NCBI GenBank assembly: GCA_001655205.1 | Contig: LPNZ01007402.1 | Span: forward strand, 1 to 64,000 | Length of the DNA stretch: 64,000 nt | DNA from: Lenisia limosa | Taxonomy: Eukaryota > Protista > Breviatea | Reading direction: 5' to 3' | Shown here: positions 1 to 64,000 of the stretch, in pieces | How the letters are laid out: each line of letters opens with the position of its first letter | How positions within the stretch are numbered: position 1 is the stretch's first letter | Notes under the pieces: generated by a model | The model's input: only the letters and a program-made list of their open reading frames with translations | Database searches by the model: none | What the model was told of the DNA's origin: nothing | Program-made: the position numbers and the translations under genes

Positions 1-306
1 AAAAAAAAGAAAAAAAAAAAAAGCAATGAACAACCACAGAAGACTATATTCTTCGTAATAGTATATAAATCATCCGCCGTAATAGCAAACAAAGCATGCG
101 CCCCATGAAAGTCGGTATTTATCCAGAATAACCAATTGAATCGAATAACTTCACCTAGTAGCCCCAGAAACATCGCAGAACAATGACATCACTGGGTCCA
201 CAATCCTCAAGAAAAGGGAAAAGATTGGACTATCGAATATTCCAGAACATTCCCGAGACTTCCTATTTGTTGTGCATAACCAAAATCTCTGCCGCTCTCA
301 ACCCAC

Positions 307-903
307 AGGGAGTCCCATACGGGCAAGAGAAGTGTTCATGCGAGCCATGTTTCTGTCGGGACGGAAAAGACGGGCGTGGCCTTCGGGATCAATGTAAGCC
401 TTGAGACCTTCGAAGCACTGAAAGTGGTCAATGAAGCTGAACATCGCCAGTGGCTCCTGTGGCAAATCTTTACATAAAATACCCACCTCAAGACCGTAGT
501 GGAGGCACATGGAGGCGGGGTTGAGAGACAAGTTTTGGAACGGCTTGATTTCAGGAGCAGTCCAGCCGTTCTCCTTAGTCCAATCGACCTCTTTGAGAAG
601 TAAGAGAGAGATTGACCCGCATAAAATCCAGAGACGAAGAAATCGGGGAATCTTCAAAATACAGTGTGAATACGCTTACCAAGCATATGATCAGACATAG
701 TGCGACCAAACATAAGGGTCTCAAGAGGAGGACAATCCTTGGGGGTAGTAGTTTTGTTGATGATCAACTTGGAAGCCTAAAATTGTCAAAACATCTCGTA
801 ATAAGGGGTGCTTTACATCAAGGGACATAGCACGGAGGGTGGTGCTAAGCATTGGCTGGGTGACGCCGCGCAGAGTGCGAGCTAACATTGCTGAAAGTGC
901 CAT
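307..903 (-). CDS. BCAT: Branched-chain amino acid aminotransferase, 5' part (4 exons; the rest probably lies off the left edge), with a mitochondrial-type presequence
   Basis: Spliced translation MALSAMLARTLRGVTQPMLSTTLRAMSLD|ASKLIINKTTTPKDCPPLETLMFGRTMSDHML|EVDWTKENGWTAPEIKPFQNLSLNPASMCLHYGLE|CFEGLKAYIDPEGHARLFRPDRNMARMNTSLARMGLP matches BCAT motifs (F..HML, W..P.I.P, LHYG.E.FEGLKAY, LFRPD.N..RM..S..R). Introns are GT-AG. The N-terminus is Arg/Ser/Leu-rich with no acidic residues. Confidence 0.93.
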
Positions 904-1300
904 ATTGATCAAATCAACTAGAATCACTTGCTCTTTTGGAAAAAAAAAATTTTGTGAAAGAGGAAGTCATATAAACCCCCCACAAATTTGCAACCTTTAC
1001 GTGCAACTATCAACCCCCATGTAAAAGTGATATTTCAATTACATTTTCAAACTTTCCAATAAAGCGACAAGTTAGAGTTAGAGAGATAGAGAGATACTGC
1101 AGTGTTATATTTTATTAAAGAAGATAATTTTTTGGCCAGTATTTTGAGATATTTCATATTGTTTCCTTTTGACCGTTCTATTAGCCTTTTGACGCCTTCT
1201 TATCTATCAAGTGATCTTAAAGCTTATATGAAAATCAATCATTCGTAAGGTGAGAGATTAAGCCTCCTCTTTTAGCAACTGTCTTCTTTCCTGGTTTGAA

Positions 1301-4300
1301 ATGAATCCTAATCCTCTAACGCCTGTGGGAAACATCTTTGAAATATATTAATTTCCATAAAAGGGTTCTTTCGTTTTCGTTTCATTTGGTTTTAGATTGA
1401 AGAATGCTTCGGTAGCAAAAGCTCAAGGTTGGGGGGCGTCAATAAAACATGTAACTCGGCTTTAGTTATGTGTCTTTTTTTTTCATTGAAAGATAACCCT
1501 TCAGTTTGACAAGCACACCTGTCACAAAAAATCCAGGGTACTATGTTGATCAACCCCAGCACAGCGTAAGCGGTGGAATGCAAGGGCAAAGGCAGTCTTT
1601 TTCTTGCAATGTGTTCCGTTTTACGCTAAGCAACTCCCCAGCCTTGTCACCCTCAGGATGGTTCAGAGTGTCAAGTATTTTATTTAATTTGATTTGTTTA
1701 GGTCTCTGCAGCACCCTCCGGTTTTATCCAATGTTAATCGAAATCCGCAGCTATCCCAACCCATTTCCAATCCTCTTCCATTCCAAGCCCAAATGCCTGT
1801 ACCCCAGCAGGTAATATCCCCTCAGGTACGTGTTGAGTCTTTGTTATTGTATGTGTGTTGCTATTTGACTGGTTATTATTAGCTTGGCGATCTTTCATTT
1901 CATATTATCTTTTACTGTTTTGTATGACGGGTTCTCTTTTGCTATTTTGTATGAATATGCAAGGAAAGTTGTAAAGATAGTACAAAATAAGCATTATAAT
2001 AAGTACTCCACTCCCGGTTCAAATAAGACTGGAATTGATATGTCGATTTATTGATAAATTAAGGTTTTTTGTACCGAAGTTAAACACATTTCTTTCTTTT
2101 CTGATATGCAACTTATCATTATCAAAATTCTGATTTATTATTGATAAAATCTGCCTTGCTCCCTTTAAAACGAACAAGGAATTGACGTAGTATGTAATAT
2201 CCAAATCTATTTTGGTTCTGATTGCACTAATTATTACCCGACTCACATCCAAGGGACCGAACAACATTCCGGTCGTGCCACCACGGATTGCATTACACCC
2301 CCGACCGAGACCTCCATCGTCAATTGTCATCTCTTCTGCTGCTCCTCAGAAGCAGTTGAACAACCCTTTACCTGCAACGTCTGTGGTATCGGTGAAACAT
2401 TCTTCCGCCCCGGTTTCACGGGTACAGCCATCAGCACCTCAATCCTCACTTTCCGGATTCCTGTCCCAGGAAAGCCAATTCAAACAGTCTGCCACCCCAA
2501 GTATTTACCGCCCCGTACATTCCATGCACACTGCTATACCCGCTGCCACCCCCATCCCCCAAGTGGCAGGACCGCAATTCCACGCTATTACCTCCAATGG
2601 AGTCAATCGAGTGGGACCTTCAGGCTTGTCGCATATGTCTGCAATAGACCCCCCGAAAGCTGTTGAGATCCGACAGGACTCCCATGTTCAGATTAAATCC
2701 GAGCCGTCACGCTCAGTCCGACACACTCTCAGCCAGCGACCGCCGCCGCTGAAAGCCGCGCCATCTATTGCGCTCTCGCAAACCCCGTTATCGACGTTGT
2801 CGTCACCACCTATACCGTCAGGGCCTCTTTCCACCCCTTCGCGGCCGGAACCTTCAGTCACGCCCACTTCGGATGACAGCATCGTTTCAACTGTTTCGTT
2901 TGCGGGGGGGGGGGNNNNNNNNNNNNNNNNNNNNNNNNNNNNNNNNNNNNNNNNNNNNNNNNNNNNNNNNNNNNNNNNNNNNNNNNNNNNNNNNNNNNNN
3001 NNNNNNNNNNNNNNNNNNNNNNNNNAAGCATACAGCGTCAAAAGTAAAACAGGCGAACGTTCGTCTTGGCAGTTTACTTTTTAGTAGTACTGCTGAACCG
3101 GTTAAGACTGAGCGATATCCAAAACTTGGGCATACTTCGGCCATCCCCCCACTTTCTTCTTTAGGTATGTGCTGTGGACAGAATTATGTTCTCTTGTATG
3201 TATTTCTTGAAAGAAATTATACCTGGAAATATCAACTGTTGGTGAGATCTTATTGAAACAGAAGTGAATATTTTTATGCTCCGCATTTTAACCTTTAAGA
3301 CAATTAACAGTTTAGCTCCATCGCAGCCCCGTTTGCCCTTAAAAAGACAATCACAACTTCGAAAAAATGTAAGCTTTTTCTTCTGTTTCACTTTTAAAAC
3401 AATTGTCCAAAAATTCATTGTTTAGATTGGTGGAATACCTCTCCTCAGAAACAGCCAACAGTCCAATCAAACTCCCACGATGTCAAACTTCCGAGTGCAA
3501 GCCACTGCAAAAGAGCCTATCGTGGGTGTCGCCGTGCTATTACCATATAATACAGTGTTGTATGTACTATATATAGTTAGTATTACTATAGTATAGATTC
3601 CCAACGGTTCCAAAAAGATCCGAAAAATATCTACGGGATATGTCTTGACCGATAATCCTTGGGAAATCATATAGCAAATCGGTCAGGACTTTGCCCTGTC
3701 ACTGTATATATTTATATATAGCCATGGTAGATGTATGAGATAGTAATATTACTATATGATATTATATTATATTGAGGATTTACCAGGTAATTCGGTCCTT
3801 TGGTACCCTAGAGAAGCTCTTGTTAGATATGATATTATTATTTCATTACAAAGATTCGGTTTTTATTCCGCAGAAGCAGCCAAACAAGAGCCCCGTGAGC
3901 ATGATTGCCGAATGGTCCTTTCTTAACAAGGATCATCGCCCTCAGTTTAGTCCGGAGGCTATCATCTCCGACAAAGCGAAGTACATCAAAAAGGCCCAGG
4001 ACCTTGCCAGAGATCACACCAAAAGCATCATTCAGCAGCATTCGCTAAGCAATTCTGTTGTGGGTGATGATGTTGAATTTCTAAATCTCTCATTCCTCTA
4101 TATTGTTTCACATCTTTAGGTTTCTCAGGAGTATTCTAAGGTGCATGAAGATGGCTGCATCGACCAAATGTTCAAGGAATGTGCTGATGTTAAAACGTGA
4201 GCTCGAGGAATAATCATCCATATCAAAAAAAAAAAAGTATTTGGGCTTCTTTGGTCTGAAAAGACCATGAAAATGTCGATATTTACAATTCACATGTTTC

Positions 4301-5038
4301 GTTGTATTTTAGAATCATTCAAGGCTATCATATCGACATAATATCTTCCCCATATGCCATGCTCATAGTTTAGGGACCAAATCCACCCTGAATTAGTTCA
4401 AAAAGTGTATGACATGGTCTTCGAGGATGCCATTGGCAAAAATATCATTTTCAAGCAGGTGTCAACAATACTGGTAAGAAGGGCCTTATGTTCGGTAAAT
4501 GATTAGGGATGACCTCCTTTTCTTGAATATTAGCATTTCAAATCACATCTTAGGCGAACCCTCCTGACCCAGACCCCAACTGGCTGAAGTCGTGGAAGAA
4601 CGGGGCCACGCGCGTACCTTGGCAGTTTTGGGAGGTGCGTATTGCTTCAGATCTCGAGCCTTTATCAAAATTATAAGAATTATGTATAGTATGTAGAAAT
4701 GAAAAATAAAGCAACTAGAATCAGGCTGAGACTGTTGGCACCATCACATTTTTAAGAGATATTATATTACAAATTCACCTTATAACAATTTTCTGTGTGG
4801 CTCCCCTTTTGTCCCTTTTAAACATGAATCTCACAGTTGTAACCCCCTCACTAGCTCACCCCTTCCCTCTATTAACAACTGGCAGATTGCCGTTTTGCGT
4901 CGACTTGTTTTGCGATACGGCAGCGACTACAGCCAATATATGATGTATCTACACAACAAAAGTGCCAATGCTTGTCGTCGGTTCATTAAGGACGAGGGCG
5001 GTGCCAAGGAGCTCTGCAAGTCTGAGGGCCGGCTTTGA
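1301..5038 (+). CDS. Pro/Ser/Gln-rich multi-exon protein with a C-terminal SANT/Myb-like domain (start uncertain, gap inside)
   Basis: Long low-complexity exon at 2212-2910. Last exons read ...PDPNWLKSWKNGATRVPWQFWE|IAVLRRLVLRYGSDYSQYMMYLHNKSANACRRFIKDEGGAKELCKSEGRL*, resembling the SANT pattern W...E...F...+..YG.D+..+...+..KS...C..F. Stop TGA at 5036-5038. Confidence 0.55.
3634..3708. mobile_element. MITE-like family B copy 1 (left end truncated), intronic
   Basis: cgggatatgtcttgaccgat ... atcggtcaggactttgccctgtcactgtata; internal inverted repeat, similar to 32451-32537 and 33121-33197. Confidence 0.65.
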
Positions 5039-5059
5039 AAGCATGTTTTCTGCAATACT

Positions 5060-7847
5060 ATGACAGATCCTTTGAGAACTGTTCACATTGTACTCATATA
5101 TGTAGACCTTTGTATTTTGCCCACCATCGCCTCCATAGAAATAATTTGGTGGATGAGGTGTCAGTCAAAGCAACATCGCAAGATCTTGAGGAGGTGGGTT
5201 CGATTCCAGCTTCTGCTTACTTTTCTTATTTTTTTTAAGAGTGTTTAATCTCTTTAGCTCAATAATGGAACATTTTCTTTGGCTGTTCTTCCCGAAGATC
5301 CCGTATTCGAGTCTTTGAAGGAGCTTGATGAAGGTAGGTAGTGCTCATTTCAATTTTTCTTTTCTTTTGTAAGTTTAACAACAGGTTTATTCGTCTAATT
5401 GTCATAAAGCTGATATTTTTATGTTCCTTGGTTTTCACTTTCTCACAAAGCTCAGCGTAGTTTTGTATCTTTTCCCCCTCACATCAACTGTTTGAGTGGT
5501 AATAATAGATGGTACTTTTATCGTATCCTGGGGTTTATAGCTTTAATTATTTGACAATAGAGTCGAGATCTGGGCTTCTTTTTTTTTTGAAGCTTCCGCC
5601 TTCTCCTTTCTTTGTTTCTGTTATTTCGGAGTTTGGCCCGTTTCTGTAGAATGTAGATTTTCATCAGAATTGTTGACAAAACAATTACAGTGTTATTTTT
5701 TGTTTCATAAATTCCCCCTCCCTGCCAATGTAGGTTTTTTTTTTTTTGCTAGACTTGTAATTTACCCATNNNNNNNNNNNNNNNNNNNNNNNNNNNNNNN
5801 NNNNNNNNNNNNNNNNNNNNNNNNNNNNNNNNNNNNNNNNNNNNNNNNNNNNNNNNNNNNNNNNNNNNNNNNNNNNNATTGTCATGATAGTTAGCAGTGC
5901 AGTTCTCATTATGCGGTGATCTATGCTGTTTTTCCCATACATTTTCCTATACATTTCACCATACATTGCATTCGGTGTCACCCTTCAGCAGACGAAGCCA
6001 AAGGTAATTAAGCAAATCATTGAGCCACTTGCTGAGATTCGAAGTACTTCCGATATCCTTGACGCAGATATGAACTACTGGTACAATCCTGATTCCTTTG
6101 GTTTGTGGGTTTTGGCACATTTAACCCTTTATTCAGTATCCATAATTTATGTACAATATCCATTTGGTTCCGCCATACATTGTGATGAGAAATTGCAGTC
6201 AACATTTGTCAATTGCTACTTAGGAAGATTGTTATGTTAATATAGATACTAACATTACATATCAAAAAATGTACGAGGATTCGACCTACTTTCCAATTAT
6301 CCATATGAGGGATAGGGGAAACATTCCGCATAGCTGTGTAATCGTCAAAAATAATGTGATGACAACTAAGCCGAATTTGGACCAATGTTATACTTATATA
6401 TTAATAGGATGCTTACATTGCATGAGGTCTTTGCGTAACTCACATCTTCAGCTGACTCCCCATTCCCCCAAATTTCGGAATCTGAGCCTCTCTCCACCTT
6501 GTTTGGGGGTTATATTCTTCGCTTCTAAATAATTGCGGTTTATCTTTGTTGCTTCCTTCTCAGTTATCATTGCTTCCCTCCTATTATGATGCTTGTCATA
6601 CTTATTGACAGGTACGATGACGAGGCAGCAGAGATTGTGTCCAAAGTCCTAGACGCCAACAAGTCACACCAATTTGTTGGAGTCATTACGGACTCTATTG
6701 ATGAGGGAGATGAAACGCTCTGTGTTGATGAGGTCTGGGAGCATACCACTTGCAATTGCGTTTTCGAAAGTTTAAAGCACAAAATCCCCACCTCCAAATC
6801 TCTCTCAGAGTTGATTTGGGTTTTTTTTGTTTCATAGATTTTCCAATTTTACTCCCCCCCCCNNNNNNNNNNNNNNNNNNNNNNNNNNNNNNNNNNNNNN
6901 NNNNNNNNNNNNNNNNNNNNNNNNNNNNNNNNNNNNNNNNNNNNNNGGACCAGTGCAATGTAAGTGGATACGGAGTTCATATTTCATTTTGTTTGAACCA
7001 ATTTACCCCCTTCCCTTCCCTGAGAATCTGGAGCTTTTTTTTAGTTTGTTTCATTTGTTTTGGTATTCGTTTGATTTGGCATTTGATAATTAATTGTGTG
7101 TTTGTGTATCTTTGTTTACCCCTCTCCCCGAAAGTGGGTTGCTTTGTGCTTCTTCTTCTTCCTATTCGCAAATTATAGTATTTTAACTGTCATGTGTTTG
7201 AACACAAATTTCCAATTTTACTATCGAAATTTCCTTCGTTTTACTCCCCCCCNNNNNNNNNNNNNNNNNNNNNNNNNNNNNNNNNNNNNNNNNNNNNNNN
7301 NNNNNNNNNNNNNNNNNNNNNNNNNNNNNNNNNNNNNNNNNNNNNNNNNNNNNNNNNNNNNNNNNNNNNNNNNNNGGAACCCCGTTTGGTCGGTGGATTG
7401 GTTGTGGAATAAAGATTGAGTATTTTGGATTGTGATGAGCAGAGGATCTCTATTCTGACTTATGAGCAAGCAGGTGTTATTTGGCTGCTCTTGTTCCTTC
7501 TATTTATTTTTTTTATATAGAGTAGATGTGTGTTGACATTTCAGGTACACTGTTTCGCCCCAAGGTTTCAAAACGAAATTGGGGCGAAAACCCTTCCCAG
7601 GTCTTGATATTAAGAAGAAGAGGATAAAGAAAGAGCCTATCAGGAAGAAGCGTGAGTTGTAATATCTATTTTGTACTTTTATCTATGTCGAGTTGAGATC
7701 TCTATTTCTATGTTTCTGTGTATAATAAATGTTTCAGATGATGAATTTTATATCTGGAGGAAAATGTCCAAAAGAAATTGCAATAAATGTAACATCAGTG
7801 TAACATGCGAATTCGTAACCAACCAAACACTCCACACAGCTAATTAG
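5060..7847 (+). CDS. Hypothetical multi-exon protein (three assembly gaps, boundaries approximate)
   Basis: GT-AG bounded open exons such as HRLHRNNLVDEVSVKATSQDLEE|LNNGTFSLAVLPEDPVFESLKELDE, YDDEAAEIVSKVLDANKSHQFVGVITDSIDEGDETLCVDE and YTVSPQGFKTKLGRKPFPGLDIKKKRIKKEPIRKKR. No family recognised. Confidence 0.45.
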
Positions 7848-7879
7848 CATGAGACACCAATCACAAACTTGGTCAAACA

Positions 7880-8142
7880 TAACACAAAATCACGAAACAT
7901 AATTCATAAAAAATCACGAAACATAATATACTATCATAAAAAATCACAAAAATGAAATATCATGACATTCAAAAAAACAAAGTGAAAACTGAAATATCAT
8001 GGCCTGAAAAAAGAAACAAAGTGAAAACTGCAATATCATCACCTGCAAAAAACCAAAAAAATTACAAAAAAAATTACAAAAAAAATTACAAAAAAAATTA
8101 CAAAAAAAATTACAAAAAAAATACAAAAAAATACAAAAAAAT
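7880..8142. repeat. A-rich short tandem repeat block abutting the tRNA 3' end
   Basis: About 5 copies of AATTACAAAAAA plus 2 variants (8060-8142); a ~39-nt unit aaacaaagtgaaaactg(a/c)aatatcat x2 (~7975-8045); aaaatcac(g/a)aaa x3 (~7885-7950). Confidence 0.85.
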
Positions 8143-8215
8143 TGCCGACTCCCGGGATCGATCCGGGGACCTTACGATCTTCAGTCGTACGCTCTCCCAA
8201 TTGAGCTAAGTCGGC
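8143..8215 (-). tRNA. trnF-GAA: tRNA-Phe(GAA), intronless
   Basis: GCCGACT TA GCTC AATTGGGA GAGC G TACGA CTGAAGA TCGTA AGGTC CCCGG ATCGATC CCGGG AGTCGGC A. All four stems are fully paired, the anticodon is GAA, and oligo-T Pol III terminators follow. Confidence 0.96.
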
Positions 8216-8559
8216 TAGTACATTTTCGAAAGGATCAAAATGATTACCGATGATGGCCTTTTCTTACATTAATTACATTAGTTACATGAGTCACATACAC
8301 GGGGGGTTTATATATCGGACTATTTAAGAAAATTGTGATTTTGTTTCATCCCTTCACAGTCTTAAGTACTGGGTAGTATACGTAAAGAGAACAAAAATAC
8401 GTTTTGAAAGCTGCACATTTCTTTAAAATATACTCACTATGTGATAATAGCATTCTTTGTTGGTCTGTGTTGCCCTCTTCAAGCCGCTCCCCCTGTAACG
8501 GAGTGGCGTTATATAACAACTAAAGCTACTGAATAGGAGAACTTCTCCACCGCCTTAGA

Positions 8560-10769
8560 ATGTATCACTTTTACACTCGTGAAGAGTTGTCAGATATCTC
8601 CATCTTCCAATGGCTGTCCCCCATCGGAAATCTCTCGCCAACGCATATGGCTTTGATTATTACTTCATTTATGATGTTTTCTCTGGTGTTCTTGATAGGC
8701 CAAGTGTTTTCACCTCTGCTATTTCCGTCTTTCCGCAAGCTTTCGAGAACCGACCGTGTTGACTGGTGTACAAGGTATTCTGGATTTCCATTTCGGATAA
8801 ATTATGGAGGCTAAAGAAGTGTGATGGTGGTGTAATTAGAGAATTCCCTCTTTTGCTACTTGGACATATCCCTTATTTTTTCACCTTTTTCATAACCTTT
8901 TGTACCTTCGGAAGAGTAACTATTTTGGCGGGCAACATCAGATTTGTACCCAGGAGCTTTAATGAGTTTTTGCAGTGGTATATTGCTTTAATAGTTTCAA
9001 AATTTTACAATAAGACAATGGGGGAAGGCACTTGTTTTTGCGTTTCAGTTCCGGTCATTCCGAACTCTCCACCCGCAACCTTCCGCTTTTCCTTCCGCTT
9101 ATCCGTTTTAGATACACGTCATCGCTTCATTGTATCGGCGCTGTGGGGGCGGCCATCTACATCATTCTCACCCAGCCTAATTTCGGAAACGATCCTCTTT
9201 TTGATACTGATGTTCGGGCAGAGGCTCTGCTTTGCTTCTCTATCGGGTAGGTGGGGACGACTCTTCCTGAATGGTCATCTAAGCATAGGCTTTTGAGGCA
9301 GTTTGTTTAGTCACCTTCCATACATTTTTTCGGCTATTAAAAATGCACAACTCTCGCACAACCTTTTTTCAACATTTTTCTCTCTGGCATTTTCCTTTAG
9401 AAGAGGTGATATGAAACAAAACTTTTCACCTTAAACTTTGTGCTGGTTTATTTGGAGAGGTTTTTTGTCTGGTTTTTGGTGTTGAGGCTATACGAAGATT
9501 TCCTCCCAACTCTGGATCATTACTGCACCAAATCCCCTTATCTTAATTCTTATGTCAATGATGATGTTGATGCTAAAGAAAGAGACTGTTGTCTTTTAAA
9601 AAACTCATCAAAGCTATTCAAGAACAATAACCATATCATACATACAACTTATATGTACATGTATATATACTATGATCTATCATTTTTGATATCCAGTAAT
9701 AAATTTTGATTAATGGAAGAGAACTGGAGAAGAGAAAGTGTTTTGAAATAAGCTTTCCAGAGACTTTGCTTATCGCAAGCCTTCGGAAGCAGAAAGTTTA
9801 CTTCCGAATTTAGTTGACAAGAAAAAGTTTCTTTTCGCATTCCCTTGATTATATTATATCCATCAATTCGGGTGTTCCTATCCATCACGCTTTAGATACT
9901 TTGCAATGGACCTTTGTGTTGTGTTACTGTACCGTCTCCAGCCAATTGTGTTCCTTGTTGCCCACCACTGGATCTCAGCACAAGGCTTCGTCATCATCAC
10001 GGTTGGTTTTGCAGAACAAATACATTTTATATTTATATCATACACTATGATATACTATAGACATTTTTCCTCTGTCAACAAGAGAATTTTGAGAATACTA
10101 GTGCACAAAAACATCACATTGTATCTAGGGTTACGGACAAGGCGAGTATTTTGGTGTCGTGTTTCTCCTCTCTGAGGCCACTGGTAAGCAAAATATAAGA
10201 ATTCTTAGTTTTTAAATCATTTCCGCCATTCCAACCTATCACCATTCCAGGGCCTTTTTTGAACATGTCCTGGATGCTTGCAAAGTCCGGCTATGAGCTG
10301 TCCCAGTTGAACTTCATTGTTAAGTTCTTCACCACTATTAACTGGTATGTTGTTAGTGATCAACTGTATAATGTTCCATACTCCTTTCACATACCCCTAG
10401 TGCCTACAATATTTGTGCTAAGTTTTTCCTCAATCAATCTCATGACTCTTCAGGTTCATCTTTCGTACCCTTCTGAGCATACCGATGTTGATGATCGGTG
10501 GCAAAATTTGGAGTCTTTCTGCTTCTTCAACCCCCTATATCAAATGTTAGATTCACTCTCTCCATTTTATGTCACTCTAAAAATAACCACCCACCCTAAT
10601 TAATGTTTCTTACTTTTTAGTTCAAATTGGTCTGACCCTTCTCTTCCTTTGTTCCATCAATATACTGTATTTCTACGTGGTCTTCCAAGAGCTAATGGAC
10701 CTCAAACGAAGAAGAGAACTCTCAAGAGCTTCCAAGAAGCATGAGAGGTCGGCAATTAATTGCTTCTAG
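8560..10769 (+). CDS. TLC (TRAM/LAG1/CLN8) domain membrane protein, TMEM56/TLCD-like
   Basis: Hydrophobic exons: ...RTDRVDWCTR|YTSSLHCIGAVGAAIYII...FSIG, FLVAHHWISAQGF (TLC xHH motif), LSEATGPFLNMSWML (E.S.PF.N..W.L motif). Ends ...KKHERSAINCF* (TAG 10767-10769). Confidence 0.8.
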
Positions 10770-10919
10770 TCTTGGGTGTAATGTTGTTTCTTTCGTTTCT
10801 TAGTTTGTTTCCCCTCTTCTCTCACTTATGGTTATTAGTTGGTTAACTGGTAATGGATATAGTATGTCAATGATAATATCAGTTGGTTCAATAAAAATAA
10901 ATAAGTTACACAAGAAAGG

Positions 10920-13900
10920 CTAAGCAACATATGGGGGTGGGGGTCCATCCTCAAGAGCGGGTGCACTAAAATGATCAAATGATATCTTGGATAACAAAAG
11001 TGATAGACATAAATGGATAGTATAGAAATAAGAAATAACAAGACAAAAACAATATCTAGTAATATATACATCATAATCATGATATCATGTACTATTACTA
11101 TATCATTGTAAGGCAAACGAATGGGTGAATTAATATTATACTATAATCCAATATTTCTGATGGTGTGGACGGCTTCGGCCAGATAAAACCATATTTTTTT
11201 TATTTCGCATTGCTTTATCATATTGGCATTGCGGAATACCACATACACAACGAAATACCTTGGGATTTGAGGGTACAATGGGTTCTGCATTTGCTGGGGG
11301 ACTACGGGCGGTTGTGGCTGTTCATAGTTGGGCGGCGCATGGGACGGAGCGGCTGAGTTCACTATCACCTTAAATGTGACTTCACATATGAATTAAGGTT
11401 ATTTTTCTAGATCAAAATCAAATTATTGTCCCATAGATCTGCAGCCTTTTGGAAAGGATCATCTCAATAACGGGTGTTTATTTGGGCGGCTGTGTACCCG
11501 GGTACCTCAGTGGAGACCACAAGGTCATGGGCTGCATTCGGGGCATGGGGTCGCGACCGTACTCGGAAGAACCTCTTGCGCCGCACAATACTGAAATGGG
11601 TCAAGGTATGGAAGGTGGTAACTGAAAAGAATTACAAATGTGAGATCGAATGTTCCACTCTTTACCTAAATAAAGGACTCTACACTAACTACTGATATCA
11701 TCAACATATCTATGGTATGTGATACATATGCTATGATATCATCATTACAAAAGCCCAAGAGACCCACCTGTAAATGCGCTGTTTGCGTGTCCACCCGGTT
11801 CCCCATAAAGTTGAGTACTTCCATCCATCATCTGGGGGTCAGCGGTGAATATCATGTCATCCTTAAAATAACACGATAAAAAAAAGTGTCATACAGAGCA
11901 GCAAAATTGTTCCCATTACCCTCACCTCCATAATCCTCATCAAGAGTCCAAGTAGGAGAGTTCCATCGCCACCCTTTGGGCAGGGTGTCATCCATCATAT
12001 ACGGTCCGCCGTCTTCGTTTGAGTATTGCCTAAGAACAGGTTAGTTACAGGAGGACTTGGGTCCGAAGCAGACTGGGTAATATAAATATTAAAGAAGCTG
12101 GGATTGAAAAAGAGAAATTTAGAGGGGGAAAAAGCACAAGAAGGATGAACGCTTCTGAATGAAAAGGACAATGTCCCTCACCCTCTTTCCGTAAACAGCA
12201 GGTTCTTCTTTGAGAAGCCCTTGAGGGGAATCTTCCGTTCATTTTCGAACATCTCCTCAGTAACCTCAGTGGCCCCATTATCGGGGTCTGGCTTGTAATA
12301 GTCTGAAGTGTCAGTTCTCATGAGCTGTTTTTGAAAGAGGAAAAGGATATTCTATGAAGTGGTAAAAATAATCAGGTTTATCAAGAATACTGAAAGATAA
12401 TACTCTGTCTGTTACCCCCTCAATTCTCAAACCCAAACCCAACCAGGAGGAAGCTCCAAATTGATAGTGGATGACACAGTGAAGGGTTGTGGGACAACAG
12501 TCAGGTTGAAGGACTTGGATTTGTTGGTTGTGAACGTTGATGTGGACTGTAAGGTCAATCACTGATCACCTGAGCAACACTGCGATAGAACCCCCACTTA
12601 CACCCAACACAGTGACCATTTTAGTGCTGATGTTGATTTCGGGAAAGCTCCTGGAAGATTAATCTCACAAATCAAAAAGTAAAACAACTCAAAAGATACA
12701 AATCTTAACTTACAATGAAATTGGACAATTTTTGAACTGAAGGTGGGATATGAAGGCACTGATATCCTAAAGAGTAATAAAAACAGAAACAACTGGACAA
12801 AGCTGACACTTCCATCAGGTATAAAGGTGAAAATAATATCAAAAGGACAATCAATCGAAGCACTCACAGAGTCTGCTTTGAAGTTATCAGTGAAGCCAGC
12901 CATAGAACAGGAATAGGAAGGTTTAATGTTCCTCCATGAGCTGACCTATTCAAATGAATATTGCAACATGAGCAATCTGGGGATACTTCATTTGTGTGAA
13001 ATTAACAACAAAATACGTTCCAAAGGAATTCCCATGCCAACTGCTACGTCGTGGTTGTGCTTCAAACTAATAGTACTTGAACAGTGGACTTTCAACTGAT
13101 GGTGGTGTCACAAACGTACTAACAAAACTCAAAAACCTGCAAGATATACTATTTGGCATGACTACCCCATCCCCCACAGTGGCGTCAGAGCTTGTTGAAT
13201 TGATGATATCGAAACGAGAGGGTACGCTGTCATTGGGCCCTATAACCGCCCTCTCAACCATAGTGTGCAGTACAACTGCATGGTCATTTGGGTTTCTCAC
13301 ATTCCCAAAAAAATAGTAAACTGATACATATTTGACAATCTTTGATTATTGTTTCAAGGTTTTCCGGACCAATGGATATTGTGGATATAAAGCTTAAAGA
13401 TAAAGGCATCTGTGGGACAGTTTAGATCAATAAACTAATATAAACATTGACATGATGTATAGTATAATATGGTTGTGGTGACATTCCATGCCCACTGCTT
13501 CCCTTGATAAAGGTGTGTGTTTTTTTAGTGTTGTCAAAGAAAGGTTCGGGGGCTGGGACTGGGGGGCACATTAGCTCAACTCGGAATGGGTTGGACTTGA
13601 ATGATGGACTGTAAGTGTAACGAAAAATGAACTTATGTTGATCATTTGATCCCCTTCGTCAAAACAGCGTAAAAAGGAGCAATAAAGGAGAGTGACAATT
13701 GGGATGATAAATAACTCACGAGGCAATCTGGACACAGTAGGCTAGAGAGGCGTTGGCATTCTTCATTTTGCTCTGGAACTCAATTGGAGCTTCTGACACT
13801 ACAAAATGAACTCATATCGTAGAGAATCATTCATGGGCAATAATTTGAAATTTTGCCCTTTTATCTGATAGTTATCCAGCAAAGTTATCTGATAAAGGAT

Positions 13901-15452
13901 CAAATACGAGGTTGCTAGAGTTTCCCTCTGGTCCAAAAATACGGAATATCTCGATAAATCCTTGACCAATACGGATGTTCCCCAGTCGCAAGAATATACA
14001 TACATAATATATATTAATATTGTTTGACCAGTATAAAATATATTACATGGGATTCCTACGAGAGTAGTTGCGTGCGTTTGAAGGAACGTTGAGTTGGAAA
14101 TTCGTACATCCTTAAATAAGTCAAAAAGCGTTAATTATCCATTGTAGCTCATAAAAACTGACCCACAAACCGGTATTGATGAACAAATCCAAATGACTGC
14201 ATTGGACAACTTCTTGGGTGTTAATCAGAGCTTCTTTGGACAGAATCCACCGCACTTGGGAACCACATTTGGAACACTACAATTCAATAAACAAAAGTTA
14301 AATCCAAATAGAAAAGCTGTGAATCCCTTTATAATATTATCAAATATAACTCTAAATTTAAGATCCTAAACTCATATGTTTTCTTAGCACCCGGATCATC
14401 CCCAAACTTTAGGAACGGAGGCGGAAGATGTGGTGGTTACTGCAGGAGCTTTCTAGAAGAAGTAAATTGAATCATAAAGACCAAGCTCAATAATATCTAC
14501 CATACATTCCTAAAATACAAGGAATTGGCCATTACCACTGGAGGCAGTATTATTCGACCATCTTCGAACAAGGCTAATGCAGTCCATGCCACCCACCAAA
14601 CAAGGACATCTTCTCTTGCGCCCATCTCGATGATAATTCAGATCTCTACGTTTGCTATGACGACCTCCTTAACAGTCAAATCTTGATACTGATTCAGGCA
14701 CTAACCGTTAGAATGTGTGGTTATTGTGAGGTTGTTTGCGACTGATGTTGAAATGTCATCATCACTGACATCGCTTTCTGAGTCGCTACCCTCTAAGAAA
14801 TGTTAAAATGTAGAGCTTCTAGAAGTATTCCCTAATTTGTTATTAATCAGTCCATTATGGTATTACCCACTTGGAACTGATGCGCTGTAACTGGAATCAT
14901 TGAGATAGGGCCTGAAAAATGAATCAACTATCAATAATCATTGCAAAAGCATCAATAATTACAGAGACCCACCAAGACATGTCGACTTGGTACATGAGTA
15001 TAACTCTCCCATTGCATACCCGCACCCACCAAGACATGTCGACTTGGTACATGAGTATAACTCTCCCATTGAAGCCGGCCCCTTGGTTAGTGATCGTACC
15101 AACCACTTGATCTCCGGGGTAAGCGGTCTGAGCGGTTAAACAAAAATTGCTGTTTAGAGCAAAATGATTTCACGAGATAATATGCTGCTAAATGAGAAAA
15201 GCAATGATAATATTTTGTATAAACTCATAATGTAATACCAACTTGTAAAAAGTCGGAGTAAGCAAGAAAGCTAAATAAAAAAAACAGGTCAGTCATCCTA
15301 CTGTTTGATTCATTGCCCCCCCCCCCACCCCTACCAATTATATCAAGAATTTCAGCTGATGAAAAGCACAAATTCCCCCTTACATTAGTTGTGATATTTA
15401 ATAATGCGTTGATTGGCTTTGGACCAAGGTCTTCATTCGAAAGGTAAACCAT
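10920..15452 (-). CDS. Large multi-exon protein with C-terminal DysF (dysferlin/Pex24p-type) domain(s) and a Pro-rich PPPY tail; start uncertain (may extend to ~15800)
   Basis: Exons give LELPPGWVW, EEMFENERKIPLKGFSKKNLLFTER|QYSNEDGGPYMMDDTLPKGWRWNSPTWTLDEDYG and IVRRKRFFRVRSR, matching DysF signatures (E.+ENQR..P..GW...LL.TDR..+SD..G...LP.GW.W...W.+D; VRRRRW.R.R). Last exon APALEDGPPPPYVA*. Confidence 0.7.
11122..11190. repeat. Dispersed intronic repeat family C copy 1
   Basis: tgggtgaattaatatta..ataatccaatat..tgatggtgtggacggcttcggccagata; near-identical to 40242-40320. Confidence 0.75.
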
Positions 15453-15976
15453 TGGGAGGAGCTAAGTGGACGTAAATAGCAGATAAATGATAGACGTTGG
15501 ATGGGCACACCAAACAAATTGGGGAAAGCCCCAATTTTTTGTAAATGAGTACAACAGTGCTTTTTCATATGTGTGACCAGTGTGTGTGTGTGATGCTATT
15601 AGAGATGAAATAAAAGGATGGAGTAGAGGAGCCGTAGAAGTTTCACTAACCAATGGAATGGGTTGCTCGCTCGGTCGGTATTATTCTCTCCTCCTATCTC
15701 TTCACAAACTTTTACAAGTATTATTATAATATTTATGTCTTATAAATAATGGGGAGAACCAGAAGAGGCGAAGAAGAGGCCAAAAACTGCCGATTTCGAG
15801 CATATAGCATCAAAATTACTGGGGGATTTATACCAGTTTTTAAGCGAATTTTTTAATTTTTGCCAAATCACTCCATTTGTATAAGCTATTAATAAGTAGT
15901 AGACTGCCTGTATAGACTAATATCAAAACACTTCTTTGACTTCACTCAACCTTATTTTTTTCTCTTATTCGGCGTA

Positions 15977-17448
15977 ATGTCGGGTTCTAAGAGCACTTAT
16001 GACCATCTTATCAAGCTTTTGATCATTGGTGATTCAGGTACTGTCCTTTGAGAGAGTTCTTCTTGGCTAATTTCCCCTATTCTAGGTGTTGGAAAGTCTT
16101 GTCTGCTTCTTAGATTCTCAGACGATCAGTTTACCCCTTCTTTCATCACAACTATTGGGTACGCCGAGGGACACAACTTTGTTTTTTAATGAACACTATG
16201 TAACTCTCCCCTGTAGCATTGATTTCAAGATTCGTACAATTGACGTCGATGGAAAGAGAATTAAGCTTCAAATTGTAAGCTCTGACACCTTGTCCTCGCA
16301 TTTCTCCATTCCCTTCTTAACCTTCCTGGGTCCTTTCTCTCGAAATCAATTCTATTACACTATACAACTCTTCCCCAATGGCCAAATGTCAAAACCTGTT
16401 TTTCTTCATATCATTTCCTTATGTTCACTTTCACATCTGATTATTTTAGTGGGACACCGCAGGCCAGGTTGGTAAGGGGCCATTTTACTCCTTGTGTGTT
16501 GATAAAGAAATTATATTGTATTGATGCCACTTTCTACCCCGTCTGATTTTGGTTTAGGAACGCTTCAGGACAATCACATCAGGTAAGAATGTACAGTCTG
16601 TTGTTCTTGACCAAGTTTTCTTTTCCTTTACCGAGATATTTTAACTACTGTATTAACATTGTAGCATATTATCGTGGAGCAATGGGAATTCTTCTTGTCT
16701 ATGATGTCACCTGCAGAAGATCTTTTGAGAGTACGTTATAATACATCAGCATTTATGTCGAGATCGGAATCAACCCCCTTCACCCTTCACCCTGTAGATA
16801 TCCGTGGATGGATTCGTAATATTGAAACCCATGCTAATGAGAATGTTAACAAATTACTGGCTGGAACCAAGTGTGATCTCACAGACAAAAAGGTAAAGCT
16901 GGATTATTGAAGTTTTTTTTTTTTTTTTTTTCTNNNNNNNNNNNNNNNNNNNNNNNNNNNNNNNNNNNNNNNNNNNNNNNNNNNNNNNNNNNNNNNNNNN
17001 NNNNNNNNNNNNNNNNNNNNNNNNNNNNNNNNNNNNNNNNNNNNNNNNNNNNNNNNNNNNNNNNNNNNNNNNNNNNNNNNNNNNNNNNNNNNNNNNNNNN
17101 NNNNNNNNNNNNNNNNNNNNNNNNNNNNNNNNNNNNNNNNNNNNNNNNNNNNNNNNNNNNNNNNNNNNNNNNNNNNNNNNNNNNNNNNNNNNNNNNNNNN
17201 NNNNNNNNNNNNNNNNAGGACAACGTCGATAATGCTTTCTTTACCTTGGCAAAGGCCATCAAGGAACGGATGATTGACTCGGAACAAAATGACAAGGTTT
17301 GCGTTAATCCTGTAATCACACATTGGTTTTCTTTAATTTCATGATTTTATTTCTTATTGTTTGAATTGACATGGTCTAGGTGGCAGATAAGCCAAGTTTA
17401 GACGTGACGCAGAAGCCTGCAGGCAAGAAAAATGGCTGCAAGTGCTAA
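15977..17448 (+). CDS. RAB8: Rab8/Sec4-family small GTPase (one exon hidden in the gap)
   Basis: [93 protein letters not shown]...LLAGTKCDL...[17 protein letters not shown]...GCKC*. All introns are GT-AG; C-terminal CXC prenylation motif. Confidence 0.95.
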
Positions 17449-17746
17449 CCGATGTGTGTTTTTGAGTGTTCTTTCCTGTTCTTTATGTAATACAGTTTTC
17501 TTTTTCTAGTCTAGTCAGAGATATGAATGAAATCAAGTAGCCAATGAGCTGAGTAGTTAGTCAATTAATCAAAAGAGTCAATTAAGGTTAAATGAAACTT
17601 GAATGAAACTGAGTCAGGATATGAACGCCAGGCGCAAAATTTGCGCTATTTTCCGTTCGAGTTTTTTTTTTTCTCGGCCTCTTTTTTTACTAATACGAAC
17701 CAGAATTCAGTGTATTAATTGTATTTATTGAGCTTGATTCAACAAA

Positions 17747-18639
17747 ATGGCGAAGCATCGTTAGTGACTCTTCTCTTTTAGCTGTTTTAACTCCGCTTTA
17801 GATCCCGATCTTATTATGTGCCGTAAGCAGCCAGGAATTGGTAGGGTTTGGAGTGATGACAGCTTCTCTCTGTCTTGATTGTCTAATATTTTGTAGCTGT
17901 TGGCCGCTTATGCGAGAAGTGTGATGGCAAATGCGTTATTTGTGATTCTTACGTGCGTCCTACGCTTCTTGTTCGTGTCTGTGACGAATGCAACTTTGGT
18001 GCCTCTCAAGGTGAGATCTCTTGCCTTTCTTAACCCTCTCTCCTCCTGCCATTTAACTAACTTTTTTTAGGAAGATGTGTCGTTTGTGGAGCCCCTGGTA
18101 TTTCAGATGCGTACTACTGCAAAGAGTGTACTCAACTAGAAAAAGACGTTTGAGGGGATTCATAGGGATTGATAGTTCTCATCTAAAGGTTAACCTTGAA
18201 AGTAAGATAAAAAGGAAATGACCAATGACATAAAGATTATGTTGAATTTCTGGTTCTGTTCTGCCCCTTTGCAAGAAGACCTGTTGTTTTTCTTGAAATT
18301 TTTATTAACCACTTGCGCTGCTGCTTATGTCCTCTCTACTGTGTTTCTTGTAATTCTAAGTGATGTTATTTTCTTTATTCAGGAGACTTGATAAGACTTA
18401 TCCACTTAGTTAATTTTCAAGGGCTTTTCTTTGGACTTTGTTTTGTTGTTCCCAATCCTTGTGTTGTCAGTTAACAGAGTCCCCCCCCCCCCCTTTTTTT
18501 TTTTTNNNNNNNNNNNNNNNNNNNNNNNNNNNNNNNNNNNNNNNNNNNNNNNNNNNNNNNNNNNNNNNNNNNNNNNNNGAATCTGGGTACATCTCGAGCG
18601 GATATGTTCTATGAAAGGAAAAAGTGGGGCAAAAAGTAG
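17747..18639 (+). CDS. PHF5A: SF3b splicing factor PHF5A/Rds3
   Basis: [81 protein letters not shown]|(gap)[19 protein letters not shown]. Confidence 0.97.
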
Positions 18640-18825
18640 TTAGTTTCTGTGCAATTATGTGTTTCTCTCTCTCTGTATTCAGGATAATACAGGCTCTATG
18701 TTTCTAACCAACTAATGGCCTTTTTTTTTTTTTTTTTTTTTNNNNNNNNNNNNNNNNNNNNNNNNNNNNNNNNNAAAAACTAGGAAACAAACGGGAAACA
18801 ATTTTTTTAAAAAAATACCATAGAA

Positions 18826-21408
18826 TTAGAGTTCATCACAAATGCGAAGGCCAACAAGACAACTGTCTGAGATGATGGGGTTGGGGTGCTTACTGGTTCT
18901 CTAAACAGTTGATGTACAACTTGGCAGTGGAGATAAACACTGTTCTAGAAGCTTCTATACCTTGAGACACTCAACGCATTTGACTCGATCATCACCAAGA
19001 GAGCAATCAGCAACACTGCCAAGGCTAACCGCACACTGTTAACGTGAAATCACATTCTTCTCAAGCCTCAATTCAATTACATTTTTTATCTTGATATTAC
19101 ATATTTTTAGGTTGGTTCACAAAACAAACCTCGTGACGGGAAACAGGGTGTTCATCAGGATCTTCAACCGCCTAAATAAAGTAAAAAAAAAATAGGTCTT
19201 CCAATGTGAATTGACATGTCACCAGCGAGCTTTGCCAACCTTTATAAGAACGTCTGCAGTCTCAGAGTTGGCCATCTGAGAGGGTAATAAACGGCCTACA
19301 CTATCCCAAAATTTAATCAGACACTAAAAAAGAACCACAAACCTGACCCATAACAAAAGCCAACTCATGACGGTACAAGGGGTCGTCACCCACAGGGCTA
19401 CGACCAAGCTCAGTAATCAAAGCCTAAAGTGTAATCAAAAAACAATGCTGATAATATTTTAATTGAACTTACCTGTGTCGCTTCTCTGGTATTGATATTT
19501 CTCAAGGCAAAGAGGGCTTCAAAACGCTATATGGTCATTCTTAAAATGGTGTATTGAACATAAATCAGATTATCTCTTGTTCCAATCGTCTCACTGTGAG
19601 ACAATGGGGTTTTTGACTAGTTTCAGTAACATTTATGCTGAAAATGCCTAAAAATGGTTTTGCACGATTTCACAGATTTACAAAAATAATTATTTGGCAC
19701 AAGTTCAACCACTATTTACCTTAAATAGACGGTAAAATGCCCAAAAAAAACACCCCAAAAAGACCAAAATTTCAGCCCGATTGAATTGGTACACTCGATT
19801 TTTTTATTTCCAAATGCGGTAGTTTTATCGGCCGGGCGTATATTGTAATCCTTATTAGGAAGGTTGGTTTTGAGAGTACCATTATCAAAAAATTGGTCAA
19901 TGTTTTCAAGGAATTTGGAACTACTGGTCAACTTTGACAATGACAAAGTTGTTTTTTTTCTTTTTTCTTAAAGCCATAGTTATTCTGTTAAGGCAGTTCA
20001 AAAGCTACGCAAAAAAAAGTGCCTTTAGATTGCTTTAAGACCAAAATCAGCAAAAGTTATCCTATTTTTAACAAAAAAAAAATACCTGTCTCAAAAAGAC
20101 ACTTGGGCCCCAAGGGATAGCTTACATCATAAGTTCTGCCTTCTCTGTTGATCAAGCAAGCTTCCAACTCAGCAATAGATCTGAGTAGTCAACCATGAAC
20201 AGTTCCAAAAAACTGTCAAGGTATTTATGTATTGTAATTGTAAAATTTGGTTAGAAAAGACAAACAAGTCTGAACAAACAGGTTCCCTCACCTTCCTTTT
20301 TTGACTGCGGGTGTGGGATCAACTGATGTGAAGATGGTGTTAATATCGTTTCCTCCATTGGCAGCAGTTACCGGGTTAGCTAAATAAATGATTATATTTA
20401 GGGCTTCCTTCTGGTCCGAAAATGCCCGGTAAAATATCGATATTTATCAAGGATTTATCGAGATATTCAGTCTTTTTTGGGACCATAGGAAAGCCCCAAT
20501 TATAGTAGATGATATGGTATGTAATCTATCTCATATTATAATTTTTCCTGAATTCAGTGGTGAGAGAAAAGCAATCAAGGTAAAGTAAAACCCTACCCTT
20601 TCTAATGCGCTCAGCAGACACAAGGCAGGTTGTGAGTACAAGATCTGGTCAATTAGTCAGCTTTAACCTGACCACTTTATACTCCTTCAAGTTAACTAAC
20701 TTGGTAGACCGTCACAAGAAAAATCGCTGTAATTTGATGTTGTGAACTCTAATAACAGACGGGCCTTGAAATGATTCATACAATATTGTAACACTCACCA
20801 CTCACCAGGAGTAGGTGCAACAGAGTACTTATCAAGCATGTCGAGGGTTTCAACGGCTCCAATAGCTCCAAGTGCCTCTGCTGCCTAAGCAATCACATCA
20901 CAGGAAAATATGTTACATTTTTGGCCACAGCTACAAATACAATTAAAATATTATATATCATATATATGTACTAGTGAGAATTTTGATTTATCTTGATACC
21001 ACCAAACCTCATGGCGAACAACATCATTTTCACTGTTGTTATCAAGACACTCACTAAGTTATATTAGAACTGATCCTCAACATTATCCAAATAGCAACTT
21101 CAAAGCATACCAGAGAGTTTTAATAGCCCGACTATCTCCCATCTGTCCACATATGTACGCAGCCTCATGCCTGAAGATGACTTCATTTCCGATATCGGTT
21201 AAGAGAGCTGCATGATTAGATACATTAAAGCCAGCCTACTATTGCAAAGAGCATCGACAGCGTGCTCAGATTTCTCCTGTAGAAGTCTAAAGAGATTGTG
21301 ACAACGTGTGGCTACCCCAGCCTGAGGGTCGATCAAGGTCTGACAGTCTTCAAGACTGAGGGCCCCAACTTTTTTCTCTAGGATGACTTTAATTAAATCA
21401 TCTACCAT
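18826..21408 (-). CDS. DOHH: Deoxyhypusine hydroxylase
   Basis: HEAT-like repeats with all four His-Glu iron-binding motifs (FRHEAAYICGQM, VRHEAAEALGAI, YRHELAFVMGQM, SRHECAVSLGSV), plus TSVDPTP, YDRFEALFALRN and a C-terminal DSCLVGL. Confidence 0.93.
20399..20498. mobile_element. MITE-like family A copy (diverged), in a DOHH intron
   Basis: tagggcttccttctggtcc...aatatcgatatttatcaaggatttatcgagatattcagtc...ggaaagcccca; same termini and core as 26655-26744 and 50334-50432. Confidence 0.75.
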
Positions 21409-21660
21409 GATGAGCAGTAAAAAAGAGGCAGAAACTGGCGAGGAGGGGGTGAAAAGGCATTTTGGATCTGACGATCGATAACCTAATACAATAATTATTG
21501 CGCAGCTGAATCGGCCTCTTTGTCTTGAAGTATATTGTTTCTTAAATTGTGTTGTTGTTAACCACATATACGGCTACCTCTTAGTGACTCTCTATCTGTG
21601 AACCTTGTTTCTCTTGAATGTAGCCGGCCTCTCAGCCCACTCTTTGGAAATCTAGCTCCA

Positions 21661-22062
21661 ATGGCACATATATGTAATCAAGGCAGGCTGGATCCACCTC
21701 CTTTCGCAGCCCCTGTCAATATCTTCCCTCGATCTGCCACTGGAAATGTCAATAAGACTTTAATATGGGGTGAGTTTATCTTCAAGTATGAATATGGTTG
21801 ACCAAAATAGGACTAGTTTTAATTGCTTTCTCTGCATTCCTCTTTGTGATTGGAGGGTATGCAATTATTGTAAGCAAGCTCATGCCAGACACCGGCAATG
21901 CAGTCTTAGATTATCTTAAGGTTGACAGGTTAGTTGATAATTGTAATTTTTGATTCTTAAACACTTAGATACTATGTTATAGCCATAGCTGCCTTGATGC
22001 CCATGTACTTTCAATATTGCCACGTTTACTGGGTTTGTCTAAAACTGTTTCGGCATGCTTGA
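21661..22062 (+). CDS. PIGY: GPI-GlcNAc transferase subunit Y (start uncertain)
   Basis: Spliced ...LIWGLVLIAFSAFLFVIGGYAIIVSKLMPDTGNAVLDYLKVDRYYVIAIAALMPMYFQYCHVYWVCLKLFRHA* matches the PIG-Y pattern (Y..+VSKL+P...N.+L..+..D.YY...P......W+..KLF+HA). Confidence 0.8.
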
Positions 22063-22251
22063 TGCCTCTTCTGGGAGTTATGGTATGTTTTGAGGGTGTA
22101 GGATGATGTTGTACGAGAGCTGTGTGGCCTTTCTAATGAGTGATTAGTCGTGATTTTGATGTATTTGTTGTAATATTCACAGCAGATATAAATAGCAATA
22201 ACGGTTAAACCTGTACTGAGTATTGATTATGTATGAATTGAAAAAAAATTG

Positions 22252-22331
22252 TGTTTTGGGAAATTGAAGGTTGGTGTTAAAAAACACCGTTGTGGTAAAA
22301 GGAAACACATAAATGGGAATCCGAAAAAGAG
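22252..22331 (-). promoter_or_regulatory. H2A 3' UTR conserved 80-nt element containing a histone-type stem-loop (22273-22288)
   Basis: 76/80 identical to 23312-23391; hairpin GGUGUU-UUUU-AACACC about 68 nt after the stop codon. Confidence 0.8.
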
Positions 22332-22356
22332 CTGATTAGATCAACAAAGGGAGAAT

Positions 22357-22731
22357 TTACTCCTCGGTGACCTTCTTCTTCTTGGGGAGAAGCTCGGGGC
22401 GAAGGTTGGGGAGGACACCACCCTGGGCAATGGTAACACCGGTGAGGAGCTTCTTGAGTTCGTCATCAGTGCGGACGGCAAGCTGGATGTGGCGGGGAGT
22501 GATGCGGTGCTTCTTGTTGTCGTTGCAAGCGTTACCGGCGAGCTCGAGAACCTCAGAGGTAAGGTACTCAAGGACGGCAGTGAGGTAAAGAGCGGCACCG
22601 TTGCCGACGCGCTTGGCGATGCGGGCGTTTCTCATGTAGCGTTGGACGCGAGAGATGGGGAAGATCAGACCAGCACGGGCGGAGCGAGACTGGGAAGCAG
22701 CTTTCTTAGCGGGGGCCTTACGGGGAGCCAT
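22357..22731 (-). CDS. H2A: Histone H2A, intronless
   Basis: [34 protein letters not shown]...[45 protein letters not shown]...[24 protein letters not shown]; strong C-ending codon bias. Confidence 0.98.
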
Positions 22732-22827
22732 ATTTAATAATAAATGAAGTGAAAATAATTTGGTGAACAAATTTATTTATAGTTTTTTTACTACCCGTAA
22801 ATTACAAGATAAAATACCCAACTATCG

Positions 22828-22853
22828 TTTGGCGCCAAATATTTGGCGCGAAA
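22828..22853. promoter_or_regulatory. Tandem palindromic E2F-type sites in the bidirectional H2A/H2B promoter
   Basis: TTTGGCGCCAAA-TA-TTTGGCGCGAAA gives four matches to TTTSSCGC across both strands, roughly midway between the two ATGs. Confidence 0.65.
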
Positions 22854-22949
22854 TGACTCTTAGAACATTTATCTTGTAATATACGGAGTAGTGAAAAAAC
22901 TATTTAAAAAATGTTTCTGAGTTGTTTTACTCATTCGAATTTATTCAAA

Positions 22950-23285
22950 ATGGTTAAAGCTGCCGATTCCGTTGAAAAGAAGACCTCTCGCTCTGTCAAG
23001 CGTACCGAGACCTACAACCGCTTCATCTTCAAGGTGCTCAAGCAGGTTCACAAGGACACTGGTATCAACACCCGCGCCATGGCTATCATGAACTCTTTCG
23101 TCCACGATATGTTCGACCGCATCGCCACCGAGGCCGCTTTCCTTGCTCGTCGTACCCGCAAGTCTACCGTCACCTCTCACGAGATCATGACCGCCGTCAA
23201 GCTTATCCTCCCCGGTGACCTTGCCAACCACGCCATCTCCGAGGCCCACCGTGCTCTCAACAAGTACACTTCCTCTTCCGCTTAA
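22950..23285 (+). CDS. H2B: Histone H2B, intronless
   Basis: [62 protein letters not shown]...[30 protein letters not shown]. Confidence 0.98.
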
Positions 23286-23311
23286 GTTCGCTTTTGCGCT
23301 GGGCGTCCGCC

Positions 23312-23391
23312 CTCTTTTTCGGATTCACATTTATGTGTTTCCTTTTACCACAACAGTGTTTTTTAACACTAACCTTCAATTTCCTAAAACA
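23312..23391 (+). promoter_or_regulatory. H2B 3' UTR conserved 80-nt element containing a histone-type stem-loop (23355-23370)
   Basis: Hairpin AGUGUU-UUUU-AACACU about 69 nt after the stop codon; basal pair is A-U here versus G-C in the H2A copy. Confidence 0.8.
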
Positions 23392-23759
23392 ATTTGTATT
23401 CATTGAATGTGACGGATTTGGATCTTCACATCCTCTACAGAGCATACAACCAGGCATTAAAAAAAGAAAGGCCATCATTATTGATAGAAAATTGTTCCAG
23501 GATCTGGAATTTTACCGTTTCCAAAATCTCCCTTTTTATCAGTATTTTTCTGCTTATTTTAATTTACTTTATCATTATTGTTTACTTTATATATCAATCA
23601 GTCACTATTTTGTTAATTTATCGCAATAGTGTATTCATTTATTTCTCTAAGACCAATTTCACGCATATTGAAGGCCTAATCATTATCAAATAAAATACAG
23701 ACAGTAGAACTAATCAATACAAGCAGGCTTTTACCTTATACGCACCTCAGTGGTGGAAC

Positions 23760-26700
23760 ATGGGCTGTGGAAGTAGCAAGTCTTCCAGTTCAGTAAATGA
23801 ACCGATTAAAAGACCAGAAGAACAGCAACAACAGAGGCCACCTCCAGGAACTCAAGTTGAATCAGGTTGGGTAGGCCCAGTGTCTTATTCTATAGACAAC
23901 AAGACCCCTCCTCCAGCCGACTCTGCTGCTTCTCAAGAAGCTATAGTGGAAGATGATTTTTCCGATATCAATAATGACGAAACAGCAAAAGAAACATCAG
24001 GTTAGCTCCTCACTCAGTCTTTTGTTTTTCATAACGCTTGCTTCAATTAACCCATCAGATGGCTTCAAGGCTCTCTTTGGAGAGGTTACATCAGTTGGAG
24101 CCCATTCAAGAGAAGAGAGTGGGTGGGAGTGTCATGATGTTCTTGGGTTTCTTTGACCATGTTTTTTGGCCGGGTTTGCCTCTTTTCTGCCAATCATCAA
24201 AGGAATGCACATAATTGAGGTTCCAATTTTATCACTCTGAACACTCAAATCTTTAAACCCAAGTAATTTGCTGTGGGAATATTATTGTTTTAGAATGATG
24301 GGGATTGTTGAAATTTACGCCCCCTAAATTAATCCCCTGTTTGATTCAACCCACACCTCCAATGGTATTATTTTTGGAGCCACTTTTTGGTTTCACGTTG
24401 CAGTTATGATGTCGTTCATCCCCCCATCCCTTGGGCGCATTGTTGCCAATCAGGCTATCAAACCGGCAACATGTATGTGTATTAGGCTCAATTAAATTCA
24501 AATCTCCGAGTTTAATTTATAATCCGATTGTTCTTCTGAATGCTGATTTAGTATTTGTTTGAGGGTTGCTGGTACATTTTGAATAAATGACTGTGATTTG
24601 ATTTTGAGATTCAGTGTTTCACCTTATAGTCAAATGGACAGGCGCCATTCTTATGGTTGACATCAGTGGCTTTACGCCCATTATGGCGACAATGAACTCA
24701 TGGGCTCGATGGGCCAAGTAAGCTTCCTCTCCAATACGCGCATTTCTTTTACTCTTTCTTTTTACCTACCACACGACCGCAGTATTATTTTGGAAGAATT
24801 TATTCTCTTTTCTTTCAATTAAGTCTATGCTCTTTACGACATTAGATGGCCCCGAATCCTGTCAGAGTATTTTGAGCGAATGATGCATTGCGTGTCATGT
24901 TTCGACGGCGAAGTTCTCAAATTCGCAGGAGACTCCTTAATCGTGGGTCTGGGTCAAGTTCGGTTCAACGAAGGGTTCGTGATTCACTTCTAAATATGAT
25001 GCGTTTTATGAAACTACTTCCTTTATGTTACATTGATAGGTTGGCTTTAAAGTCAAGAAAGGTATGGACGCAAATGAAGCGGCCAATAAAGCCTGTCATG
25101 CCGCCGCAGCCATCCTTTCAACTTGCGACAACTTTGTTCCTGATGAGGGCGTGTTGTGGGGGGGGGGGGGANNNNNNNNNNNNNNNNNNNNNNNNNNNNN
25201 NNNNNNNNNNNNNNNNNNNNNNNNNNNNNNNNNNNNNNNNNNNNNNNNNNNNNNNNNNNATATCGATAATTTTAGACGATTTATCGAGAAATTCAGTCTT
25301 TTTTTTCTAACCGAAGCGAAGCCCTAGGAACAGAGGAACAGTGGCTATAGTGTCAATCTGCAAATAATACTCAATCATTCCAAGATGTCGTAATGGGCCA
25401 TGGCTTAACCTTTTACCAGGTTCCGAGTCCACGCCGGGCTGACTTTCGGACCTGCTTCCGAGGTTATTGTCGGACAAGCTCAGCGGTTTGGGGATACTGC
25501 GGCTTCTTCCTGAATCCATTCGTCGTATAATCGGGCTTATCATGGTAGATTCGAATATTTCCTTGCTGGGGGCACCCTCGTTCGGGCTGGAGAATGTGCC
25601 AACACTGCCAGTTCAGGGCAAATCGTCACTGACTCAAGTATCATTGATTTGCTTGGTATGTCATTTTTCAATCTCAAAAGACAAATCGGTCATTGTAACG
25701 AGAACTTATAAAATGCACCTTAAATATCTAAATTGGATAAATCTGTTCTATGGTATTGTTCAGGGTCTAGACTTCCAATCTGAATTTTTAAGCCATGCAG
25801 ATGAGTGGTTAACTCTTCAGGTCCGGAAGCTTCAACCAAGGTGATCAACTCGCTCTTCATTCTGGATGTCACTGCCCTGCCCAACCCCCTTGAACCCTCG
25901 GCCATCCCTTCAATTGTCACTTACAACCCGGCACTCAACAACACGGTGCGTTTCTTTTGACTTACGCATCTCCAAAGACAATCAAGTATATATATGTACT
26001 ATAGTATATCATATATTATTCACATTTATCGCTGTTTTATTGTATCCCTTCAGTTCCTGTCGTTTGTACCGACTTGCATTCGTGCTCAAATTTCTGATGA
26101 TGATGATGTGACAGCCGATTTCACAGCTCTGGAAACGTGGGTGCTAATGGAATTGTAAAACTGCATCTTATTGACAAACATCCTTTCATTTCTAATTATT
26201 TCAGAAATGGGAAGTTCAGTGAGGTTACGTCACTGTCCATTATCTTCGCGTCCCTTCCACCTTGCAACAAACATCAAGATATTCAGGTACTTATAATATT
26301 TTTTGTCCCTTTTTTCACTCTTTAGAACTTGGTCAATGAAGCAGTCAATATATTGACTCAACTCGGAGGTGTTATTCGCCAAATCTGCGTGGATGACAAG
26401 GTAAGCAGCACCCTTTGTTATAAAAACTGTTGACACGTGATTGATTCTTCAGGGAACAATTTTAATTGCCGGCTTCGGCTTTGGCAACATGGGCAACCCC
26501 GCAATGAACAGCAAAAAAGCCGTGGTTGCCTCGCACCTTATGAAGTCCTCCTTCATAAAAAAGGGCTACAAGTGGGAGGGGGACACTGCTTTGTTCCTCC
26601 ATATGTAGTATTAGGAATGAGGATCAAATGGTAGGGGCTGGTATCACATACAGTTAGGGTTTCACTTCAGTTTGAAAAAAAGACTGCATTTCTCGATAAA

Positions 26701-29700
26701 TCTTCGAAAATTATCGATATTTTTCGAACCTAAGTGAAGCCCTACGGACAGTAATATTACTTCTTTTCGTCAAAGCACAAAAATTAGGTGCTGTCTTGCC
26801 GTAACCAATTAGGAACCCTACATTTGGTGTGACCAGTGGCCGGGTTTTCACCGGTTCTGTTGGCTCGTCATCAAGGAGGGAGTATGCCATGGTCGGACCC
26901 ATTGTCAACACTGCGGCGCGAATCATGACACATGCTGCCAAGAATGAAAACTGTTTGTGGCTCGGATACGGAGTCAATTAAACAGCTTGTAGTACAGCAA
27001 TTGTTCTGTCGTATTTTAATGACACCTTCCTCACTTTTAAGGCATCGAAGTGGACGAGGAGACACTTTCAGCCACTATGGAAATTTTAAAAGAGCCAAAA
27101 ACTCTCAAGGCAGTTACACTCAAGGGTGGGCAAAGCTTGAGAAGAGGGGCAGATGGGTGCTTTGTTCTAAATCTTAATCATGTACTACCTCATTATGATA
27201 TTCTAGGAATTCAAAAGCCACAATTGATCGGAGTGATCGGAGAAGTGGATGTGGACGTTTTCGACAAGTTAGACGCTGAAGAGGCAATGAATGAGGGTGA
27301 AGAAGTTCCGGTGGAGGAGGAAGAGGAGTACAACGGAAGTGAGTGGGAATTAATAATTTGTTTCAGGATCAAGGTATATCTCTTCACAGTTCAGTGAAAC
27401 GGAGGATCCGACAACCGGCATTCTCGAGAGTTGCCTCCGCCGCCGCCTCTCTGACAGACGTTGATGAGGTTTGCTCTTGGCGGAATTTTTTTTAATGGTC
27501 TAATTCTAAAAAAAAACGAGTAATGTTGAGGAGAAATCAATTTCCTGCAAGGCTAAATGAAACCCTAGATTAATGATGGTCAATTTGCATCCCAAATTTC
27601 CTCTTTGTGGATTAAGTCATTTGTCACAATCTAGGCAATTGAGAAGTGCGTAACCTCTCTGAAAGAAAATCTTGAGGGGAAGGCACCCCATCTCATTATC
27701 ATTTACAACACTGTGAGCGGATATCGTTGTTCTTTTTATTGGTTAGGGATGGGAGGGAATTTTAAATCATCTTGATAATATATAATATTAGTACTATATA
27801 TCATATGATATATAGTACTATATATCATATGCACTTTTTTGCTTTCTTGAGCTTACACCCATTAATACAGGTTTGTGAGGAGGCACAAGAGTTTATCACT
27901 GGTATTCAACAAGCTTTCCCGAAGGCAATTCTCTCAGGTGGGGGTACAAAGGGGTCTTTCTATACTTTATTTTCACATTTCCATTTAGCTTCCTTCTTTC
28001 AGCGCTTACTCACATCACCAGGCGGCACCTCCGCCCCCGGAGTTTTCAGTGATGCTGGGTACTTCACTTCTCCCGCTGCCACCGTGTGGGCTCTTCATAA
28101 CCCAAAAACCGCATTCACTACCGCGTCTGTAGGAGTATGTCGGGCTTCAGTGTGTGTCCACTAAATGTAAATAATATCTTTTTCTGTTTTTTTTTTGCTC
28201 TTTTCTACTCGTTTTAGTCCATTTGATTAACATTTGACCGCTAGGTTAAAGGCAGTGGGCCTGAAGACTACTTCGAAGCTGGCCGAGTAGTTGCCACTAG
28301 TGCTGTTGACAAGGTTGGCAATTAACACTGACAGAGGCGTAACAGGGCAATTGTACAACAATTCTGTGGAGCTTTTGTGATTCTTTTTAGGTTCCAGAGA
28401 GATATGCCGGATTGCAGCCAACCATTTGCTGGCTCTATAATATCCCGGGTCTTGATGAGGTTCGCTGATGCTGATTTACTGTGACTATTCTGAAATTGTC
28501 TTGACCAAATAGGAGGTGATGAAGGGCATTTTGAGCATTGTTGGAGAAGACTGCAAGATTGTCGGAGGCAATGTAGCTGACGAGGGGCTTTCGGGACAAT
28601 GTGAGTTACTTTTGACTAAGAACTGTACAATTATCAAAGCTCAATACACACAATAAACATTTGGAAACAATGACTATCAATGACTTATTATTATGTAGGG
28701 TACTCTCAAGTGGATGGTGAAATTCTTAACAACAAAATTGCGATTGTACTCTTCTTCGGAAAGTTGAACGTCAGATCCGAGTTCGAGACCGGGTAGGTAT
28801 GGGATGAATTACTATTTACATGATCCTGTGTTTTGCGTTTGTCTCCAATGAGTTGTAGAATCTTGTTTTTTTCTACATAGTTTTTGATAACGGACCCAGT
28901 TACACGCCGACAATCACGACGGGAGTGGCTTCGAATATGGAAGGCACCAGGCTCCTAAAGACGATCGACAATCGGCCTGCTGCCGAAGTATGTCTTCTCA
29001 GTTTGAGTGAATATCAATCTGCCTATCAAAATTAAATCTATCGAAACCTTTCCATTTTGACTTCTCAAGGTTTGGAATGATTGGACAGGTGGCAAAATTG
29101 GTTCTCTTCTAGGATCTGAATCCTGTATGTGCTGTTGATGTTAATACTCAGACCTTCTGCTTTTGGGTTTAGTTGAACTTCATTTCGGATAGAAGACTGG
29201 ATAATCGAAATACGTCTATATTTGATATTACATTCCTAGCATAACTATTCAGCTGGTGTCGTCATCAAACTTTGCGGCGCAGACCCTTTCATTGCCCCCC
29301 TCGGAATTCCCATTGCGAAAAACCCTGACGGGCGCGTGCAGTACCGTCTTGTCGCCCCCATGTCAATCACTCCTGAAAACGGCATTCAACTTGGCGCTGG
29401 CATTTCTGAAGGTTGGATGGGTGCCTTTACGCAAAGTATCCCAATGCTGTAGATTCTTCTCGATTTGTGGCTGAAAGTAATCTGATTTTTTCAGGGGATG
29501 AAATTTGTCGGATGGCAGCCACTCGTGACTCCATTCTGGAGTCCATGCTGAAGTTTTTGGGTTCTTTCAATAACGTTGATGATCTATGTTGTAACTTATA
29601 CAAATAATGACATATAATATGCATGTATTCAGCTGGTCAGGACTAACAATTCAGACACACTCGCGATATGATCAATAGAACACATGACTCTCGCTTGAGA

Positions 29701-32700
29701 ATCAACGCTGGTTTGAGGGACTTCCAACCCGTATTTAATCTCCCAAAGCCATTGAAGCTAATCGTGGCAAGAATACTGATATTTTGACACATCAGGGCTG
29801 ATCATGATCTGTGGCTTCACATCCTTCCTTCTTGGTTCTGAAAGGCTGAATAAGTTTGCCCTTGCCTGCGCCGCTGAGCTCGGCGTACCTTTTATTGGGT
29901 AGGTCGTCCTCAAATAATTATTTTAGGCACATAATTTTTTTAACAATTAGTCTCCAATTATGTATTGTATTGCGTGTGTGTATGTCATCACCATATCTCT
30001 GACCCCCCAGTGCTGCGGGTCTGGGAGAGCAAGGAACCTACAGCAACCCTGCTTGCGGCTGCCTCAATATCGCTGGAAACCTGTCCTATTCATTAACCCT
30101 CTTCGTGTATCCTGAGAGTGACCTTCATTACAACTCCACGGTCAATTCTAAGGGTATGGAAGTGAGGGCTTAAATTACATTTTGACTGTATGCCTTAACG
30201 ATTATAGCAACAATTGACGTGGATCAAATGTCAGTAGTGTCTGGACAGTCAAAGGTTTCGCATACTTCGCGTACCTCCCGCGCCTCACGCGCATCCAGAG
30301 CTTCCAAACTCACATCTGGCATGGGTTTGTGTGGTTTGAAAAAAATTGCCGTTTCTTTGTTCATCCTATGATGCAGATTAGCAATTTGACATTTTAGGAA
30401 CAGTTATCCGGATGGAGGAAGACAGTCTCATTTGTCTTGTCGCCACCGCTGACGGCTACGATGACTTCAAGGACGTTCTCTTTTCTCGCACTCAGTTGGC
30501 TCTTCGGGGTCATGTTTGCTCGCGTTTTTCTCTATATTGCTAACACCCCTAGGAAAGCCATGGAGACTGTAAGCGAATGTCGCATTGTCTTGATTCAACT
30601 CTTTGCCGAGAATCTCAAACAGGGACAAAAGGCGCTTGATGTAGGCTGTTCGCTTCCATCTCTTCTTTACTGCTGATTCTTCTCACTCCAAAGGATGCAA
30701 TAGAACTCTTTGATGACGCTTTAGTGACTCTGACTGTTGTACGTTGGGGTAACATACAATGCTTGTGACTTGAAAATGACTATTTCAACAAAAAGCATTT
30801 TGGGTATTACCGTTTTAGACTGGTAATAGCGCGTTCTGTACCTCTTCAACATCCCATGGATCTCTTATCAATGGCCAAAGTAGGAAAAACTGATTTGTAA
30901 CTGGTTTTCTCCTTGAATTCTTGTAATTTGCCCATCTAGCTGGAATTGCGTCAATGGTGTACATTGCTGGGCCAGACAGTGAGGCTGCTGCCGCCGCTCA
31001 AATTGTCAACCCGGATGTAGGAGGTTCCTTTTTTGGAAATCAACCTCTGGCAGATTTACGATTTTAGGACGAAGTCAGGCTGAAAGACCTTTCAATAGAT
31101 GTGGTGGGTTGGGAGAGATAATTTTAGGAAGCATTTACATAGTAGCACCGTTTTGATTCAGTTTAGGCCCAACTCAGCATTGCGGTCACTTCGGACTGTT
31201 CGGAAGCTATCCTCGCTCAGGTTCAGGAAATGCCAGCCCCACGAAATGTGATGGAATCCTACGATCCTGGAGGTTTGCTCTTGTTATCATTTTGGACTGA
31301 TTTATTCGTTTGAACTCCATACTAATATTATATATCACATGGTATTGATGATACTTAATGATTACTCAGCTACAATTATCTTTCAGCTCCGGTTGTTGGA
31401 GGAGTCATTCTCGAAGACAAGTCGGGAGTGAGGTTTATCATCAGCTCTAAGATCGAGGGACAGAAGAGGTAAGCCCTTTATAATCATGATAGTTGGATTT
31501 TTCGTATATTATCTCAATTCTGCCTGTCACATCTTCATTCAGATTGTTCTGATTTGTTTCTCCTTTTGAACTAAAAAGCCTGGACATATCATATCTTTTG
31601 GAGTAAGGGTTTCTAACTCAGAAGAGAGACTGCCAAATCTATGTCAGGCGCCTTGGTCACAATGCTAGGTCAGATGGAGTGACTGTGCTTTTAAATTGCC
31701 TTGTCACAATATTCGATGATTTTGGTAGTATTCATTGATAATGGAACAGGTGGAAGTGGGATTGCAGCAATGGGAGAGTTGAGTCACGGCTACGCACCTA
31801 CCGGATACGAAGCCTCCACGGCAGTTGTCAATGAAACCGTTAGCAAACTCAAGTGGGTGGCTAGTGTGAATTGGGGGTGACTTTCTACGATCTTTGGTCC
31901 CAAAAAGACGAAAAATAAACTCCTCGATAATCATTATTCGCTGATACTGCAGCCAACAAGCCGCGCTAGAGCTGTATGACCAATGGACTGGTGGAGTTTT
32001 CTCACCGGCTCTCAAGTCGGAGTCTCCCTCCAAGTATAGGGTTAAATGTTTTTGGACAACACTCAAGATCACACTATTTCTATTTATAATATCATTTTTT
32101 GAGTGATTATTGTCAATTCCTGCTTTTTTGACGGAAATGACCCCGAATTTCAAATTAAGTTATTTTCCTAGGAGGGCACTAATTGGAACCTGTTTTGCTC
32201 TTGCCACAATCACGGAGAAGACGCAGGTGGTCACAGCAGTTGTCGGTGCTGCCCAATTTGGTGAGAGCATTGGGTCACTGTAAACGTGAAGCTCAATGGG
32301 CAATATATTCTAACCTTGTCTAGGACTGATTACTGGCGTGCCCCTCCCCCACAACAAGAATGCTAGCCTTGTTGCTCTCACGTCCAACTTCTTCGCCACC
32401 TCCATCGGCCAGGTCCGAGCTTTGTTTCTGTCCATATATGATATAAATGATATACCGTGACCAGAATAAGTCTTGACCAATTTTCTTTGGGAAAATCACA
32501 TAGCAAATCGGTCAAGACATATCCCGGTCACTGTATACTGTATGATATGTTTCTGGTTCAGATCTAGGATAAGAGCTGACGGTTCAGATTTCGCGCCGTC
32601 TGGGAATGGCAAGCAGAAAGGGTGGAATTGCGTCCAAGGGTCAACAGAGCATTGCCCTCGGAGGTTGGCTTTTACTCGTTTCCTTCTCAGATCTTTATTG

Positions 32701-33062
32701 GCTTTTGCATCGGTACTAATTTGCTTAGGCGAGGCTGGGAGAGGAACATGCGCATCCACACTTATCTCACTCCCCAACCGGCACGCCTCGTTGATGTCCG
32801 ATAAGGACTGGACCCATATGAACGCCGCCCTTGCGAACAGCGGAAGAAGTGGGGGGGGGGATTCGCATGTCTGATCAAGAAAATGGAGTATAGTAACTTA
32901 TCATATACCAAGTCAAAGGGAAGACGATGGGTCTTTAATTCTGTAGATAACGCGACGCTTTTGATTGCGGCCCCACAATGCTTTGGAAGAGGCGGGCTTG
33001 GCTTTGGCGCTCCGGCAATCAGTGACCTCTGCTCTTTTGCCATGGCTGTTTCATGGAGATAG
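23760..33062 (+). CDS. N-acylated class III nucleotidyl cyclase (sAC/ADCY10-type C1+C2) fused to two FIST-N/FIST-C modules
   Basis: Reading frame followed across GT-AG junctions except at the N gap at 25172-25259, where continuity is assumed. MGCGSS start. C1: GAILMVDISGFT, ILSEYF...DGEVLKFAGDSL, FRVHAGLTFGPASEVIVGQAQRFEYFLAG. C2: SEVTSLSIIFASL, GGVIRQICVDDKGTILIAGFG, FGVTSGRVFTGSVGSSSRREYAMVGPIVNTAARIM. FIST1: AIEKCVTSLKENLEGKAPHLIIIY...ILSGGTS, EEVMKGILSIVGEDCKIVGGNVAD, GYTPT...TIDNRPAAEVWNDWTGG, LGVPFIGAAGLGEQG...GNLSYSLTLF. FIST2: APVVGG, HGYAPTG...KLNQQAALELYDQWTGG. Stop TAG at 33060-33062. Confidence 0.88.
25260..25326. mobile_element. MITE-like family A copy (left part in the gap), cyclase intron
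   Basis: atatcgataattttagacgatttatcgagaaattcagtc...aaccgaagcgaagcccta. Confidence 0.75.
26655..26744. mobile_element. MITE-like family A copy, cyclase intron
   Basis: TAGGGTTTCACTTCAGTT...AACCTAAGTGAAGCCCTA; ~18-bp imperfect TIRs ending in TA. Confidence 0.82.
32451..32537. mobile_element. MITE-like family B copy 2, cyclase intron
   Basis: 31-nt TIRs with 26/31 matches (TATACCGTGACCAGAATAAGTCTTGACCAAT / ATCGGTCAAGACATATCCCGGTCACTGTATA). Confidence 0.75.
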
Positions 33063-33120
33063 GTGTATGCTACCACGTTATTCCATTATTAGCCATAGTT
33101 ACGGATTATATTTTTGATAA

Positions 33121-33197
33121 ACAGTGACCGGGATTAGTCTTAGTCGACAAAGCTCATTTCCTACAGAACAATCGGCCAAGACTTATCGCGCTGTATT
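33121..33197. mobile_element. MITE-like family B copy 3 (diverged), just 3' of the cyclase stop codon
   Basis: acagtgaccgggattagtctt...aatcggccaagacttatcgcgctgtat. Confidence 0.55.
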
Positions 33198-33875
33198 ATA
33201 CTTCACATTTATACTTTCTAATTATTCAGGTATTCAGGAGCAGTATCCAAAATGTTAGGTTAGGAATTTTTATTATGTGTTTTTTAGGGTTTTTTTTTAC
33301 GACGTTTATTTATTATGTTTTGTTGTTTGTATTTATATATCCATATGTTATCGAAGCTGTTCATGTGTACAAATAGAGAATTTGGTCTGAGCCTTCTGTG
33401 CCTTCTGTTAACATTTGGTTGCGCTTGGGCTCTCAGGCGCGCGAAGGAGGGATTTGGGGTACTTCAACGCACACAATGATCAAACAAAAACCCACGACAC
33501 AGCATCCAATTTGACAAGAAAAATGCGCTTTTGAATAAATTAGGCTTGAATGAAGTAGTAATACAAAAGTGCAATTGAAGTGTTGTCAGTTGTTTTCTCA
33601 TACCGCAATCATAGTGTGTTCTTAGCTGGTTCTTGCATGGGAGAGGCAAAAAAAAAAAAAGCAAGTGAAGCAAGCGGCACAAGGAGAAGTATTTACACAC
33701 TTAATTTGGACCAGGGCACATATTAGAGGATTATTTTTTTTGAAAAATCATCATATCGAACTGAACAACAGTAGGAAGTTAAAATAGTCACAGTTGAACG
33801 TTAGATCTTTAATAGCTGATATCAAATCTTTCTTTTTTTGCTTCATTAAAAACAGAGCTTCCTAATTCAGTTATA

Positions 33876-36120
33876 ATGGGTGAAGAACATGTTGAAGATC
33901 TTCCTTCATCTCCAATCAGGGAAGAAATCCCCGAGAAAGAAGTAAAACCTTCTCTGAAGAGGAGACTTGGAGACGAAGGCTGTCTTGAGCCCGAAGAGTC
34001 AAGTAAATCAACCGGTTTGGCTTGTTTTGGGGTATTCTATGTTTCATTGCAATGTTCCTCTAATCCCTTTATCTCGTGGTCACCACTCCTTGGACTTTCT
34101 AATGCCTGCAGAGGTTAGTTGGTGTTTGCAAATGAGATTAGAGTGGCAAGTACCGTCTTTTTTGTGAATTGCTTTCTCTCTCCTGCATCATCATCACACA
34201 ATAGTTCCAACGCAGAGGTGGACCTCCTCCAGGATCAGTAGCTGATCTTGCCATTCGTCTCAGGGTTACAAAGGCCAAACGCGCAAGATTGGAACGCTAT
34301 TTGGATATGTAGGGGGGATTGTTTTCTGGAAGGATTATTTTTTCGATTTGTCAAGCTATATTTCCCTTTTTCTTTGCATTTCTAATTGTGCCAGTGTGGA
34401 AAATGGCCCTGCCCCAAAGCCTGAAACGCCTAAGAAGCCCCTCATTAACTTACAGACTGAAGATCGTGTGGTTAGTGGGGAGTAGTGCTTTGTGTTCCTA
34501 CTTATTTTCAAGGAATGGCTAGGAATTTCAATGATATTTTACGGTGTAGATCAAGGAGCTCGGAACAAAAGAGAAGACTCGCGGACGCAGACTTTTCGGT
34601 GTCCTTCAGAACCATCTGTCTGGCTTCACCTCAAAGGCTATGGAGAAGAGAGCTGAGGTTTGTTTGCAAAATGTCCTCTGTACTGTTCATTCTAGTTAGT
34701 GGTGGTTGTTTTAATTGTTGCCAGGCTGCTAAGCAAAAGAGAGAAGAAACTGAGGCCCGTTTGAATAAGAAGTTCGAAGAGGAGAAGAACCTTTCGATTG
34801 AGGAGAAGGTAGGGGGTTCTTTTGACAAAATGGGAGATATTAGTACTTGGTAGTTGAGTAAGTCATTGATATGGGAATTTTGCGCTTTACTTTAATTCCA
34901 AAAAAATGAAGTTATTTCTCAAAAAAACCCTCTCGATTCTTACAGTATAGAAACGTGTGGTTCTCGAGCTTATTGAAGAGGAGAAGAAGCTGCAGGAGGA
35001 ATATGAGGAGCGCTCTGCCATTCGCAACACTGGAATCCTGGTGGGCTGAATTAACACTTTTCGTAAACTGAAACCTCTATTTGAGGGTTATAAAAGAACT
35101 TTTCATTGTGTTAAGTGTTGAAGATTACAAATTACTGACCATTTTCAGAAGAACAAATGGACAAAACACCACCTTCTTGTTGCGCATTCCATTGAAACTA
35201 AAACCGGGCCTGCAATCAGATGGATTCCCAAGAAGCACAATGACGTTAGTTTTGATGATTGAATTCGCTTATTTCATGACACTTTTAGGAATCTTTGCTC
35301 TTTGTGTTTTACTCTTATAGGAGACTCTTGATCTTCTTGAGGAGTCAAGAGAAGCTCAGTTGACCGTGAGATACGTGCCTGCTGAAGGGTGGGTTGTTAA
35401 TGTAGCCAATTTTGGTTAACAAATGTTACCTTCCCTTCTTTCCATAAAAAAAATAAATAACACTTACCTTCATATTGTCATTTTATTAAACCTCATATTG
35501 AGGCTCTGTTCAAAAATACCGAGTTTCTCAAAATGACCTTGAAAGCGATTCCTCCATTTTTTAAAGATCTACTTATAGTGCCTTTTACCAATGGACAGTT
35601 CTCTCTACATCCATCCCCCTTCTCACACACTCTTTCGTATTATTTTATTATCGCTCTAACTGTCCCCCCCCCCCCTATGCATAATAATATTATCATAGTC
35701 TAATATCTCTTATAGTCGTGATGGAGAGATGACAGCTTCAGCCAGACACCACCTTGTTTTATTTCTATCTCTACATAGTATATAATATGTTGTTTATGAC
35801 CCCCCCTCCTTGAGGGTCTTTACCTTCTGACCCCGAAGGGAGACTATCCCGGAGGAGTTCCGCACCATGTACGAAGTTCTTGAGGACCATGACGCCCCAA
35901 CCGTTGTGTCAAGCCATGAGGCTCCGGAAGCGCCCGTGGTGAGAGGGGATACGGTTGCCTCATCGATTCTTCTTTCATGCAAGTCAAGATGATAGCTTTG
36001 GAAGATTGAACTGTTTTATTTGGGGTTTTTTCAACACAGAGACTGGTTTATTGTTCACAAGTCCAGGAAGACGAACAGGACAACGTTGACCAGGATGGTG
36101 TGGAGAGTGCCGAGGATTAA
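33876..36120 (+). CDS. PNN: Pinin/SDK/MemA-domain protein
   Basis: KEKTRGRRLFGVLQNHLSGF...KREETEARLNKKFEEEK...KNKWTKHHLLVAHSIETKTGPAIRWIPKKHND|ETLDLLEES matches the pinin pattern R.RR+FG.L...L..F and W..H...L...I.T.+.P.I.+.P.KH...T..LLE.S. Confidence 0.8.
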
Positions 36121-36385
36121 GTGTGTTTCTTGTACAATAGAGCTGATGTTCCCCAATCCATTTTTGATTTAGCCCATCATAGAGCTCATGGGAATCTTCA
36201 ACAGCCCCCTGGCTTATAACCCTAGGTCTGAAGCGATCCAGATAACGAAATACTAGAACGGCAATTTCAGTTATTATTACTCTTTCAAGACATCAGAAAC
36301 GAATTGAATCAATAAAACTACTCAACCATGTCATTGAATTGAATGGAAACGCAACAGAAACGTAAGAAAACGTATCGAACATAGA

Positions 36386-38494
36386 TCAGCGACGAATGAT
36401 CTTGTTTCCTTCACGAATGAACGCCTTGCCCTTCTTGCTCTGACCCTCACGATCATGCCGACGCTTCACCTTCTTCTTCTTCGACAAGCCAACGTGGCGC
36501 AACTGTTTTTATGAGCAAAAAAATAATAAATAAAAGCAATCAGGAATTTGCATCTCACCGCATTCTCATATTTGTCAAATCGTCGCTTGTCCTTCTTCTT
36601 CTCATTTAGATACATATTTAGAGGAATGGCAGCACGCTTTCGGGGCTAGAAAGTTAGGATAATACGGACACATTGCAATAAAAAGACCCCACAAACAAGG
36701 AATCCCATTTCAATTTCTTTCTTCTCCATGAAGCGATGATACGCCTGATTTCTCTTCCTGTTCAACATTCCAGCTTCCTCCACGTCCTTTGCCAACTGTG
36801 TCATTTTGGCCTCTTCCTCTGAAGGCTTCTCTCGTCGGAACATGTTAACTGGTTCTACACAATCAATCATAGAATAGACTCAACTTAGCCTAAGAAAATA
36901 AAGATATCTAATAACTATGCACAAATCTGAAAGCGCACGAGGGTTTAAAAACAGCGACAAACAAAGCCCAGAACAGTTGATATCAGACTTAATAAATTCG
37001 GAGTTTTCAGCACCACATCCATCATTTTCAAATTACAGGTTAATAGTATGGAAGATGAAGAGGAATACTTTCAATTTGTTGAGACAAACCTTTCTTTCCT
37101 TCTTGCTGCTTTGAAACGTCATCAGACTGCCAAGAGTTATGTCATCTCTTGCGAAAAACTCAAGCTGCATTTTATCATATGTACTATATAAGGTCTTCAC
37201 TTCATACTCTATCAAGAGCTTCACTTCATATGTACTATATTGCATCAAGGGCTTCACTTCATATGTACTATATTGCATCAAGGGCATGTGATCTTCGGTT
37301 CAAAAAAAGACTGAATTTCTCGATAAATTCTCAAAAACTATCGATATTTAACCAGACTTTTTCGAACCGAAGTGAAGCCCTAATTGCATCATCATATTTG
37401 TATGCATGTTCATAATATGAATGTTATAACGCTTGATCACTATTTCCCCATATCCCTTACAAAGTACATAGAAAACGGGAAATGATATCATACCAAAAAC
37501 GATTTGAGATCCTTGAAAGATGGTTTGTTTTCAACTTCTTCCTCGTTGGAGTCCCCAGTTTTCACTGTTGGGTCTGTATCCTTCACACGCTCAACCTGAG
37601 AGATTGAGAGTTGGAAACTGAGTATATTGGTACCCTTGAAACAAGCCATTAATAAACGCAAAAGATACCTGAATTGGTGCGGATAACTGCTTTGACGGTT
37701 TTGACTCTATCTCTAATTTGGCATCACCAGAGAAGACTGCATCAAGATCAATAGATCCAACCTGCCCTTTCTTTCTCACCCGGGTATTTTCTTCTACTGC
37801 ATCTAAAATGGTGTGAAATTTTTTAAAAGAGAATGTGCATTTGATAAACAACTGTTGGTAATCCGACTGCTCTACTTAGTACATCTGTTAGATATATATA
37901 TATATGTACATATAGTATATCATCATATAATGTAATATTTGATTATTTTTCTTTTGGTACACTCTGACTATCATTACCAGACAAACCAACTCACCAGTCG
38001 CAGTAGTTTGCTCAAGCTTCTTCCTCTCCTTCCTTCTCTCCTTCTTGGCTTTCTTACGTTTCTGTAACAGTTCCTTCTGTTCCTTCTTAGTATGTACTTT
38101 GAGTTCTCCTTCATTAGAAAATTGGAGCTCCACCTCTTCCTTTTGTGTGAGTTTTATCCCATCACTTGTCATATTATACATTAATATGAAAAGCAAAAGC
38201 AAGATGTCAAACAGAACTTCCCTCCAACTCGTTTCTCTTCCTCTAAGGAATCTTCAAATTGTTGTCCTGGGTAGTGAAAAATGACTACAGAGGTTTTGAA
38301 GTCTTTTTCCAAACAAACCAAGAAGGTTGAGTTGATCAAGGGCAGAGAGTGACTCCTTCTGAACTGGCTGTTTCGGCGCAACAATCTAAGTTATTGTCAA
38401 AATTGAACTCTAAGAACGCTAGACAAACCTTAGAAGTGCCTTCTTTAGACTTCTTCCTTACCTTCAAGACCTTTTTTACAACCTTTTTAACCAT
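36386..38494 (-). CDS. Lys-rich, probably nucleolar protein, weakly Faf1/C1orf131-like
   Basis: Spliced exons MVKKVVKK..., KELLQKRKKAKKERRKERKK, YHRFMEKKEIEMGFL|PRKRAAIPLNMYLNEKKKDKRRFDKYENA|LRHVGLSKKKKVKRR...KIIRR*. The family call rests on a loose resemblance only. Confidence 0.45.
37281..37382. mobile_element. MITE-like family A copy with a disrupted left TIR, preceded by 33-nt tandem repeats of the TIR
   Basis: ...cttcggttcaaaaaaagactgaatttctcgataaattctcaaaaactatcgatat...aaccgaagtgaagcccta. Confidence 0.8.
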
Positions 38495-38886
38495 TATTCA
38501 ATAGAGTGCAAATAAAAAAGTATTTACTGAGTATTTATACACTTGCAAAGAGGCTCAAAAAAACCAAAACCACGCAATCAAGATTTATGGCCGCGTAGCA
38601 TTCACCAAAAACTAACAAGCGTACAAGCCTCGACTTTTAACTCACACACAACTTAATTCGAACTTAATAACAAATGGTAAAGAGAGTCGAGTAACTCTGC
38701 TTCTCTTTGGCTTCCCTTCTGAAACATGGGGTTGAATTGTTCCCCTCCAACGACTAAAAGCGACAATGACAGAAATGAAGAGTCTTTTGTTGATTGGTGG
38801 GTTGGTGGGTGGTACAAGCTGGTGGGGAATATACATACTCTTTTGTTATATGTTTTTGTTTTTGCCAATTGTTATTGCCACCCAGC

Positions 38887-41800
38887 ATGTCAGAAGAAGA
38901 TTTCTTCCGTGACATGTTTGCCAAACCAGCATCGTCAACTCCTCTTGGCAAAATGATGCTTAGTATTTCCAAGGTTGGCTTTTCATAGGGGTTGGTTTAA
39001 TTTGAAAGAAAAAAATTGATAATGAGTCATTTTTGGGATTATTCTTCTAGGAGGGATGGGACCAAAGTCCCCAATTCAAAAGGACAAAGGCCGCAATTCT
39101 TGACCTGGTTGGCAGTGCTAATTTGTTATATATTTATAATCTTACACAATAGGCATACTCTGATGGAAAGTCAGGTCTTGCTCAGTTTCTGCAATTTTGC
39201 AGTAAAGTTACAAAGACAACGTATGTTCACTGTCATTGTCATCAAATCTAGCCCCGAAGCAAGATATTTTAGCGTTCTTCATGACGAGTTAGCACAACTT
39301 GTGGTTTGAACTGTGAAATTGACTTTTATTTGTACATTGGGAATCAAATTGTCACTTTGCAGCTCATGGCTCTTATGCAACGCCACAACCCCAAATGGAA
39401 GGCTGTGGACCTGAACAAAAGAGCTCCTTTGATTGCCTTGCAGATTCTGAGTTCGGTAACAGGCGCTCCAGGTTGGTGCTTATTTTGTCATATTGAAGGG
39501 AGTTTAACCATTTAGAGTTTTTTCAGTCAATTCAAAGACGAGGAGGAGTTGAAATACTCACCGAGGTTTGATTCTTGTGTAACTTCTCACAATTCTTGGC
39601 AGGTATGTCTCTGTGAAAACCAGGTGGAAAGCCTCTACGCCTTCCCAGTGCTTGATCATCTAGTGGCTGAATTCTCAGTAATGTATGATTCCTGTTTGGT
39701 TGAAAAGAGCCTACTTCCTTTTTTATCTAGTTAGGACGTTAGCGTTTGGAGAAGATCTCATTGATCAGGCAGTTCAGGTGGCTTTTTCTCCTGAGGAGTT
39801 CTTGTACCCTTTTACTCAAGATCATGTAGGATTTGTTTTGCCACTTATTCTGCTTTTTGAATTTTATTATGTCGTCACCTTCTTTAGGATAATGTTCCTG
39901 ATGAGGTGACAAGTTTCATTGATTACCAATCTTATGGCGCGTTTGTGGGGAACTGTAAACTAATTAAAGGTGGTCGGTCATCTAATGAACACCTCCCAAA
40001 TATTGTTTGGCTCTCAGGATTATTTGTAATTCTTTGGCTGATACCCTCTAACCAAAGACAAAAAAAAATGATATTTTGAAATTCGTGTCTTCTTCAAAAA
40101 ATGGGAGAAAAACAGAGTAAAATAGTTTTTCTTTTGTTGGATTTATTGGACTTGTAATATAAACATTTCAAGTTTTATAATCATGTCATGCTGGGAAGGC
40201 ACGCAAGAAAGCTGTGTGCGCAGAGTTCTAGGGCACATAATTGGGTGAATTAATATTATATACGATAATCCAATATCTCTTATCAGCGTGATGGTGTGGA
40301 CGGCTCCGGCCAGATATCACCTTGTTTTTCTTCTCTATGATATTATATTGTATATGATATTGTATCAGAAAGTGTGACTCAAATATCATATCATACAAGT
40401 AATATTACGTCTATTCTTTACTGTTTAAATTTTTCAATGAACTTTTGTTAAAATGAGATACAAATTTAAGTTCCACTTGGAAAAGGCACTCATTATTATC
40501 CAGGGCAGCTGGAGTAGTTTACACTTGGAAAGAAATCACAGCTAAAGCTGGAAAATCAGCACAGAGTGTTCTTGTGAGATTGCTTTGTTCGGTGGGTATC
40601 TCTGATTATTTTTTAAAAATTTATTGTTGCTAGAAAACATTTTCTTCAAAAGCTTGCTTGACAATATTGGAATTTTTGTCTACCCATATGGAGGCTCTTC
40701 ACTTGGAGGTGAGCACCTATTTCATAAAAACGATCACATATGAGTAGTTTCTAATACATTTAGTTCCCTTGTACACCAGAGATCGTACCAGCATTATTGG
40801 CAGCTTTCTCCCATCTTGAAGACGGTATCTCTGACAGATTAGAGCGGCACTGTGTGCTACCAATGCTTGTGGAAGCTGCGGTTTTCGGTCGACTTGAGGA
40901 GCTATCAAGTCATTTACCAGTATGTTCATCTACACTCATTATTTTCGACTATTGTTGAGTGGGCTTACGTTTAGAGTAAGTACATTGCAATTAGTAGTAT
41001 TGAAGCGTCTTTGTGTCGCCTTGCTTACTCATGTGGGTAGTGTATGCTTATTACCAAGTCACATTCAGTATATTAACAATTCTAGCTCTCTACCCTGAAG
41101 TGTATCTTCGAGCGTTATTACCGTTTTGTCCCCATTCAGCTGCAGCCTCATTGGTAGTCACTAATGCACTTGAGAATAACGAAAAAGGTTGGAAAATGTT
41201 GGGTTTCATAATAATATTATTGTATGCAAAGAGATTGTGGTTGGTTTGCTTTTATAAGATATTTTTTAATAGTTTCAGTTGGTTCAATAAAGGAAATCAT
41301 GCGATACTTGCTTCATACAGAAGAAAACACAGACAATTTGAAAGCAGCAGAATTACGAACTTGTGCAAACGTAGGATTTCATACAGATGCTTTTCTTTTT
41401 TCTTAACAATCCGTATTTATAATGTGAATTCACTCAAAAGAAAAGCTTCACAGCAAAAGACCTCGAAAAGGCCATTTCCCTTTATCACGAAGCAATTCTC
41501 TTTGCTTCAAAAGACAATCAGGGTGTCATTTGGGCTAACCTTTCTCAAGCATACTTGGACATGTCTAACTTTCCCAAAGTGAGGCAGTTGTCAAACTGAT
41601 GGGTTTTTCAGCTAACTCAACATTAAATATGATCTGGTACCTCTTACAACACCAGGCTGCTGAATCTTCCATAGTTTCTTTGGGGTTCAATCTGAATGAA
41701 AAACTAAAGACAAAGGCCACCATAAGACTGAAAGTAGGTAATTATTAGAATATTCTCGCAGGAGGGATTTTTGGCCTTCCAAGACTATTATTTGACACTT

Positions 41801-42200
41801 TTTGAACTAAATTGTTTGTGTTTCATCTTTGTACATGTATTTTATATTTCTATTTTTTAGCACTGATCAATTTAATAGAAAGCGCTACTCTTTGGTAACC
41901 GACCATTGTTATTAAAATTTGCTTGTAAGCGAGGTAATATAATATGGTGCATGATATCAAGTTGCTTTTCTTATTGAAGTTATATTATATGATTGATGAA
42001 TTCTTCCTTTCATGCAATTATGCTTCTTTAGTCCCCAAGGATGAATCATTTGATGAGTACTTCCACAATCTTCGCGATTCTCGCTGTCTCGCAACTTATC
42101 GAAAGTGAGATCATTGATGTTTATCTACTTCCGTCATCTGTCTGCCATATACTCCCCCTGTCTTCTTTGGGTAAAATAGTGTACCGTTTTCTACCAACAA
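38887..42200 (+). CDS. Alpha-helical (ARM-like) protein with a C-terminal TPR motif; end approximate
   Basis: MSEEDFFRDMFAKP...; many GT-AG exons with helical character; TPR-like FTAKDLEKAISLYHEAILFASKDNQGVIWANLSQAYLDMSNFPK|AAESS. Confidence 0.55.
40242..40320. repeat. Dispersed intronic repeat family C copy 2
   Basis: Matches 11122-11190 apart from a ~10-nt indel. Confidence 0.75.
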
Positions 42201-42309
42201 ACTAAAACCTGGGTTACCTTGTAACTTGAGGCACTTTGTAAGGTTGTTCGTTATTCAGTTTTCCACAGTAAAGTAGTTATCTCTGCAGGTTTGGAGCTCC
42301 CATCATATC

Positions 42310-43646
42310 TCAGGACAAGTTGAAATCTTCAGTTGACCTCATGGATGAATCTGACATCTTCCCAGGAACAGTAATGTCAGCGGGTTTCACGAGTGGCTTA
42401 GTTCTTTTTTCCTTGAACACCCTCTTTGTTTTACTCCTTAGAGATTCATTCAGCTCAACTGCATCAATGTTGAGTCTCTTGTATCAGGATGAATTTTTGG
42501 AAGATGGAGCTCATCAAAAGGATGCTCTTCAAAATGACATCTGCATGGCAGTGCCACTGTTTGGGGTGGCGGGGGTGGCGACTATCTTCTCCATACCTTT
42601 TCATTCTAAAGGGCTGTGCCCCAGATAATCAACCTTCTGGCATCCCTCAGAGCCCCATTACAGAGGACTCTGGAATTTGGCAGTAATTTTCTTCTGCTGA
42701 AATGCCCGCCGCCAGAAGATTACATGATGTCTTCATTATTGTTTCCAAAAACTGCCATTGATGATGAAGTGGCTGAGATGTGAGGGATGAATTACCAAAG
42801 ACAACTCTTGTACTCTATTGGCTGAATATATGACATACGTTACATATTTATCAAATTGATATTAGTGCGATTAAATTATGTTTTTTTTTAGAAAAATGAC
42901 TTTTTTTTTTTGTGTAAATGTTCCAAAAACTAGTATTTTGGAAACTTTCAAATTTTTCTTGTCCCCAAATGGCTATGAGGTTCCCTCTTTGCCAAGCCCA
43001 CTCGACGCACCGTCAATGCGCAATACAAAGTCATTTACGCACGCTTTTCTGCCGCTTTTTCGAGTTCATAGAGATGAGCAGCACTTAACGCAAAGATAAC
43101 TGAAGCGACAAGAAGAAGCTCAGTGAATTCTAATTCCTCATCATCGTGGTTGCCAGCTTCTTCAAGAACAGTAGAAAACTTAAAGAGACAAAGCCTAATT
43201 ATGAAATAATAAGATAATTTGCACAGCAGTGACAGTGTCTCTCCACCATCGTCTCCATAATAGTTAAACAAATCGAATGCCATGTCTTCCATTGTGTTGG
43301 GGTAATTATCCTCTTTTTTTTGCAGAGAGGTCCGAAGGAAGGTACGGGACGAAAGTTTTGGTGTGCGCGAGNNNNNNNNNNNNNNNNNNNNNNNNNNNNN
43401 NNNNNNNNNNNNNNNNNNNNNNNNNNNNNNNNNNNNNNNNNNNNNNNNNNNNNNNNNNNNNNNNNNNNNNNNNNNNNNNNNNNNNNNNNNNNNNNNNNNN
43501 NNNNNNNNNNNNNNNNNNNNNNNNNNNNNNNNNNNNNNNNNNNNNNNNNNNNNNNNNNNNNNNNNNNNNNNNNACCGTACCTCCCTACCTAAGCCCTTGG
43601 GTATTACGCATTCGTGCTCCAGCAAGTGCGTATTGCAGTTCTCCAA
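42310..43646 (-). CDS. Hypothetical protein (gap inside, start uncertain)
   Basis: Open exons ...NTMEDMAFDLFNYYGDDGGETLSLLCKLS, VLEEAGNHDDEELEFTELLLVAS, PLHHQWQFLETIMKTSCNLL, RLNIDAVELNESLRSK...DFNLS*. Confidence 0.45.
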
Positions 43647-43892
43647 GTGTCCCTACTTTGGTTCTGCGGATTAATACAGTCCTATATGAATCTATAGGTG
43701 TTCCAATCAAACCATAAGAACGGGTGTGTGGGGGAGTAAAAACGAAGGAAATTTCGATGAAATATTGGCGTGAAGGTAATAATCTCAAACAATCATGAGC
43801 AACCAAAAGCTAAAACTAAACAAAAACCAGATGACAAAAAGAAGTTAAGAAATACATTAAAATTAGAAAAAGAAGTTAATTTACAAAAAGAT

Positions 43893-45669
43893 CTATCTGC
43901 CATAAGGGTTGTACTGTCCCTGTCCACCACCACGGTAGCTGTCATATCCACCACTCATGGGGGGCTGCTGCTGTCCGTAGCTCTGGTATCCGCCTTGGGG
44001 AGCATAAGAGCCTGAATGATCAAAGGGGCAGAGGCTGCTTATGTGGGAGGCCACTTTTCTTGAAAGGAGAGAAGCCTAAATTCGAGGCCTACCATAAGCC
44101 TGAGGCTGCTGATATCCACCACCATAAGAGTCATAGGGCTGGGGAGCGTAGCTGTCATATCCACCACCCATGTTGTAGTCTCCTTCAAAGTCATAGTGCA
44201 GCCAAACACAAGAAATCATAACAGTCTACAAGAGAGGCGCATGAAGAAATCTAGTGCGTACTTTCGCGTTGAGGGGGAGCACCATAGCCTCCACCGTAGC
44301 CTCTGTCTATTCCTCTGTCCATGCCGCCGTAGGCACCACGGGGAGGACCACCCATTCCGCGGTCCATTCCACGGAAGTCTCCGGGACGGGCTCGGGCTGC
44401 AGAGTTAGATGAGGTGATACTATCACATATCGGAGACAATGGTTGGTTTCTGGTGCTTAAAACACACCCCTGCATTGAAGTTGAAGTTCAAAGTTCAATA
44501 ATGGACAATCAAAGCAATAGATGTTAATTCTGCCAAAAAAGCTTACGAGCCTGTTGTGAGCGAGGGATGGCAGCACGGATTTCAATTTCGCGATCCAAGC
44601 AGTTGAAGGGGCCCTTAGCCTGAATTGTAAGATGGAGAAAGGTAGAAGATCCTTCCCGCTTTAAACGATCAGCCGAATAAGACCCACAGAGCACTCATCA
44701 AAGGGGGTTTCATCGCGAAGAAGGCAGAAGCCAAATCCACGGCATTTCTCGGTGGCATGGTCCTTCATGGTGTAACAGCTTTCAGGGTCGAGAGCGGCCA
44801 TAGCCTTGGTGAGATCCTCTGAAAATTATGAGAATTGACGAGAACAAGGTTACTCAACCCGCATGTTTGTAAAAACACGGTTAACCTGCTGCACTAATAT
44901 TATATTAGATCAGAACACGGAGAGGTGGGAGGAGGCTTGGGAAGTGGTTCCCGCATACCATCAGTGGTTTCAGGGGAAAGACCTCCAACGAAGAGCTTCT
45001 TGGTGACCTGGGGTCCTGACATAGAACTCTTGGGGACAATTCCTTGTTCTCTACGCTCGGTCTGGGTAACAGAAGCCTTGATTTCAAGCTAAAGCAGTCA
45101 GACAAAGTGTTTCCTGAAAAAACACAATGAAAGATTGCGCTTGTTGTTTAGTTAACTGCTCTAAGCTGTCTGAATTGCCTACAGTTCTACCATCAAGCTC
45201 GTGAGAAGCATTGCATGCTTTTTCAACCTCATCCATATTGCTAAGAATAACAAAAGCGAATCCACGAGAGCGACCTAATCCAATTAGCGTGGGAAACTAC
45301 GTTTTCAATGTTCTGGCTTTCTCTTTCACTAATCTTACCAGTGAGTCTGTCTTTCATGATAATAAGATTCTCAACCTTTCCAAAGCTGGACATATATCCT
45401 CTCAAGGTATCTAAAACTGTCAGACTTTCTTTGAGGAACTGTTTTCCCTAGTTAGTTCTAAAATCTTTTGAAATACCCTTATTAGTGAAGGATACTACTT
45501 CTTCCTCAATTTGCATACCCTCAGTTGTATTCCAGCTGAGTCCACCAACAAACACCTTGTTAGGGTTACTAAATTATTAAATCTGCTCGCCTTCTACACA
45601 TGCAGAAAAAAATTGTGGAAAAACTAACCTGACATTCTGGTCTGTAATTGAATCACCACGATCAGCCAT
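43893..45669 (-). CDS. hnRNP A/D-, Musashi- or Hrp1-like protein with two RRMs and a Gly/Arg/Tyr-rich tail
   Basis: RNP2 KVFVGGLSW and KLFVGGLSP; RNP1 RSRGFAFV and KCRGFGFC; tail GMDRGMGGPPRGAYGG...GGYDSYRGGGQGQYNPYGR*. Confidence 0.9.
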
Positions 45670-45817
45670 ACTTACAACAACGAAAAGGAATTTTTTAAAT
45701 AAGCAAATTTGGTTAAAAGAAAGAAATATCGAATTTTCTCGACAAATTTATCGAGGGTTTTTAAGTGAAAATTTTCAATTTTTTTTTTTTTTTTTCACTT
45801 ATCTTTAATTAGTAATA

Positions 45818-46250
45818 ATGGCTCCTGTGTTCGGTGGTGGGTTGAAGTGCCATATTTGCACCAAAACTGTGTACGACAACGAACTTGTCAAGTGTCTTGG
45901 AAACAACTGTTGGTGGTTATTTTTAACCTCAAATTATGTTTGTGATGAGCTCTAGTGAGAGAATAGGAGGAAATGCTACATGGTTGTTTTTTTTCTTGAG
46001 AGAGTTGACCAACTACAGACCACAAGACTTGCTTCAAGTGCCAAAGCTGCAAGAAGAGTCTCCAGCTTGGATCTGTAAGATTCTGTAGCTTCCCCCTTGA
46101 TACCTGACATTCCTAGGAGACCGACCACAAGGGTGAACTCTTCTGCAAGGGTTGCTATGGCAAGCAGATTAGGTTTGCGATATATATTTTCCCAAATCCT
46201 TCTCACATTTTAGTGCTACCAAGGGAACCTACGGCTTTGCCAGAGCTTAA
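45818..46250 (+). CDS. Single-LIM-domain CRIP/CSRP-like protein
   Basis: MAPVFGGGLKCHICTKTVYDNELVKCLGNNYHKTCFKCQSCKKSLQLGSETDHKGELFCKGCYGKQISATKGTYGFARA*; complete LIM Cys/His spacing. Confidence 0.92.
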
Positions 46251-46359
46251 CTTTGATTTTGGGTATTTATGGGGGGTTTGTTTGGAATGTTTTGATTGAC
46301 ATATGAAAAATGGAATCAGAGTGTATCAGTTCAGACATATTTAACTACAGTGGTTACTT

Positions 46360-47230
46360 TTACTGTCATCCGTCAGATTGCTTGGTCTTGATCAGGATGA
46401 GAGGGTTAAAGGCTAGCGAGAACCTTGGCAGCCCTGAACAGCGCCAAACCAGCCTCTGAAACCGACTTGATTGGCCAGGTTTCAAGACTGTTACTGTCCT
46501 CCGTGTTGGGTGTGGGCGATCCCAGGATCTCCAACATGGCTGTTGCAACAGGTCGTAATGAGGGCAGGTGGTCTGGCGGGGGGTAAGAAGAATAGAGTAC
46601 ACCGGAGAAGCCACACATACTCCATTCATGAGGTAATGTGAGAACAGGGGCTTTATCAGGGTACGCAGTAGGGATATAGATCACTGGAGGAGGCAGCCCA
46701 GGGCAGTCTTCAAGAACTATTTGTGGTTAGTATGAGATAATGCCAAAGTAATACGCAGCCAAACTAACTGAGTTGGTAATTTCCCGAAAATCCTCGAGCA
46801 GGATTGTCAAGAGAGTCATGGCTTTCTCCCGAAAATGGTTTGGCAGGGTTAATCTTGGAATATAAGAAACTACAACCACCAATACCTTACCGAAAGAGGG
46901 TGGTTTTCATGCTGTAACCTGACAGATATTGAATCGAGACAGAAAGCTTCATATGTAACTGCTTGTATCCGGTCAAGGTGATACTGTGCGTTAGTGAAAG
47001 CAGAAACGGCAGCGCTGAAAAAGTGTATGAGTTTTATTGTATCTAACATCAGTACTTTTTTTTTGGTATTAAGCCAAATCCTGCTCGTGAGGTGGATTTA
47101 GACATATTTTTTCTCTTCATCTAAGAGATTTTTACCCCTCTTTATCTCAAACTGTGCGAATTGTTTTAAAACAGCCTCAAGCTTGTATTTAGCTCCAAAA
47201 CATCCAAAAATAGCCAAGTACAAATGAGCT
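46360..47230 (-). CDS. Hypothetical protein, possibly UBC/UEV-like fold; boundaries approximate
   Basis: Exon VIYIPTAYPDKAPVLTLPHEW resembles the I.+P..YP...P.+ strand-turn motif of UBC/UEV/RWD folds. Confidence 0.3.
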
Positions 47231-47399
47231 AAACAATACAGCTAAGTATTAAAATGTTACAGGCTCCTGCAAAATAATCCAAGGTTGCTTTCACATGTCA
47301 ATGTAACCGCTCACTTTAACGGTACTGAGAATAGCTGAAGCTAGTTCTTTGGGTCGCGTGGGGCTGTCTTTGCGTATATCCCTCACCAAAAAGCTAAAC

Positions 47400-49330
47400 T
47401 GATTGCTCTGGGGGAGGGGGTTGGGTTGGAGGATTTGAAGATTGGAAGATACAACATAAACTGATATATTGTTCCAGCATGGAAGATGGTTTGAGAGTTA
47501 TCCTGAAAAAGAAGCCCTCCCGCTCTCTCTTACCAGGAAAGTGACATAAGCAGATTCATCGCTGTAGTATTGAATTAAAATTTTTTGGGCTGGGGCTGGT
47601 TCAAATGGTTCTTTTCTAAAAAGTCATTTTGCTAAAAAAAAAATTGCATGTAGTGATATAATATGTGAGCCACCCAAACCCAGATTTCTCCATTTGGATT
47701 TGCAGCTCTTCCGGAATACAAGGGTTAGAGCCTCTTGCGTTGACATTTTCATAGAGGTTGTTCATTTTTCCGTCAGTTGACACACGTGAAGGGTTAGGAT
47801 TGTTTGGATCTTTGCTATGCACAAAGTCGGAAATGAAACGTTGGTCTTCGGCGATCTGAGAGATAAAAAAAAAGTAGATACAACTTAATTAAACTGCTAA
47901 ACCTCAGTTATTCAAGGTTACATTTCAACAAAAATTGACCATTACTTACCTGCATAATTTTTACAATTTCGGCAGTGAACCTGAAAGTGTCAAAAACTGT
48001 TCAATAAGGCTAATATTATTGAAACTGATCTCATTTTCCATACTCTTGCTGAGTTAGTCCCGCAATGCCAAGACGGACATTGTTGAGAGTTGGTGTATTG
48101 GTAATTGGGGGGTAAATCTCACTTGTGTTGGGAAGCTGAGGATTTGCACCTAGAGAATAAACCAAGAAGTACAAAAACTCAAAGATAGATCTACAAACCT
48201 CCAAGTCGAAAGGTAAGCGCCTGGTTGAGGTTCTTCAAAAGATAGTGATGAAGTCCTTTCGGGGACTCATTTCTCAATTTACGCTATATCATTATTAGCC
48301 CAATACTAAAGCGTTGTTATATATAGAAGCGACATCAAATTGTCATTTTCGCTTACCCTAGACCGTAACGCTTGCTCATAATGGCTCAATTTCAGGTCAG
48401 TCTAGACAAATTAGAGAAACAGAAGAATATTCAAAGGATTTCCAAAATAAATGGGAGCAGACCTCAGGCTTGGACTTTTTTGCCGCTAGAAACTGTTTAA
48501 ACTGTTGATGGGGTCCATCATTCAAATTTTGTACTCTAAAAATATCAACTCCGCGTATTTAAAACACGGGTGAATTTCTACCCTTCTCACAGTTTCTCGA
48601 TTTGATCGATTTCTTGCATTACGTCACTTGATTCCTTCATTGTGAGAGAATGTGAATTTGATAAAAGTGCCTCTACTATTAAAACACACACATAATTCAC
48701 CCAAGATCACTGCATCTTTGTCAAGCATCAATGAAACTCATTTCGTGTCGCACCTTGTGGCTTTGTGTCAGCTGGTGTCTTGACACCCCCGTCAGGTCAG
48801 GTATTGCGCTACCGGGTTGGCGGAATTGTTGCGCTCGAAGTTGCTGCTGGCGTTCATATTCAATGTTTCTCGGCCTTTGCTGGGGTTGCCTGAAAATAAT
48901 GAATGTCAGCATTCAATGAGCTCACACATATTCAAGTTAAACCTGACATTGATATACCAAATTGATGAAAGCAAGCTCCTTATAATGGCATAGATGTTTT
49001 AAATTATCCAAACGTCCATGTGTCTACCTCTGGATACTAGCAGCAGTCCCATAGCCCTGGATTGAGCCCTGTTGTCCCCCAAACTGGGGCTGCTTTACCT
49101 TAAAAATTAAAAACGGTGTGCGGAGCTTCAAAAGTGTATATAGAGTTCCTCCAACCCACCAGTGATCCATATGGTGCTGCCATTTCAAAGTCGATTCGAT
49201 TAACACGAACAACACGAGGACATACTCTGGAAGGGTCAGACACAACTCAAAATTATATTATAGTTTTACTCATGGTGATAGGGTTCCAAAACGCTTACAA
49301 TAATATTGGGATGTCTAAGTGTGAATGAAT
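47400..49330 (-). CDS. Hypothetical multi-exon protein with a Gln-rich N-terminal region; boundaries approximate
   Basis: GT-AG exons MAAPYGSL|VKQPQFGGQQGSIQG, QPQQRPRNIEYERQQQLRAQQF, ESSDVMQEIDQIEKL, FTAEIVKIMQ|IAEDQRFISDF...; no family recognised. Confidence 0.4.
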
Positions 49331-49675
49331 GAGTGTCTTGGAGGGGAAACTTGACTATAATTGGCCAAGACTGGTATGTCACCAAGTAATTATACCACAA
49401 TAATATAGCTATCTCCTGGAGGGGTTTTATGCAGTGTATGGGTTGGTTGGGCTTGTTGCAAGGGGCGTTGTGTGGTTGAGTTGTTTGAGAGTTGTGTGGG
49501 TAACAAATTATGGCGTTTCTAGGCGGCCGCGGCCATGATCGTGATTTTTCAATTCTCGATTTTTCCTTTTTCCAACAAAAAAAAGAGCAAAAGAGCTGCA
49601 AAAAGATAACATAAAGCGAAAGAGATTAAGCTCTTCTAGTTACTTGTTTGTGTCCGAGACAATTGTGATCTTCAA

Positions 49676-52600
49676 ATGGTTGTTGAAGAGGATGCTGAGG
49701 GGAGGGATGCACATGTCTCACAAATATTAACAGTGAAGCATCTCTTAGCTAATTTTGGAATCGCTGACGGTCTTCCGGAGAGAGCCAACCTGCCACTGAG
49801 TACTCCTCTCTTCTACTTCTCTACGGTGGAGGGGTTAGTTTTAGATGGATTTCCCATTGGAGCCGCTAATATCATCTTCAACACTCTCCACACTCCAAGT
49901 ACTTCCGTTCTGAGCTCGTCGTCATCACTTCCAAGCGCCTCTACAATCCCTATGTATATGCCTCCACTGGACAGCAATGTACAGCCAATTATGTCAGTTC
50001 CCATTGCACAGCCGGGTCTTCTTGTCAACCCCATACCTCAACAAAATGATGACCAGCACCGTGCAGCTCTGGTAAGCGATGGAATTATTCTGATTCTTCA
50101 CCTAGGAAGTCTTAAGAGAGATTAAATACGAAGGGATTTTGATTCCCCCTTTTTTTTAAAGTTCACATCCCATAACTTCCTTTTTGGCACTAATTCCAAG
50201 TTCCCCAAGCTGCTTCTGACGTCATATGATACTGATACTTTTAGGACGACTTGGCAGGAGGAAACATGTCCTCTCAGGTTTGATGGCAAACTCACTTAAT
50301 TTTGTTTAACTCAAAATTTTGCTGTCTAAGCACTAGGGCTTCACTTCGGTTTGAAAAATCCTGGTAAAATATCGATAGTTTTCGAGGATTTATCGACAAA
50401 TTTACTCTTCTTCGAACCGAAGTGAAGCCCTACTTAGCCCAAAACTATCCAGTTGAGTGTGTGATCCCCTCTCAGGCTGGCTTGGAGCTCTTCGCCCAAA
50501 CAAGTAGCACGTCGGAGTATCAGAGACAGCCCGGGCTTTCAGCAGCAGCACAAGGCATCTTCGTTACAGCATCATGTCAAATAATGTTCCCGAACCAAGC
50601 AGTAGATATAGAAGGTGCGGGAAGAATACCTCATAGCATATCAGGACCGTCATAACCGTTCAGATTTGATTGCGAACAAGCCACCCCTGAGTGTTGTTCG
50701 CTCTCCACCACAGGCTGTCTTCAACCGAATTGAACGCAATCCTGTTGTTGCGGTGAGGGTTGAGAGAACCGTGGTGAAAATACATCCTGGTTTTTCTATT
50801 TTTTTTTTTTTTTTTNNNNNNNNNNNNNNNNNNNNNNNNNNNNNNNNNNNNNNNNNNNNNNNNNNNNNNNNNNNNNNNNNNNNNNNNNNNNNNNNNNNCA
50901 ACCTTCTTCTCTCATGCTATTCTGCTGTATTCTGTTTTGGTATGTCCGATATTGAACCGAACTCCTGTAACTTTTGTAATGTTCACTTGCAGGTTTATTC
51001 AATTTTTTGATGGTATTGGCTATTAGTGAGATAATTTCATCAACGTCGTACTGAGCCTTTTTTCTTACAACTCAGTCACGATTGGAGGAGCAAGATGTCA
51101 AGTCCCCTATAATTGACTTCCCTGAAGGGTAAGAAGAAGTCACCCACCCCCCTTTCTTCTTTTCTGATTACTTCTTTTATTATGTGATCAATGTTTCTCA
51201 GCAATTCACTGACTTTTAAGATTCCGAGCAAGACTCCCAGTTACTTCTGAGCTGTAGGAAATGGCTTTTTTCATTTTTAATAAACTCTTGAAGCTTCTTT
51301 TACAATTATATGTGGTCAAATAAACCTTGTTTTATTACTCATCTCTATGTGATATGATATATATACTAATTCAGATACCACCTTATTTTATTTCTCATCT
51401 CTATATATATATGATATATATATATGATATATTACTAGTAAAACAATTGATGATTTTGTTCTAATAATATTATACTATTAATATAATTAGGATTGACATT
51501 ATGTACTGTATGCTTTCTCTGAAGTCTCCTCTTCCGTCATTTCCCATCCTCAACTCAAGATGCTCAAGATTTACGGTTGGATGAGTACATGGTTTCATTG
51601 TCAATAATAAAGCAAATGATGATTGACACCTTAGAGTCCTCTTGCCGCCCTCAATGCCATCTTTACTATCCTGGAGGAAGAATCACAGACTGGAAAAAGT
51701 TGGTGAATGTCATTCAACTTCATTAATAATGCCCTCGTTACTAATTCTTGTAGTTGCTTTCAAGGTGCGTTGGAGGAGTTCAATCAAAGGACTTGAGCTT
51801 CCTATTCCAAGGTTATTAACTGACCTCTTTAGGACTCGGCCACTTCCTTACTTTCTCTGCACATGGCAAATCCGGTGACATTCAAATCAAAGAAAACCAA
51901 TCTTGACAAAGTTTGGGTATGTCATGGGCTCATACTCTCTACTAGACATTGATATTATAATATAATATATGATATCGATATATATAATTATATCGATATC
52001 ATATGTGATATGTATTATACTATATAATATTATATATAAAATGATATCGTATTATATTTTATCGATATAATATTGTGGTTAGTTGATTTACGATTGTATG
52101 TATGTATAATAATGTTCTGTATTATTATCAAAGATGATAGTAAATGGAGTTCATATTTATTTTATTCTTCTTTTCACGTGAATATCAGCCTCATCCAACC
52201 GTTTAACTCTATAGAATTACTCCGAGGGAATTCGCTCAATGAATGAAATCTTGACGGTAAGCCTGTTTTCAAAATGGCTGCTGAAACTATCTGGTCTTTT
52301 TGTTTACATTGCCAGGATCGTTTCTCCATCGTGACTGTCAATGAAAGAGTTCATGTTCCTTCTCAACGAAATCATATTGCAGGAACTTTTGTTGCAGGTG
52401 AGAGGATTGTTTATTCTCTTGATTGGAGCGTATTATTGTCATTAACCTGGAAGCTGATGTTGATTATTTATGAAAAAGGTCTCATGGAGTTGACGAATGA
52501 CAAGGGAGTGATGGGAGTTGAGGACCCCTGGGTTGACATGGGGCAAGGTACTTCAGGAAATGCCTACTTCGTGTACCCTTGGTGCGGAATGGTATGTTCG

Positions 52601-52994
52601 GGTGCAAACAAACAATCTCTACTGTTTTCTTTTTCTTTTTATTCTGTCTCAATTCTCATCTTCTTACCCACCCTAGACGCGGTCAGATCTTGGCAGTCTA
52701 CCAACACCATACTCAAGAGTGAGTTTGGTTGAATATTTGAGAGCAATCTCATACGTCCCCCTTTTTGTTTTTTGCTTATCATTTCTTTTGATTGTTCAGA
52801 TTAATGGAGAAATGCACCTTGTTGCTTTCCTTGCTGATGTGTCAAAAAATCTCTTTAAATATGACAAGCCAACATTTAAGCGGATGTCTAAGAGAACTGG
52901 TATGTTGGCAATGTTGAATGCTGTAGTCTCATCTAACATGCGTATACATCGCCCAACTTATGTTCAAATTTATGTTTCAGGTAAACGAGAGTAA
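49676..52994 (+). CDS. Multi-exon protein with a possible CudA/STAT-like Ig-fold DNA-binding segment (may be two genes)
   Basis: Ser/Pro-rich N-terminus, then LSVVRSPPQAVFNRIERNPVVA...FSHAILLYS...IIDFPEG...FRARLPVTSE...SVISHPQL, then an unrecognised C-terminal domain ending GKRE*. Confidence 0.4.
50334..50432. mobile_element. MITE-like family A copy with perfect 18-bp TIRs, intronic
   Basis: TAGGGCTTCACTTCGGTT...AACCGAAGTGAAGCCCTA. Confidence 0.88.
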
Positions 52995-53210
52995 TTTAAG
53001 GTAGTCGTTATTTGTTGTTTCTTGATCTGTTTCTGTTTCTGTCTGTGATATCATAAGGTATTCAAAAATTAGTTCTTGTTCTTTGTTTATTATATATTAT
53101 TGGATTCTTCTTATCCCTCATACAGTCATTTCCACCAAGGTTGAAGAGAATGTCATTTTTATCTCAACTAATCTATAAAGAAATAACAATACCATAACTA
53201 CTGTGCTGCT

Positions 53211-55906
53211 TTAGGGCTCAGTGGGGACATCTTGTATGGAGGCAGCTGGTACACAGCATGAGTCAACAGTCTACTCAGATTAGAAGAAGTAAGGGTAAGG
53301 TAGAGCGATCATTAAATATTGTTGATTTTAGTTGTCCTTCTCCCAACCATACTTTTTCATCATCCTCGAGAAGAGGCTTTCTCTCAGCATCTTCATCAGG
53401 ATACTTGAAGAAGGGGAAACTAGAAGGTTACTTCCAGAACACACACAAAAAAAGACATGCAATGAGTTGCCAGTGAATTGCAGAACCACATACGTGAAGA
53501 GCTTGTTGTATGTAAATGTTCCAAACACAAGCACCACGAATCCTGCGGTGTAAATACATGAGGTCATTTAATAACAAAATTGAACTCAACTCACCAGCAA
53601 GCTGAATGAAACTGAACTTTTCCCATCCTAGGCTAAGACCATATACCCAGACAACAAGGGTTCTACATCATCAAAGGCCGCAAGACTGTAATACAAGAGG
53701 CAGCGTTAATAATAACAAGACACTATTGAGCAGAAATAATATATGATACAATTATTAAACTTGGACAGTCATGAAAATAAAAATAACAAGAATGGATGAT
53801 GTCAAACACAAAAAACAAATCCTTCTTTTTATTCACACCTTAGTGAATCAATAACTGATCTGTGTCCAGCAGAAAGGTCTTTGGTTACCTTCATTCCAAG
53901 GTAACTAAGAGGTAAGTCATCCTGGAAACGAAGAAGCACAATCATAGAAGCAATCAAGAAGAAGAGCATTCCCTAACATACTTGTAGACGGCTACACGAA
54001 GAGAATAAATAAAAAAATTAGTGTAAAAAAAAAAGTAAGTAAATCAGAGAAGGTTTCTTTCCAATTAAAGCTTACGCATTGAAGTGAAACCAATAACAAC
54101 TGCAAGAAGAAGATATTGTGAAGCGTGAATCTAAAATGTAATTATCGTGGTAATGTAAAGAAAAGAAAACTACAATGGCAAACCTGTTGAATAGCATAAT
54201 CGGTTCTTTCGCCTCCTGAAACATACATGGAGACGCTAAGAACAAAAGCAGCTCCAATCATTCCCTACATTATTAATATATTATTGGCCCCTTTTCAAAA
54301 CAAGACACTCTTGTTAAATTTCCCTACCCAAGAGCCTTCGTATCCAACAGCTTCGAGAGGATGGATGCCATGTCCTCCAACAAACCGTTCTTCAATCTAC
54401 ATGCATGTCAAATGTGATGCGTCAGTACTATTACTATACAAAATCTGACAGAAACTTTTTACCTCTAACTCAGTACTAATAAAAATAGATAATTACTTAA
54501 AGTAATCATTAAATATGATACAATAGCAGCAGATTCTACAATGTAGTGTGAAATACAAATAGCATTTCTACAGAAAACGCACCACATATTGGAATCCTTG
54601 AATAACTTGAGCAAGAAGAACCACAGAGTTTCCAATGACCGGATCTCTAGCTGAAGCTGGAGGAGGGGTAAAACAAAGGAATATTGAAAAGCAATTACAA
54701 AGTTCGACAATTAAAAAAAAAAAAACAAGGCATTGGGCAAAATTATGGATAGATCAACGTTTGGAGAATGGAATGCTAGATCCACCTAAGTACAACCACC
54801 AACAGCTGTCACCACCCTTGATTGAAGCCACTCCGACAATGGTAACTCCAATAAGTACAAACAAAACCCCAGTCCAATGATAGGCATAGAGCTTCCTCTT
54901 CAAGAATGTCACTGATAGAAGAGCTAGGTGGTAAGGTATTGGAGAAGAATTGGGACAAAGGCTTAACAATTGATTCTTCAAATAGTGCTCTGTACATATG
55001 ATAGCTATTATTATTTCGTTGCTCTAAATTCCATCTATTCCTTCACAACCTGTAATCACAACAATGAAGCCACGAAGCATTTGGAAGACTGAGGCCGAGC
55101 TCTAAAGCAATCAATATTAAACAAATCACGGAGCACTGGACTCTTAAATTTAACCCAAACTGACGTAGTAGATACCAATCATCAAGAGAGTGGAGCCGCA
55201 GAGATCACACATGGCAGGGATAAGCATGAGGGCAGCTCTAGCGAGGCCAGTTCTGCAAGGATACTATCAGTCTTCAAGGACTAACTCTTTTCAAAAATTC
55301 TCAATTATACCTTGGAACACCTCCATCAGGACGATGTGACTTGATTTCTTGTCTTTGTGTCCGGGATTTGCCAATATACCATCCCAACTATATGTTTAAG
55401 TAGAAGCATGAGTACAGGACCCAAAATGAGACAATAATAAAAAACAAGTTAAGACAACGAGCCATTTTCTATAAATATTTTTTTTGCCATGAAACCTCCT
55501 AACCAACCAATGATGTTGATTCAGCAGCAAACATCATGAAGACCTGAAGGATGAGGAAAACTGCAAAAGAGATTTCAAAGTATCAAAGCCAAAAAAACGT
55601 ATCATGAGACTTGTGGAACAAAATTGACACATGGATCACAAGTTGTGATTTTTATTAATTAATATTCAAATACCTGGAAGAAAGGGTGGAAGAAGGTTGA
55701 ACCATATGGGTCACCATCCTTCACTGGAATGTCGATCATGCCTTGATACTAAAAGTATAAAAAAAAGCCTCTTTTCTCTCAATATGCATTTCAAGGAAAG
55801 AAGAGATGAGAAAGGGTGTAAAAGGGTATACCTTCATTGCCAGAGTATTGATACTGCCTGTGATAAGCATTCCTATCGCTAACGGTATTAAAGCAGAAAG
55901 TTTCAT
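53211..55906 (-). CDS. SLC35F6: SLC35F6-like nucleotide-sugar/DMT family transporter
   Basis: MKLSALIPLAIGMLITGSINTLAMK, FFHPFFQ..FMMFAAES, further hydrophobic exons (LKRKLYAYHWTGVLFVLIGVTIVGVAS; GFVVLVFGTFTYN) and an acidic dileucine tail AERKPLLEDDEK. Confidence 0.8.
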
Positions 55907-56146
55907 GCTGAAAGTAGAACAAAAAAGAGTCTTTCAACAGTTTCTCTGTCAAAAAGGTAGGGTTCGGGTTTCGTAGTATATTCTATCAATATGATGATAG
56001 AAGATTGCTTTTTCACCAATTTTTTTCATTTGTTCAGCCGTTATCTTAACCTTAAGCGTTTTATTTTTCTTTTTGCCTTGCCGGCCTTCTTATAACACCA
56101 GTGTCACCGACTTCGGAGACACTAACAACCCCCCACCGTTTTAAAG

Positions 56147-57355
56147 ATGGAAAAGTCTGCTCAACCCGCCACTAGTAAGAGGGAATAGCTATTTTAAGAT
56201 TTTTTTTACCTTTGTCATTCACCATAAACAATTGTTTATTAAATGAAAGGTTCTAATCGCTATTTTTAGGTGGCATTTCAGCTGAAGACCTTAATGTCGA
56301 ACGTGAGTGGGGAAAGTTTGAGAGTCTCTTGTAATTTACCAATCTGCTTTGCCTCACGCATAGTGTGCTATTTTTTACGAGGTTAAGAGATTAACTTTTT
56401 TTTTTAGAGCACCCCCTTCACACTGACTGGGTGCTTTGGTTTGATTCTCCTCAAAGCAAGAAGGATTCTTCTACTTGGTATGATTTAAGGCAGTACTGGA
56501 CTTTCTGAGGTTATACTTTTTTGGCGGGGTTTTCCTTTTTTGCTCTCCGCTCACCTTTTGAAGGGAAACCAACCTCAAGAAGGTCTATCAGTTTGGAACT
56601 GTCGAGAAGTTCTGGCAACTCATCAACTCCATTGCCCACGCTTCACATTTGAAAGCTGGTTCCAACTACCATTGCTTCCGTGAAGGTATCGAACCCAAAT
56701 GGTGAGACATTTGTACAAGGCTTTTTGTTGAAAGGTTTTTGTTGTTGGAGGTGGAATCATTGCAATGGTGAGACCTTACAGCTCAGGGAGGATCCTGCTA
56801 ACGAAGGTGGTGGAAAGTGGTCCCTGATTCTCACCCAATCTCACAACCAAAACATCGACCATCTCTGGATCAACCTTGTAAGAGGGTAGTTAAATTGTAT
56901 TGGAGTTTGATTTTTTGGTGTTAGATTATTGAGCTATTGTACTACTAGACTATGAGATATTCACATTGATGACAATTTAGTTGATCGGTCTGATTGGTGA
57001 GGCTTTCGAGGATACTGTCGATGTTTGCGGTGCTGTTGTTTCGATCCGTACCAAGAACAACCGTCTTGCCATTTGGACCCGCAAGGCCTGTGACGAGGCT
57101 GTCCAGAAGCGCATTGGGTGAGATATCGTTTCTTCATTCTCAGTGTCTTTCCCCCCTTACCCACGTAGTGCTCGTATGTACGAACTTCTTGAGCTTAAGG
57201 GTATCCGCAACCTCCGCCTCCAGTACCAGGTAAGCACAAGTCTGTTGTTTTGGTTTTTGTGTTGACAGTTCTTTACTCTTCAGGCTCATGAAGATGCTAC
57301 TCAGTCCACTACCACCCGCCCCTCCTCTCGCTACCGCTACCCTGAGAACGAGTAA
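56147..57355 (+). CDS. EIF4E: Cap-binding translation initiation factor eIF4E
   Basis: HPLHTDWVLWFD...STWETNLKKVYQFGTVEKFWQL...NYHCFREGIEPKWEDPANEGGGKW...DHLWINLLIGLIGEAF...VCGAVVSIRTKNNRLAIWT; conserved Trp set retained. Confidence 0.96.
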
Positions 57356-57581
57356 AACCCCGGCAGGCAGGCATGTGTCGCCTCACTGCTTTGATAAATA
57401 AACGCTTGAATAAAATTGGGGCTTGGTTACACTGCAAACTGATGTCACCCAAAAGAGTCAGCCATAACTGTACAATCCCTTGAAACCACTTCGCAAAAGA
57501 AGTCTAACATGTTAAATATGAAATCACAATCCGAAAGCGTTTTAGTTCCTTCGGTCCCGCCCCACGCGGGCATACAACGCC

Positions 57582-58703
57582 TTAGACGTGGTGCATGGCT
57601 GGAAGGTAGACGACCTTACCGTCGCTGCATCCAGCTCGGGCAGCAACCTGAAATATTACGCAATATTAGGAGTGGGACAATGTAAGATAATCAGAACTGA
57701 AAAAAAGGGATAATGTCAAATGCCGAGGACTTTTTGACGTTTGGCCCTCTTACGTGTTCGCGGACAGAGTCGGGGCACTCAAAGAGCTCCCAGTTCTTGT
57801 TTGCGCAGAAGTAGGCGTCAGAAATGGCGACGGGCTTGGTGGAGAGGCCCATCCCGAAAAGACCGTTACGATGGAAGCCCTCGCATTCGAAAGAGGGAGT
57901 GAAGCCGAAGGTAGAGCGGAGCTTGTCTTCATAGTAGGTCACTGAAGAATAAGAAATGGTGTGGTAGTTTTCGGAATGCTTACAAGGGTTAGAGTCAGAG
58001 TCTGAGGGGATAACACCGGCCTCCTTGAAGTGCTCAGTAAGTCTCATGGACTGGATAAGCTTGATGCCCTTGGCAAAGTAATCGTGCTGGGAAAGACCGA
58101 CGATGCAAGTCTGAAAATGGTAAAAATCTACCCAAAAACTGTTCGTAAAGATGAGTAATATCATAATCAAGGCAGGCGATGCCCGAAGGCAAGGAGAAGG
58201 AGGCCTCGCTTACACCATGCTTTTCCCACTCGTGTCCAAGGAACCATTCTTGGCTGTGGCGCTACAAAAGAATGAGTAAATGTTCGGTAAAACCCATAGA
58301 GAATGAGCCCAAAAAATCGCAGTAACTCACATCAGTGAAAGTAGGCCAGACTTGCTTCAGAGTGGGCCAGAGGTCAAGAACTTGAGTCTTGTTGAACTTT
58401 TTGGACTTATCGCAGAATTCAGGCCTGAATAGGTGAAAGGAGTCCGATAAAAAATGATCACAAACCATGTAGAGTCGTAACGTTGAGGCCAAACACCATG
58501 AAGGGTGAAGTCTTCGATGCCAGCGGGGATCTTGTCGCTCCATGTGCCAGGCCATTGAGTAGCAACTACAAGAGTCAGAAAATCACCTTCAAATCCAATA
58601 GCTTACCAATAAAGAAGTCCCAAGACTTGTCAGCTCCAATGAAAGGAGGGTAGACTGCAGATGCCAGGGCAACGCAGAAGAAAAGGGCAAATAAGACCTT
58701 CAT
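57582..58703 (-). CDS. RNASET2: Secreted ribonuclease T2
   Basis: Signal peptide MKVLFALFFCVALASA; CAS I FTLHGVWP; CAS II LGHEWEKHGTC; C-terminal Cys pattern FEC...YFC...FECP. Confidence 0.92.
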
Positions 58704-59147
58704 GATTGTTGTTTGATGTACTTATGAACTGCTTTTTACAAGCAAAGTACTCAAGATCGGAAAATTTGTTTGCTCACAAATCTCTAAAACGTACGTAGAT
58801 TGTATTTAGTCAATTCAACAGGTTTAAGTATTAGTCTTGTTTAAAACAGTTTTTCTCATTTAATTTTTTTTTTCAGGAACTTTATAAACTCTTCCAGAAT
58901 GTTCTACCACATTCTCAATGGTACAAGTTTCTCTCAGAATTTTACAGCCCTCTCTCGTGCTCTCGTACCTCTCCCGAGCCTCTTCTCTCGCACCTCTCTC
59001 GAGATTGTTACTCGTTTACGGTTTTTTAAGCTATTTGAACCCTTTATATTCTGGTGACAGTCAGATACAGCTCTCCTCTTCTCTATCACCAAACACTTTC
59101 CGTAGCAGACCACCCTTGATGAATGAAACGCCCTTGAATACAATGAA

Positions 59148-62100
59148 ATGAACGAATCACCTACGCAGCCAACTCCGTTTTGGAGGGCATCGTTTCAGCA
59201 TGCTGAAGGCCAGGCATGCCAAGCTCTCAAGGAGTGAGTACCGGATTTTTGATTGGAATCCAATAACCAGTTACATTGTAGACTTGCCGCCCAAGTCGGG
59301 GTATCCACCCCAGAGACATTCGAATTAACTAATGGAAAGGTGGAGAGCTTCCTTACCCAAATCAAGCAACGTAGGCAATTTTTTTTTTTTTTTGTTAACT
59401 ATTTTCCTCTCACTCATTTGTAGAAATTCTCACAGAACCAACCGTAATTCATGAGTCGGTTCCATGCTCGTTTTCTTCCATCCCTTCAAAGCCACCACTT
59501 CTACCTGATTTTCTGTGAGTTTGTTTCATTTTCTCCCAAAATTCTGCTCGGCATAATGATTGAATTGAATTTCGACAGATTGTATTTTACCTCTCTGTTT
59601 TCATGGTTGTAGCTCTTATTTCCGTTTGCCCTTCCAAGATAAGGCCACCTTTTTTCCACCCACGCAAAAGTAAGCAGATCATTATTATATCAGCATCTAT
59701 TTCCGTTGTGCCCATCACTTCTTAGACCATCAACGATTACAATTGAGCCGATTCCTTTTCTTCCGGATTCAACTGTCTCAAAGATGGCCGTTTTCTTCAA
59801 TAGGGACTACAAAGTGGCTGTTGATCATGTTAGTCCAGCGGTTTTTTAATTATTTAGTTTGTCGACATTCGGAGGAACCAGTTTTTGATGTACATTTCTG
59901 ATGCGGTGGATGGAATTCGAAGCACTCCCCAAGGTTTGTATGACCCCCATCGCCTTTCCAAAACAGATGGCTAACAATAAAAATAGCAGAATTTTGGAAT
60001 ATTATATGATATGTATGGAAAGCAACAAATAGTCTCAAGAAATGAGATTCTGACTTTTCAGGCTCTGTAGCACCACTCCCCAACCTTCACTCTTCTGCAG
60101 AGAAATATCCTGAGGTAGGAAAGACAAGTTTTGCTAAATTGCTTTACCTCGTCTAATGATTTGTAGACCACACAAGCGTCCAAAAAGAGCAATCAGACCT
60201 TCATGGACAGTGGTCCCATCATCGCCCCTCCAAAGGTCTCAAACAAAACCCATTTCACAAGTACTGGCGGTAGGGGGGGAGTGTTTTGCAAATCTCTTGA
60301 AAATACATATTAATGTTACATCCATTTTTTTTATTGTTAAAATATTATACAGGTGAAGGAATAAATTGCTGTTATTATATAGCTGAATGCTACTTCGAGC
60401 TTTCACTATCAGTAATAAATTTCACTATCATATGTTTTTATTGATAACTCATCACACCATTTCAACAAACAAGAAGTTATCATTCAGGGTTGAGCTCAAA
60501 CACAGCATCTCCTTTGGACAAACAAACCCAATCGCCAAAAGTGCAGCAGCTCTGGAACACAGCAAGTAGCGTTTGCCGCAATACTTTAGCACGAGCTCAG
60601 GTATTGCCTCTGCCTTCTTTCTCTCCGTCCTTTTTGGTACTTTATTTACGTGTTCAGATGGACATTCTCATGGCCAGATCAGGAGGAGTGGAGATCAAAG
60701 TGAACTATCTCGCAATAACGTACCTCCAAGGACTCAAAGTTGGAATGTCTTTTGAATTACAGTGAATCATCACGGCCTGCTAGGAATATGATGCATATTT
60801 ATAGCACATAATGAGGGTACACAAATTTATAATATTATCGGATAGTAACACAATTAGGTGTGCCTTCAAGATATCTTAAAGTTGACATTGGACCATGGAC
60901 TCAGTGAATTCGACCAGTGTGCTTGCGTCTCCTGCATTGGCTGTGTTTACTACGCCTTCTCTGCTCAGTGGCTCGGATTGGTGGCATGTATGCTGCTTGA
61001 GCCTGTCATTAATGACTAGAACTTCCTTTGGTCCTTAAGGGAAAAGATTTTTTTTTCAATAATTTTCTACTACTTTCACGGTCTTTTTCCGACCGTAGGA
61101 AAGGCATCATATTGACGTATGTAGATCAGCCGTATGATGAGGTGTCGTCAACAGTTCATCTCATTTCAACACCACGGAGGTCCTCCATTGCGTCACCTTC
61201 GGGTGCTTCTGGGGGCATATCCAAGAGTGAGAGGGGCAGGGGAAAGGATTGAGGATTCTCAATAATTGGACTGACGTTCTAGACCCGGATGACAAGANNN
61301 NNNNNNNNNNNNNNNNNNNNNNNNNNNNNNNNNNNNNNNNNNNNNNNNNNNNNNNNNNNNNNNNNNNNNNNNNNNNNNNNNNNNNNNNNNNNNNNNNNNN
61401 NNNCACCCCTTATTTAATTGTATGGTCTTAAATCGTATCTTTTTGTTCATACACTACGACATAGTACATATCATATTATGTCTAATACTATTTTTGAACC
61501 GGAAATAATATTATCGTTTTATGTTTAAATCAGGGAAACAAATAAATACATAGGGATATTATAAAAACAAATTACCATACTTCCGCGCCCACGCTCCTTG
61601 GCGCCCCCCCTCCCCCCAAATACACTTGGTGCTGGGGACTCCCAACAGTAGCGGGGTGAGTACTGGCTAACCATGCTCAGTCTGTCGCACCTCTGTGTGA
61701 TTTCAGTGAAGAGAGAAGGAAGAAGTAGTAGTAAAAGGTCTCTAAGGAAATAAAAACTGTCCCAAAGAAAAACTAATATGAAAAAAATATATTGTGAGGC
61801 CTGGTTTTGAAGCCTTTGGGTTAAGACCTGTAATTTTCCTTGGGACACCGAGGACTGGGGGAAAAATACTTGGTCAAATTTCGTCCAATTTTCAGACCTA
61901 ATAAATTCGGAGTTTTCCCCTACTATGTCCTTCCTAAACCCACCTTCCACCCACTTTTAATTTCTAGACCCTGTCTAGACCCTATACAGTCTAAAACTAG
62001 ACCTCTGTCTGGGAAATGTGACCCCCTATCGAGTAAATTTTATTTCGGTCCCAGTGAAAACCCGACCCCTTTTTTGGGTACTCCAATCAACTTTTTTTTC

Positions 62101-64000
62101 TCTTTTTTTTATCATATACTGTATTTTCCGGCCTTTTGTCAACTTACTCATTGTATTCCTATGTGCACTGACCCCGCAGGACGTCTGAGCGATCGAAGAG
62201 CACAGTGCGGTTTCGTGACACCGAGAACGGCGATGGTAGGAGGCAACAAAGTACTGGATTAGCACCGGATTATATTTAATTTTATGACTCACACACACAC
62301 CAGCAATCACGGACCAACTCCATTGCATGAACGATAACCGCAACCTCATGTCCCTTGTTGAGGTAAGGCGTGTTAGGGTCTCTGTTTTGATGACTCTTTC
62401 AGGGCTTGCCTTTGAGACGCAGAGATACTACTCTTGCTTGTGATATGTTCTTAAGTAAGTTCTGAGTCAAGTTGATTTCACTGTAACAATCCTTGAATAA
62501 AGTCTGCAACCTCTCTTCTTTTACCCGTGTAGAAGTTGCTCCTGTTCTCTTGAACCACACCATCAAAGTTGAAAACTGTTTGTGGGTTTTTTTACCATAG
62601 AATGAAAAATAGATCATAAAATGGTCATTCTGGGAGGCAGGCAGAAAGCTATGTACACAGAGGTGTACAACCTTGTGTTATATCTCATCTCTATGCTATA
62701 TTTATAATATAATATCACATCATGGTATGTATTGATCACTTTTCTTGCCATATTGTCTGAAAGTTAGTGCGCCGAATTAGGACTATATTTTTGACTGCAG
62801 TGAATGTCTGGAATGTAATTGTCATTCAGCTGAAACCGCCCTCCCCTTCATTGACCAATTTACCTCTCTACTTTCGACCTTGCTCTGCACCTTGATGCTC
62901 AGTGACTCCCATACCCTCATGGTGGGATCTATAAATTTCCTTTTCCAAGTTGTGTCTATCAAATTAGCTTTGATTTTTACGCTCCAGCTTGACCTACGGA
63001 CCTCTATCCAGCAAATTGTCCACCAATACATCTGGACTTGGCAAAGGTGAGAGGAACAATCACCAACCTATTGTTTTTTTGGACAAGCAAAATGGAAATG
63101 CGATGTTGAAATATATATATACTATATCATATGATATAGTATGGGTCCTCAAAGCTCCGGACATCATTCAAAATTCCCGGACACATCAAAACTCCCGGAC
63201 AGCTTGAACATAGAGAAATGGACCTCCTAATGTTCCCTAACTTTTTTTTTCAATTTTGAGCAAATGTCAAAAATCCGTGAATTTGGTCTCCCGGGGGTCC
63301 CCCTTTTGCCTTTTCACAGGATTTTTTCTGAATCTTACCCTCTTTTAGTGTTAAGAAACAAAAATTTGTACTCCCTCGGAGTAATTGGTTCTGGGTTCCC
63401 ATTTGCTTTGGCTATGTAATGGTGAATTTTGAGGGGAAAATGCCACTGTCTACAAGGGTAAACTTTCCAGGGTTTCTGGGTAGTTTATGGTGATTTTGTA
63501 TGGAAAACTCAAGCTGTCTGGGAGTTTTGATGTGTCCGGGAATTTTGAATGATGTCCGGAGCTTTGTCTAGATATAATTATATATATTTATCCTTCACTT
63601 TGTCCGGAGTATTTCACTGTGTTCATTCACTTTGTTCTTCCCATTTCACACTTCAGTTTGGGAATTACTTCTCCACAAATGGTAAGTCAACGAAGCTTTG
63701 GCAACTCAGTGGAACTCTTCAACATATCCTTATCTATATAGGTCCGCCATGTTGTTAAGATAATTTCCGCCCTGTTGACCCAGTTGTCCGATATTGTACC
63801 TGAATTCTACCACGTTGTTTCAAAGCCAGAAACCTCTGTCTCATCATTTACCAAACAACTCTCAAATAGTAGGTATTTTAATAGTGTCATCCTTATTCAC
63901 TCCAGGACTGGGTTCACGCAGATGCGGAGCAACATCGCTGGCCATCTTGACTGAAACGCAAGAGCCCCTCCAGACCTTCCTCAGCACCCTGACTGGTACG
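59148..64000 (+). CDS. Large multi-exon hypothetical protein (possibly two genes), running off the right edge
   Basis: Many short GT-AG exons with open frames (MNESPTQPTPFWRASF..., FVDIRRNQFLMYISDA, GLPLRRRDTTLACDMFL, VRHVVKIISALLTQLSDIVPEF...); no confident family. Confidence 0.45.
63151..63565. mobile_element. 415-bp non-autonomous TIR (foldback/MITE-like) element in an intron
   Basis: 57-bp TIRs with one mismatch (63151-63207 and 63509-63565), each containing CC(G/A)GACA subrepeats; no ORF inside. Confidence 0.85.

Follow-up and report, generated by a model that had tools for sequence, protein, structure and literature searches.

Here, we describe a gene of Lenisia limosa in which a tandem cyclase of the sAC family is followed by two C-terminal modules, a complete FIST module (FIST1) and a highly diverged, FIST-like one (FIST2). 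The gene lies in the window, by which we mean the whole stretch of DNA that was analysed (64,000 nt of contig LPNZ01007402.1). On balance we favour the view that a single nuclear gene encodes a cyclase, probably membrane-anchored, in which a FIST1 sensor and a degenerate FIST2 set the rate of cNMP synthesis. The combination of an sAC-type cyclase with FIST appears to be new for eukaryotes.

Gene model

The features of the gene are as follows, with positions given in the window.

23760-33062, + strand: complete gene model from a splice-aware dynamic programme, with an open frame of 1458 aa in 48 exons separated by 47 GT-AG introns
23760-23780, + strand: MGCGSSK N-terminus, read from the sequence as a consensus for N-myristoylation (Gly2, Ser6) and palmitoylation (Cys3)
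24472-25822, + strand: C1 cyclase homology domain (aa ~124-287), with Asp134, Asp182 and Lys178
25172-25259, + strand: assembly gap within intron 25156-25419, placed from the gene model and an independent ENA assembly
26135-27220, + strand: C2 cyclase homology domain (aa ~356-506), with Gln381, Ala452, Asn459 and Arg463
26655-26751, no strand assigned: second copy of a palindromic high-copy repeat, inside intron 26572-26812
27221-27468, + strand: acidic linker, in the last part of exon 27207-27338, followed by the basic/Ala-rich exon 27395-27468, with an RNA joint
27430-30125, + strand: FIST1, complete FIST_N + FIST_C (aa 558-974), by HMM and hhalign and partly RNA-verified
30210-30323, + strand: Ser/Arg-rich linker (..SHTSRTSRASRASRASK..), in RNA-verified exon 30208-30324
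30324-33062, + strand: FIST2, diverged FIST-like module (aa 1023-1458), with weak profile scores and RNA joints from 30494 to 32588

RNA-verified introns served to train the dynamic programme, which found 17 of 18 of these unaided. In the resulting model the open frame runs from the ATG at 23760, upstream of which there is an in-frame stop at 23691, to the stop at 33060-33062, and the 47 introns of the corrected model have a median size of 85 nt. A preliminary description of this DNA had proposed one spliced, intron-dense nuclear gene of about 1400 aa, with an acidic linker before FIST1 and a Ser/Arg linker between the FIST modules, and the model agrees with it on each of these points. The neighbouring genes are histone genes and one unrelated gene.

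The assembly gap at 25172-25259, which measures 46 nt in the independent ENA assembly, belongs to the palindromic high-copy repeat. This repeat contains stops and its remainder occupies 25260-25333, while at the second copy (26655-26751) DNA depth is in the thousands. The reading frame is kept whatever the length of the gap (..DEGV/L/FRVHAG..), and profile alignments pass over the exon boundary at aa 229 without losing a residue. Two candidate features were dropped during modelling: a mini-exon at 25317-25340, which sits in the repeat, and a joint at 30161/30255, for which the RNA-verified joint 30153/30208 was used. An alternative last exon at 33127-33258 was also considered, and a weak hhalign alignment tentatively favours the end at 33062.

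An sAC-type tandem cyclase

The cyclase part of the protein is of the sAC type, as the preliminary description had it. Residues 102-506 fall in one alignment with an HMM of sAC-like C1-C2 cyclases (138.6 bits, E 1e-44), a blastp comparison with the sAC-like protein L122 gives E 2e-22, and in the PDB the C1 exon and the C2 exon both match human sAC (ADCY10) best. Of the single exon pieces run through Pfam, which are short, only the C2 exon (E 5e-4) and one FIST piece scored. Exon 27042-27125 and the first part of exon 27207-27338 supply the last C2 strands. All four catalytic residues are located exactly where they had been reported, with the metal-binding Asp134 (24659) and Asp182 (24931) in C1 and the transition-state Asn459 (26907) and Arg463 (26919) in C2.

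The residues that determine substrate choice and bicarbonate control in sAC are another matter. At the two adenine-specifying positions of sAC the protein has Gln381 (26380) for Lys334, by transitive alignment through P0124, and Ala452 (26886) for Thr405, by direct alignment. Lys387 was considered as the purine-specifying Lys and rejected, since PDB numbering through P0124 puts the Lys334 position at Gln381. A Gln/Ala purine-specifying pair is unusual. The bicarbonate site of sAC we take to consist of Lys95 and Arg176; Lys178 (24919) aligns with the former, while in a transitive alignment Gly265 stands at the position of the latter, so that the bicarbonate-site Arg is missing. Gln381 and Ala452 make the product uncertain and, together with the change of Arg to Gly, mean that neither the product nor an sAC-like control by bicarbonate can be assumed.

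At the extreme N-terminus, the MGCGSS motif noted earlier as an acylation signal is present and, judged by the known dual-acylation consensus, the protein may well be acylated. The STAND ATPase/TPR tail is absent after C2, and that region instead matches FIST profiles, in keeping with the earlier proposal that FIST had replaced a P-loop/STAND-type region.

A complete FIST module and a degenerate, FIST-like one

For comparison we used a bacterial FIST reference set of 120 loci from a motif scan and a pair of HMMs made from bacterial proteins whose FIST domains Pfam verifies. FIST1 scores 49.6 bits against FIST from NosP-type gene contexts and reaches its best score, 58.6 bits, against the FIST part of a bacterial family of FIST-cyclases, with shuffled sequences scoring at most 5.9 bits against the FIST HMMs; the HMM E value for FIST1 is 2e-20. 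In an hhalign comparison the probability is 98.4%, for an alignment of 366 columns that takes in the N as well as the C domain, and Pfam FIST matches one exon piece alone at E 0.058. FIST1 is only ~22% identical to the bacterial family, and the C-terminal motif is GEQG where the bacterial proteins have GEI. Together, these profile comparisons support reading FIST1 as a full FIST_N+FIST_C module homologous to the bacterial FIST proteins of NosP context.

The preliminary description had claimed two FIST-N/C modules, and while this holds for FIST1, the second is degenerate. FIST2 resembles FIST weakly, though above chance: FIST profiles score only on its aa ~1188-1288 (31257-32010), and the GE motif has disappeared along with most of the family motifs. 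The HMM score is 11.8 bits (reached by 0 of 5000 shuffles), the hhalign probability 3% (P 0.013), and the Smith-Waterman score against FIST1 is 70, as high as which none of 1000 shuffles came (38.8 +/- 5.3). A HAD hydrolase identity, from an ESM Atlas search with a piece that included intron-derived residues, gave scores below 0.9 and was discarded as noise.

One transcript or two

At least 18 introns are verified by poly-A RNA contigs. The RNA record lengths match exons 27395-28134 exactly, the FIST1 joints from 28987 to 30207 and exon 30208-30324 are verified, and the joints from 30494 to 32588 in the FIST2 region are supported; no RNA joint was seen at the 3' end past 32663. Upstream, intron 27339-27394 is spliced in RNA, joining the linker exon to FIST1 through a 14-nt contig end that matches 27325-27338 and continues at 27395. 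The single transcript suggested earlier is therefore seen in part: the linker exon is joined to FIST1 in RNA, but the cyclase exons are without RNA cover, which is zero over 23760-27324, C1 and C2 included. The joints from C2 to the linker rest on frame and domain completeness. Both of them (26952/27042 and 27125/27207) are spanned by the C1-C2 profile alignment, so that the cyclase domain ends in the very exon whose 3' end is joined in RNA to the FIST exons.

That RNA cover reaches no further than 14 nt into the linker exon could also be taken to mean that the locus makes two products, a cyclase-only protein and a separate FIST-FIST protein. The former would terminate after reading through intron 27339-27394, at a stop at 27395-27397, or at a frameshift seen in RNA, and the latter would start at an in-frame AUG (Met546) that the splice creates at the 27338/27395 joint. 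The frameshift comes from the low-depth RNA contig that crosses the linker-FIST joint, which is missing one C at 27408/27409; such a 1-nt deletion would split the two frames, stopping the cyclase frame 19 codons on and leaving the FIST frame without a start. Against this, the FIST frame with the deletion is AUG-free for about 150 codons, and the deletion is found in 0 of the DNA reads at 27409 (DNA run, depth 42), the genome and this run both keeping the two parts in frame with no intervening stop. Two products would also require a transcription start within the coding exon of a gene on the same strand, whereas RNA depth drops steadily from 3' to 5' (17, 9, 4.5, 3, 0), a profile that resembles 3' bias rather than a start site and is as expected of one long poly-A-primed mRNA. 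We consider two products improbable.

Relatives and precedent

No orthologue of a FIST1 piece was found by an exhaustive phmmer search of 1.84 billion representatives or by a word-index search, which returned only an ORF fragment from the same genome and two low-complexity false matches. A scan of JGI metagenomes with the FIST exon gave zero relatives and, with the C2 exon, only bacterial sAC-like genes. None of these searches thus gave an orthologue that would show the fusion to be conserved. Our literature searches on FIST-cyclase fusions found none, in line with the earlier statement that the architecture lacked a characterised example.

The further claim that the wiring of FIST to a cyclase is new can be kept for eukaryotes, where it appears to hold, but not in general: more than 80 bacterial protein clusters have the architecture FIST-FIST_C-(HNOBA)-Guanylate_cyc (~690 aa), in Leptospira, Myxococcales and others. 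These proteins also displace the gene described here as the proposed analogue of H-NOX sGC, to which they are closer because of their sGC-like HNOBA linker. Since such bacterial wiring exists, and since the NO/haem idea has no sequence support, our finding is less surprising than first thought.

How might FIST act on the cyclase?

In light of these features, what might the FIST modules do? In the single-gene reading that we favour, we infer a single protein product, with an active site that its own C1 and C2 would form between them, probably held at the membrane by a myristoyl/palmitoyl anchor. FIST1 would be the intact FIST_N+FIST_C sensor and FIST2, a degenerate copy, probably its partner or scaffold. 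The likeliest mechanism would be that a small ligand or bound partner alters the conformation of FIST1 (or of FIST1-FIST2) and that the acidic linker relays this change allosterically to the interface of C1 and C2, setting the rate at which a cNMP, whether cAMP or cGMP, is made. That bacteria independently joined FIST to class III cyclases many times indicates that such a coupling is workable. A bolder version, which we put forward tentatively and think doubtful as a whole, is that a eukaryote grafted a bacterial-type FIST on an sAC core, and that haem/NO or an amino-acid-like metabolite, on binding to FIST1, directly switches cAMP/cGMP synthesis at the membrane.

One alternative is that the FIST modules bind proteins or act as scaffolds instead of sensing small molecules, recruiting a partner or substrate complex or mediating oligomerisation. 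FBXO22, the only solved FIST relative, is a substrate receptor, the FIST_N/FIST_C domains of the oomycete PsFYVE1 mediate binding to plant RZ-1A, and the loss of conserved motifs in FIST2 fits a structural role. We nonetheless think this unlikely, as bacterial FIST occupies an input-domain position, upstream of cyclases, GGDEF/EAL and kinases, and FIST1 appears nearer to this sensor-type FIST (49.6-58.6 bits) in a comparison restricted to bacterial FIST. To the proposal of the preliminary description, that the modules are NosP-like haemoproteins whose sensing of NO (or haem) would switch the cyclase, as a convergent analogue of H-NOX sGC, we give still less credence. FIST1 has homologues in stand-alone bacterial FIST proteins whose genes lie beside hybrid histidine kinase and GGDEF-EAL genes, the genomic context of NosP, and haem binding and a response to NO are reported for NosP proteins (PMC12570481, PMC8846402). 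However, FIST1 scores lower against this NosP-context FIST than against cyclase-linked FIST, its identity to the bacterial family is low, and the eukaryotic FIST domains studied so far (FBXO22, PsFYVE1) bind proteins. FIST ligand binding has been called poorly understood in a review, and the NosP/FIST literature that we consulted does not define haem-ligating residues. NO/haem sensing by FIST in this protein is a conjecture.

Significance

FIST is a widespread sensor domain whose ligands and signalling mechanism are poorly understood. Coupling to a cyclase offers an easy read-out, the production of cNMP, for finding what FIST senses, and the large bacterial FIST-cyclase family offers the same. 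If the protein described here is a ligand-gated FIST cyclase, eukaryotes would with it gain their first FIST-regulated cyclase for study, and it would give a handle on what FIST domains sense. Cyclases of the sAC family are best known for sensing bicarbonate, calcium and ATP; the present gene suggests that the sAC catalytic core can swap its regulatory tail, STAND/TPR for FIST. Eukaryotes and bacteria would then have reached FIST-cyclase coupling independently and with opposite domain orders.

Comparison with known systems

ADCY10 and the actinobacterial C1-C2-AAA_16-TPR cyclases resemble the protein in carrying a tandem C1-C2 in one chain, and the KFAGD motif (with the equivalent of sAC Lys95) and the Asp/Asp and Asn/Arg set are common to both. 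The sAC group, including 120 of the 120 best bacterial relatives, has a STAND P-loop/TPR tail where the protein has FIST1 and the FIST-like FIST2, and human sAC has Lys334/Thr405 and Arg176 where we find Gln381/Ala452 and Gly265. Unlike the sAC group, the protein also has an N-terminal acylation motif.

NosP shares with FIST1 a homologous FIST_N+FIST_C, as scored with the HMM of FIST from NosP-type gene neighbourhoods. NosP is a separate protein that acts on a kinase, whereas FIST here is cyclase-fused, probably duplicated and part of a eukaryotic gene, with histone genes and an unrelated gene as neighbours in place of the histidine kinase or c-di-GMP enzyme found alongside NosP. In FBXO22 and PsFYVE1 (FYVE-FIST), as here, FIST is part of a eukaryotic multidomain protein, but in both it recognises protein partners and in neither is it linked to a cyclase. 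No solved structure of a bacterial FIST was found.

The bacterial FIST-FIST_C-(HNOBA)-Guanylate_cyc proteins, examples of which are a Leptospiraceae MAG protein and proteins of Leptospira stimsonii, L. adleri and Myxococcales, likewise combine FIST with a class III cyclase in a single polypeptide; no paper characterising them was found in the literature. Each contains a single FIST module and a single homodimerising cyclase domain, which bears a GDaYM-type motif, and on C1 of the present protein a profile of their cyclase domain scores only 19 bits. Their sGC-like HNOBA helix has its counterpart here in an acidic linker, and their sensor is N-terminal, whereas in the L. limosa protein it is C-terminal, in the order cyclase, cyclase, FIST, FIST.

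Gene structure

Here, we propose that the plus strand at 23760-33062 holds a real and well-supported gene for a cyclase of the soluble adenylyl cyclase (sAC) family with a FIST-based regulatory tail. An ORF view of this region shows no long ORF on that strand; it is a patchwork of short open stretches, a pattern typical of an intron-rich eukaryotic gene. When one run of poly-A RNA (X1) and one of DNA (X2) were mapped over 26500-32499, the RNA contigs carried GT..AG joints at 16 listed sites, with 6 more implied by contig pieces, and the DNA run had no joint of this kind in the same interval. Two loose RNA contig ends match exactly 27325-27338 and 32588 onward. Splice-site matrices and a codon table trained on the RNA-seen introns were used in a dynamic programme over 23700-33300, which recovered, unaided, 17 of the 18 RNA-verified introns in a single unbroken open frame. 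One predicted joint was swapped for the RNA-verified one, a 24-nt mini-exon that sits in a repeat was removed, and the model ends at the stop at 33062, as in the preliminary description:

23760-33062, plus strand: gene model of 48 exons and 47 GT-AG introns (51-285 nt, median 85), 1458 aa

From 27395 to 32663, the lengths and binned depths of RNA records 1-5 agree with the exon coordinates to the nucleotide. The spliced gene of the preliminary description is thus borne out by RNA joints and by one continuous open frame through 48 exons. Directly upstream lies a divergent histone H2A/H2B pair (22252-23391); about 475 nt separate the H2B stop from the cyclase start codon.

The assembly gap at 25172-25259 falls in the model's intron 25156-25419. 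Exon 25040-25155 closes with ..DEGV and two further bases, and L-FRVHAGL follows in exon 25420-25485, so the reading frame is independent of gap length. An independent ENA contig of the same locus (L001; 55.8 kb, no Ns), found via an ORF fragment from the same organism (P0001), is identical to the window over 23700-25171 and 25260-38164 and has 46 nt in place of the gap; joined to 25260-25333, these make up a palindromic element. One further copy sits within intron 26572-26812, and the window has three more elsewhere:

MITE-like repeat (short and palindromic; ends GGGCTTCACTTCGGTT...AACCGAAGCGAAGCCC)
Window: 25260-25333, 26655-26751, 20431-20478, 37293-37382 and 50333-50433
L001: 7386-7505

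This repeat sits in introns, and DNA depth over it (X2) reaches thousands, compared with about 40 for unique sequence. Given these copies and this depth, the gap is a repeat-induced break within an intron, and the repeat caused at least this one gap. Aligned to tandem cyclases by profile or blastp, the model crosses the gap junction (aa 229) with a gap of at most one residue and shows no hidden exon there.

The independent contig also spans two further window gaps (18506-18578 and 18742-18774). Its positions 1-5850 differ from window 18775-23699 by 19 bases and 5 indels (99.4% identity), and it is 100% identical from 23700, which suggests haplotype or assembly variation limited to the part upstream of the gene. 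The gene calls stored for it (such as 7714-8319, window 25542-26147) read through TGA in a code-4-type prokaryotic style; they are spurious ORFs over exons and introns, and the database 'proteins' from this organism are therefore fragments such as P0001.

Cyclase domains

Pfam finds Guanylate_cyc on the C2 exon alone (E 5e-4). Human sAC is the best PDB match both of this exon (E 3.7e-5, sAC 380-421) and, weakly, of one C1 exon (E 0.37, sAC 73-103), with class IIIb bacterial cyclases ranking after it. Searching JGI metagenomes with the C2 exon returned two actinobacterial genes (L122 and L123) with two Guanylate_cyc domains, AAA_16 and TPR, the architecture of full-length sAC. The spliced model aligns with L122 over aa 130-476 (blastp, E 2e-22), and an HMM of C1-C2 from 60 L122-type proteins covers aa 102-506 in one stretch (138.6 bits, E 1e-44). 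Its alignment stops at ..KAVTLKG/IQKP, facing ..itvKGkagp of the family, which places the coding sequence of the last C2 strands in exon 27042-27125 and the opening codons of exon 27207-27338. Splicing of the intervening 27126-27206 is backed only by this profile alignment. Both this intron (81 nt) and intron 27938-28021 (84 nt) are in frame and stop-free, and retention of either would add 27-28 residues, leaving the protein unbroken.

The catalytic residues named in the preliminary description were all found at their positions: Asp134 (24659), Asp182 (24931), Asn459 (26907) and Arg463 (26919). Equivalences to sAC were drawn from PDB numbering and the alignment of an intermediate protein (P0124) to sAC, combined with the tandem-cyclase HMM alignment. 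At the C2 positions that we take to specify the purine, sAC Lys334 and Thr405, the model has Gln381 (26380-26382) and Ala452 (26886-26888); in actinobacterial sAC-like proteins the first position is likewise Gln and the second is Ser. Of the residues presumed to bind bicarbonate, sAC Lys95 corresponds to Lys178 and Arg176 to Gly265. With Gln381, Ala452 and Gly265, neither the substrate (ATP or GTP) nor bicarbonate control can be predicted.

FIST modules

Scanning prokaryotic genomes with a back-translated motif, G-F-Y-[ST]-Y-G-E-I, yielded 120 loci, nearly all encoding proteins of about 380 aa with the motif about 30 residues before the C-terminus. FIST_C was present in all eight proteins tested and FIST plus FIST_C in seven (E 1e-26 to 1e-56); L008, the remaining one, is cut off at its N-terminus. 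The genes downstream encode hybrid histidine kinases or GGDEF-EAL proteins, a NosP-type context.

An HMM built on 90 proteins of this set matches the first module, FIST1, at aa 577-802 (49.6 bits, E 1e-17; 2000 protein shuffles reached at most 5.9 bits), and the score rises to 58.6 bits (aa 558-942) with an HMM of the FIST portion of bacterial FIST-cyclases. With hhalign, aa 564-974 align to positions 16-392 of a 394-column FIST profile (probability 98.4%, E 7e-15), spanning FIST_N and FIST_C and reaching GEQG opposite the family GEI. Pfam gives a FIST match on one exon piece (E 0.058 against 24,736 models, the family having been named beforehand). The HMM and hhalign scores and the lone Pfam match establish FIST1 as a complete FIST module.

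The second module, FIST2, shares with FIST1 a 97-aa blastp match around the N/C junction (E 2e-4), with a Smith-Waterman score of 70 that none of 1000 shuffles reached (38.8 +/- 5.3). It scores 11.8 bits with the FIST-cyclase HMM (0 of 5000 shuffles, maximum 9.4), and its hhalign alignment is colinear, yet with a P of only 0.013. The segment around ..HGYAPTG..AALELYDQWTGG.. is retained and the GE motif is lost. Hence, of the tandem FIST domains previously claimed, the first stands and the second is best described as a putative, strongly diverged duplicate.

One protein or two

Might the cyclase and FIST parts be separate products? RNA is absent over 23760-27324, and the RNA overlap with the linker exon, 14 nt, is shorter than the mapping method's own bridging criterion. 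In addition, the contig with this overlap (depth 3) is missing one C at 27408/27409, a frameshift between the two parts that would stop the cyclase frame after 19 more codons and leave the FIST frame with no AUG for about 150 codons. This deletion is absent from the DNA run (depth 42) and from both assemblies; it is treated here as an amplification or assembly error or a null allele, and could also be a strain difference or something else.

Against separate products, the joint of the linker exon to 27395 is seen in RNA, and the same frame is open from cyclase into FIST. The cyclase domain finishes within exon 27207-27338, which is stop-free and closes at a GT donor. The final 14 nt of this exon, spliced to 27395, begin an RNA contig that continues through four FIST1 exons, and the single open frame of exon 27395-27468 continues both the cyclase and the FIST frames. 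RNA depth falls smoothly toward the 5' end, a pattern that fits poly-A priming of one long mRNA. A single fused cyclase-FIST product is thus very probable.

Comparison with known systems

What might the FIST modules do? FBXO22 is the only solved FIST relative and its FIST binds proteins, as does that of the oomycete FYVE-FIST proteins, another eukaryotic FIST fusion. NosP is described as a haem-binding FIST protein, no haem residues being defined in the NosP literature found, and a review calls the FIST mechanism little known. That the modules may sense NO or haem is an idea resting only on family membership, and the mechanism, namely ligand, product and coupling, is something we infer.

Among the 120 best relatives of the actinobacterial sAC-like protein, AAA_16/TPR is kept in all and FIST occurs in none. 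In bacteria, the Leptospiraceae MAG locus L008 (84-1472), one of the 120 motif loci, encodes FIST_C, an HNOBA segment and Guanylate_cyc, and a database search with it returned more than 80 clusters of proteins of about 690 aa with FIST, FIST_C, often HNOBA, and Guanylate_cyc (P0004-P0087). Their hosts include Leptospira stimsonii, L. adleri, L. ognonensis, Myxococcales, delta- and gammaproteobacteria and many metagenomes, and the members bear generic names only. Direct coupling of FIST to class III cyclases is therefore common in bacteria, and the novelty previously suggested for this wiring does not hold for the general logic; literature searches found no published characterisation of FIST-cyclase fusions.

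The architecture is built from known parts, its general logic being already present in bacteria, and the bacterial FIST-HNOBA-cyclases, rather than the protist gene, look like the closer analogue of H-NOX-type soluble guanylyl cyclase. Unlike them, the protist gene has the reverse domain order, a duplicated FIST module, an acylation motif and a sAC-type tandem core, whereas their cyclases are homodimerising and their cyclase profile scores only 19 bits on the protist C1. As a cyclase-FIST fusion, it is plausibly the first in eukaryotes.
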